Source: Chara braunii
Taxonomy: Eukaryota; Plantae; Charophyceae
Direction of reading: 5' to 3'
NCBI GenBank assembly: GCA_003427395.1
Contig: BFEA01000007.1
Location: 4,145,565-4,209,564, forward strand
Length of the DNA: 64,000 nt
Positions 1 to 64,000 of this stretch are shown one piece after another (the first letter of the stretch is position 1; each line of letters opens with the position of its first letter). The notes below the pieces were generated by a model. The model was given only the letters and a program-made list of their open reading frames with translations. It was not told the origin of the DNA and ran no database searches. A program made the position numbers and the translations under genes.

Positions 1-127
1 AAGAAAGAAAGAAGGAAAGAAAGAAAGAAAGAAGAAGAAGAAGAAGAAAAAGAATACCGTACCTTATCAAGTACTGTTGCAGCTTTCTGCAACAACTCTC
101 TCTCTAATCTCTGCGATGTTGTCTCCA

Positions 128-220
<93 letters not shown>
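1..220. repeat. Microsatellites (AAGA/AAG)n, (CT)n, (GT)n
   Basis: Simple repeats at 1-50 and 132-220, read directly. Confidence 0.95.
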
Positions 221-221
<1 letters not shown>

Positions 222-421
222 AGGGCTTCTGCAGATGTTCAAGGCTTGAAGAACGCCGCACACACGTGAAGAGCAGAGCACACAGAGGTGATGATAGGAA
301 CATGAAGCAGAAGGGAGATGGTGAAAACAGAGTGGTTGTAGATGAAGACAACGAAAAACATCAAGGAACGTTAACAACAATGAGCTAAAAGTGGTGTGAA
401 GACAAGTAGGTACCGGTAGGT

Positions 422-995
422 AAAAAAGAAAGAGAGGCTCGGCCTGGACCAACCAAGTGCAGGCCTTGGAAAAAAAGGTACGTGTGGTAAGAAAAAGTAC
501 ATGTGGTAAAGAACCCAAACGAAACGGCACCAGTGGCAGAATAGGCCGAAATGTGGCAAGGAAAGGGAAGACAAAAATGGAGAGGCACAAATTTGGCGGC
601 ACCGGACCTCAACAAAAAAAAGAACCGGTTCTACACAGCGCGTCTTGGAGGGGGAGTGGGGATAGTGGAGGCAGTGGTCGAAACGACGTATGGGGGTCCA
701 GCTTCGTTCAATTTTGAAGAAAAAAAAAAGGCCTCGGACACTTGCGACTGACAAAAGGGACTTGCGAGGAAAAAAAAAAAAAAAGAGGCTCGGCCTACAC
801 CAACCAAGTGCAGGCCTTGGAAAAAAGTTACGTGTAGTATACCAGGCACAATAAGCTGAAATGTCGCAAATAAATGAAAGTCAAAAATGAGAAATTTCAC
901 TGGCACCGGACGCCAAAAAAAAAGGAAGCACGTGGTGGGGCGCGTCTTTGCTGGGGGGGGCGGCGGAAGGGGGGGGAAACAAGCCTCGGACACAA
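422..995. repeat. Degenerate direct duplication (~350 bp unit, second copy shortened)
   Basis: AGAGGCTCGGCCT..CCAACCAAGTGCAGGCCTTGGAAAAAA at ~433 and ~784; GCACCGGAC, GCGCGTCTT and GCCTCGGACAC recur in the same order. Confidence 0.8.
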
Positions 996-1995
996 AAACT
1001 GAGAAAACAGGCTCAGCCTACGTTTACTAAGCACAGGTCTTCGAAAAAAGCAATCTGCGGTCATGCCTCAATGTGACCAGCATATCATCCTTTTGATGGG
1101 TGGGGGGAGAAGGGGGGCCGGCGACCGTTCGGGGGGCCAAAGGGGTCGCACCCTCGGGTTTTAAAACTATGTGTTGAACATGCTTAATTTGCATCGCACC
1201 GCCCCCGAAAATTGTGCACGCAACAAACGAAGAATCCAAGTGACGGGTCGCACTGGCAAAAAAAGGACGGCAATGACAGTTCGGATAACAGATCCGCGCA
1301 CAATCCGAGGAACGCATGTTTATCCGTACTTCTATGACGGTTTGTTATCCAATGTTTTGTTTTGTTTTGTTTTTGTTTTTTTTGTTTTTTTTTGTTTTGT
1401 TTTTTTTTTTCGTGAACCCCTTGTTTTCTTGCCTTTTTTTTTTTTTTTTTTTTTTCCTACCAATCCCACGGTCTCGTTATATATCTCGCCAATCCATGAC
1501 CGTGACCCCGCACCTCCAACAACATCAATGTGTCCGTGAAAACATCACGGTTCACTACTGCGGGCCACAAATAGGTGAAAACAGGTCGTTAGCGCCGCCG
1601 TTTCCACGCAGTAGTGAACTACAATGCTGGGAACTTAAGACCAAAAATTTTCCAGCACACACATGTTGGAAACATGTTGGACCAACGTTGATCACATGTT
1701 GAAAACATGTAGGTCGCATGTTGGTAAACGGTTGGAAACATGGACCCGACCCTTCTAAACGATTGGCCACATCATTTCACGTAATCCCAATGTTCGTTCC
1801 AACTTGTGAGCAAGTTGAAAACTTGATGAAAATTTTCCACAATTTTTATGTTGTTCTAGAGCGAGATGAGCTGTACTTTTGGAATGGAAGCGTGCGGAAC
1901 CCACCGCGAAGTTATATATTTTTCTGATACATCATGAACAACATATTGTGCGGTATGATTTTGTGCCTCCTAATCAATCACGAGATTATTGAGAC

Positions 1996-2848
1996 ATGAA
2001 CCTCGTCGTAGTTCACAAAGCGAATCCAGTTATAGAAGATACTCTTGAGATTAAAGGGATGTTTCTCTATATTATGTTATGGCTAAATGGTCAGCAAGGT
2101 CCATTCAGTCTGCTTCATCATGTGAGACGGGTACGAACGAATAGATGTACCGTTTTGCGCTCTGAACGTTTTGATATCATCACTTTTGATGACGAGGCTT
2201 GTGAGATCTGTGAACGTCTCTTTTAACTGACGACTCCTTCGGGTGTGCAGATGACTAGCGGACGACAGGATCTCACTCAGGCAAGATATCTGCTGGTTCT
2301 CGACACTATGGATGAGGAGCTGATTCAGCGTGCAAAGCGACTTTTACTTGTTCAGGATGATGTACCCACTCATTGGGTTTATTTTGTTGGATTGCTTAAA
2401 GATGGGCAAGGATTTTTTCCTGACTCGCTCGAGGATGTTCGTGCCAATGTGGCCCGACTCCCGGGAAAATTTCATGAATATACTTTGTATTTTCATCGTG
2501 CGAGTAACCTCCAATGTCTTTCTCAAATCATTGTGAGTGTTACAATTACCCTATCTAGAGAGGGCTACGACGTCATTCGGGTTATGGACACTACGACTAG
2601 GCACCTTTTTCGAATAGGACAACCGTTTCGTCTCGCGGATGGTTTCCTTCTATGGTACGCGGGTGGTTCAGATCATGTGGGGTGGACGCATGATCACCTT
2701 AACTTTTGACGACGAGGAGTTCGCACGACTCGACCAGATTGAAGCAGAGGTCCACGAGGGCCNACAACTCTATATCGGCTATACGGTCGTTGAATGGTAT
2801 TCAGGTGCCACGTTGAGTTGTCCATATGATAGAGTCGTGTTTATATGA
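1996..2848 (+). pseudogene. Disrupted ORF of unknown family (~280 codons)
   Basis: ORFs 1996-2226 and 2245-2709 share a frame and are separated by one TAA; 2639-2848 continues in another frame; non-repetitive, protein-like composition; no family recognised. Confidence 0.35.
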
Positions 2849-3694
2849 CTGTGCAAGGGTAACAATAAATAAATAAATACAAAATTGTAGATAGGACCAA
2901 CCAGATGGATAATATATGGATTGCCCTGATGATTGCACTATCATGCTTATGCATTGAGGGGTAATCAAACGCATGAACATTAAAAGCAAGTTGGTTGATA
3001 TGAGGCGATAACTTTTACAGTAGGCCGGAATCAGAAAAAATGTCGAGTTTCTGAGAAAGTCATTGATCATCATGTTAATGGTGAAAACAATGGGGAGTTG
3101 AACATTAAATAATCAGATGGCAAAAATAGATGTTTCATCTCTTAGGGAACGGAAAGAGTAATTATTGTCTAGGAGGACAAAGCGACCAACAAAATTTATT
3201 CACTCCTACATGTAAATTGAATATGATTAAGGAGATGTGGTCAAACCGAGAGTTCAAACTTCGGTCAGGGGCTAGATCACTTGTTGATCTTCATGGTAGG
3301 AGTGAAATTTACTTGCAAAAGTTATTTATGGCAAGGTTTAGTAGGTGTGATGCTCGGATGATTTCGCCTGACTTTCCTTCAATGGTAGTCTTTCGCATTG
3401 GAGATGGCGATATAAAAGTTTTTTCAGTCATATGTGTTAGGAAGAATAACTTCGGCAATTCAGCTCATCAAGTCAAGAACTGGATCTTGCGTGATTGTGA
3501 TATAAGGTATATGAATTTTATTGTCATGTTGTCAAAAATTTGTCAAAGGACTAGGATCGTATTTAAGGGTTTCATGCTTGGTTGAGACCGTCCTAGTCGA
3601 CCAACATACACTCCGTACTTAGGAGATCGGCGTCCTAAGGAAAGGACGGCGTTCGAGTCCACTCGGTCCTTAATCAAGGATTTCCTACACTGTA

Positions 3695-3900
3695 ACGAGA
3701 TGAGTAAATGCCCTCGGCTGATCTACCTATGCGATTGCATCTAAAAACTTTTGTACGTGGGTCAGTAGCTTGGTAGGGATACGCCCCTAAAGGTGGTGAC
3801 AACCCCTTAGGAAAGGAAAGTTTATGCCCCGAGGAAACCTATCTTGTCGTGGGGGACCGGGGAATGTACAGTTCGCGCACCCAACTAGAGCGGCGAAAGG
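3695..3900 (+). ncRNA. Structured repeat motif, copy A (putative cis-acting RNA)
   Basis: ACCTATGCGATTGCA...GTAGCT...GGGATACG...GGTGGTGACAACCCC...GCGCAC; homologous to copies near 6.3, 7.2, 10.8, 31.6 and 56.4 kb, with stems preserved. Confidence 0.5.
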
Positions 3901-5329
3901 ACGATGCAACCTCGCCCGTCTCGGCGGCTCGCGGAGTTATCTTGTGTCATTCCCGAATTGTCTCTGTGTTTATTTATGTGTGATATGGTCGGGAAGGCTC
4001 CCACACTTTGCAAAAAGGCCGGAACCGATGCGAGCGACAACGACACCTCCCTCGCTCAAGTTAAGATGTTACTAATAAAGGTGTTGAGTTCATGAAGTGG
4101 TTGTAAACCACGGAGGGAGAATAGTTGACGCATATATGGGTGATAGCGGTCATATATTGAGAGTGACCGAGAGATGCATGCTTCCTGAAGTCAATAACAT
4201 TTACGTTCTCATTCGACTCTCTTTACAGGTTTTCCTGTCAACTTCACTCCCGTCATGACGACATGAAGAAGTACAAGCAGCTGAGAACACGATCAGTGCG
4301 TGCTTGAAAAGGGAGTCAGATTTTCATTGAATGCATGGTTAACATCGTCTGCACCAGCACCCTACCTTAATTGGTGTCCAAGCGATGATGAACTTCATTT
4401 CCGCTTGTGCTTTCATCAGTAAAGAAGGAAGAGGGATTGAGTCATGTGTTGTCCACAGGATGACATAGCAAATATAGAGGACGACATTGTGAGTTACGAG
4501 TAGAGTAACCTAAGAGCAATTTTTTTTTCCATGAAGTATAAACAAGGTATGATTAATAACACACGAATCACGCAAGTCATTCTTTCGTGAACATATTATG
4601 CGAGAATTTTTTCATTTACATCACATTTATTGCCTAAACCATAGTAATGTATATATGGATATTGACACACTGCAAGATTGTCATTGGTGGCAAGAAAGAG
4701 GGATACGATTCTCAATATGCGGGTATGCTATGACAGTGTATTAGCTAGTTGTGTGAGTGTCTTGGAGGTTAAGTTCTTTTCGGGATGCAAGTGAGAATTG
4801 AAGTTTTTTCCTTTTCTTTTCTTGGACATTATTTGTTTCTTCTAACGGATTTTATTGCCGCTACTGTTACTAACATCCTTATCAGGTAGAAGTGGGGGAC
4901 ACAATGAGCAAATGAGGTACCTGTTGGCATGCGAGAATTGCATTTGCCCAGTATTTATCTTCAAGTTATGAAGACACGACTATTAAATATTAACGGTGAG
5001 TAAGAAGTCGTGAAGTCAAGCCTTAGAGTGATCATGAGTTGAAATGGGAATTTGGTTGATGTCATTGTGAAGCTAAGTTACTCTCGCATCACCGTCTGGG
5101 AAACAATCGTCCCTTGGTTATTCCATATATCCTACATCACCTGAGTAGCGAACTGATTAGATTATTAAGAGTTATCACCTTCCCTCATTTATCTTGTCTT
5201 TGTCTTGAGTTACTCAATATTAATTCGTTTGCATTGACTTTGCTTAAGATTATGCTCTCTATTGATCTTGTCATAGTTCTCAAATTCTCAAATGGGCAAC
5301 CTTGATATATGCATAGTATATTTAAATTC

Positions 5330-6304
5330 TATAATTTATTATTTGTGTGATCATTGTTGTTCTGAATCATAATCAAAGATTCATAAGACCGGGGACCGAG
5401 GAAGACTGCAATTGACGGGTATCGCTCTAAGAAAGACTCACACAACAGAAAGGGATTTAGATTATCTAATTTATTTATTTATTGCAAAATTCATCAAAAT
5501 CTTGTGTGACAGCGTGTTGGCTTTCTAGTTGTCAGAAGTGGCCTGACTATAAAAAAGTGCGACACCACACGATATCTATTTTCAATCTTGCATGAGACAC
5601 CCAATTGTTTTTTATGTCAAAAAGGTTATGGGACGGTTACGAAAAAGGACTAGGCGCAATTTGCGTATGAGAGAGTTGGTTTTATTTTAGCAAGGTGTAT
5701 TGTATGGTTACATGGATCGTCCTAGTCGACCGGCGCTGAGTTTCGCTTGGGACATTAGCCCCAGAATATCGACTCCCGTACGGGTCTTATTAAGATGTTC
5801 AACCGCTCGTACCCCCTATAATTTATTATTTGTATGATCATTGTTGTTCCGAATCATAATCAAAGATTCATAAGACCGGCGACCGAGGAAGACTGCAATT
5901 GACGGGTCTCACTCGAAGAAAGACTCACACAACAGAAAGGGATTTGCATTGTCTAATTTATTTATTTATTACAAAATTCATCAAAATCCTGTGTGACCGT
6001 GTCGACTTTCTGGTTGTCATAACTGGCCTGACTTGAAAAAAGTGCGACAACACACGATATGTATTTTCAATCTCGCATGTAACACCCAATTGTTTTCTAT
6101 GTCAAAAAGGTTATGGGCCGGTTACGAAAAAGGACTAGGCGCAATTTGCGTATGAGAGAGTTGGTTTTATTTTAGCAAGGTGTATTGTATGGTTACATGG
6201 ATCGTCCTTGTCAACCAGCGCCGAGTCTCGCTTGGGGCATTAGCCCCAGAATGTCGACTCCCGTACGGGTCTGATTCAGATGTTCAACCACCCGTACCCC
6301 CTAT
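5330..6304. repeat. Tandem duplication, 2 x ~487 bp
   Basis: TATAATTTATTATTTG..GATCATTGTTGTTC starts at 5330 and 5817; the copies align throughout and end at CGTACCCCCTAT. Confidence 0.92.
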
Positions 6305-6319
6305 GTTACTATGTTGCAA

Positions 6320-6510
6320 CGTACGAGAAACGTTCTCAGCTAGACCACCTCTGCAATTGCAACTGAGCAGCTTTCGCAGGTGGTTCGATAGCTCGGCAGG
6401 GATACGTCCGTCTTGGGTAAAGGTAAGTTGTGCCTCACCAGACCTCTATTCTGTCGTAGGGGCTCGCGAGAGGTACGGTTGGCGCACTCGGCCAGAACGA
6501 CAAAAGCTCC
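6320..6510 (+). ncRNA. Structured repeat motif, copy B (GUGA hairpin deleted)
   Basis: Colinear with copy F (56400-56610) except that the TCAAGGGTGGTGACAGCCC segment is absent. Confidence 0.5.
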
Positions 6511-6848
6511 ATTGTGAAAAAAACATGAAAACATCATGTGTGACACGGTCGGGAGGGTCCCCCTGTGGGATCAGTGCGCTCGACAACACCATAAAAAGTG
6601 CAGACCCAGAGTAGGTAAAATGAAGTGGTAATGCTTTCTTAGGGATAAGGTGCAACCTTGAGAATGCTTTGAGTGTCCTCGAGGGAGAGGGAGAGAGACT
6701 CATTCAGACGGGTGCAGGTAAGTGGGTCGTTCGGGATAGAATGAGATGCCTTGGGAAGTGGCTAAGTTCATTGAGCCTTGTTTTTCCTTCGTTCTCACTA
6801 TTTTTTTCCCTCATCGCCCGTTGTTTTTTCCTTAAAAAAAACATGCAC

Positions 6849-7086
6849 TCAAAGGAAACCAACGGAGTCCCATATCGTTATTCGAACAAGCAAAATTTTG
6901 TCTCACTTTCGCAAGTGTCTTTCTTACTTACCTGCACACCACACAAACGACGCAATCAAAGAAAACCAACGGAGTCCTATATTATCATTCAAACAAGCAT
7001 AATTTTGTCTCACTTTAGCAAGTATCCTTCTTACTTACCTGCATACCACACAAACAACGCAATCAAAGGAAACCAACGGAGTCCCA
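6849..7086. repeat. Tandem repeat, ~108 bp unit, ~2.2 copies
   Basis: AAACCAACGGAGTCC occurs three times about 108 bp apart, with aligned intervening sequence. Confidence 0.9.
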
Positions 7087-7199
7087 CAATCAAGTCAGAC
7101 TTACTTTTTCACCCATGCATGACGTCGACAACTTCACTCTAACTTTTATTATGAACATTCAAAGCAAAAAGGGTGAAGTACGACTGGTGCACATGGCTA

Positions 7200-7290
7200 G
7201 AACGGAAGGTAAGTTGTGCCTCGCGGGAACCTATCATGTCATAGGGGACGACGAAAAGTACGACTGGCGCACCCGGCTAGAACGGCAAGG
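7200..7290 (+). ncRNA. Structured repeat motif, partial copy C (3' half only)
   Basis: GGTAAGTTGTGCCTC..CCTAT..ATAGGGG..GTACGACTGGCGCACCCGGCTAGAACGGC. Confidence 0.45.
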
Positions 7291-7339
7291 TGACAACGAA
7301 ACAACCCCCGTTTCAGCGATTCACGGGATTACTTATACG

Positions 7340-7566
7340 TTGGGTGTACTCCAATGTGAGTTACTCGGCTGATTGACTGAACCTATGTAATGATTGGTAT
7401 TCGAAAAGTAATGGAATACTTCGGTGCAAGTTATTTCACTACTTGTGTGACCTAATGTTATGTGCATTACATAGTTGTTGACAAGAGGAATGAGGACTCC
7501 AGCGTGAGTCATCATGCCACTTGACTATGTGTCATTCGTTTATATATATGTTTGTATATGTATATA

Positions 7567-7598
<32 letters not shown>

Positions 7599-9470
7599 CC
7601 AATTATCTTATGGTATACGAATAGTGAAATAACTCCCGTGTAAGTTATTTTACTGATCGCTTTCATGTCGAACCAAGTAGTAGGAGGCTTTAGTGAAGGT
7701 CGCCATAATACTTGTTAGACCCTATGATGATTATCATTGAAAGGTGAATGAAATGCACGTGATTGGAATTAAGATACTCAACCTCGAGTTATCTTGTTAC
7801 TCGCTTGCGTATGTTTAAAGTCTATACAAATATATGAAGTTGATAAATTACTGACTAAGTACAAATGCTTATCTAGATACTGAACGAGTAGTATGATAAT
7901 TCAATGATTGAAGGGTCATCCTGCTACTTATTTGAATGTTAGACGATGCGTTATTCAAAACTATAGTAGGAGGCTTCAATGAGGGTCATCCTACTCCTAG
8001 CTTGAACTTAAACTAACTAGTGTTAAAATAGTAGTGGGATATTTTAGTATGAGTTATCTTTCTATTTGTTTTCTGTCTGTTTACTTGTCCTAAACTTGTC
8101 TAATGCAGAACGGGTAGTAGGATATTTCAGTTAGGGTCATCCTATTACTTGTTAAGCTACAAGGAGTAGTGAGGGGCACAAGTGAGGGTCATCGTGTTAC
8201 TTATTTGAAATTTAAACTAATTAGTTTTGATTAAGCAGTATCCTACTACTTGTTTTGTGTTCGCATTCATAAAGATCTGTTAGTTTGATATTGAACGAGT
8301 AGTAGGATACTCCATTGTGGTTCAACCTATTACATGTTCGAGGATCTGACTTATTAATATTCAAGCGATAAAGGGTTTCAGTGAGGGTCATCATATTGTT
8401 TATTTTAATCTAAATTAAATTGTGGTAAAAGAGTGGTGAGGACTTCTTTATAAGACATCTTACTATTTGTTTCCTGTCTGTTTACTTGCTCACAATCAGT
8501 CTAATGTCAAAATAGTAGTAGGATACTATAGTGAGGATCATCGTATTATTTATTTGGAGATTAAGCTACTTATTGTCCAAGAAGTAGGAGGAGGCTCCAT
8601 TGAGGGTCATCAGATTACTTACTTGAATCCAAACTGACTAGTGTTGACAAAGTAGTAGGATACTCCAGTGAGAGTTTTTCTACTACTTACTTGTTGTCTA
8701 TTAAAATAAACTTACTTGAACGGATATTAAGATACTCAAGTGCGGGTCATCCTATTACACTTTCGACGTTAAACTGCGTGTTATTCAAGGGTAGTGAGAG
8801 GCTCGAGTGAGGGTCATCTTATTACTAGTTTGAAGTTTATATTCATCTACAATGTAATAGGATATAATTTGCTTACCGAATGTTAAAAAAAATGGTAGAA
8901 CGCTCCAAAGTAATTTATCCAAGTGTTTGTTTTGTAATTGTCGGTAGTGGGACACTCCAATGTGAGTTATTATACTACTTATATGAATCATCTGTGTATA
9001 AGTTTATTTATTGTTACCCTATAGTTCGTTTGCATGTGTATTAAAATGAATTGAGAGGGTGGTTGAATGCTTCAGTGTGAGTTATTCAGCTACTTGTTTG
9101 AATATAGATTGTCTGAAATTGATAGGTACCGAAAAATTTCAGTTTAAATCGATACGCTACTTGCGTATGTCAGATTAAGAAAAACCAAGATAAATAAAAA
9201 TAAGGTTGTGAGCTATCCAATTGTTTGTTTTGTATTGGTCGGTAGCGAGATACTCCGGTGTGAGTTATCTTACTATTTATATGAATCGTTTATGTATAAT
9301 TTATCTATTTTTATCCTACGGTTTGTTTGCGTATGGATTGAAAGGAATTGAAAGGGTGGTTGGATGTTTCCGTGTGAGTTATCCCACTACTTGTTTGAAT
9401 ATAAATTGCCTATAATTGATCAGTAATGGAAGATTGTGGTGTGAATCGATCCACTAATTGCGTAAGTCAG
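7340..9470 (+). repeat. Degenerate array of ~25 palindromic ~40 bp units (hairpin array 1)
   Basis: Consensus about AGTAGTAGGATACTYCAGTGAGRGTCATCCTACTACTT, e.g. 8112-8150 and 8650-8688; 20-70 bp linkers with higher-order (~200 and ~300 bp) periodicity; interrupted by (TA)n at 7540-7598. Confidence 0.85.
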
Positions 9471-10749
9471 ATTAAGAAGAACCAAAAAAAAATAAAAAAA
9501 GGTATTTCAGTAGGGAATACCTTTATGTGTTAAAAAAAAAAAANAAAGGAAAGGTCAAAGCCGTGAAAAAATAATAATAATAAAAAAAACGCTTTGTAAA
9601 CAGATTCCACTTGTGGACTCTAAAATCATTTGAATGGAGGCTCAAGTTAGAGACAGACTGTATAGAGAGGTTTATGAAGGAGAATTATGGTTTGAGCTTT
9701 TTGATGTTAAAACTGAAACTTACAATCATTATTTGAGGATTCGACCCTCATAAAACAATGTGTAAAAAGTGAAAGTGAGAATGTTGAGTTTTGTCGACAT
9801 GTGTGTGTGTAGGTCGGTGTCATACTGCATTGAGGAAGGATATATAAAAAGGATCCCCACAAATTGCAATTGTCTATTATATTTCGGTAACAAGTTGGTT
9901 TTTACCATTTGAACTATTCCCCTGACTTGATACCTCTACCTAAAGACAAACCTTGTAGTCAAATAAATTGTTTTTTTGTGTTCAACACCTGAATATCTTA
10001 GTCGCTCTTAGAGATCCTTTGAAATTAAATGAGGGGGCCGGGTTTAATGAGTCTCAGGAAAAATAGTGTTGCTAAGCATGGTTTGGGGAAGTCAGAGACA
10101 TGTCAATGGTGCGGATAGGAAGTTGACTCTCGTTAACATATGACATGTATTTTGTCTTCTACATCTTTTATGCAGACATTGTGGTATGCATTTCTTTGAC
10201 GTTGGACTTGGACTGGCTTGATCGTGTTAACAGTTGTTCAGACACATCACAAATGTTTCACTAGTATTACCCCTTGTGTTATCTTTCTACGATCTTATGT
10301 ATAAGTGTCTCTATTTGCCATACGTTAAAATGTGTGTATCAAATAGTGATAAAATACACTCAAAAAAATAAATAAAAGTATATATATATATATATATATA
10401 TATTTAAAATAACGAGTTACTTGTAAAATTTATATAGCAGGACGATTAGGTCCGCCACAAGTATATTCATATTTCATTTAGCGAAACCCCTGTAACCGTT
10501 TAATTTTCATAAAGGATATACTAGAAGAGTAATTTTTCTTTCGGCGTGAGTCGTGAAAAGGAAAGATCTGCAACCCTCATAACTGTGGGGTTTAATAGAT
10601 CACCCTTCGATTCCAATGGTCCATGTTTGATCGTCCGTGAAAAGGTCGACCTGAGAAATTAAGTCGATTTAGGAGAACAACGCCCCAAAGTTTGATGTTC
10701 AAATGAGTCAGTCTTAGACATCCCACCGCGTTTAACCTATGCTATGACG

Positions 10750-10885
10750 ATCGAGCAAAACGCCCTCGACTGACTTACCTCTGCGATTGCAAGTAAAACC
10801 TTCACACGCGAGTCAGTAGCTCAACAGGGATATGCCTACCTAAGGGTGGTGACAACCCCTCAGGTAGAGAGTTGTACCTCGCGGA
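10750..10885 (+). ncRNA. Structured repeat motif, copy D (3'-truncated)
   Basis: ACCTCTGCGATTGCAA...GTAGCTC..GGGATA..CTACCTAAGGGTGGTGACAACCCCTCAGGTAG. Confidence 0.5.
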
Positions 10886-13800
10886 GCTCTGTCATGAAAC
10901 AAAGAGTCATTAAAGGTATAGTTGACGCATACGGTCAGAGTGGTGTCTCCACCGACTCAACACACTACCAACCTCCTGCGTAACACGAGGTCCGATACTC
11001 GCCACAGGGTGTGGGACAGTCGTGCCTGACAACGCAATATGTGATATGTCCAATAGTGATTGAAGTCGGCGAGGTGGTTGTATTGAAGAAGACGGGGCAA
11101 ATGAAATGTCCCCCCATGTTGGGCACACTAAAATCGATTGAGCTCTAAGATGTAAAACAAAACGCTCTACCAGTTGTTGATGTCACTGTAATTGTTAATT
11201 GAACACTCATTGCAACACCTGGAGGTGTTCTATTGACGGTTTGTGATTCTTCTCAGAGTGTTAGAGTTTGTCGACCGATTGATGCAACGATCTCTAACGC
11301 TTAAGTAGTTGTGTGTCCTCTGGGATTGCTAGACTTTATACTTTTCACGTTGCATGCTCCGTCAAATATTTGCTTGATGCCCATTGCACGTACGTGGGCA
11401 TGAAAGGGTCATTCTTCAAAATTGGAAAAAGTAAGAGGGAGTTCATGAACACACTTGCTCATATCTACTAGTTGTGGTCTCGCCCAATCAACGATACTGC
11501 ATCAACCATTGGTCTTCAACAAAGGTTTCATGCCCATCATTGCATTTCTTCTCCCCGATGACGCACTGTTAGATTTAGTAAACCATTAACGCTTAACCAT
11601 GGCAGTAGGGGTTCACTTATGTGAATGTCACAAGGGGATGAAATGGCCGTCAAAATTCCCAATGTACAAACGATGACCAACAATGCTGGAATGTCATTGA
11701 AAACTGCAACATCGACGAGTACAACAATGACCAACACAAAACTTGACTTATGATGGCTATATTTAAATACTTGTGGGGCATTTGATCGATGCCCAAGAGG
11801 GTGATCGTGGTAATACTGGCACGTCGGATCCTTGTCCTAAGAACGGTGCAAGTGTGCAGACAACCGGTTTCACACCGCAATTGCAATGGCAGGGCGACAA
11901 CTGTCCTCAACTATGGGATGGCACAAACAACCAAATGTGCGCATTGGAACGCCCATTCTAGCTACAAGCTGTGGAAGGCTAGGCTTGGGGGAATGGAAAG
12001 GAACACTGATACAACAGTTCGGTGCGAATTAATGGACCAGGAAGCCTTCCGGAATGACAAGTGATGGTGAACGATTGTATGGCAATCGCCCTTGGTTGAA
12101 AAATAGAGTGGGAAAGGATGAAAGGGATAGTGGGTGGTGAAGGCGTAATCATGGATGTAAAGGAACGCCAAACATGGGGACTATTTGGCTACCGACATGG
12201 ATGGCATACGGGCACAACATCGTAATCATTTGGGGCATGCATTTTTACGAAACGTGTGAAGCAGTGGGCCGTGAGCACATAAGTGCACGCCTCTGAACTT
12301 TCTTCTGAAGTTCCCGAAATCAGCAATCAAGGGAGTGGGGAACTGCAAGTGACAATGCGATGGCACTTGTCCTTTCGCTCGGGATGGGATCACTTGACCA
12401 TTGGGATGCTAGATGACCGTGTATTCGGCCCTGGGGGCTTGGTACCAGGTACTCTGCTTTCTCCTTTCCCATTGCTGTTTACTCCCTAGGTGGATCTACG
12501 GATATCACAGGATGTCCGCATACCAGACTGTCCGTTGGGGTTGGAGGGGGTTACCCCCTCTACCCTCCCATAATGTGCACCAGACAGTTCCTGTAGTGGG
12601 GGACCCTGGGACGTGGGTGATGTAGAAATGACCTGTCCTGGGTTTCCAGGCCGGCACGGATGGGCCTGCGGGGTCCCCCTTCTGGGTGGTTTCGGGCGCC
12701 TTGTCGCCAAAGCTATGGGCCCCACACCTTATTCGCCAGGATTTAAAGCCATGACCTGTTTATCAATAGCTACAGGTGTTTACCATTCACCCACATTTGG
12801 GTGGGTCGGCCAGATGCTCTCGGGCAGGGCCGTTCCCGTACAGTGGTGGACCTGATCCTGGGACGTGGCGTGGACAGGTTCAGTACCCTACGGAATGAGC
12901 CACGCCGGTTGGCTGGCACTTATTGAAACGGAGGAGGCAACCTCACGAAGATTGTGCGGGTTTCACGAGGGCGTGTGTGACTGTATGAAGTGTACGCCCG
13001 TGCGACGTCGTAAGCGGCGTGCGCTCGTGCGAAGTCGTAGCCGGTGTACGCCCGTGCGAAGGAGCAAATTGAGGTCCAGGCCGTATATCGAAGAGCGCGA
13101 TCATGTTCCTTCGCTCCCCCCTGCTTTTCCCCGCTGTCCCGTTTCGCCCGTTTTTGTTTCACTTGGAACTCGAAACTCGCCATAGGAGGGAAACTGGTGT
13201 AGTGTGAGTATGCGCTCACACCGCGCCAGCGCTGCACGCACCAGCTGTAAGGGAAGCCGGTCGGCGACCGCGGCAACGAGTGATGTGCGCCTTGGAGGAG
13301 AGGTGAGTCTCTTTCATCTCTTTCCCTGTCCATGTCGTTCTCTCCATTCATCATATTTTAGGCGTCCGCCTTTTCTCGTTTCTTCAGTCTTCTTTCATTC
13401 TTGTCTGTCTGTCGATCGTCGCGCGCGGGCGCGTGTGTGCGCGTGCTCTTGGCCGGTGTAGTCAATTGGCCCGATTTGTTTTTGAAGGGCCAATGAAGTA
13501 ATCACAGCATCTTTCTTTTTTCGTTTTTTGCCCGTTCGGCGGCAAAAGGCTTTGAAGATGACTAAATATAAACAAATGACATTTCCGAAGTCGAGGGTTT
13601 TTCCGAGATGTGGAGTTGTAGTTACTCCAATTATTGTTCCCAACGCATTCGCCTGAAGGATGAAAGAAGGATGAGAATTATGATGACGGTGAGCAGGGAA
13701 ACAAAAATCATATCAAAATCATTATCGTCTCAGCCCCGCTCCTTTCCCGCTCCCTTGTCCTTCTCCTCCTCCTCCTCCTCCTCCTCCTCCTCCTCCTCCT

Positions 13801-14973
13801 CCTCCTCATCGTCATCTTTCGATTCGTCAGTCATTTCTCGTCATTTTCACTTCTCCTCGTTGTTCCACACTGTCCCCCAACAACACCTTGGTATGCTTGT
13901 CGAAATCGAGCGATTTCCGTCGTTCTCGACAGCCTGACAGGGACCCTACCCACCGTCGATCCGTCCCACTGCACCCGGACATCCCCTTAACATCCACTCC
14001 AACGATGTACAAACTTCCGTTGTCCCCCGAGCACAACGCACCGTCATCATGGATGTACCGGACGAGAAAGATCCCTTGTATAAAATTCATGACCAGGGCG
14101 CGTTGTGTTCGGGTGAAGACGGTAGCTTTTGGGGGAGCCGACCAGAGAGCGATCATGGCGGGATGTGACGTGCGCCGTGCGGGAGAGATCTGTCTTTTTC
14201 TCTCTCTCTCTCTGTTTCTCTCTCTCTCTCTCTCTCGTCCTCCATCGTATCCTTCTTGCTTTGCTGTGTTCTTTACTCGTCGTCACACCACCCGTCTGTG
14301 TGTTTGTATTGCGCGTGCGCGTGCGGAGGTACTTCATATCGCTCTCTGATCAGTTGGTGAACGGCCGACGAAACTTAGAAGGCATCTTCCTTGTCGTTTC
14401 TACCCGGATATTTTTTTTTAATCAGGGGAGGTGATTGTGAACTGGTAATAGGATAAGCTAATAAGGAAGCGTTCAAAAATCGACTGTTTTTCTACTCAGC
14501 AAATGAATTACTACTTGAAGACGAAATATTTTGCAAGATGTGGAGGGTTAGCCTTAGGAAGTGGAAGAGGAGTAGGAGGCGGAGGACGATCGTGCGGTGG
14601 CGGAGAAGTAATTAAGGGTTTTGAGGACTCTGATCTTTACCGAGGGAAAAGGGAAAGACGAACAAATGGTAGGTGAGAGGGAGCAGAAACGGAAGATACG
14701 AATTCAGCGTACCCGGCTCCTCTTCTTCCTACTTCGACCTCTTCACGTCAGTGTTTACGTTCTTCTTACTTAACTCCAGCCCTTCCTCGTCGTCATGGTT
14801 ATCGCAGATCGACTGCTCCTCCCTCTTCTCTTCTTCTCTTCTCCTCCAGTCAGCTTCGCCATTTGAGCTTGTCCTTCCCACACCGTCCTTCGACAGCGGC
14901 GCAGCGTGTATGTTGAAATTGGATCTCCCACGCCATCTGTGTGTTCAAATTGAATCGCCCAGGTCCACTTCTT

Positions 14974-15081
14974 CGCGGGGCTGGCAGTGGACTTGTTGCC
15001 ACGTGGACGATAGGGATTTCCTTGAAGGCGAGGTGCGATCCCTATCGTCCTCTTGGCAACAAGTCCAGTGCCAGCCCTGCG
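14974..15081. other. Long near-perfect hairpin (44 bp stem, 20 nt loop)
   Basis: 14974-15017 pairs with 15038-15081, with 3 mismatches and one G-U. Confidence 0.9.
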
Positions 15082-18000
15082 CACACCAGCTGTGAGCAGA
15101 GCCGATCACGGGTTTTGCAGAGAGAACGACCGTCTTCTTCGCGCTGGTTTCGTCGCGTCTCCTTGCCACTCAGTTTCTTTTCTTTGTGTGCGCACGCGCG
15201 CGGGCTTGTTTGTGTTCTCGGCCGCTTAGGATTTTCCCTCGTTCTCATCGATCGGTCTCGTTTACAAAATCTATCCCACCCAGCGTCTAAGAGAAAGAAA
15301 GGGGGGAAGCAACTTTACTACGCAAACGGCGCTCGGCTTGGATCTTGACATATTTGCCGTTCCCGATTTATCATCAACGGATAGTCAGTCGTTCAGAAAG
15401 AGAAGAAGAGAAGAGATAAGAAAAATCTCCTTTGCCCCGTCACGCCCTCCTTTATCATCAACGTTTTTGCCACGTCGTCCTCATCGTCGTCGTTGTCGTC
15501 CTCCTCCACCGCACATCGTCCTCCTCCTCGTCGCCGCCCTGCTCATCGTCGTCGTCCCCCTCCTCCTCCTCCTCCTCATCGTCGTCGACCTCCTCCTCCT
15601 CCTGCTCGTGTCTTCCCATGCTCCGCGTCGTCGTATACACCTTCCCCCTTTGATGTTTTCATCGAAGCCGGCAGCTTTCGGGAAAAAAACAAGAAAACGT
15701 GGAGGCGAAGTTGAGGACGACAAGTAGTAGTAGGAGGCGGCATGCTAGGCGGAGGAAGGGGCGGCGGTGGCAGATGACTAGCACGCGTACATGAGGGCAA
15801 TGCAGCCACGTTCAGAGACGTTCGAACTGGTTAAGGTTTTATTTTCACACGAGGACCTTTCAATCTGAAGCGAAGCTGTAATTGCGGTCATGTACATGGA
15901 ACGGACGTCCTAGTGTGAGTATGCCCTAAAGTCTAGAAACGTGCGGAAAATGGAAATAGTGTTCAGGACACTATTCGGAAATCTCGTCTATGCATTTACC
16001 TTCAAGTAGCAAACTTTTCGACGCTGGAATGCTGTGTGTCGATTGTTGGATTCAGTACATATGTTAGTGGGCGGTGCTGCGATGTCGTCGCGCGGAGGAA
16101 GGGAGGGAGGAGGGGTACAGAAGGGGATTTGAAGAGGTTGGGCATCCGGGTGCGGACAATTCGAAAATGTGACGGAAAGATCCATCCATATGAAAGACGG
16201 CATGAGGAAGATAAGATCTTTTGAGGGGAAGAGGATCCCGACATCCGCTCTTCCGGTTCCTCCTCTCACTACCTTCTCCCTTCTCCCTCACTCCCTTAAA
16301 ATGTTGAAAGGAAAAAAAATGAAGAAAAGAATGATCGAAAAGGGGTTAATCACCTCATCGTGGGAAGGGGGAGTGGGAACAGAAACCGGAAGAGAGGATG
16401 TGGACCGGGGTTGATGGGAAGAACGGGGTGATGTTGGCGTGGCGGCGAAGTAGATTGCTATCGGCGGGACACCGCGTAGGGAAGGAACGGCGGGAACCGT
16501 ACCGAAGGAGCTAGAGGTTTGTCGGGATGCGCGGGAGAGGGCGCAATTGCGGCAAGGTGTCGGGGTCGGTGTCAACAGGAGAGGTAATCGTCGTCGGAGT
16601 TGGAAGCGATCGAGGATCGGCAAGTCGGGACACACCTTGAGGAAGGCTACCTGCGCAGCGATACAAGGTCGCGATTAGAGAATGGCGGGAGGAGGTCGGG
16701 GAGGAGAGGCGGTCACTGTCAAGATCGGGATCGTTGATATCCCCGCTTTGTGGAGGTGGGAGAGGGACAGTGTGATGTGTCTGCCGGGATCGGTCATGGA
16801 GAAAACCGGGGATTCGGTCTTGCGGTTCGGGATCTTTCCCCCTCCGGCTTGTTATTTTTGTCCAAATTATTTCATGACAAGGAGTGGTGTGAAGTAGCAA
16901 ATCTGGACGGTTCTCTCTCTCTCGCTCTCCATCTCTCGATCCCGCTGCTGGACTACGAGGTTTCTGATGTCTTGGTTTTACCTCTGTCATGCCTCTCTCT
17001 TGGAGGGACTACGGGGTTTCCGATGTCCTGATTTTACCTTTGTCATGTCTCTCTCTTGCTCTCCCCCTCCCCTCTCTCTTTCTATTTCTTGGTCGGTCTC
17101 TTCTGTAGAGGAGGAGAGTTTTTTTCAGTGCAATCGAGCTCTGCCACGTTGATGAGGTAGAGGGAGAAGCTGGAAAACACCGGGCGCTGATTTGCGTTAT
17201 TGGAGTTTTTTGTTTGTTTGTTTAAAGAAGAAAAATAACGTTAAAAGTAGTGGTATTTCTCATGCGCCGTAAAGCTCCCACTTATTCTACACCTCTCAAG
17301 TCATTTCACAGAGTCGAACTAGAGTCAAACTCAACGGAAGCGAGAGGAACAGGAGGAGGAGAGACCGGCAGGAGAAAAATGGGTTGGACTTAATCCAGGT
17401 TCTTGATTGTTTTTCCCTTTCTTTCCTTTTGTAGGTCTTGGTTTTTGCTTTTCGGTTATCTTCTCCTTTTCTCACCTCTTCTGCAGCTTAGGCGAGATTG
17501 TCTATACCCAATTCAGCTGTGCAGGAGGTATAGAGTGGCGACGCGGGTTACAGGACATGGAGGAGACTGGTTAGGAAGGCGGCCGGGGGGAGAGGCGCCG
17601 GTGGGTAGAGGCGCCGGTGGGGGAGGGGAGAAGGTCCAGAAGCAGGAGGGGAGGCAGGAGAAGAGGAGGGAAGAGCATGGGTGGGGTCGGGAGGTGGGTA
17701 ATGACGACGGCGATTGCGATCGGGACTGCATCAATGTGGACAACTCCTTCAAACGTATGTTCACGGAGATCCAGGCCAAGTACTGGTCTTAGATGGACTA
17801 TGGGACTGCTGTCTCCCGCAGAACATAAGGCATTCCCATTATAGCCGTTCGTGGCGCGAAATTTGCCGCAAGTGGACCAAGGCAGCAAGACGGCTACGGC
17901 GGAGTGCTGTAGGAGATTTACAGGGGGTGTGGGAGGCACTACTAGTAGGTTGAGGCCTGTCGGTCGTTGGAAGATTGCTGAGCATTGTTGATGATGGTCG

Positions 18001-18334
18001 AGGGAGTGAGATCTACCACGGATGTGAGGCTGATATGGTTAAGGCTCTCACTCTGACCAGCATGACATATGAAGTTGGCCGTTTGTTTTTGCAAGCTGTG
18101 AGGTGCCGAGCCTAAATCCGTCCTCTTCTCATAGTATGAGTGTTGCCTTTCTGGGCATCACCAACCAAGCCTGATTGTCGCCATGGTCATGTGATCAAGG
18201 AGATTGTAGTTCAATGCATCAAGTTGGCATGCAGTTGTCTCTTTCAATTCGATCCTAGGTAAGCATATCCACCACCCGGTATGACGCAACAGTCAGATGC
18301 TCTGTGAAGGTTGTGGTGGTCGATTGTACTCCAT

Positions 18335-18775
18335 CCCAATCTGTCTGGAAGGCACCCATCTGATGTTGCAGCCAGTCATGGTCTGTTTGTGAGAGGACAC
18401 AGCCCTTATCAATGACCTGTAAGATGTCCAGCACGTCAACGTACAGGTGTCCTATGGGAGGCGACCTCACTGCAGAAGGGTCAAGGGTGGACATTGAGGG
18501 ACCCCTGCAGTCCAAACCGCCATTCCCTTTGCCAGCTTTTTGTCTCCGACACGGCTAATCGACCTCCATTTCTTACTGTGGTTCACCAATCAATCTATTG
18601 GAAGGCACCCATCTGACGTTGCAGACTGCCATGGTCTGTTTGTGAGAGGGCGCAACCCTCATCTCTCATTATGCGTAATAAGTCGGGCAAGCCGTCAACG
18701 TACAGGTGGTTCAACAGGAGGCAACCTCACTGCAGAAGGGTCAAGGACGGACATAGAGGGACCACTACAGTCCAC
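18335..18775. repeat. Direct duplication with ~255 bp period
   Basis: TGGAAGGCACCCATCTGA..CATGGTCTGTTTGTGAGAGG..CCTCACTGCAGAAGGGTCAAGG occurs twice. Confidence 0.85.
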
Positions 18776-21269
18776 ACAATCAGTGACTTAAACCGCCAGT
18801 ACCCAGCCCCAGCCTTGCAGAAATTCGTTCACGGCCTACTCCGAAAATTTCCCGGCTCAGGCCTGCCGAGCCACAATGGCTGGTTGCGCCAGCCAAAAAG
18901 GAAAAAAGTGCACTGCTGGCGGTTTGGCAAAGCTTGGTGGTGTACTGGTGGTTTAAACCGCTAGTTGCGTTAACAGTGGCTTGGCCTCCCCAAAGGGAAA
19001 GGCCGATGGCTCCAGGGAAAAGGGAACGACTTTGTGCCTGCACAGGTTTGTTTTCTTTTGCCGCACAGCAGACGCATGGGACGGGAAAAAGAGGCTCAGA
19101 GCGACTGGTGGTGTGAACTGATGCACAATAGGGTCATTGCATGATTCTGGTCAGCCCCAAATTTCGTTTGTGATTCTGAAGGGCGAGCTTGCTACTTCAA
19201 CGTTGCATTAGTCCATCTCACCATATTTGCCACTGTGTACCCGGGTGCCAGTGTACGTGATTAAGTATGGGAGGTATTTGTTGTTCTTGGCGCTACACAT
19301 CATCATCAGACAAACTTGCGGTGCTTCCAGGCTTGGCTGTCACACTCAAGAGATCTTATTTATTAGCATGGCGAGTTTGACACCATGGCATGTCCAGAGA
19401 GCAAGCAAGGACTTGACTGAGGTGTTGCCAATGCAGTGAACTGACAGAATAAGCATGCGGGTGAGCTGGCAAGACAAGACGCCATGGTCTCTGTTTTCCA
19501 TAGAGGTACTGTTATGTGTGGGGCAGCAAGTGAAAAGAATGAAGAATGAAGCACACACATACTGTACAGAGCATGCACACACATGTACACATGAAATGAC
19601 GCGTGAACACACTTTTTTGCTCATTCTGAGTGTTGGATGCGCACGCACACTGGAAGAAGCATGCACCCCCGCCCCCCGCTTCCCCCCCCTTTGGTGCAAG
19701 ATTTTTGAGTTCCACTTCCCGAATGATCCGGTGCTGTTACAACTCGGTAAGGGGGCTCCGTGCTCTTGGTCCCGATTTCAGCTTAGGAGTTTCCAAATGC
19801 TGAGACAGTATGCCCTGTGGACAATTTGGAAGAGGGGATGCCAAGAGACAATAGATGCAAAGGCCCACTGCGGAAGCCAAGGACATTTACAAAAACCTCA
19901 TAGAGACCGAATTCAGAGGCCAACGGAAACAGACACAGGGTAGGATGAAGAGTAACCCGGCAAAAGCCAAGGATATCAGATGCAAGTTTGAACACGGGGT
20001 CTTAGGGAAAGGGAGGGTTGTGAGGATTGCAGGAGGTGGGCTCAGATTCACCTGGTGGATGGAAGCAGCTACTTAGCAGGACTGCAGGGCCCCAAGGGGT
20101 CGAAGGCAGCCCACGGTTTGGAGGGGGTGGAAGGTCGCTCTGCAAGGGTCGCTCTGAAAGGAGGGAGATTGGGATCTGTGGATGATTGGGAAATTGGTAC
20201 TCACCTGAGGTTGACGTCGATACCGTGCACTGCTGTTGTCTTCATTGTCTCCTTGAGATGATAGTGCCACGTGGCACTTCTATGTGATCAGGACTTATCA
20301 GACTTGTTACTGTATATTGATTGATGACGTGGAGGCGAAGGGAAGCCCGGAGAAGGAGTGGGAAATGATTGGGCTACTCTTGTGTGGTCACTGATTATCT
20401 CTTCCACCCTCTCCTCTGTCTATTCCCCCTCCACTCTTTTCGTCTATTGGTAACGAGATATTGTATCAGATATCACGTTCACGATAACTGGAGTGCAGAT
20501 CTGAGTCTACTTGTGCTTTGATGTCTGACGAGTATCTTCCAGTCTGGGTTCATTACAAATTGCAGAAATAGGTTAAAAAAAACCATTCTGGCACTATGTG
20601 AGCTGGTGTTGACGTAGGATTTGCAGGTATTGAGAAAAAAAGGATGGCATGACTTGGATCTTGATTGTGATGCACACAGAGTTTGAAGTAACAAAGGTGG
20701 GAAACTAAGGTCTTGGTTTGCGCACGGACCCCTTGCAAAATGTTTCTTTGTTTGCAAAATACTATACCCATTGGAACAAGTTGCAGTCAAAGAAAGGCAC
20801 TCAGGGTCCTCAATGTCAGGCTCCACTGTTACTACTTTATAGTCTTGCTTTTGTTCGCCATGCAAGGAGTCAATTGCAAAACCTCATCTGTTTTGTGGAT
20901 ACTGAGATCAAAAGTTCTTGGAGAAAACGATGCTCTGCATTTGGAACAACTAAAATGCCATGCGCCCTCGCAGAATGGTGGGTAATGATTGTTCACCGCA
21001 TGCTCTTAGAACATAGCCAGTTTGTCAGTGTCCTTTGCGGAGGAGCAATCATCTCGGCGATGTCTTTCTTGCCATGTAGAGGAACATTTGCTGCACGCAA
21101 AGGTTGCTGTTATATCTTTCATCTACTTAGAGCTGAGATTTCGGTGTCACACCAGCTTCTTCCCTGCACGTGGGCAAATGTTGCCTGGGTGCTTATGGTG
21201 AGCAATGATGGTTGTCGTTTTATAAGCAGTGAAGACGGGGTAGCAAGACTGACAATGTGGAACTTTTTC

Positions 21270-22098
21270 TGTTAGTGTCGGCTGATTTTTACTCTGCAAT
21301 TCTGCTACTTGCTTCACTTTTCTTGCCGAAAGCACTTGCAGAACTGGAGCATACTCTTATCAACAGAGAGTGCAGAAGCTGGAGCACCTGCTTGTTCACT
21401 CTCGGTCTCCTGGTCGGTATCCTGGAGGCTCCACGAGGTCTATGGAGGATGGGAATGCTGTCTCAGCCATGGATGCAATTGGAGGTGGGGACTCGCCAAT
21501 CCTGGAGAGTCCTCCAGCAGCCTTGTCAAACGTACATGACTTGTTCTTTCATGTAGCAGCACGTGAAGAAGCACTACATAGTCTTGTTCAAACTGGAAAG
21601 ACAGCATACAGTTGCGAAAGGAGGAGGAGAGCAGATGAGCGGGATCTATTGATCGACGCTGACAGAAGTGAGACATTAAAGAAGGCAAAATCAAGGAATC
21701 CGCATGGACTGCAAGCTGGCCTAATGACTGCACCTCCTGCACAGGGTGTTGCTGGTCAGGGTGCTTTGCAAGGAACGATGTCAAGCATCGGGCCAGGGTT
21801 CACCATCACCAATCATTCTTTTGGGAACATGTCATCATCGTGTAGGCAAGGTGCTAGCACCCCAGACACTACCCGGGCAACCACAACTGGATTATTTGGT
21901 GCTGCATCAATGCTAGCAACAGGTACAGCAAGTTCATCGCCATTGTTTGGAGGACCTGTGACCTCTGCCACCTCTGCAGCATCGACTTCAGGTTCCTTGT
22001 TTTTGTCAACTGCAGCGGCTGCCTCTGGAGGACATCTCTTCAGTAAGTTTGTGACTCTCCTTGGTGACCTGAAGAGTGTGTTTGTGTGAGTGCGCCCA

Positions 22099-22152
<54 letters not shown>

Positions 22153-22199
22153 NNNNNNNNNNNNNNNNNNNNNNNNNNNNNNNNNNNNNNNNNNNNNNN

Positions 22200-22260
<61 letters not shown>

Positions 22261-22420
22261 ACTTCTTGGATTGTTGCTATAACCTTTTGATTAGCAGCAA
22301 TCAGTGTTTGACTCTTTGAGCTTTTTGCCTTGTGTATATCACATTTATTGCTTCATCTTTGTATTGCAGGCACACCGTCAGGATGTACTACAGGGGCTTT
22401 ATTTGGAATGTCTACTTTTG
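21270..22420 (+). pseudogene. NUP58: Nucleoporin p58/p45 (plant NUP58-like) C-terminal part, frameshifted, with a retained intron
   Basis: LSNVHDLFFHVAAREEALHSLVQTGKTAY..RRRRAD..DADRSET resembles, from recall, plant NUP58 (ISNVH.FFVHVAAKVES..MKT.YL..RRRG..D.FLEADRRET) and is followed by an S/T-rich LFG tail; upstream DFYS..SLFL..LAELE is in another frame (shift near 21355); GTAAG donor at 22043, CAG acceptor at 22369, in-phase 51 bp exon (TPSGCTTGALFGMSTF) and GTATG donor at 22421. Confidence 0.7.
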
Positions 22421-23189
22421 GTATGTTTTTTCGTCCCTTTCTTTTCTTCCTGCTTTCTTGCTCTTCGCCCTTCTTTATAGTGTGTCTAGTTGCTGTACTC
22501 TTTTCCTCTTTCTTGTTGCCTCATTTCCCCTTTTGCAGTCATTGAGAGGGACAAAGGCGTTCTCCTTATTGCAGGAAGTTGATGATCTGTCTATCTACTA
22601 AGTCTGGGAACTGCTGTTGGTTCTTTGCTCCCTTGCACTGTCTCCTCTTTGTTGACCTTATTCCACAGTCTTTCCTCAGCTTCTCTTTCGCGCGGATTTC
22701 CTGCACAGGTTGAGCTGCCTTGCAAAAAACCACCATTTGTGCTGAATTTGAATGGAATTGCAGTACTGGACAGAGCACCAATGTTAATCCACTCACTAGA
22801 GTTTCAGCCAAGCCAATGCCTTGCACTGGTTGGGGCCATTTGGGGGGGGGGGCGTACTTATTTGTCATGCAATGCCTAGCATTTCTTAGTTATGCATGTT
22901 CCAGCTGACATGCAACTTGCCACTGCCTAAGTCATGATTCCCAACCCTATTTGTGCTGTTATGGGCTTTGGATACAAGCGACGAGATTGCTGGATCTGCA
23001 GATGATCTTGTCCATTTGGCAGAGCCATGCCCACCCCTCCCTTCCCCTTCTGCTGCCTCCTTCTTTGGAAGCAGTTTTTCACCTATTCCCTGACCTGTGC
23101 ATCAGTTATTCACAGATTATGTACTTTGGACACTTCACATCTTATTCAGATGGGGTTCCGTTTTGTTTATCTGTAGGGTAGAGCCCTCC

Positions 23190-23244
<55 letters not shown>

Positions 23245-23355
23245 NNNNNNNNNNNNNNNNNNNNNNNNNNNNNNNNNNNNNNNNNNNNNNNNNNNNNNNN
23301 NNNNNNNNNNNNNNNNNNNNNNNNNNNNNNNNNNNNNNNNNNNNNNNNNNNNNNN

Positions 23356-23443
<88 letters not shown>
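22102..23443. repeat. (GT)n/(GA)n and (CT)n microsatellites with assembly gaps
   Basis: Simple repeats at 22102-22258 and 23194-23443 flanking N runs. Confidence 0.95.
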
Positions 23444-23448
<5 letters not shown>

Positions 23449-23899
23449 CTGTGCTCTGTGTTGTCGCCTGGGTATCATTTGTCTCTGTCTTTTGTCCTCG
23501 CTCTGTCCCGTCTCTAGCATGGCTGTTTCACTTTCATTTGCAGTGCTCAGAAACCGCTGTGAGAAAGAAGAAACAGCCCTCATACCCTCCTCCATCACCT
23601 CTCGATGGTGCATCAATGTCCTTGGTAGTGTGCCTCTGGTGACACATCAATTGCCATTCCTTTCCTCGTTGTTTCCACGCACGCGTCTACCATCTCTGAA
23701 TACACTGCATCTCACTGAACATTCTCCTAGACCAAGTCTGCAGTGGCCTCTGCAGCTTGAACGAAACAGGGGCGATCCAAGAAAGGAAATTAACCGGGGA
23801 TGTCTGTACCACGTCGCTTATTGAACCCTTTCCTCAGAAGAGAGAACGAGCTGTGCTGAAGAAAGGCGTTTTCAGGTGACCCATTTCTGGGGGTCAAAA

Positions 23900-24350
23900 G
23901 TCGCTGTCTAGGTCCAGGAGTGGTCTAAAACGTTCCTTAGGTCAAAAGTGCACCCAGAGCCTGGAAAAGTCCCAACAGGCCGGAGGGAAGTCAACAGTCA
24001 GGCCCAACCCGGGCACTGTAGATCAGGAGTCACCCAGAAGTCACCTTGACCACAGATCACACACAACCCCACGGCACCGTAATGTTTCCAGAAATTTCCA
24101 GGCTCACTGGGGCTAGTCACACGCAGGCCACAACCAAATCCTGACAACACAGATGAAGAAAATCTCAGCTGTTCGAGGAGGCAACCTGGGTCAGGCGAAG
24201 GCTCACACTCTGAAGGAGATTACCTAGCACCCAGTGAAAGTCGAGAGACAGGGCAGCAGCGATAGGTAGTGAGTGTTGTCTGTAGAGTAGAGGGGGCACT
24301 GCCTCCATAGCTGTAGACGAGAGAGTGAGAGCGAGGACGAAGTATTCTAA
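23900..24350 (+). repeat. Dispersed repeat (probable retroelement LTR/UTR family), homologous to 58560-59040
   Basis: Shared AAGTCAACAGTCAGGCCCAA, ATCACACACAA, CACAGATGAAGAAA and GAGGAGGCAACCTGGG in the same order. Confidence 0.75.
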
Positions 24351-24700
24351 GTGGGATCTCTCATGTGGAGAGAGAGTAGTCTTCTGGCTGATGCTCTTCA
24401 CAGTTTTGAGTTCTATGCTGCTCTAGATATCTTGTATTGTCATTTTCAGGCTTGATTGAGCTTGGCTTGCCTTGAATAGGCAGCGCCAGAAACTGGAGAG
24501 AGGGGCAGAGCGGCGTTGTGATCAGAGAAGCAAGACAGAAGAAGTGTTGGGCATTGAAGAGGTAGAAGTTTGACATTGAATAACAATCAAGTTATTATTC
24601 TTCTGTCCATCATCTTCATCTCTCCTCCATCATCTTCTTGCTTCCTTAGTATCATGTGTGAGTTGCATGCGAGCATTCTGTTTGGTAATTGAGCATTGAG

Positions 24701-25221
24701 TGTTACGGACTCAGCCAGGGCTCGATCCCTGGTCCGAGGGTTACCAACTGCCAGGCTGCTATTTCATTTTCGAGTCTCTGATCTCCGGTTCTTGACTGTT
24801 GGCGCCGTCTGCAGTTGGCGCCCGTTCTCAAATCCCTCCTCTGGCACTTCCGGATTTCGATACTTGGTGCCATCCGGCATTCTGACGCCCAGGCTCAGAC
24901 CTTCGATTTTGAGTTCAGCCCCGAGGCAAACTGCACTTCTGCCCTCAGGACTCAACTTGAGTCCGGTACTTGATACCGAACTCAAGCTGAGTTCGGGCAT
25001 TCAGTTTTCAGCCTCAGTGCTTGTCTTCAGTGTGACTTGCTGCGACATTGTGTTCGGAATCCAAGATTGCGACTTTGCGACGTTGCCACTTTGTGTCTGC
25101 GTCCGTCGAGTCGTGTCGAGTCTGCGTTGAGTTGAGTGAGCGTGTGTGTGTGCTCTCACTCTCTCTCTCTCTCTCCCAGTCTCGCTGCTCTGCCTCAGCC
25201 CCGTCACACTGGTATCGGAGC
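24701..25221 (+). mobile_element. Probable LTR (TGTTAC...GTCACA) followed by a tRNA-iMet-type primer-binding site
   Basis: TG..CA ends with a short inverted repeat at 24701-25208; TGGTATCGGAGC at 25210-25221 is one mismatch from canonical TGGTATCAGAGC; no partner LTR found. Confidence 0.55.
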
Positions 25222-26199
25222 GGCAAGCGGCCCTCCCTCTGTCCCTGTTCCAGCGCTGCCACGTCATCGACATCGTCACCATTATCATCGTCTCCAGCGC
25301 TGCCACGTCATCACCGTCGTTGTCATCTTCGTCGTCGTCATCACTGCCACTTCAGCGCCTCGTACCTGCCGTCGTCGCGCCACACCAGCAACTCCTCGTC
25401 CTCATCGTCGCTGCCACATCATCGATCTCGAAGTTGACGCGCAGATAAGTGACCGCCAATTTTTATTTTTTTTCCCCTCTGCCTCTCTGCTCTTCTCTTC
25501 TTACCTCCTCTCTTCTTTCATTTCTTCTCCTCCCTCCTTTTTCCTCGCTTCCACCTCACATTGTTCTTCTTCCTCCTCGTCGTCGCCGTTGTCGTCGTCG
25601 TCGTCGTCGCTATTTTTTCTTCCTTCTTCCTCTTCTTCTTGTTCGACGATTCTCATTCTTCCTCCCCCCCCTCTTCTCTTTTCCAACCTCTCCCCCCTCT
25701 GATTCTTTCTCCCTCCCGGGACTTCGCGACCACCGCGCCATCTTTTTCCCCCCCCCACGCACCGGTTCCCCCTCACGCNNNNNNNNNNNNNNNNNNNNNN
25801 NNNNNNNNNNNNNNNNNNNNNNNNNNNNNNNNNNNNNNNNNNNNNNNNNNNNNNNNNNNNNNNNNNNNNNNNNNNNNNNNNNNNNNNNNNNNNNNNNNNN
25901 NNNNNNNNNNNNNNNNNNNNNNNNNNNNNNNNNNNNNNNNNNNNNNNNNNNNNNNNNNNNNNNNNNNNNNNNNNNNNNNNNACTACCCCCCGATCTCGAT
26001 CCTACGCCCCTACCCCGACACCAACCGGGATCCCCTTCCCTCGACATTCTCCCCCCCCACTGCGCGCTACCTTCTACCCCCCCATTTTAACCCTACCTAA
26101 TACGCTACTACCCAATCAATCATAGATAGGATCGCTCTGCCCTCGATTTACTTCATTAGTCATTTATTCCTCATTCCTTATTTTTGTTTTTATTTTTTT

Positions 26200-26515
26200 T
26201 TCTCTTTTTCAAAATTCATTTGAAATTCTTGTAATTTGGAAACTTACTTTGGAAGTAATTAATTATTTTTTTGACATTTCTTTTTCAAAAATTGAAAATA
26301 TTTTTAATTAATTCTTTTTCAAAAAATTTGAAAATACGTAGAATTAATTATTCTTTCTTGGCATTTCTTCCTCGAAATTCAAAAATTATTTTAGTTAATT
26401 CTTTTTTGAATTTTTTGTAATTCAAAAATATTTTAGAATTAATTAAATTCTTTTCTTTCTTGTAATCCGGAAATACGTAAGAATTAATTAATTTCTCTTG
26501 ACATTTCTTTGAAAT
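26200..26515. repeat. AT-rich degenerate minisatellite
   Basis: Repeated GAATTAATTA(A)TT(C)TTT and AAATACGTA motifs. Confidence 0.65.
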
Positions 26516-27481
26516 TGCGAGGATATGGGTCCTCGGCAGGCCTAAGGGGCCCCATGCAACAAATGTGCCCTCCCTAAGTGAAGGCGGGCCTAACAAATCG
26601 CCAGAGGCCCTAAGCTGAGAGCCAGTTTGTTGGGGAAACACAGGCCGAGCAGCAAGGAAATTCCACGGCCTTCTATGCTTTTCCGAAAGTGCAGGCCCTG
26701 GGGGAGATTTGCAGCCTCATACACAGACAGTTGAGGGGCCCAATGGAATGAGGCCCAGTAGCTGCACCAGAGGCGCAGCATCCTGGGGCCTACCGGAAGC
26801 TTCTGGACCCAGGCCCAGGCCAGCCAGGCTGCAAAGGCAGGTAGACTCTTTCCATATAGGAAAGAGCTTGCTGCCTGGAGCCTCATTCGGGCACTTGCAT
26901 GCTGGCGGCAGCGCTGCTGGAGCTGAAGCTCATGGGCTGCTGCTAGCGCTGAGCGGCGAGGTGCAAGCATGTGCGGTCGTGCTGAGAGCAGGGCCATAGC
27001 CCAGCCTCCATAGCTGGCGGGCTTGGATGTACAGTGAGGCGCAGGGGTGGTCGTCGGGTGTGCAAAGGGAAGACTTGGGAGAGAGACGAGGGAGAGAGAG
27101 AGAGAGAAGGATGATGATGATGATGATGTGAGGGCACATTCCTGGTATTCGCGATGGTCTGCATGAGAGACATCTTCAAGTTAAGCTGCTGACATCAACA
27201 GTTGCATTGTCAATTACTAGGCTAGTAGTAGCTGTGTAGGGAGTAGGCTGGGCGCCGAGCGCCAAGTAGGGAGATAGAGACTGGATACATATGTTGGTGG
27301 TGGCGAGAGCAAGCTTTCATTGACATTGTGACTTTCAGTGCTACGATTCTCCATTAGTGTTATATTGGTGCAATGCTGCTTTCTGAACACTATGATACAA
27401 TTTCGCTTTCAATGTGATTGTGCAATCTGAATATTGTCATCTCGCTTCTGTTCATTTTCCTTGCAATTTCGTATCAGAGCT
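26516..27481 (+). mobile_element. Possible second LTR (TGCGAGGA...TCCTTGCA) with a degenerate Met PBS
   Basis: Imperfect 8 bp terminal inverted repeat at 26516-27465, followed by GTATCAGAGC at 27471-27480. Confidence 0.4.
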
Positions 27482-28686
27482 GGTTCGAACTGCGCTCATT
27501 GGTTCTTCGCAATAGCTGTTCGGTGCTTCGCATGAGGTGTGGGGCAGTGATAAGGCTTGGGCGTTGAACGGTAGCCGGCCCAGGGTCGTGTGGGCACGCC
27601 AGGAAGCTATGTGGTGACATTAGGGTTGTACGCTGGATGATGAGAGCTCGCTGATGTGGCATTTAAGCCGAGGTGGAACTGCATTCTGCGGTTGGTTGTG
27701 CCAAGAAGAAATCTCTGGTTGGGGGCAGCATTATGAGGTACGTTGCTTCCTTCCTTATCTACCCTCTTCATTGCTTCTTACCGTGAGGAAGTGAGTCTTG
27801 TCTTGAGAGTCCTCTCAATGTGAGGTGTCACGAGCGCTCAACCTTGAGAGTCAACATTCTTCCTGGGCAGCAAGCTGGTGGGAGACGGGCATCGCCTCTG
27901 AAGGGCCCTGGACGAAGCACTCGGGTCACGGTCACCATGCCAACCCGCTGGGACTAGTGCACGCATGCTTTGCCGCAAGTCCTTGGTTCTGCTGCTGCAC
28001 AATAGAGGTCATGCAGGGCATGCCAACCCTTTGAACAAATGCTTACCAGACCATCTCTAAATATTTCTGGCGGGGACTCAGTGTTGATTCTGGCTGTGAT
28101 CGTCGTCCTGTCTGCGACGTTAAATAATTCTTGAGGAGTTACGGGGGATCTCCTTAAATGCCTCCTGATCAGCCAGATCAAACCGGGTGTAAGGCTCGTT
28201 GCATGCGAGGATAAATAATGTGCAGGGGCTGGCAGGTTCGGCGTTGACTAGGGGCACAGGGGTGGGCCGGATTGCACACCTTTAGACACACTGCTCAACC
28301 AAAGTGACTACTCAAGAGGGATACAAGGAAAGGGTTGGATTCCGGTAACTGTTCGTGGTGGCATTAAGTAGATAAACTGCCATCCAGCATACATCTTTGC
28401 AGGGAACATTATTTTTATTTTTTGATTATTTAGTTGTTATGGACTTGACTAACAACTGACAAACAACTGCAGATAGAGTATATTCTTTGCTGCATTGCAA
28501 TCTGTATTAGAGTAATCTAAAAATAAATTTAATATTCCCTGTAGGATCTGACACTGGGTGACACCTAACCACCTAATTGTTTTTGTCCAGGTCGATCGAA
28601 GTTAGTTGTGTATCATAATCGGTTGTGTGTCATGCTGAGGTAGGATTCAGTGTGGATTCTAGTTTAGATCACACACACTGTAGCTC

Positions 28687-30520
28687 ATGAGTGATGCAAG
28701 CACTAGTGAGGAGTTGTTAGTGGACGACCGTAGGACTACTCGTAGAACTGCTCTCAATCGACCTTTTACTTTCCTAGAGTTAGGTCCAGGAGGCGAGAGG
28801 AGACTGCAGAGAGAGGCTAGAGAGAGAACAGCAGCAATAAGAGCGAGGGTTGATGAGGCCAGTGTCAGGTCTAGGATTACAGCTAGCACCGGTACGAACA
28901 TGGCTACTTCCTCTACCATGTCGCAGGCCTCTTCACATGCCACTTCGTTAGGAGTCAGTCAGAGTGGTTCTCAGGCTTCCATTAGCTAGATCGCTGGCTT
29001 GCAAGTCTTCCAGCAGGCTCAACTCACGCCGGAGGATTATGAGATCCTCCACGCATAAGAACTTCAGGATGCGTTACAGCGGCAGTTGGATGAAGCAACA
29101 GAGAGAAGAAGAAGAGCATATATGAGAAAAGCTAGACTAGGTAGTAGATTGCAGGAGCTAAGCAGATTAGAAGCATTAGATGAGTCAACGCTTGACCCTG
29201 CGATGCGAGCGCTGGGTAACTCGCTTCTGTGTGTGGTGGAGACGCAGGTAGTTCAACAGGAGGTGTTGGGTGATTAGTGGCTGGCCAGAAACGAATTCTG
29301 GCTGCACTACAGGCTCCTCGTTCAGTGATGAGGCAACCTCAGTTTGCTGTAGCTCCCCCTTCGGTTCCGGGTCCATCAGTGACGTCGTCGCCGGTAGGGC
29401 CTTCATTCTCACCTATGTTTGGCATGCCCCGTCCAGGTGGTTATGTGGCGACTAGTGGTCCGGTCCTTAGAGTCTCAGCCGTACCATTGACGACAGTGGT
29501 TACTACAGTCCCACTGTCAAGCCAGGCCCAGGTTAGTGTGCAGCAACCTGTTTCGGTGGCTATGCAGGCACTGCAGCAATCCTCTCGGCCAATGCAGCCT
29601 ANNNNNNNNNNNNNNNNNNNNNNNNNNNNNNNNNNNNNNNNNNNNNNNNNNNNNNNNNNNNNNNNNNNNNNNNNNNNNNNNNNNNNNNNNNNNNNNNNNN
29701 NNNNNNNNNNNNNNNNNNNNNNNNNNNNNNNNNNNNNNNNNNNNNNNNNNNNNNNNNNNNNNNNNNNNNNNNNNNNNNNNNNNNNNNNNNNNNNNNNNNN
29801 NNNNNNNNNNNNNNNNNNNNNNNNNNNNNNNNNNNNNNNNNNNNNNNNNNNNNNNNNNNNNNNNNNNNNNNNNNNNNNNNNNNNNNNNNNNNNNNNNNNN
29901 NNNNNNNNNNNNNNNNNNNNNNNNNNNNNNNNNNNNNNNNNNNNNNNNNNNNNNNNNNNNNNNNNNNNNNNNNNNNNNNNNNNNNNNNNNNNNNNNNNNN
30001 NNNNNNNNNNNNNNNNNNNNNNNNNNNNNNNNNNNNCGACAGGAAGAAGGATGAGGATTTGGATACCTGGGTAAGGACGGTGCCTACTTATGTGAGGCAC
30101 AAGCTTACCAGGTCGGAGCAAGAAGTTGTAGCGGCTGCCTTTTTTCTAGAGGGGTCAGCAGTCCGCTGGTTGAATGGCCTAGTGTAGCAGCAAGGCTACG
30201 GCTAGAACTTCGATGCTTGGGCCCAGGCCCAAACATTGGAAGAGTTCGTACGGTTCGTGTATAATAGGTGGCATGACCCGCAAGGGGCCCAAAGGGCTAT
30301 AAATGCGATCAACAGTCTTTGTGCCAGAAGGTACTAGAATGTTAGAGAACTCACGAATACCGTAGAACGTCTGCTCGTGGTACCCGGTGTGCGCTATGAC
30401 CAGCAGGTACTCCTTACGGATTACCTTACATGTCTACCTTCAGAGGCTAGGACAAAGCTGGTAGATGAGGCCTATGTTGAACAACACAACTTCGCCTCCT
30501 TCATCAAGAAGGCCCTGTTA
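28687..30520 (+). pseudogene. Ty3/gypsy gag remnant
   Basis: Stop-interrupted frame; after the gap it reads DLDTWVRTV..AAAFFLEGSAVRWL..TLEEFVRFVYNRWHDP, a retrotransposon gag-like signature. Confidence 0.75.
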
Positions 30521-30549
30521 GACTGCAGAAGTATAAGGCTAGCAGTCTA

Positions 30550-31505
30550 GTGGAAAACTACGGCTGCATGTGTGCTTCCTCTTTTTATAACTACTACAAG
30601 CAGAATCTCGAGGAGGGCATGTATCTAGTTTTTGTCTCTGACAAAGGGGAGGCCGTGAAAACACCCGTAGAGATAGAATCAGTCGTCGCTCAATATTCAA
30701 ACCTTTTTGAGGAGCCCACAGGCGTGGTAGAAAGGGAGGTGGTCCATGCGATAGAGGTTGTCCTAGGTAGCAAGGTGCCTAGAGGACGAATCTATAAGAT
30801 CTCTCCAGAGTTGGATAAGCTCCGCCGCCAACTCAAGGAACTCACAAAAAAGGGATGGATTCGGTCCAGTACCTCCCCTTACGGTGCGCCTGTCTTATTT
30901 GTCCCAAAGAAGGGAGGTACCGTGAGGATGTGCATTGACCATAGGGGCCTCAATGCCATCACTGTTAAGAACGAGGAACCCCTACCCCGCATCGACGAAC
31001 TCCTGGATAGAGTGCAGGGAAGCCGGTACTTCACCAAGATAGACCTGAAGTTCGGACACCATCAAATTGCCATCAGACCTGAGGACCAATACAAAACCGC
31101 ATTTCAGATCAGGTACGGTCTGTACGAGTTTGTGGTGATGCCCTTTGGCCTATGCAATGCACCTGGTACATTCCAGCACGCGATGAACATGATATTTCAT
31201 GATTACTTAGACAAGTTTATCGTCGTGTACCTTGATAGTATTCTTATCTTTAGTAGGAATGTAGAGGAGCACGCTGAGCATTTGAAAATATTGCTAGATT
31301 TCCGTAGACAGCACCAGTACAAGGTTAACTTGGGTCATGAAATCTCAGCGGATGGATTGAGGCCAGATGATGCTAAGGTGGCCAGCATACGTGACTGTTA
31401 CTAAGGTCAGATCGTTTTTGGGGATGACGGGCTACTATCGTCCGTTTGTAAAGAACTATAGTACCATAGCTTCCCCATTAACATATCTAACTCGACTGGA
31501 TACCT
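30550..31505 (+). pseudogene. Ty3/gypsy reverse transcriptase (inactive), truncated before RNase H
   Basis: SPYGAPVLFVPKKGG, RMCIDHRGLN, FTKIDL, VMPFGLCNAP; catalytic YLDD reads YLDS; VRSFLGMTGYYR follows a frameshift. Confidence 0.95.
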
Positions 31506-31561
31506 CTTGGGGATGTTTAGGTTTTATCGACATTTTAACTACGTGTACCTGTACTGCATCG

Positions 31562-31760
31562 AAAACGAGTAAACACCATTGATAGATCTACCTCTGCGAT
31601 TGCAAGTTAAAACTTTCGTATGTGGATCGGTAGTAGGGATACATCCCTAAGGGTGGTGACAACCTCTTAGGGAAGGAAAAAGTTATGCCTCCCAAGAATT
31701 TGTCCCGTCCTAGGGGACCACAGGAGGTATGCCTAGCGCACTTGGCAAAACTGGTGAAAA
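31562..31760 (+). ncRNA. Structured repeat motif, copy E
   Basis: GATCTACCTCTGCGATTGCAA..GTGGATCGGTAG..CCCTAAGGGTGGTGACAACCTCTTAGGG..TGCCTCC..GGAGGTA..GCGCAC. Confidence 0.5.
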
Positions 31761-32639
31761 GTTGAAAACTGTGTTTTGACGACGCGGGGTTTTACATTGT
31801 CTCTAGGTCGTTTTTCTACTAAACTCTAAAGTGATGCGTTTGGGAGGACTTTTTGTCCGAAGGCGAGAGCCGATGCGCTTGGCACTGAGACATGTGCACC
31901 ATCGAACGTTGTTCGATGTGGACATAAGGGGTTTGTTGTTGTTCTATATTAGTAAGTTATTAATTAAGATTTCCTCACATGGTGCGGGTGTTGATGACAT
32001 TCCGCATTTTTTCAAGTTCCCCTTTGAGGGCGACCCAGGCCCCCTTGTGAAATGTGGGGCCCTTCTTGAGGATTCGAGTCCACTCGGGTGGAATTGAGAA
32101 AGCCAAAGTGTTCATAACAGTCACTAGGTTATGGCAGTACTTCAATTTTTTTCTCAGGTTTTGGAGGGTGATGCAATCCTCCTCCTGCTACGCCCAGATG
32201 TCGCCCACCCTCACAACCCTTCGCTTTACTCAACCCTTCTATGAGTGGTGTGTGCTAATGAACACTCTGTTGTAGGAGTTCGTGATCCACCTCTTTCCAA
32301 AGAGGGGCTGTCGGAAAAGTTCCTCGCACCTTGAAAGCGGTACCTTGTCCGAGAGGGGGAGTTTTCACCATGTCTTAAAGAGGGTGGGCCAAAATGTGTC
32401 GTTCGGGATATCCTTCCTGGCAACCTGCCTATTGTTGTTGCTGGACGTAGCGACTTGCGAAACATGGGGTGATGTGAGGGGAGGTGGGAGGGGCCAGCCT
32501 GGCCAATTGCTTGAGCGTCAACATTCTCAGGGTGGAGTGAAGAGCAGACTCTTGATCGATTATATAGATAACACCATTGGCTGGGAGGACGGTGTCACAC
32601 TTTTTTCGATCGGGCCACGTCGGGCGACCAGAAAGCCAA

Positions 32640-33000
32640 GTGGCTGACACATAAGATTTTGTTGATGTCGTTTGCAATAAATAAATAAATTGAATAAAGT
32701 AAATCCCTTCCTGTTGTGTGCGTCCGGCTTCAAGCAAGACCCTTCAATTGTGGTCTAATCTTTTATTTTCATTCAGAACATCAAAGATTATGCAAATAAT
32801 AATCATGAAATTCTGGTGTGCATACATATATCAATTCTGCCAGTTTTCTAATTTTCAAAACTGTGACAAGATCATCACAAAGCATAATCACCAAGCGAAG
32901 TCAATGGAAAAGGAGCAACACTGATTGACCCAAGACATGGGCAGATGAATGAGGGAAAAGTGAGAACTCATAACAATCTCAGAAAGTACAGATGAATAGA
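32640..33000 (-). repeat. Dispersed repeat, inverted homolog of 5150-5512
   Basis: Reverse complement aligns: CACACAACAG.AAGGGATTTA, ATTTATTTATTTATTGCAAA, GATCTTGTCA.AGTT, TCCCTCATT.ATCT. Confidence 0.8.
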
Positions 33001-36000
33001 CATGGCCAACACACCTCAAGAGTCCTCACTCATCCCTCTAGAGCCTCATTATCAATCTCTCGTTTGGTTGTGCGTCTCTTGTGCCTCGAGCCATGCCTAT
33101 GTACCTCGTGAGATTGTGGCCTCGAGATGTAGAGCCACCTAAACCCTGCAAGTTCCGAACACTTTCATGCAAGGCTCATGATATGGAAATCAAACATGGC
33201 ACATAAGTCCTCCCACAAGGTAGGAAGATATGGCTTGGAGAAAACCCCTCGTCTGTGGTGTCTGAACTTTGAGGGTTCGGTCACGACCTCATAGTCAATT
33301 TCCGTTGGAGAGATGTACCTCTTAGCTAGGTCAACCAAGTCACCCCAGCAGGAGCCGTCCTTGAAAGGGAAGGGAATCGAAGGCTTGGGATGATACGTGT
33401 AGAGCTTGGGTCCAAAGCTACTGATCAGCTTTGTCCCACTCTTGTCAAACTCTCGCTCTCTCCTCAAGGTTCTTTGTTGTTGAGACCCAGTCTGAGTCGA
33501 AGAGCTCATGAGTTTCCTTTCCCCTCTTCACATAGACTATCAAGTCATGAATGGTACCTGCTGCAAAACTCGTGAGAACAACGAACATGGACAAGTTTTC
33601 TTGTCTGAAGCCTACTGCACTAACACATTGATATCGAAAGGCATCCTTGAGATCGACCTTGTTAAGACTGACATGGACTGATTCACTGATTGGGAACGAC
33701 TTGCATATACTCGTGTGCAAAAGTGGATATCCAAATTGTCTTTAGTGTCTCTTGATGATTACAGTTTGACTGTTACGGTCTGCAAGAGTCAAAGGGGACA
33801 TCCGCATGGCGATTGGCTTCAACTGACGTTTTACTGATAACTTTTTTGATCATGGGATGCTATTGAACTGACAATTTACAGAATGTTGATCAGTTGATGA
33901 CGAAATGCTGCACCAGTTGCAGATGATTGAAATGGCATTTGTTGGCTGGGATGCAGGTAGGATTTTCAAGAGGAAAGTATGGCACCTGTGAGCTCACCTG
34001 AGCCTCGCCCTGGCGAGCTCCACCGTCTCGAGTGACGAGCTTGTGCTGTTCAACTTGCTGCCGTGGTCATAAAAGTAAAATACATATTCGATATACTTTT
34101 CTTCCCCAACGATCCGGACCGCATGTTCTCGCTGTGTTTGCTTATGATGATCCATATCCTGACAGACCTCTTCCTCCCATCCCTCCCTCATCTGTTACAT
34201 TTGTACTTCATCACTAGGACCTCTTGGTCCTTCATGCTCTCTTTCTTCTCCTAGTCACCACTTTACTAAGAGCAGGGAAGGTAGGGAGCTGATACCAACT
34301 TCAGTAAGACCGAGTATCACTCGACAACCAGATCCCGGGTCCTGATTCCACTGACGGAGTGTTCACCGACGGTAAAGTGTGGCCTTAATTTGTTCAGCTG
34401 CCACGGATCTGTCTGACGACTAAAGACTGACTGAGTGACGAAGAGCATTGGTAGATGGTCACGATTGTTGTCTTAGATGTTTGATAGCTAACGAGTGTTG
34501 TAATGACTATGGGCCTCAGTCAGCCGACAATGGGGTTAAGATCCGTCTTGCTGACTTACACTCGCTTAGAAGTCGGTTGTAGCCCGCTCAGTCATTACAA
34601 GTTTCTCCAACGAAGAGTACAGGCTTTACCTTCAGTTACCCGTAGTAGGTGCCCCACTGAGACTGTCTAGTCAAGGGGGGGGGGGGGGGGGGGGGGGGGG
34701 GGGTGTAGTAATTAGTTTGCTGATGTAGCTTTCCCCATTAGCCGTACAGTCCTTTCCTGATTTTAGAGTGACGGGTAGGATGCTGAACTCGCGAGTTACT
34801 GAGCTTGACCTTACCTGGGTTCAGAGCTGCTTGCTAGCACGTCACCGGAGACGGCCGCAAGTAATTTATGATTACTTTGCTTACAAATTTTCCCTTGGTT
34901 CTTCTTCCACTGAGGGCTCAATAGTTTCATAGATCAGAGCCCAAGTGCCTGATTCGTCATATATCGTTTTTTGCAAGCATCTCCTCACTAGTACGAGCCG
35001 GTGGAGGCCAATTGCAAATACTCACACTGCTTGTCACCAGGGTCACGCTGTAACGTATCCCATTTGTGCACTGCACGAAGTACCCTTGTACAATCACATA
35101 AACTCGAAATAACACTCCTGTTAAGCCAATCGTAAGCGGTATACACAACGTCCCCTTATGAGAAGCGTACAGGTACAACTTATGAGAAGCCAATCGTAAG
35201 CGGTATACACAACGTCTCAAAGGTACTGTTTTGTATGATTTGTGAGTCCTCCTTACGTCTCATAGGCTGCTAAAAGGGAATTTTCATCTTATGTATATAG
35301 CGCTCAGAGCTTTGACAAGACGCATAGTTGCTCCAATACAGTGCAGAATGCCGTTTGCTCACGACTCTTGCACCGTCCCTCGTTGCCCCTACTCGGGTAG
35401 AATACTATGTGTCATAGGCCTTTGCTTCTGTTCACAAGTGGTTCGAAGCTTCGTGAGAGTTCACTCTACTTGCACAACCATGTTAAACACAATCAACAAG
35501 TGCTTCCACTTGCATAATATAAAACTAAAACGACTTTGTCCCATCGTGTACTTGGGAAACCCTCTGTCGCAGCCCTCTCTTGTATACAACGCAGGGCACT
35601 ACTAGTTATAGTCGCGACCTGTATACAAGGTAGAATGCTCGTCAAGAGCGAGAGTCTAGAAAACATCTCTCGTAAAAGATTCCTCTTCACTTAGTATCAG
35701 AGGTCATCCAACACATTCAAAATTCACGTATCTCTCGACCCTTCCAGGGCGATTGCCCTCCATCTATTATACGAGGCAAGACATTTTTGAGTATTTAATG
35801 AGACATCACGGTAAATTACCAAACTCTTTGGAGACTTGTTGTGATCAATCACTCGTTTTTTTATTTGATCTCTTAGACAGATTACTCTCCACTCAGCATA
35901 ATCATTAATCCCCTTCAAGTAAGTACTTCGCCAAAAAGGTAAAGGATTGCCCTCAGAATAGCACTCCTTTTCCCCATCAAATCAAGCAAAAATCTTAAAG

Positions 36001-37458
36001 GGTAAGGATTGAGTTACCCGTAGATCTAATCCCCTAGACACTTCGAAAGACTCCCTCCATTTTGATGGGAAAATAACTAATCAAGCCAACGAACTTAAAA
36101 ACCACTCGAGACTCGAACAAAGTCTTTTTAGTTCCCTTCGCTATTGATTAATTGCTCATCAAGAAGGGCCAATATGCGATAGAAGGACGATATAGCAGGA
36201 GATAACAAGCTTAAAAAAAAAAAAAAAGGGGTGCTTAAAGCCTTATTTGTAAATCGAATTCCAACCGAAGACCTTTCGCCTTTTCGGAGAGTTCGCTCTT
36301 TGCCTCTTTTTTCACTTTTAAGCCCACCACCCCAGAAGACACTCGGCTTCCACCGACTCCTGTACAAAAGTCCTTTGAAGACGACACCCTAGTCAATGTG
36401 GCTTCTCAGTGGTAGCGAAGTCCAACCCGATATTGAGTCGGAGAATACAAAGATTGGTTTGGGCTTAATAGCCCCATGATTCTATCCGTTGTGGTGTCTT
36501 TCCAGCACAAACTGCTAACTCGTGATGGCGACGGCTTACAACAAACCGCAACCTAACTATCGTTTGTTAGGCGCATAATGAGCCGTTCTGGTCTGTGACA
36601 GTGTCGATTAGGCTGAACTTTTTCAGCCCGCGTAAATTGCCATCGTAGACCTCTCATCTGACTGTCAGTGCTAGAGCAACAGAGTTGATATTGATGGTGA
36701 ACTTGAGCGTAAAGAACCTCGAGAGGAGCCCCAGGAAAACCCTCACCCCTGTAGCACCTCTGCTTCTCTAATTGGCATAGTACGGTGACCACCTGTCTCT
36801 CACTCTTGCTAGATACAGTGCCCTTCAGGGAAGGCTAAAAAAGGGGGGGGCGTGCGGCGTAGCCGCTCGTTGAGCAATCACTGTTCAATCATTGGAGTGA
36901 ACGCTACTCTGTTATGAGTAGACATGGGCTTTCCTCCGTACACATCCAATCTCCCGCCTGATTTTGAAGAGGTCAACCCTCAAGCATCAATGCCCGTAGC
37001 TGTCTAACGAGAACTCGTGAATCATCGTATCATCCGACTAGAATCGGGGAACCAAGAGAGTGGTGGATTATTAATTGTAATAATGATAGTAACAACAAGC
37101 TTGTTTCCCCTTTATGTCAAGGACGAAACATACGACAACAGCTAGACTGTTTGCACGAAGAAGTGGATCCAACCAGTCAATTATGAGTTCTCATGCGCCC
37201 AACGAGCGGTTTGCAATATCTTGTTTCCCCTCTCCGATTGAGCTGCTAGTACAAACCTCTTGCACCATATTCGGTCTCGTCATCGTGGCAATGATGGTTA
37301 ACATGGACTGCGTGACAAGTGAAAACCTTAAAGTAGCCGTGAGATGCTTTAAACCATCTCATCTTCGCTTATCTTGATCAAAAGAAGAGGCTCGCTAGCG
37401 AAAGACAGAGATCACTTTGCAAGCAGCAACTGATGTCAACAAGGCAGGGGCACACTAG

Positions 37459-38429
37459 TTATCACTCGTTCCTCCTGAGTGGCTAGAAATAGTTTCCTCT
37501 GTTGGTTCACTCAGATAACTCTGTCCACGTAACGTCCTTCGTTTGTTAGACCACCCACGGAGCTCCTCTCAGTTTATCATCACATAAGATAAGACGACCG
37601 TTGGCGCAAGACGCATATCCCACTACGGAGTCGGAGACTTCGTTCTCAAAGAAGCACGAGCAAAGACTCTTGAGAGGATGACGTCAACCGTTGGAGCAAC
37701 GCCAGTCATCTCTCTATATGTTTTTTCTAACTTTGCGCACCGCACGACTATCGTCTCTCCGCCCCTTTCTCCCTCTTTCTCTGATTGTGACCGACCTCGC
37801 TAGTGACCGCCTAGCGTTCTTGGTTCCGTCCTGAGTTGGCCTCTGGGCCGCTCTCCACGGGCTCAACCGGTGGGTGGACCTTTCGCCACTGGTCCAACCC
37901 ATGTTAGGACGGGGTCTCTGCCCCGTTGAGGTCAGTCTCTCCCTCTGAGTCCTGATCCAGATATTGTTGCTCGTGTTCTGCCGTATCAGTGGAGGTTTTT
38001 CCACCTCATGATACGTGATTGTTACCCGCACCTCAGTTGTGACCGCATCCGTTCTGCGTCTCCGCTTAGCCCGGTTCTTGGCTTTCGTGGCCACCGCCTG
38101 CAACTCCGGGTCCCCTCCAATTTATTCCTCTCTCGCCCCTTCCATGTTAATCTTCAACTTGGTCTCATCTCCCCCGTCGTAATTGAGAATAGTGGTAATC
38201 CAGGGGCCCTCCCCGAACATCGGGGACCGGTGTGTTATGAGGTTCCAGCAATCTGGCCTATAGCCGTGCAACTCGTTCCTGCAAGCCGTAGCAGGACACT
38301 TTCAAAATAGCCAAAGTTTGGTGTTAGGTGCTCACGAACACGGACAGCCTACCACCTGCTCACTTCACGACCCTACACTTCGTCCCCAGATTATCCACGT
38401 TAGCACATCGAGGTTACGTGCGTGCGCCT
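37459..38429 (-). repeat. ~960 bp direct repeat, copy 1 (probably the 5' leader/gag start of the minus-strand element)
   Basis: Aligns end to end with 43432-44383 (TTATCACTCGTTCCTCCTGAGTGGCTAGAAATAG ... TAGCACATCGAGGTT). Confidence 0.9.
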
Positions 38430-38479
38430 TTGCCCTGTTCAGGATCTTGTCTATTTTCTAAGGGGCGGGACTCCTACAC

Positions 38480-40500
38480 TTGGAGAAACATCTAAAGCCT
38501 AAGATGGTTACTTTTGCTTGAAAGAGAAGGGCCTTTGGACTACTGACAACTTTCTAAGACCAACTTTACCCCTTAGCATGTTCCCAAACAAACTTCCTGA
38601 CTCCATCACCAACCAAATTTCGTCTCTTACTATAGGTCTTTTTACTAAATTATCATGAATATAGGGGTTCGTTATCTCAGGAGAAATATCCTACATGACT
38701 TGGATCATATCCCTTTGAACCACTGCCACACCATTAGTCCATCCTTGAGGTACCACGCACATTTGAATAAGCCCCCTTGGCGTGTGCATAATATTCATTG
38801 GTCGAATAGTGGGATCAATGGCAAACTGATCGTAGCAAGAATATAAATCAATTAAAGAATAAATGCATCGACAAACAAAGGATTCAGAAAGGATATCAAC
38901 ATTAGGGAGAGTACTTGCATCATGTACCGTAAATGAGTTGAGCTTCCAAAGATTTTGTATCCATCTTAATTCACCTCCTGTTTTTTTCAAAAGCAAAACA
39001 AGTGATTATCATACGATCTATCAGCAGGCTTAACAACATTGAAAGCAATCTTTTGGTCGAGGTATTTTACCACCTCTGCCTCTTTTTTTTGGGCATAATT
39101 TGTTGGTCTGTGATTCCATGGGATATAAACAACTGTCCAGATTTTTGTCATGTTGATCATATCCACGTCCAATCGCCCTCTCTCTTCATCACTAAAAGAA
39201 AATACACCAGAAAACTTTTGACACACTTTGAAAATGTATTCCTTCTCTTTAGGCCAGATGAACTGATCTGGACCTATCTTCATAGTGTCAAATTTTTCCT
39301 TGGTGACTCTGTTTCCCAACCTTGTCGATTCCCTTCCTCCTTTCCTTTTCCAATGCTTCACCATAATCTTTCTCTATTAAAACGACCACCGGGTTCTTTT
39401 TCATTCATTGACTTGTACTTTTTTTTTTAACCTTGTGACTACTTCTTGAAAAAAAAAAATGTGTTGACGCAAACCGTAATTCCATTTTTCCATCTTCATC
39501 TTTGAGTTTACCAAGAGTTTTCATCATTTTCGAGACCCGATTAATGTCCCTTACAACCTCTATCTTAATTTATTGTTTGTTTTTCCTTCTTAGTTTTCTG
39601 GTCTTCTTTACAAACTCTTTCCTTTTGATTGAAGTAGTTGAGAGACCTGATTAATGTCTACCGAAACCTCTATATTAATCTATTTTTTATTTTTCCTTCT
39701 TAGTTTGTTGGATTTTCTCTACAGATTTCTCCCTTCTGATTGAATTAGTTGACAAACTGGTGCTTATGATTGTGGGAAATACAAACCATGAAGGTCTGTT
39801 TCTAGGCAATTTTCGGATCCTACAGGCCGATCCAAGTTGACCCTTCATGACTAAAGAATTAGACAACTTTCGTCCTATGCAAGAATCGAGTGCCGAGGAT
39901 AAAATCATGATCCAAATTTGACACCACAAACCTTAATAGTTCGACAAACATCGTTCCAACCCTGATTGGCGAATTATCAATATAAGCGGCGAAGAAGAGA
40001 GTTCCAACAATATTGCTCAACAAGCTCATTGGTGGTTTATCCATGGTTAGGTCACAAACTTTCATATAGTCCTCTGGGAGAGAATAATCGTTTCTGCCCC
40101 ATAATCTACTAAAGCTCGGATCTTCACTTGATGGATATATATAGTCAAATGTTCACAACCCATGGTCGCAAATCTCACCTTACAACCAGACAGTGATCTG
40201 TTCACTTGACTGGGGAAAACTGATTCTAAGTAATTAACTTCCACATTTTTCTTTTCAATCAACTTCTTAAGTTCCTCTCTTAACTGCTAAGGCTATTGTC
40301 TCTTTCAAAGATAAGGTTACCTCTGTTTCCTCCAACATCTTTGTAATTACATCAGTGATTACTGTTTCATCTTCCAATTCACTTTTGAGAATGAACCTTT
40401 TCTTCTTCCCTTGTTCATTCTTTCGTGATGAAGGGTTTTGTCCCTGATCATCAATGTGATTCAAGGTCTCTTCAACTTTCCTTCTCTTCTTTTCCTCTCG
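38480..40500 (-). pseudogene. Ty3/gypsy protease and reverse transcriptase remnants
   Basis: IRALVDYGAETII and DFILGTRFL (aspartic protease); ELRWIQNL..LN, YSLIDLYSCYDQF, VPQGWTNGVAVVQ, PYIHD (RT); many stops and frameshifts. Confidence 0.88.
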
Positions 40501-40582
40501 ATCATCCTAGGTGTCAAATTTGCTTGAAGGTTTCTTACTTCTCCAACCACTATATTAGGTTCCATGATGACTTCTCGAGGTT

Positions 40583-41595
40583 AGTGGTTCAGGAACTGAT
40601 GGAAGGTGCCACAACATAGGAAGAAGTCGATGAAAGAATGAAGAGAAAATATGACCAAGGATCTCCTCAATATCAGAAGAGCTAAGTATGATACTTTCAA
40701 TGTTTTCCTCCAGACATTTATCCGAACAACCCAGAAGAACTCCATGTTTAAACGAGGCTTAAAGATGTCATATTTTTCTGACTAACTTCATTGACAATGA
40801 AGGACAGACAGTTCAGAATCATGCTCAACATTATCCTCTCAAATGGGATGAAATGGTTGCAATAGTAAAAACTCTACCAACAGTCCCACATAAGAAATGG
40901 TCGATGGATCAAATCAGTACTTTGGCTAAAGAATGGGAGATAGAGAATGGTCTGAACAGAGGAAACAATCTGAGCACTTAGAATATTGTTCAATGAATTA
41001 TGGCCAATTATATGCTTGCTAATAATTGTCTATGGGAAATAATTGTCTATGAGAAAGGAAAAAATGAAGGTCGAAAGTGAGGATGATGATGACGATGACG
41101 ACGACCATGGGAAAAAATGAGACTTTTCAAGACACGAGAACAATAGAGGGAATGGTGGAAAAGGAAACAGAGAGAAGGAAGTATGATGATCGTCCGAGGA
41201 AGAACTTCGTCTATTACTACTGTGGTAAAGGGGTTCATACCACAACCTATTATAAACCTGTGGAAGAAGATGTGACGAGTGGGGCAACCAAGAAGGATGT
41301 GATTGGTCATGTCTGTGACAGTTCATGGAATAAATCGGTTCTCAAGCATTCAACAGGTACGAGACTTCTTGCTTTTAAACATGAAGAAAAGATGAAGGAA
41401 AAAAAAAAAAAACCTAATGTAAATGTTCATTTTCTTATTGGTGAGCTGCCTGAAGAACTTGTGCAAAAGTCTGATGATCCTTCCACTATGATCAAATTGC
41501 CTTTGCAAGCTTTGACGCTAGTGGAGGATTTGTCTGATGAGGCCTCCTCTGGGTAGTAGACTTTCCATCTAGTGAGCTCACTTGTTCAACCAATA
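40583..41595 (+). pseudogene. Inverted gag segment with a degenerate zinc knuckle
   Basis: + strand ELMEGATT*EEVDERMKRKY and YYYCGKGVHTTTY (decayed CX2CX4HX4C), embedded in a - strand element. Confidence 0.65.
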
Positions 41596-44383
41596 TGAGT
41601 CGCAGTATGATAGAAGGTGTTTGCGTCGCTGTTTGTGTGTCCAGCCATAACTGAGTCCAAATAACTCATATTCATCCAATAAATCATTTACTTGAGGCCC
41701 TCTGAAGAATTCTTTCCTCTGGTCTCTTTGCTCTTGCAATATCCAATCCTCCTTTTATAGTATCAACTCTCTCGACCAACTCCCGTATGGCACCCACCAG
41801 GCTCTCTTCATGAGTCTCTGCAAAAGAGCTAGGCCTTGAACTAGGTCTCCCTCGCTCAGATATGTTTACCATAAACTTTCTTGATATTCCCTTTTTTTCT
41901 CTTCTTATCACTTTCGACCTCTTCCTTCTTACTCTCAATCCCTTACTATTCTCGTAAGAGATACAAACTCGTCTTTCTCCTCTCTTGTTTATTCTACCCC
42001 TTGGGAATTTTGTATGTAGAGATTATATGCAATAATAGTCTGAGTAGAGAGCAAGGGCAAGACGATTTTCCTTAATCTCCTAATATAATCTTCAATCAAT
42101 TCCCTCTCGTCGTTCCTACTTAGCCTTTTGTTATAACCTTTCGCAGTACCCCGGATTATAAAGTACCTTGTAAGTCTATAATCTCATAATCAAATTGCAT
42201 TGCTTATAGACCACTGCTGACCCTTATGGCAAGAGAGACTCGTTCTTTGGAGAAGTGGTAGGACACTCTTTCAGCAATCCCTACTCTCATTACTATCAAC
42301 AAATAATTTGTCTCAGTCTGATCAGTAACAACTCTCAAGGCAGTGTTTGTCATCCGATCAAGAAAGGGTTGCAAGAACTCGAGCTCATTCAAAGTGGAGA
42401 GATTTTTGTCTAAGATCCGGAGAGTACCTTCTGTTTTGACTACCCTTTGTTCCAATATAACCCCAAAAGTAAGTTGTTGAACCGAACCAGGCATTATTAA
42501 TCATTATAGACAATGTTAGGAAATGTAGATCTCAAAATGAGTATAGTCAGGGATCTCAAAGGTATTTAGAAGTTAAGACTTTATCACCACAATGAAATCA
42601 CTTTCCCTTGCCTTACCTACTGCGGCAATGGCTTTCAATAGAGGCATCCAGTCTCTTAAGTCATTAAAGCCATTAGTAGTTGAGAAGCTAGGGAGTCTTT
42701 CAAATTGCCTCACTCCCTTTACTCAAGTTACCTCCCTTTGTAACTTGTGAAGCCGCTCTTTTGTTCTTATAAGACTGATGTAAGCCCCTCTCTGACATTT
42801 CAGATAATCAATCTCCTCTTCGTAGCATGTTGGAGCGTAAATTCTCACGTCCAGGTTCTCAGTATTTAGGAACTTGACCACTGGAATGCGAAATATTATG
42901 TGATCCTTTCAGCAAGTCTCGTGTCTCAAAATTATGAACGGGTTATCAGACCCAGTCACTTCATATAATCTGCCTTTCACAACCGAAATTCTTGCTACTG
43001 ACAATGTTCTTCTTGAGATCTCTTCACCTTCCATACAAAATCTACCATAACTACTCAATTGTTGGTTTCCTTTACGGAAAGTCCTTCAGTATTCTTGCTA
43101 TTGACAATGTTCTTCTTGAGAACTCTTCACCTTCCATACAAAATCCTCCATAACTGCCCAATTGCCGGTTTCCTTTATGGAAAGTCCTTCAGTTCTCATG
43201 GTTGTCCCTTCATTTCTTTTTTCTCAGTACCATGTTGCTTATTGGCAGCCAATTACTTCCATCACAATAGCTGTTAGGAATAGGAGGAATACGAACTGTC
43301 TCATAGGTCATTGACGTTAGTCCCCACTCCACTTTCTTCCTTTGTTTGTTTAATTCCGCTTTCTCATCGTAGATAGATTGAACATCAATTTCCTACAGCC
43401 AATTAAAAGCCTCACCATCATTGCAGCACCCATTATCACTCGTTCCTCCTGAGTGGCTAGAAATAGTTTCCTTTGTTGGTTCACTCAGATAACTCTGTCC
43501 AGGTAACGTCCTTCGTTTGTTAGACGACCACCCACGGAGCTCGTCTCACTTAATCATGACAAAAGATAAGACGACTGTTGGCACAAGACGCATATCCCAC
43601 TACGGAGTCGGAGGCTTCGTTCCCATAGAAGCACGCGCAAAAACTCTCGAGAGGATCACGTCAACTGCCGGAGCGACACCAATCATATCTCTGTATGTTT
43701 TTTCTAACTTTGCCCATTGCATGGTTGTCGTCTCTCCGCCCCTTTCTCCCTCTCTCTCTGATTGTGATCGACCTCGCCAGTGACTGCCTAACGTTCCTCG
43801 TCCCCTCTTGAGTTGGCCTCTGGGCTGTTCTCTACAGGCTCAAGTGGCGGGTGGTCGCTTCACCACTGGTCCAACCCGTGCTAGGATAAAGTCTCCGCCC
43901 CGCCGAGGTCACTCTCTCCCTTTGAGTCTCGGTCCGGATGTTGCTGCTCGCGTTCTGCCGTATCGGTGGAGGTTTCCACCTCATGATACGCAATTGTTAC
44001 CCGTACTGTAGCCGTGACCCCATCCCTTACGCATCTCTGCTTAGCCCGATTCTTGGCTTCTGTGACTGCCGCCTGCGATTTCGGGTCCCCTCCAATTTAT
44101 TCCTCTCTCACCCCTTCCATGCTAATCTTCAACTTGGCCTCATCTGCCCCGTTGTAATTGAGAATAGTGGTAATCCAAGGGCCCTCCCCGAACATCGAGG
44201 ACCAGCGTGTTATGAGGTTCCAACAGTTTGGCCTATAGTCTTGTAGCTCGTTCCTGCAGGCCATAGCAGGACACTTTCAGAATAGCCGAAGTTTGGTGTC
44301 AGGTGCTCGCGCACACAGACACGGCCTTACACTTCGTCCTTAGATTACCCATGTTAGCACATCGAGGTTGCCTGGGTGTGCCT
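41596..44383 (-). mobile_element. 5' internal region/gag N-terminal part of the minus-strand Ty3/gypsy element; includes repeat copy 2 (43432-44383)
   Basis: GPQVNDLLDEYELFG..W gag-like motif at ~41700-41640; decayed ORFs; internal ~102 bp tandem duplication at 42989-43192. Confidence 0.6.
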
Positions 44384-45350
44384 ACTAACCAGTAGCCAAC
44401 AATTAGACTCTCTCACCTTTTGTGGGCTCTCATAGTACCACGATCCCCGTGTCATGAATGAGGGATTCTAATAGCCTTTTTAAATTTTACTTATTAGTAA
44501 TTAAAATTGAAGAAACAATAAAATAAATGAGAAAAATAGAAGGCAAAACTTCAACGGTCATAGCACAAGCAAACCTGACGCGGTAGTCCCATAACGGGAT
44601 ACAAACGGACACCTTCCTTCCTTTAAAGGAGGTCATCAGACTACCCCTGATGGGTAGTCCTATCCGATGGTAAGTAGGGGGCTTATGACCCCTCACGGGG
44701 TGACAAGCCTCCTACCAAGGCGGTCGCGGGTGCCCCTTTTTGGGGTCTTACGACGCAACGTCTAGCAAGCTGCGCCTGCGTTAAATGGAACGTGAAAGGC
44801 CTAACCAGTCTAGGCCGCCCACTCGTATTCTGGGTTCAAGAACTAATCGTTCCTCCCCCCCTCGTGAAGCAACAAAAAGGGCTATGTAACAGTTTGAACG
44901 TGCTGAACGCGCGCGTTCAAATGGGCGAGGGACGCGTTCAAACACGTTGCGCGCCACGTGGCCGTTTTTTTTGAACGCGACCCACCCAGCGTGGTGAGCA
45001 CATGGCAAACTACAGGTGGGTGGCAGTGTATATTTCCATGTTTTAGCGGTAGATTCATCCGATTTTGGTCATCGGATCGATGGAAGTACCATGAGCTTGG
45101 CTTCGCGGTTGGAGACTTACCTGCTNNNNNNNNNNNNNNNNNNNNNNNNNNNNNNNNNNNNNNNNNNNNNNNNNNNNNNNNNNNNNNNNNNNNNNNNNNN
45201 NNNNNNNNNNNNNNNNNNNNNNNNNNNNNNNNNNNNNNNNNNNNNNNNNNNNNNNNNNNNNNNNNNNNNNNNNNNNNNNNNNNNNNNNNNNNNNNNNNNN
45301 NNNNNNNNNNNNNNNNNNNNNNNNNNNNNNNNNNNNNNNNNNNNNNNNNN

Positions 45351-45404
<54 letters not shown>

Positions 45405-45550
45405 AACAAAAAAGAAAAAAGAAAAAAAAGTGTGGTAGTGTATATTTCCACATCTAGTGGAAGATGCATTCGATTTTGCTCATCCAAGTGATGGATGTAG
45501 CGTGAGGCCAGCTGCTACCGCTCTCGCATGTCGCTGCATTCCAACGCACT

Positions 45551-45608
<58 letters not shown>

Positions 45609-45760
45609 CTTACTCTCTCTCTCTCTCTCTCGCTCTCTCTCTCTCTCCGCCACGTTCGAGCGGACAGGGCCAGCGCGTGAACCAGTGTTCAGTGCCGCTC
45701 AAACGACCTTCGTGCTCTTTTTTAAGCGAAGCACTGCAGGGCGTTCGAGCGGCCCTCAAT

Positions 45761-45808
<48 letters not shown>

Positions 45809-46042
45809 CTACAACACCCTCGGGGCACACCCTACCCGCGCTCAGGAGGGTTATAGGGACCCGCCACCCCGACGCAGCGACCCCGACGGGCCTCCCCTGC
45901 ACGGGTGACGCTCTGCACGTTTGCATTCAGAGCGTTCACCCCCGTTCATTGAACGCGCGTTCAACTCGCGCGCGTTCAATAACTGAAAGCGGAACGCGCG
46001 TTGATGGCTACACAGAAAGGGAGGGAGGTTTCATAAGGCAAC

Positions 46043-46081
<39 letters not shown>

Positions 46082-47745
46082 GTAATAATAATAATAGCAA
46101 AGACAAGAAAGAAATAAGAAGAAACATAGCTTTACTATAGCCCGACGCCACTAGATAATTTGAGCGGAAGTGGTGGTTCGAATCAAGGTGCAAATACCGC
46201 ATGCGACTTTTCTAGCTTTTTTGTCTTTTCTTTTTATGTCCTCGGTTTCTTCTTATCGTAACTCGTTTTACGCATCCCATAACACGGCTAGGGAGTACTC
46301 AGCGCTCAGTAGAAATGATCGTGCAGGTCCTTCTACTTCCGCGTCCCTGAGCGAACCCGATGGCTACTGCGGCAACAGTCCGGTTGTGCTCTGCTGTACA
46401 GCAGGGCGCCAAACTTGCATGGACGAATGAAAAGTCCAGTGACGCACGCAACCCTTTTGCCAGAGCATGTGCCGACTTGATCCGTTCATATGCTAAGTAC
46501 AAGCCCGTAGAACGCTATGGGGATCCATAGGCAGGAAGCTTGGAGCACCACAACGGGGTCTCTTGATCAAGCGACTAGTACGCAGCAGGGTACATGAACG
46601 AGCGCGTGGTACGCAGCAGAGGGTCGGGACGCCGCACCCTTCGACAACGGGTCTATGATCCATAGTCCACCCTTGGACTTTGGTTGCACTATCGGTTTCA
46701 TGCCACCCTGCTGATTACATGTTGTTGCTCGCAGTTATCCCTCCATGAGAACGCTTCCACTTGTCTCTTGAGCGAGTGGAATGTTTTTTTTGCTCACCGC
46801 CTATATGATTGATAATGAGGGATCAATATATTAGGGAGGTGTGCTTGTCCTTCCATTGGGCGATCCATTCGTTGTTGGAAGGTGGCCTACCTTCTACCGT
46901 CATCGTTACCGCTAAAACTTGGATGGGGGGTTTTGTTTTCCCATTTTAAACCACTCTCCCCCCGCCGGCCTAAATTTGTCGTTCCTGGCCTTACGTACCG
47001 CGACCAGTAGGTGCAGGCGGATCCAATCTGGCAATTTTCAAGTGCCAACTTTGATGATTTTTTGCGCTTGGAAGAAGTAACTAAAAAATCTGAAAATTTT
47101 GGATCTTGTAAATTAGATTGTCATCTTTCACAAAAAAAAAAATCAGGAAAGAAATGAAAAATTGTACCATGAAATAAATGTCGTGTTGATTCCTCACATT
47201 TTTCATTTTTGCCTTTCTACCACGTGAGGGCCAACAGGAAAAGTACCCCAACTTCCACAATTTTTTGCACTAAAAAAAATGACTCGTAAAATGTGAAATT
47301 TGCAAGGTCTGTGGATTTGTCGTGGTCTTGCCAGGAAAAGAAAAAAAAAAAAACCATGAAATAAATGTCGCGCCTTGGCTTTATTCCGTACTTCGTAGCG
47401 TCCTTGGCTTAAGTGTTTGGATACCTCAAGGCCGGGGATGCAGGTTCCTTGTGAACCAGGCCTCTATGTCGGCCACCAAATAAATTTAAGAATGATTATC
47501 TCAATGTTTTCATTTTACAGTTGACATTAACTTCTTATTGTTTTAAAGTCTGAATATTACCTCAACTTCTATAGCAAAAAAGTTACCTCATCTCTCATCC
47601 TTCATGGTAACCTTAGGGATATTGTCAATCCGGTGTTTGGACATGTGGACACTCGCTGTCAGCAGTATTGGGGGCAAGGCATAGCAAACCCCTTTTCTTA
47701 TTCTCTGGCCTGAGTGAGATGTCTTCTCAACTTCTTAGGTAGCTA

Positions 47746-48897
47746 GAGGGGATACCAAACCCTGCTCTCTTTCTGTGATCTGAGCGAGGCATCTAACCCC
47801 ATTATTTTTCTCTGGTCCGAGAACTTTCGATGAACCTGGGATGAGCCCTGCAAAACAGCAAGTTCCACAAACCACCAAGCAATGAACCCAACATGCAAAT
47901 TCCTTGACAAGCAACAATCAAGCAGCAATTACGTAGAATAAATAAACTAAAAAACCCATAATAAAATAATAAATAATATAAATAGTTCTTCACACCCGAG
48001 AGTTGTTCATTGCCGTGGTTTTAGCCCACCACCAGCCAGGGGTGGCAGACCTCTTGTCAGCCAACCCTCATTCGGCTCGCCTCGGGCCAGGACTAATGAG
48101 ACCATTTGTCTTGGCAGCCCCTTTAACTTGTCTCCAGGCCAGGACCACCATACCCACTACTCGAGTATGGTGACCCTTTGGCACGCCTCACCCCAAGACA
48201 CCCAGACTATAGCGGGTTTGGTCACCCTATGACAATAGAACTACCGTCAGTCCAACTTTCCTTCACCCAGATTTGACCATTGCCGTCGGGGACCAGCTCG
48301 CCCACCAGTTTATGGCCTAGGACGCTGGCTGCAAAGGGGATACCAAACCGTTTGATTTGTCTCTGGTCCGGGAACTTCAGATGAATCTGCATGAGCCCTT
48401 GCAAAAGAGCCAGTTCCACAAATCACCAAGCAATGATCCCAACATGCACATTCCCTGACAAGCAATAATCAACTTGAATCAAGCAGCAATTACGTAGAAT
48501 AAAGAAAATTAAAAACCCATAAATAAATAATAAATAATATAAACAGTTCTTCACACCCAAGAGTTGTTCATTGCCTTGGTTTTAGCCCACCACTGACCAG
48601 GGGTGGCAAACCTCCCATCAACCTAATAACCCTCATTCGGCCTGCCTCGGGCCAGGACTAATGAGACCATTTGTCTTGACAGCCCCTTTAACCTGCCTCC
48701 AGGTAAGGACCACCATACCCACTGCTCGAGTATGGTGACCCTTTGGCGCGCCTCACGCCAAGACACCCAGACTATAGCGGGTCTGGTTACCCTATGACAT
48801 TGGACCTTCCGTCAGTCCAACTGTCGTTTACCCGGAGCTTACTACTGCGGTCGGGGACCGGTTCACCCACCAGTTTATGGCCTAGGATGCTGGCTGC
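47746..48897. repeat. Tandem duplication, 2 x ~575 bp
   Basis: AGGGGATACCAAAC start and CCCACCAGTTTATGGCCTAGGA.GCTGGCTGC end in both copies. Confidence 0.92.
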
Positions 48898-49823
48898 CCC
48901 GCCCAGGTTTTGAACGTAGGACCCGATCTAACTACAATTAGGGCTCTAACGAACCCACTTGATTACAACCTCTGATTGCAGTAGGGTTCTTGTTAAAATA
49001 AAGTTAAAAATATTATTTTTATTTATTTTTTTATTTTATTTTTGCCTGGCCGGGCAAGTGGTCCCGGGCCACTATGGTAGCCTAGTCGTGGAGGCAATTT
49101 GTTGAATGTTCCATTTTCGCCACTTTGCCAGTTTTCCACAATGTGATACCAGTACCCTCATGAATGTGTGCTACCGGTCCCCTTAATTTAAGTAGTGGTG
49201 GTTTAAGCCTGACTTGTCACCAGTCCAGAAAGTGGACACCAAATAAACCAACAACAAAAAAAAAGTAAAAAGAGAAACCAAATGGATCTGAAACCCCAAG
49301 GCAAAACTGTGCTTTCGCTAGGCTGTTTTCTCGGGCACCCATCTTATGCTCGAGTACACGCCCGGGTGCCTGGTCGGGCGTGAACCTCGGGCATGGTTCC
49401 TTGCAGCCCCAACGAAAAATAAAAATAAAAAAGAAAAATAAAAAATTCTAGAAAAAAATATGTTGTGCAAAATTGCAATACAAACGACTTTTGGTTGAGG
49501 GTCACATTAGAATTCCTCACAGAATCAGAGATGGAAAAAGAAAATAACATAATCACAGTAAGGCACCCCCCTTTAAACCTTTTTAGCCTCTTTAAAACCA
49601 AGTTATACCAATGTCCTCCCCCCTTAACAACCAACTTGCAAAAACAAATATAAGCTCGGATTTGGGGTCCTCTGGGGGAGTGCAAAAAACCATCTTTCAA
49701 ATGTTTTTATTTTGTTTATTGCACGCCCTGGTACCCCGGGTGTCAGACTCCCCCGCGCATCATGCTAGGGGGAAGAAGGCTAAGGAGCGGAAGCCATTGC
49801 GGGGTATCATCCGTGAATCTGCC

Positions 49824-49905
49824 CGGTTGGGACTCAAAAGATGGTGAACCGTGCCTGGGCGCAGTGGGTCAGGGGCGTTGTGGAAAGGCCTGCAACAGTA
49901 TCGGT
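49824..49905 (+). pseudogene. Short degenerate 25S/28S rRNA fragment (sense)
   Basis: GGGACTCAAAAGATGGTGAACCGTGCCTG versus conserved LSU GGGACCCGAAAGATGGTGAACTATGCCTG. Confidence 0.6.
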
Positions 49906-50250
49906 TGTGCCCAAGCCGCTCACATGGAACCGTTCTCCACTCCGATCCTCTAAGCTCTCATTTGAATATTTGCTACTATCACCGAGATGTGCGTTCCGAC
50001 CCGCTCCACCCGGGCTCACGCAGGAGGCTTCACAGCAGGCCCCACACCCTCGTACTCATCGAGGCGTCAGAATATCCACGACGGCGGAGTATAGGTTGCG
50101 CACTTCAACGCAATCCGTTTTTCGAGGCTGTTTGATTCGGCAGGCGAGTTGTTACACGCTCCTTAGTGGATTTCGACATCCACGATCACCGTCCCACTGT
50201 TTGTATTAATCAACACCCTTTGTGGTGTCTGAGTTAGCGTGCAGTTTGCC
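49906..50250 (-). pseudogene. Degenerate 25S/28S rRNA fragment (antisense on +)
   Basis: Colinear with reverse-complement LSU: CACATGGAACC, TCTCATTTGAATATTTGCTACTA (LR7 primer region), TTGATTCGGCAGG.GAGTTGTTACAC.CTCCTTAG, CAACACCCTTTGTGG. Confidence 0.9.
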
Positions 50251-52794
50251 ATTGAGCGGGTAACGAACGAAGGGAAAGACGAATGAACCTAGACAAGGGT
50301 CAAGCTGGATTCGTGCAAAACGAAGTTGGTGATGGCGGAAAACGGTTTGGATGCAGTGGAAAGTGCCTAACTTACTCGTTCCTTAGTGGAAGCGGGTGAG
50401 GGAAAGTGCAAATCCGACGTTTTAGACCAAGCCGAACAGAGTGGCGTGGTTGGATTGACGTTTAAGGAAGCAGGTGATGAGGTAGAAAGGAAAGATGGTG
50501 CGCAAAGGAGAAAAGTGGGAGGAGGAGGATGAGTGAAAGTCGGGTTTATTCCGCAATTTCTCAGCCATTTTTGACAAACTTAGATGCTAACCAGTGGTTT
50601 TAAACCGATCTAAAGTGATTGGCGCGCTAGACTCTCGATCTGGGAAGCAGTTTGTTCAGTACAACGTGTAAGGGCTACGTGAGGGAGAAAAAACTACGGG
50701 AGGGGGGATGAACCTACTCGCATTTTAGCGGAAGATTCATTTCGATTTTGCTCATCCTATCGATGGAATTAACCTCTCTCTATCTCTTTGCATGCATGGT
50801 CGGATAGTAGTGTACCTCCCCATGTTTTAACGAAAGATTCAGTCTCCTCTTGCGCAATTGCTGAGTAGTGGAGCGAGGTCGTTGTAGCGCACCTTCTTTC
50901 GGCATCGCGGCTATCGTCTCGATCCTGGTGAGCCTCGCCTTGCCACTTGTTGTAATCATCGTTCTCATCCTTCGCAGTTCTAGCGGTCATAGTATTCGTC
51001 ACGATTGGGCTGGGCGTCGTGGTTAGTCTTCACTCGAGGAGTCTTGCTGCCCACTGTGCTCAACTCGCAGTCGCAATGTATGTCATGATCGACCTGGATT
51101 AAGCGCGACATACACACGTCCACTAGTGAGAGAGAGAGAGGGGGGAGGGGAGGGAAGAGAGGAAGTAGGTGTGATAGGGGGAGAGAGTTCACCTTCTGCG
51201 AACAGTGGTATTGTAGGTAGCCGAGGAGCGTAGCAGCAGAGCAATAGCAGTCTCGATCTCGACAACGATTGGGCCTGTTGTGTAAGCAATGTATCTTCCC
51301 GTGTTCTAGCGGAAGAAGATTCATGCCGATTTTTGCCAGTCATATCGTTGGAAGCAACCCCTCTCTATCTCTCTGCGCACATGATTGAGAAGTGGTGTGT
51401 GTTCCTATGTTCTTGTGGAAGATTCTGTCTCATTTTGCACAACGACAGACTGCTTATTTGATGTACACATGAAACTGCTAAATTGTATGTGTGAGTTTGA
51501 ACCCAGAAGGCAGGCTTGGCCGTATGTATGAGGGGGGCTAGGTACGTACCTTACCAACTTCAAATAGGGCATCCTGATTTTATGTTTGATATTGTGGTAA
51601 CCTCGCGAGCTTCGGGCGGGATGCAAGCAGCTGTTTTTCGTCGTTGGATCGACTGCGTATTTTCGTCAAGGAGGTTTTGTTACTGTATCCGAGAGCTAGA
51701 GGTACGTACACTAAGAGGGAAGCACTGTTGTTGAACGATGCTATGGTGTCTTGAGGCTGCGGACGACTGTTGTGGGCACTATGCTTTGCTGAAAATCGTT
51801 GCGTTCCCCCTGCACTTCGAATAGAGCATGGGGGTGTGCTCTGTTTGAGCACAATCCGTTTTACGGTGGATTACTGCAATTTAATCAAAAGCAGAAGTTG
51901 TGTGACTTCACAGAAAGGGCAGGCTTCGTAAGGGGATTATCGTCGAAACTTGGAGGTTCGTCAGAGCATCAATTGTTTTGCGTTTGACTGCGAGCTGACC
52001 TACATATTGCATTGTGGTTGCCATTGCGGGGCCCTAAGGCGCGTCAAGGTTTGAAGGCGCTCTCCTGCGAGTTTGAGTGCACCTCTCTTGTATCTGAGCG
52101 AGTGAATACTTTTCTTTGTACCTTTTTGTTTCTTAGTCTAGTCTATTTGGTTTAGAGAGGAATTCGGCAGGCGAGATTAAAACCCGTAATCCGTGCCAAG
52201 GCCTCTGTGAGAGGTTCGCCCCACTGATTGTAGGAGCTCTGTCAGAGTTGAGGCGAGATTCTGGAGGTAGAGAACTGTAAGGCATACCTTCTTCTGCTTG
52301 TGTGAACCCACTATACCCCTATGATTACATCTCTCTAGTTTGGCTGAGAGATACGCATATGTTCCCTTATGAATTATGCTTTCTTTTAGAAACCTAATCA
52401 GACTAATTGAAAGAAACACGTGCGTAAATTTAAGTTCCTTTTTATTATGACTTAAAGTAGACTAAGGGATGAACTTGGGGAAGGTGGGAGGAAGGTGGTT
52501 TTGCATGGGTTTGACCGGGTCTCAATGCTTAGGGCATTGTTCTTAAGCGGTGTCGGTGCGAATTCCCTAACAAGGGTATCCGCCCTGGTTTTTGCAAATA
52601 ACAAGGAATAAGTCTGGTTTAAAGTTTAATTATACCGCGCGAAGCGCGGCTGCGTTCGAGAGTCCGTGGGCCAGACGGTTGATCAGAATAGAGAGTATGT
52701 GAGCGCGTAGGTTTGAGGCACTCGTGATTTTATTGGTTGATGATTGAAGAACGGGCGGGGTCGCCGGTCGAATTTTTATTTTTGATTAAATTGG

Positions 52795-53065
52795 GATATT
52801 TGCTACTATCACCGAGGAGCACACTGGGTCCGATCTGCCAAGGCCTACACTTAGGCCTAGCAACGGGCCTCGCCTTTAGTTCTAAGGCCAACCAGTCGAG
52901 TGGGAGTGTGACCATTGAATGCCTGAGGTGGCAGTGGGCTCTGCCTGGGGTAGGTCGATTGGGGGAGGCTGTGGCAAATAGCCTGCCAAATAGCATCGGG
53001 CTCGGGTATAGGGGCGAAAGACTAATTGGGCCGTAGAGTAGTACCCTCGTTCGGAGTTGCCCCAC
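52795..53065. pseudogene. Short LSU rRNA-like patches in opposite orientations
   Basis: ATATTTGCTACTATCACCGAG (antisense, ~52796) and GGGTATAGGGGCGAAAGACTAAT (sense, 53004-53026). Confidence 0.6.
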
Positions 53066-53260
53066 GATCACGAAGGTATGGTTGGCGAACTCGGCCGGAG
53101 CGGCTTGCGGAAGCTCCATGTATATATCGCGACGAGGATTAAGAACCAACTCCTGCGTGACGCGGCCGGGAGGGTCCCGCGCTGTCCTGTGCAGCGCCGG
53201 ACCGATGCGCCTGACAGCGGAATGGCCCAATGCTATGTTTAATTGATTGTTTTCTGAAGG

Positions 53261-53862
53261 ACCAAACATTGTTTATAAGCTGAATGACTTGGTTGCTGTG
53301 TTGTTTTCAGAGGGCTTGCCTGACTGATTTTCGAGATCAAGCATTGTTTCTAAGCTGAATGGTTTGGTCTATCTGTTTCTTTTGGGGTTTAGGCTGGACA
53401 TTGTTTCTACGCCGAAGGCTGGACATTGTTTCTAGGCCGAATGGTTGTTTTTTGTTACATTTTGACATAGGGCTATGCATTGTCTCCAAGCCGAATGGTT
53501 TAGCCTAAAACCACTCGCTAAGCACAAATGAGTGTAATGAGAGATATTTTATTTATATATGCATATGAACAGGCAGTTGGACATTGTTTTCAAGCCGAAT
53601 GCCTCACGTTAAGCCATATCATTAAGAAGAGAAAGAGAGTCAAGAGTATAACTGGAAGTAAACTGGGCAAGGTGAGCATTGTTTGATGATAAGTGAGAAA
53701 ATCATTAAAGTTTGAATGTTTAAATAGTTTAGGGCGACTAGGCATTGTTTCTAAGTTGAATGGTCTAGTCACACACCCAAAGAAGAGAGAAATAGTTATG
53801 TAACCTGTTCTTGTATAATCTAAGGCATGCTAGGCATTGTTTCTAAGTTGAATGGTCTAGCG
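53261..53862 (+). repeat. Array of ~8 short hairpin repeats with unrelated spacers (hairpin array 2)
   Basis: CATTGTTTCTAAG(C/T)(C/T)GAATG at ~53267, 53342, 53399, 53424, 53478, 53582, 53743 and 53835. Confidence 0.88.
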
Positions 53863-54149
53863 TCGTGCCAAAGATGGGTATAAGGGATAATCATACGCAT
53901 GATCAATTAACTATCTTATGAGGAAACAACTTGGGGTTCGGTGTCTCCTACGTACTCATTGTGGTATGGACTTGCATGTGGTTGAGGATGAACTCTACTT
54001 GTTCTGAGTTTTAACTTTGATTGGTTGTTGTTTTAGATGCTCGCATGTGTTGGAGTTGTAGGAGAGTTCAATTCTTGCATTTTCTGAGGTAATTTTTACT
54101 TGGTTCAATTTTAACATCTTCTTGGTTAATCTTATTACTTGGCTCTGTA

Positions 54150-55110
54150 TAAATTTTGGAAAGCTACTTTCATAAGGGAAGTGCTGCCCAAAGTTTTACA
54201 AAATCAAGTAGTTAGTCAAATTTTGTTTTTTTTTTTTCATAGTTCAACTTTTGTTTGAGTTTTATATCTGGCTTAGTAGAAATTTGGGAAGCCTTCTTTT
54301 CTGGGGGAAGTGCTGCCCAAACTTTTACTAATTCAAGGAGTTAAACAAAAATAAACTTTGTAAAGTCAGAATCATTTTCAGATGGAGTATTTAGCTTTAT
54401 ATAAATCTTGGAAAGACACTTTTCTAGAGGGAGTACTATCAAAATTTTTGCAAAAGCTAAAGAGTTAGCTGAATTTCGTCTTGGCCTAGGCTACCAGAGT
54501 GGCCCGGGGTCACTTGCCCGTTCGGGCCAAAAGAAATAAAAATAATAAAAATAAAAGAATTATTTTTAAATTGTATTTTTTATTCTTAATTTGGTGAAGA
54601 ATTTCGCTGTGACCCTGAGGCAAAAGTTGTTCAATTTATTTTTCTGCATAACATGGTTTTTTTTTTCGGATTTTTTGGATTTTTTTTTTTTTTTTTTTTT
54701 TTTGCTGGGACCATCCTTGGTCCTTGCACGGACTGGCCACCTGGGACCCGGGCGGCCTGGCTGGTAGCCTAGGTTTTGGCAAAAATTCAAGTTTTATTTC
54801 AAGTTTAAATCTGACTTAGCATAAATATGCGAAGTCTACTTCTCTAAAGGAGATGCTACCAAAATTTTTACTAATTTGAGAAGTTAGACAAAATTTGAGT
54901 CTCTAGTCAAAAGTCATTTTGAGATTTCATAGTCGATTGAATATAAATTTTGAAAAGGTACTTTCTTAGAGGGATTGCTACCAAAATTTTCCTAGTTTAA
55001 GGAGTTAGATTATATTTTGATAGGAAAATGTCTTGGCAAATATTATATTTTGAAAGGAAAAAGTCTTGGCAATCCACCTTTTACAAGGGACATGCTGCCA
55101 AAATTTTCTT
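54150..55110 (+). repeat. Degenerate ~125 bp tandem repeat (~6 units, hairpin array 3), split by a MITE
   Basis: AAATTTTGGAAAG..ACTTT...AGGGA.TGCT.CCAAA.TTTT...AGTTAG recurs at ~54150, 54280, 54404, 54823, 54945 and 55068. Confidence 0.8.
54485..54773. mobile_element. MITE-like element (~289 bp) with terminal inverted repeats
   Basis: CCTAGGCTACCAG (54485-54497) and CTGGTAGCCTAGG (54761-54773); AT-rich interior; related pieces lie in inverted orientation at 49000-49090 and 49400-49530. Confidence 0.7.
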
Positions 55111-56169
55111 TATTCCTGTAGCTCCCTTTGAGAGGTAATCTTAAAATTAAGTTTTAGGAGAAGTTGAATGGAATGTGATATGAGGATTTAATCTCCATGC
55201 ACTTAAAGCTAGTTTTGGGAATTGGTCTGTGTTGTGTTACATGTCCTGTTTGAACATTTCGATTCAAGATCTGACTAGTTTCAACCCGATCCTCCGAGGA
55301 TCGTCTTCTGTTATCATTGATAACAGATCGATTGCCGATTCGTTGGTTTACGACTCAACTCTAACCGACTCTCGCCACTCAACCTAAAGGCCTTAGCCCC
55401 TGTGGTTCAAATTATTTTTTGGGGGGTTTTACGCAACTTTTATTGAATGGACATTTAAAAAGGTACCGAGTATTTTATTATGGAAGGTTGGACAAAGGTT
55501 GAGACTTGTACGTCTAAGGCGAGGGGTATGAGTGCAGAAAAGTGGTTGAAGTTGACCCTGTGTAGCGTGTGGTCTTTCGATGTTGAATCCTTGATGTGAT
55601 TGCTGGTATGTTTTGAGATTGGAAGTCAAAATCTGACTTTGTCTGCGATCTTAAGTATTTTTGTTGAACCGAGTCGCATAATGATTGCGAGAGTGTTCGC
55701 GAGGTCCAATGTGACCATGCGTATTGGTCAACTGGACTTGTAATGAGAGAAAAAGGAAGAATCCTTTTTTTTTATCCTTTGCTTTTTTTGAATTTTTATA
55801 GTTGGACGTTAAAGTTTGTAGCAACCGTGAAAGTTAAACCCCTTGACCTGTTTCCAGGACTCCAATGATGGAACCCCACTTTCATTGTTAGGGGCACCCA
55901 ACTGCTGCAAAGGGCCTAGGCCCGCCTACCACTCATCCCCGCAGAGTGGAGAAGAGGGTAGGATTCTCAACTGCCTCGACGTTTGCTTAGCACCGAGAGA
56001 TTAATCCTTCTAGGTGCTTGTCAGCCGACACTTGAGTGTCAAAAGTGACCCTAGAGACCATCAAGGGCCACAAGATTATGGGTACTACATAGTACGCCAT
56101 CACTGCGACTGCTTGCATATTCGATATGAGGAAGCCTGCATCTGCGCGATATTTATTTTGAGTCTAGCC

Positions 56170-56610
56170 TGTGACGCTTCTTGTGTCTGAAAAGTTATGG
56201 GTCGGATACATAAAGGGACTAGGAGTGTTTTGTGTGAAGTAAACTTGATTCTTTATTTTGGCGTGGTGTAACCTGTGGTAAGAAGGATGCTTCCTTGTCT
56301 ACCGGTGTCGAGTTGTGCTTGGGACGTCAGCCCCCAGCGTGTCCGCTCACGTACGGGTCCGATAGAGGCATGCGACCACGCATACCCCCTATGCTACAGA
56401 GTACGAGAAACCCCCTTGGCTGGGCCACCTCTACGCTTGCAACTAAGTAGCTTTCGCACGTGGTTCGGTAGCTCGGCGTGGATACGTCCGTTCAAGGGTG
56501 GTGACAGCCCCTTGGGCGGAGGTAAGTTGTACCTTGTGTGACCCTATCCTATCGTAGGGGTTCGTGAGAGGTATGGTTGGCGCACTCGGCCGGAGTGGCG
56601 ACAAGCTCCA
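56170..56610 (+). ncRNA. Structured repeat motif, copy F, with conserved upstream flank
   Basis: Colinear with 6080-6510; TCCGTTCAAGGG-TGGTGACAGC-CCCTTGGGCGGA 12 bp stem. Confidence 0.5.
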
Positions 56611-56916
56611 CCACGAAGTCCTGCACAAATCCTGCGTGACGCGGCCAGGACGGTCCCTTCGCCAGATCAATGAGCTCGACATTGTCCGGGCAGGACCGAC
56701 CGAGCCTGAGAATCTTCCCAGTGCTTTCATGCAAAATTCTCTCTTTTCAGGTTCTCAGGATTTTTCAGATTTTAAGGGCTGGTAAAAACAATGATGTTCA
56801 AGACCCTAACAAACACCAAACTTGGCACACGCAAACCTCGACCAAAAATAAAACAGGGCAAAAAAACTAAAAACTAAAAACCAAATTATTTTTCCCAAAT
56901 TGGGGCTGAAAAATGG

Positions 56917-57795
56917 GGGTACCTGTTCACCACTTGTGCCATGTCAGTTAGTCTATCGAAACGATCCATTACTTTATTTCCAACATTTTTTTCGAGAAGG
57001 TGTCCACCGTCAGGGTCAAGTCATCCGCAAACATGAAGCAAATGGGGATGGCCTCCTGTGGGATTGGTGTGACCTTTATTCTTTGGGTGCTTTGCTTGGT
57101 TCGAAGGTTGGCCGCTAAGGCCTCCATGATGATGACGAAGAGAAAGGGAGCAATCGGATCGCCTTAGCGAACTGAGTGATGGAGCTGAATGACAAGGGCC
57201 AGACTAGCATATACCTACACTCTGGTTGAGGTGTTTCGGTGGAGGATAGTGACCCATCAGCGACAGGAAGTTCAGGTTGTCTAGACATCTGTCCAAGAAG
57301 AACAAATCCAAGTGATCATCGACCTTCTTAAAGTCTATGAAGATCAAGGCCGCATTGTGGGTACTTGTTAACCACTTGTGCCAAGTTTACCATTATGTCA
57401 GCCTGTCTACTGAAACGATCCATTACTTCATTTCCAACATGTTTTCTGAGGTGTCCACCATCAGGGTCAAGTCATCCGCGAACATGGAGCAAATGGGGAT
57501 GGCCTTCTGTGGGATTGGTGTGACCTTTATTTTTTGGATGCTTTGCTTGGTTCAAAGGTCAGCCGCTAAGGCCTCGATGATGATGACGAAGAGAAAGGGA
57601 GCAATCGGATCTCCTCGACGAACTGAGTGATGGAGCTGAATGGTAGGGTCCAAACTAGCATATACCTACACTCTGGTTGAGGTGTTTTGGTGGATGATAG
57701 AGTGACCGATCAGCGAAAGGAAGTTCAGCTTGTCTAGACATCTGTCCAAGAAGAACAAATCCAGGTGATCATCGAAGATGAAGGCCACATTGTGT
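56917..57795 (-). pseudogene. L1-type LINE reverse transcriptase fragment, tandemly duplicated (2 x ~440 bp)
   Basis: Minus strand AALIFIDFKK.DD, SVR(*/R)GDPIAPFLFVII.EAL and MFADDLTL; the GDP and FADD motifs occur twice. Confidence 0.9.
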
Positions 57796-58559
57796 TGTGG
57801 CTGCCCAGTGAGCTTAAGCATCTCTAGCTGCAATTCGGGGTGCTCATTCAAAACTCTCCTCTGATTATTTTTGAATAGTCTCAACATTATGTTTTAAGTG
57901 CCAAAGTTGGTGGGGGAGCATCGGCGGACGCAGATAGTGGTAAGTGGTTTGTCCGCTACGAAGGCAGGGAAGGTTAGTGTTGCGCCCTGAATCCTCCTTG
58001 CTTTGGGGGGACTGGTTGATGGTCATGAATCTTTGGCGTGTATCCCCAATGGCTTGTTTTTTGTGATAGCTTCAGCTTATCTCTGCTCGTTGGGTCAAGA
58101 GGTGTAGGTAAGTGCCTTAAGGGCGTGCATGATGGATCTGGATGGGGAGGAGGTCAACCTCCTCCTTGTCTACGCTAAATGGGGTGGAAGGAAGATGGAA
58201 TGGGTTTCGCACGTTCTGAGATTGCCTCGGTGTCTCTGGGATGGTTCGAGGGTAAGCAGCTAAAGAGATGGTGGCTCAATAGTGAAAGTCTTGGGGGAAG
58301 TGGGACAGGATGGTGGTTAAGTCACAGGGGAGGGGTTTCCTTTTCTTGATTGCAGTTTTGAAAAACTCTTCAGACTTCAATAATTCTTAGCCTAAGCCGG
58401 GTAATGGCCGCGATTTCCAAAAACGAAGTTCTTCACGAGAGTTCAAAGATAATCCTGGACCAGGTTACAAGTCAAAGGGCTTTAAGATGAGGGCTAGTTT
58501 CAAGACTTTCAGTCTGACTTCAAGTTCCACGGTCAGAAGTCATTTCTATTGCCAGGAAT

Positions 58560-59040
58560 CTTTGAGACGTCCCGAGGTGAAATCGACCAGGGTATGGTGG
58601 GTCAAAAATACTTCCGTACCTTGGAAAAGTTTTCCAGAAAGTCAACAGTCAGGCCCAATGCGGGCACAATAGGCCAAGAGCTAGGGGTTTTCCCTAAAGT
58701 CACCTGGGCTACAAATCACACACAATTCAAAGGCACAGGAAAGCTCTCAGCAACTTCCAGGTGCGCTGGGAGCAAGCACAGACTGCAATAAAATTCTGGC
58801 CCCACAGATGAAGAAATCTCAGCTATTTTGAGGAGGCAACCTGGGGCAGGCCAAGGCCGTGTCGACACTACAAAAGCAGACACTGCCTCTGTTGGGGCAT
58901 TCATTGTGCCTGGGCAGCTCACGCGCTGGCGGAGTCTACCTACCGCCCAACAGAAGTAGAGGGACATGGCAGTAGACATAGCTAGTTAGCACTTCCCATA
59001 GAGTAGAGGAGGTGCTGACTCCTTAGCTGTTGCATACTCG
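58560..59040 (+). repeat. Dispersed repeat homologous to 23900-24350
   Basis: Same ordered motifs as the copy at 23.9 kb. Confidence 0.75.
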
Positions 59041-59562
59041 TGAAACACAGTAATAAGTATGGCACATATTCCCAAAACCGACCAGATAATATAGAGTAAA
59101 TACAAATTCAGCGGAAGACTTGAGAGACATGGACTGACTCTGACCTGACGCGGACTGCAAACGAACACTCTCAATCATACATCAGGGGTGTGAAAGCCCT
59201 GACCTTAGACATAGACGAAAGGCCAGGGTCTGAGATCATCCACGAACGAAGGGAGAGAGGGGAGAGACGAAGGGAGGAGGAGGAAGATGACGTCAACTCA
59301 ATGTTTCCAAAGATAGTATCTTGAAATGCCAGAGGTAGCGAAAATCCAAAATGTTGCGAACACAGTGTCTCACAATGTCTCAGATATCGTTCTCACATTG
59401 TCAAGTACATCTCCAGAGGAAGATGAAATCAGATCCCCCTAGTAGTCCCCAACCGGTAGTCCCAATGTCGTCGTCTCCAATGTCATCAGAACTCGTAAAC
59501 ATCCTTCATACCGATAGTAGCCCCATAGGAGAACCCAGGAGTACACTTAGACTGAGAAGGTA

Positions 59563-59653
<91 letters not shown>

Positions 59654-59847
59654 NNNNNNNNNNNNNNNNNNNNNNNNNNNNNNNNNNNNNNNNNNNNNNN
59701 NNNNNNNNNNNNNNNNNNNNNNNNNNNNNNNNNNNNNNNNNNNNNNNNNNNNNNNNNNNNNNNNNNNNNNNNNNNNNNNNNNNNNNNNNNNNNNNNNNNN
59801 NNNNNNNNNNNNNNNNNNNNNNNNNNNNNNNNNNNNNNNNNNNNNNN

Positions 59848-60381
59848 AAGGCCTTCCTCCCCGATACCTGATCCGGTAGCTATGGCGCGGCAGGGCCGCT
59901 GCGCTGCTTCGTTCTCGCCGCTCCGCTTGCCTTCTCCTCGCAGGCTAATCCTGCTAACGCTGCAGTGTTGCGCTAATACTCAAGACTAACGTCCTATCTC
60001 ACTAACCTCCCTACTGAGGCTGGTACCCATTCTTTTGTAGTGCTGGGCCGGCCTCCTATCTGCTGGTACCTACTGGCCTGGACCGTTGATCTGATCAACG
60101 GTCCAGATTCAAAATTGGACTTGGCGCCTAAACGCGGCAGCCTTTGAAACTGCGCCGCCGGTAGGTCCTATGCTGGACCGGTACTGGCCATGTGGCCGTT
60201 GGCCTGGGCCTCTACCCCTTGCCTGCTTGAACCGCCGTACCCCTGGCCTTCTAGAACCGCCGTACCCCTGGCCTGCCTGGGCCTCATCTGAACCGTCGTC
60301 CCCCTAGGCCTACCCTACCTACCTGGAACTGGGCCCTAACTGGGGCCCTTGTGGCTCAGAATGCCACACACTCCCCCCCTT
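59848..60381 (-). mobile_element. 3' LTR (cut by an assembly gap) and polypurine tract of the chromovirus
   Basis: Minus strand AAGGGGGGGAG (60381-60371) immediately followed by TGTGTGG; lies just downstream of the chromodomain. Confidence 0.8.
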
Positions 60382-63300
60382 GAAGACCAAGCGAACTGCG
60401 ACGGCGAGCTGTCTGTCCGATGTCCGTACGGGGCGAGCAGGTTGGGCAGCTTCCTTAGCAAGTCGCTGTTTTTCATAATGCGCGAAGATGAGGGGTGCGG
60501 TTGCCTTCAGGTCAGCTTGTGAAATCCAGCGTGTGTCGTCAGGATCGCATTGCTTAAATTTAACTTTGTACTGCATTGGCTTGTTGCCATGCTTGCGATG
60601 AGTGAGAAAGCGGTCGACCTCCTGGTGACCATCCATTGAAGGAGGGTCGTGTGACCGTCTGCCCTGGAAGTTCGCTGCGGAGGCTGGAGTGTAGACCGCC
60701 AACTTTGAAGTGTGAAATATCGAGTGGACCGCCAAATGCGGGGGAATCTCGATGATGAGAGATGGACCCGCGGGGTCGTCGCCAGCTGCTGAAGTGACCT
60801 TCCATGGCCCAAACCACTTAGGGAGGAGCTTGCGCGAGACGTGCTGCTCGAGCGGGAATTCCTCGGAGGTGACCCAAACCAGGTCGCCAGCACGGATTGG
60901 ACATGGGATGCGACGGTGGTTCGCTTGCTGCTGCATACAGACCCGAGCCTTTTGCATGTTTGCGCGGGCTTTGGCCAGCAGTTCCCTGTACTTCCGTGTA
61001 GAAGCGGGGAGCAAGCGACGTCGATATCGGCAGCCCGTGGAAGCAAAATGTCTGCGAAGATACGTCCTTTCCGTCCACCGTGATGCAACTCGAATGGAGT
61101 CACGCCAATCGCCAGGTGCACCAAAGTGTTGTAGGCGAACTCGATGTCCCGAAGGCGGTCAACCGAGTCCTTCTGATCCGGACGGATGACTGTGCGGAGC
61201 ATCATCTGCGCTGTATGGTGCGCACGTTCCATTTGCCCATTCATTTGAGGATGCCGTGCGGAACTCGGTTTCATGCTGGTGCCGGATTCCACCATGAGTG
61301 TTGTCCAAAAGGCTGACATGAAACGAGTGTCGCGGTCGCCGACGATGTCTTCCGGAACTTCGTGGCTGCAAAACCAGCCGGTTTCATGCTGGTGCCGGAT
61401 TCCACCATGAGTGTCGTCCAAAAGGCTGACATGAAACGAGTGTCGCGGTCGCTGGCGATGTCTTCCGGAACTTCGTGGCTGCAAAACCAGCCGGTATTCA
61501 AAAGTCGTGCGAGCTAGGGAGTCGTCACATGATACTTGCATGGAAGAAATCGGGCGTACTTGCTCCAACGGTCAACGACCGTGAGAATACCATCATGGCC
61601 AAGGCGATCGCGAGGGAAAGGACCGGTCACATCCATAGCAATGGTTTCAGTTCGCCGTAGGGGAGCTGATGGCGCCCTTTGTTCCGATGGCAAACTGCGC
61701 ATGACTGAATGTGCAGGTTGACGTGGTTGATGATGTCCGACCAATGAAATCACCGGCGGAGTCGGGCAAGTGTGCATGCGATGCCAGGGTGTCCCGCCAA
61801 CCGTGAATCGAGGTATTCGCCAAGGAGGCGAGTGCGCAAGATGCGGTCTTGGGGAACACACAACAAGTCCTTGCCTCATGTATGAAGAAGCAAGTAGCCG
61901 TCGACAATGCGGTAATTGCTTGTCGGGGGTTGATCCGATTATAAGTTCCCATAGAGTGTGGAGAATCCCGGATCCGACTTGTAGCCGTTTATGAAATGCT
62001 GTTGCAAGTCCTCGTCGAGGCCGAATGTGGAGTGTACCAAGGCGCAAAGATCAGGTCTTCGCGAGAGAGCATCCGCTGCCTTGTTCGAGGAGTATGGTAT
62101 ATGCTTGGAGGTGAGCTGGTCAATGAAGTACATCCACCGACCGATCGTGCTACTCACCGTGTCTTGCGTCTTGTTTTAAGTCAACGAATTGTTGTCCGTT
62201 GCCCACGTGAATCGCCGACGCCCGAGGAGAAAGTGACGCCAATGCTGAAGTACGGTGACAAAAGCTAGCAGTTCCTTCTTCCTCGCATCATCAAGAGTGT
62301 TGATGGGCGACACCTTTTGGCTGAAGTACTCAACCGGATGCCAGTCTGTGCTGTCATGCTGTTCCAAAACCGCGCCAATGCCGTAACCGGAAGCATCCGT
62401 AGTCACTCTGGTAGGCAAGGTCGGGTCATAGATGCTTAAGACGGGAGCTTGAAGCAAAGTCGTCTTCAGCGTGTGGAACGCATGCCGGGCTTCGTCGTTG
62501 AATTTGAAGGGCACCAAGGGGGACTGAAGTCGTGACAATGGTGCAACGATCCGTTGAAAACCTTTGACGAAGCGCATGTAATATGATGCTAAGTCGAGAA
62601 AGGAGCGGACGTCGGTAGTACACTTGAGGTCCGACCAATCTTGAATGGCTTATACTTTGTCCGCGAGCGGACGAATGCTTTGCGGCGTAACGTAATGGCC
62701 TAAGTAAACTCTTGCTGGGCAAACTCGCACACTTGCACTTGTCGCGGTTCGCCTTGTACTTGGCGATACGGAGCCGCTCCAAAACGGCCCGAAGGTGCTC
62801 GTCCAGCGACCGACTATAAACCAAGATATCATCAAGGTAAATGAGTACGGTGCGGTCGAGCAGGTCGCGGAATTTCGTCGTCATAGCCGCTTGGAAAGTA
62901 GTCGGGGCATTGGTGAGACCGAAAGGCATGAAGATCTACTCAAAGTGCCCATACCGTGTCTTGAATGCGGTCTTGTACCGATCTCTTGGCTGGATCTCGA
63001 TCTGCTGATATCTGGATGTGAGGTCTAGCTTCGAGAAGTACTTGGCGCCGCCTAGTCGCTCGAGAAGGTCATCGAAAGGAGCGGGCCGACGTTCTTGATC
63101 GGTTGCGCATTAAGTTTCCGATAGTCGATGCACAAACAGAGGTCCTTGTTCTTCTTCCGAACAGCTAGGGTGAATCCAGCCGTTGGCCAAGAGGTCGTCT
63201 AGTTGTGCCCGAAGCACTTGAAGCTCCTCTTCGCTCATGCGGTAGATACATCCGTGCGGAGGTACGGCGCCGTCCTCGAGAGTGATCCCGTGGCGTGTGG

Positions 63301-64000
63301 GCCGGTCCGGTACTACTCCGGCGGGAGCTTGGAAGACACCCTCATAGCTATCCAACAGCTCCATGATGCGTGGGTCCGACGTATCCGTCTTGGGCTGGTC
63401 ACCGGGTGGGAGGGCGTGAAGAAAACATATGCCCATCTCCTCGATGTTGTTCCGCCAGATGGATTGGCAAATGCTCGAATGGAGACCACGTGACAACCAA
63501 ATCGAAGGATGAGGAAGCGGCACCGTACACGTGACTAATTCGCCACGCGGATCACGAACGTGAACGGTGCGTCGATAGAAGTTCACCGGATGGTCTTCGC
63601 TTTGCAGCCACGACATGCCTAAGATCATATCGAACTTAGTGTCCAATATGTGGAATGACACGACCTCGCATGCTAGCCGGGCAAAGTACACGCCACCGAG
63701 TCAATGCATCGGTCGATTGACTTTTGCGTGTGACCATCGGCCAACGTGACGTGCGTAGGCTGACTTTTCCTTCGAACGCGCGGGCCAAGCCCGACCTATG
63801 CCATGAAGTCTTGGCTGATGTAGTTGCGAGATGCTCCACAATCGATCAAGGCACTGAAGGTCGCCTTTCCGATCTAAATGCGGATGTAGAGGGGTGGCGC
63901 GTCGATGTCGACGTAGCGTTGCGTTGTGTGCGCACGGTCGATCTTCGCAAGATAGTTATGAAGATCAACAACCACTACTCCGCCGTCCGTCGACGGAGGT
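60382..64000 (-). mobile_element. Ty3/gypsy chromovirus pol pseudogene (PR-RT-RH-INT-chromodomain)
   Basis: ALIDCGASRNY (PR); [22 protein letters not shown] (RT); VTTDASGYGIGAVL, KELLAFV (RH); IAMDVTGPF, SDRDTRF, HPQMNGQMER, IEFAYN, KLLPKWFGPW (INT); EVDRFLTHR..QYKVKFK..DDTRW (chromodomain); multiple frameshifts. Confidence 0.97.

Follow-up and report, generated by a model that had tools for sequence, protein, structure and literature searches.

Copies of a repeated motif in the window

The stretch analysed here, 64,000 nucleotides of a Chara braunii contig that we call the window, is eukaryotic nuclear DNA that is interrupted by assembly gaps and rich in (CT)n, (GT)n and (GA)n runs; the genome it comes from is roughly 2 Gb in size and full of poorly classified non-coding repeats. 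Its recognisable coding remains include fragments of Ty3/gypsy pol and a reverse transcriptase (RT) reading frame at 30550-31401, whose best relatives are annotated C. braunii proteins (up to 85% identical). The window also holds a repeated non-coding motif, present as five copies with a full core (A, B, D, E and F), two 3' fragments (C and G) and one duplicated 5' half, all on the + strand (Table 1). An earlier note, made from the sequence alone, had reported six places with such copies. An nhmmer profile built from these places recovered every one of them on the + strand and, together with the alignments, confirmed them as homologous, the copy near 7200 being partial; G and the separate 5' half are pieces beyond that list. 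The latter arose by a tandem duplication whose arms (5329-5815 and 5816-6304) are 92% alike. Pairwise identity among the window copies is 67-78%. The ~200-nt core proved to be the best-conserved part of a ~570-bp non-coding unit, with 62-80% identity between copies and a mean of 67%, as compared to 53-54% in the flanks.

Table 1. Positions in the window of the motif copies, of the candidate insertion footprint of copy A and of the helices of the reference copy F.
Feature	Position	Strand	Remarks
Candidate target-site duplication, 5' copy	3468-3478	+	11 nt, 1 mismatch
Copy A, whole ~577-bp unit	3479-4055	+	Core 3703-3910; nhmmer; covariance model R1, 195 bits
Candidate target-site duplication, 3' copy	4056-4066	+	Starts where A/H homology ends
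5' half of unit	5570-5819	+	Product of a 485-bp tandem duplication
Copy B	6055-6600	+	Core 6325-6517; stem II tip deleted
Copy C, fragment	7176-7326	+	H3, H4 and H0 3' strand; local ~80-nt duplication
Copy D	10536-11047	+	Core 10755-10955; nhmmer and R1
Copy E, 5'-truncated (without 5' half of unit)	31533-31900	+	Core 31568-31771
Copy G, 3' ~150 nt only	53072-53229	+	H3 3' strand onward, plus tail
Copy F, reference copy	56136-56697	+	3' module of composite non-coding element
H0 5' strand in F	56411-56417	+	Pairs with 56593-56600; closes the domain
H1 (10 bp) and H1b (5 bp) in F	56419-56469	+	RNAalifold, covariation
H2 in F	56487-56520	+	Hairpin with GUGA cap at 56501-56504
H3 (8 bp) around hairpin H3b (6 bp) in F	56528-56575	+	
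H4 (4 bp, 7-nt loop), then directly H0 3' strand, in F	56578-56600	+	

Two further copies were found outside the window, both on other Chara braunii-type contigs. A degenerate core pattern, which hit four of the copies in the window but nothing in 100 shuffles, picked out a single contig in a public metagenome collection (BFBZ01003173.1, here L001) and had no match in a viral contig collection. The second copy, H, lies on L003, one of the loci in ~120 kb of sequence fetched around five Chara gypsy genes; the other four fetched loci were without a copy. The family is hence ~10-fold denser in the window than in this sample of other Chara loci. Moreover, all seven independent window pieces lie on the + strand (7/7; two-sided chance about 0.016), a one-strand clustering to which an old segmental duplication, or selection for orientation within a long transcription unit, could contribute. 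Given the shared strand and the local density, old local duplication may explain some of the copies better than transposition does. The genomic copies are decayed relics: the H2 tip is missing from B, and from H the 3' strand of H1. The covariation among them must therefore record divergence among source elements that were once active.

Fold and covariation of the core

When run on a plain MAFFT alignment of five copies, RNAalifold returned de novo a 7-bp helix H0, helices H1 (10 bp) and H1b (5 bp), part of H2, an 8-bp H3 enclosing the 6-bp hairpin H3b, and a 4-bp H4. H0 is a long-range closing helix that joins both ends of the core, its strands lying ~185 nt apart. We completed H2 by hand, built a covariance model (R1) and realigned seven copies to it. 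According to this model, the core RNA from the + strand would fold as one domain, with H0 enclosing four arms; the apical loop of H1 opens with an invariant UUGCA. The stem sequences quoted in the earlier note were all found in the DNA, and its stems I, II and III correspond to H1/H1b, H2 and H3/H3b, respectively, so that the first and third of these stems, and the second in part, were recovered de novo. The GUGA cap that had been described on stem II is present in A, D, E and F as well as in both outside copies, B being without the hairpin tip.

In the R1 alignment of seven copies, 86.9% of the 352 pair cells held standard pairs, a share that dropped to 37-45% when the partners were slid by 1-3 columns. 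Sixteen of the 54 pairs were changed on both sides, as compared to 8.9±2.0 in column shuffles (0/500) and 3-5 with slid partners, figures that derive from seven sequences, from an alignment fitted to the structure and from a structure derived from those same sequences. None of the 500 shuffles reached the observed value on any of five measures. By helix, the both-side changes amounted to 4/7 pairs in H0, 2/10 in H1, 6/14 in H2, 1/8 in H3, 2/6 in H3b and 1/4 in H4, and one H1 pair shows five different pair types. The stems are therefore kept by paired changes, as had been claimed, at a level above both the shuffle and the slide controls. On the other hand, the folding energies of single copies were ordinary when compared with shuffles of either strand (z of -0.55, 0.07, 0.10 and 0.11), and so it is covariation, rather than stability, that carries the case.

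The argument that G-U pairs point to the + strand held in part. Counted by cells, G-U outnumbered A-C 60 to 30 (binomial p=0.002), but counted as distinct pair types per column the figures were 33 and 24, which is not significant (p=0.29). The excess by cells would favour an RNA made from the + strand, and several G-U pairs are retained in 4-5 of the seven copies.

These results bear on the view that conservation acts on the DNA, i.e., that the stems are palindromes bound by protein, or promoter elements, within a DNA transposon or a locally duplicated segment, with apparent covariation stemming from shared ancestry and from alignment fitting. The clustering of the window copies on one strand, the ordinary folding energies, the lack of a significant G-U excess by distinct types and the small number of sequences (n=7) would all be in line with it. 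However, short DNA palindromes do not explain the four covarying pairs of H0, whose strands are so far apart, and the G-U pairs kept in 4-5/7 copies would be mismatches on the opposite strand. In addition, no terminal inverted repeats were seen, and the 5' start points differ among the copies. We thus consider conservation at the DNA level unlikely.

The pseudoknot that had been proposed was not confirmed. Although its CCCU/AGGG pairing is compatible with 88% of cells, it shows no both-side change and does not rise above shuffles; the GAG/CUC pairing hardly varies among the copies, which makes it uninformative. The CCCU strand is part of the covarying H0, whose two strands have changed in step in B, in E and in L001. 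Since it has no covariation of its own and its strand belongs to H0, we regard the pseudoknot as unsupported.

Known RNA families and coding capacity

The motif copies matched no family of Rfam 15 when the whole window was searched at the gathering score and at E<=1, and for copies F and A the sole match at E<=10 was a chance one to Prion_pknot (14.7 bits), so the RNA was rightly called unnamed, even at relaxed thresholds. Nor is any reading frame kept across the copies, and a coding explanation was accordingly rejected; a minus-strand open reading frame across the L001 copy had no relatives. We conclude that the motif is a genuine non-coding RNA domain, covarying and missing from Rfam, which belongs to a retroelement of Chara; its earlier description as a cis-acting RNA of a mobile element agrees with the covariation, with the lack of an Rfam match and of a shared frame, and with the varied repeat contexts of copies on other contigs.

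As for the class of RNA, nothing pointed to the suggested guide scaffold, and the ribozyme suggestion found no known ribozyme core in the copies, none of which matched the hammerhead, HDV-like, twister, pistol or hatchet models in Rfam. Hammerheads process transcripts in other Penelope-like elements and in retrozymes, and the transcript of this element could conceivably be processed by a catalytic RNA of a new class, self-cleaving or otherwise; the compact multi-helix domain, its invariant unpaired stretches and its GNRA cap would suit such an RNA. The processing role may even be open, as most Chlamys-type elements are without hammerheads (Craig et al. 2021, PMC8557442). Nevertheless, we judge a catalytic domain very unlikely: the ribozyme models gave no match even at E<=10, there is no supported pseudoknot, the domain lies at neither end of the unit, such that cleavage would define no terminus, and there are no tandem unit-length copies to suggest a circular RNA.

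The copies could also be cellular non-coding RNA genes with their pseudogenes, e.g., of an unrecognised small nuclear or nucleolar RNA, given the conserved fold, the upstream A/T-rich box and the empty Rfam search. This we find highly improbable, since every copy looks decayed (B and H are each without one helix strand), the identity between cores is only 62-80%, the module is embedded in larger repeats and adjoins retrotransposon fragments, and none of the copies can be singled out as an intact master gene. Rfam gave no 5S or SRP match on the copies, ARAGORN found no tRNA-like gene or head in the window, and a B-box-like string occurs in copy A only. Runs of at least four T inside the unit, found within the core in copy A and within the 5' half in copies B and F, argue against transcription by Pol III.

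Boundaries of the unit and its neighbours

We set the limits of copy A at the start of its homology to F (5') and the end of its homology to H (3'). The 11-nt repeat that flanks the unit so defined may be a target-site duplication, but because a match as good occurs in ~10% of random window pairs, it is only suggestive. Elsewhere, H showed a low-complexity T-run match only, and no flanking duplication was found for D, E or G. None of the copies carries a poly(A) or simple-repeat tail.

On a 498-position model of the unit, the full copies and E end at positions 496-498, G at 490 and C at 392; the truncated pieces start at 162 (E), 309 (C) and 357 (G). The family thus has a common 3' end with variable 5' truncation, as in target-primed retroposons. 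Conservation within the unit peaks 100-150 nt before this 3' end and not at it, and an A/T-rich TATA-like stretch is found at the 5' end of the unit.

A sense-strand Ty3/gypsy pol fragment breaks off at 31510, ~20 nt before E, and never resumes downstream, and copy B begins directly after the end of repeat X (5159-5569). G sits in a ~0.9-kb stretch that is missing from the otherwise collinear L001.

The module alone and in composite elements

Copies A, B, D and H carry the module alone. F, on the other hand, makes up the 3' part of a composite non-coding element that spans more than 5 kb (about 51361-56697), and L001 is collinear with window positions 51361-56656 across more than 4 kb of non-coding DNA, hairpin arrays included; in L001, the small hairpins of these arrays have AUAAGUU-type loops. 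The window holds two short-hairpin arrays, at 7340-9503 and 53261-55107, which are mutually unrelated in sequence; after them come repeats of longer period (297 bp; about 123-129 bp). Both arrays have a partial copy upstream (C and G, respectively) and a full copy ~1 kb downstream (D and F). The same module is reused in unrelated contexts.

This layout lends itself to another explanation, namely that the module is the LTR end or the leader of a non-coding LTR-type retroelement and its fold a signal that Gag would read for packaging or dimerisation. The self-complementary UGCA of the H1 loop would then be a kissing loop, and TGGCGCAC in H4 a primer-binding site. In favour of this reading are the TATA-like A/T-rich stretch at the 5' end of the unit, the invariance of UUGCA in the H1 loop, the resemblance of the TGGCGC stretch inside H4 to the start of a primer-binding site, and the placement of C and G before arrays that end in the full copies D and F, which resembles a repeat-body-repeat order. 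Multi-helix folds with a self-complementary loop, a GNRA-capped hairpin and an adjacent TGG-initiated stretch are likewise features of LTR and retroviral leader domains. Unlike in such leaders, however, there is no pair of closely similar flanking repeats (G and F are 71% identical, and C/D, G/F and A/B are all at ~70%, like any pair of copies), and in every copy homology stops 100-150 nt past the putative primer-binding site, with no gag-pol after it. The TGG stretch, moreover, covaries as a hairpin, with a compensatory change in D, which does not befit a site tied to a fixed tRNA, and the candidate duplication of copy A is 11 nt long, not 4-6. L001, furthermore, has no G-like piece before its array, and G is thus not fixed in the layout. 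We therefore hold an LTR end or leader to be possible, though rather doubtful.

Other tandem repeats, at 6845-7086 (107 bp x2.3), 56914-57775 (~440 bp x2) and L001:7178-7491 (105 bp x2.9), lie 0.2-1.3 kb downstream of three motif copies, and the 105- and 107-bp ones are C/A-rich.

A proposed retroelement module that a partner enzyme may recognise

The shared 3' module, the variable 5' extent, the junctions with transcribed sequences and the absence of coding together suggest a non-autonomous retroposon that is copied from its 3' end. Thus, we arrived at the proposal, to which we assign a probability of about 0.45, that the motif is the core of a non-coding retroelement module and serves as a cis-acting recognition handle for the protein of an autonomous partner. 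The module, which occurs either alone or at the 3' end of larger non-coding elements that contain hairpin arrays, would be transcribed from the + strand, and the core of this transcript would fold into the single domain described above. The folded domain would in turn be recognised by the RT or a Gag-like protein of the partner, most likely an element of the Penelope-like (Chlamys) or LINE type. With the shared 3' end as the starting point of copying, upstream RNA would be either carried along or lost. Whereas the copies, their covarying fold, the lack of coding, the common 3' end with its variable 5' extent and the reuse of the module are observed, we infer RNA-mediated transposition, the recognition role and the kind of partner.

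By analogy, the closest described behaviour appears to be that of Chlamys-type Penelope-like elements, which reach a very high copy number in C. braunii, are frequently 5'-truncated, form partial tandems and often contain tandem repeats, and whose non-autonomous relatives have a 3' end in common with autonomous families (Craig et al. 2021, PMC8557442). Like the non-autonomous Chlamys elements, which are abundant in C. braunii (PMC8557442), the motif units are non-coding, are frequently 5'-truncated and insert without poly(A); likewise, they have what may be head-to-tail or partial-tandem neighbours as well as internal tandem repeats, and their 3' module is common to different families. A partial tandem (pseudo-LTR) left by a single insertion of a Penelope-like element may be reflected in the start of B at the very end of X and in the position of C and G just before the arrays, but L001 is without the G piece and X resembles the tail only weakly. 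They differ in that the module is without a hammerhead and that no autonomous GIY-YIG/RT partner with the 3' module was found in the window or the fetched loci. Insertion at (CA)n in the Chlamys style is not a demonstrated feature of the motif copies. Neither the window nor the six fetched loci (127 kb) yielded an autonomous element bearing the module, or a reading frame of Penelope-like or LINE type; Pfam scans of 62 window and 100 locus open reading frames returned only gypsy-type domains. Other points against the proposal are the missing tails, the single, non-significant candidate duplication, the peak of conservation inside the 3' end, the ordinary folding energies, the small set of sequences behind the covariation and the lack of a significant G-U excess by distinct types.

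The proposed recognition from a shared 3' end also recalls SINE/LINE pairs with stringent recognition, such as UnaSINE1/UnaL2, in which a conserved RNA structure lies near the common 3' end, the 5' parts vary and copies are 5'-truncated. Unlike SINEs, the motif unit has no tRNA, 5S or 7SL head and no terminal simple repeat, and it contains internal T-runs; its domain, moreover, spans ~200 nt and five helices, as opposed to the single terminal stem-loop of these pairs. Plant retrozymes, which are hammerhead-bearing non-autonomous LTR elements, resemble it in being non-coding and in yielding a highly structured mobile-element RNA in the green lineage. In contrast to retrozymes, no copy contains a hammerhead, and there is no ~350-bp LTR pair around a body of 600-1000 nt.

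A covarying domain of this kind provides a usable model with which to count elements, sort them into families and find the autonomous mover. If the partner is a Chlamys-type Penelope-like element, the domain would be the first candidate for an RNA feature recognised by its RT; we know of no description of such a feature. Were it no more than the tail or leader of a retroposon, it would represent an ordinary, though previously unlisted, RNA family. A more far-reaching version of the proposal, which we deem a long shot, is that the domain is a new functional RNA of hammerhead-less Penelope-like or related retroelements in streptophyte algae, acting either as a self-processing motif or as a kissing-loop/GNRA packaging domain through which non-coding RNAs of unrelated origin would hijack one enzyme.

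Other features of the window and the outside loci

Repeat X, which is non-coding and ~410 bp long, occurs twice in the window, at 5159-5569 (+) and 32591-32979 (-), the two copies being 71% alike. The idea that it shares the 3' tail of the unit was discarded, as the match comprised only ~17 nt and a terminal string (E about 2.5).

Two isolated fragments of eukaryotic LSU rRNA, both far from any rDNA unit, lie at 49646-50387 (-; 127-137 bits) and 17061-17324 (-; 67 bits). A chimeric junction between LSU rRNA and G was considered and rejected, the likeness upstream of G being visible by eye only and undetected by Rfam. We also rejected a ribosomal IGS/ETS relic, for which the LSU fragments and the sub-repeat arrays upstream had been considered: no SSU follows, the copies are dispersed and most of them are without this context.

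On L001, a match resembling a type III hammerhead was found at 6959-7014 (-), scoring 45 bits (gathering 48.5; E=6e-7). This match, 1.1 kb downstream of the motif copy, adjoins the 105-bp array at 7178-7491 and probably belongs to a hammerhead-bearing Penelope-like element or retrozyme. A link between this hammerhead and the motif was dismissed, since the two are on opposite strands and 1.1 kb apart and the window contains none. On L003, a U6 snRNA match at 2515-2584 (-), scoring 46.1 against a gathering score of 44, lies ~0.8 kb upstream of copy H and could be a gene or a retro-pseudogene.

A (GA)n and a (CT)n block abut at 45528-45660, forming a long perfect hairpin with many spurious sub-threshold microRNA model matches. 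At 61972-63463 (-) there is another Ty3/gypsy pol fragment (RT-RNase H), whose identity to Chara gypsy protein probes is 30-45%. Lastly, an old LTR element seems to have left its two LTRs at 37549-38297 and 43526-44272, where direct repeats of at least 750 bp lie 5.98 kb apart and are 86-87% alike.
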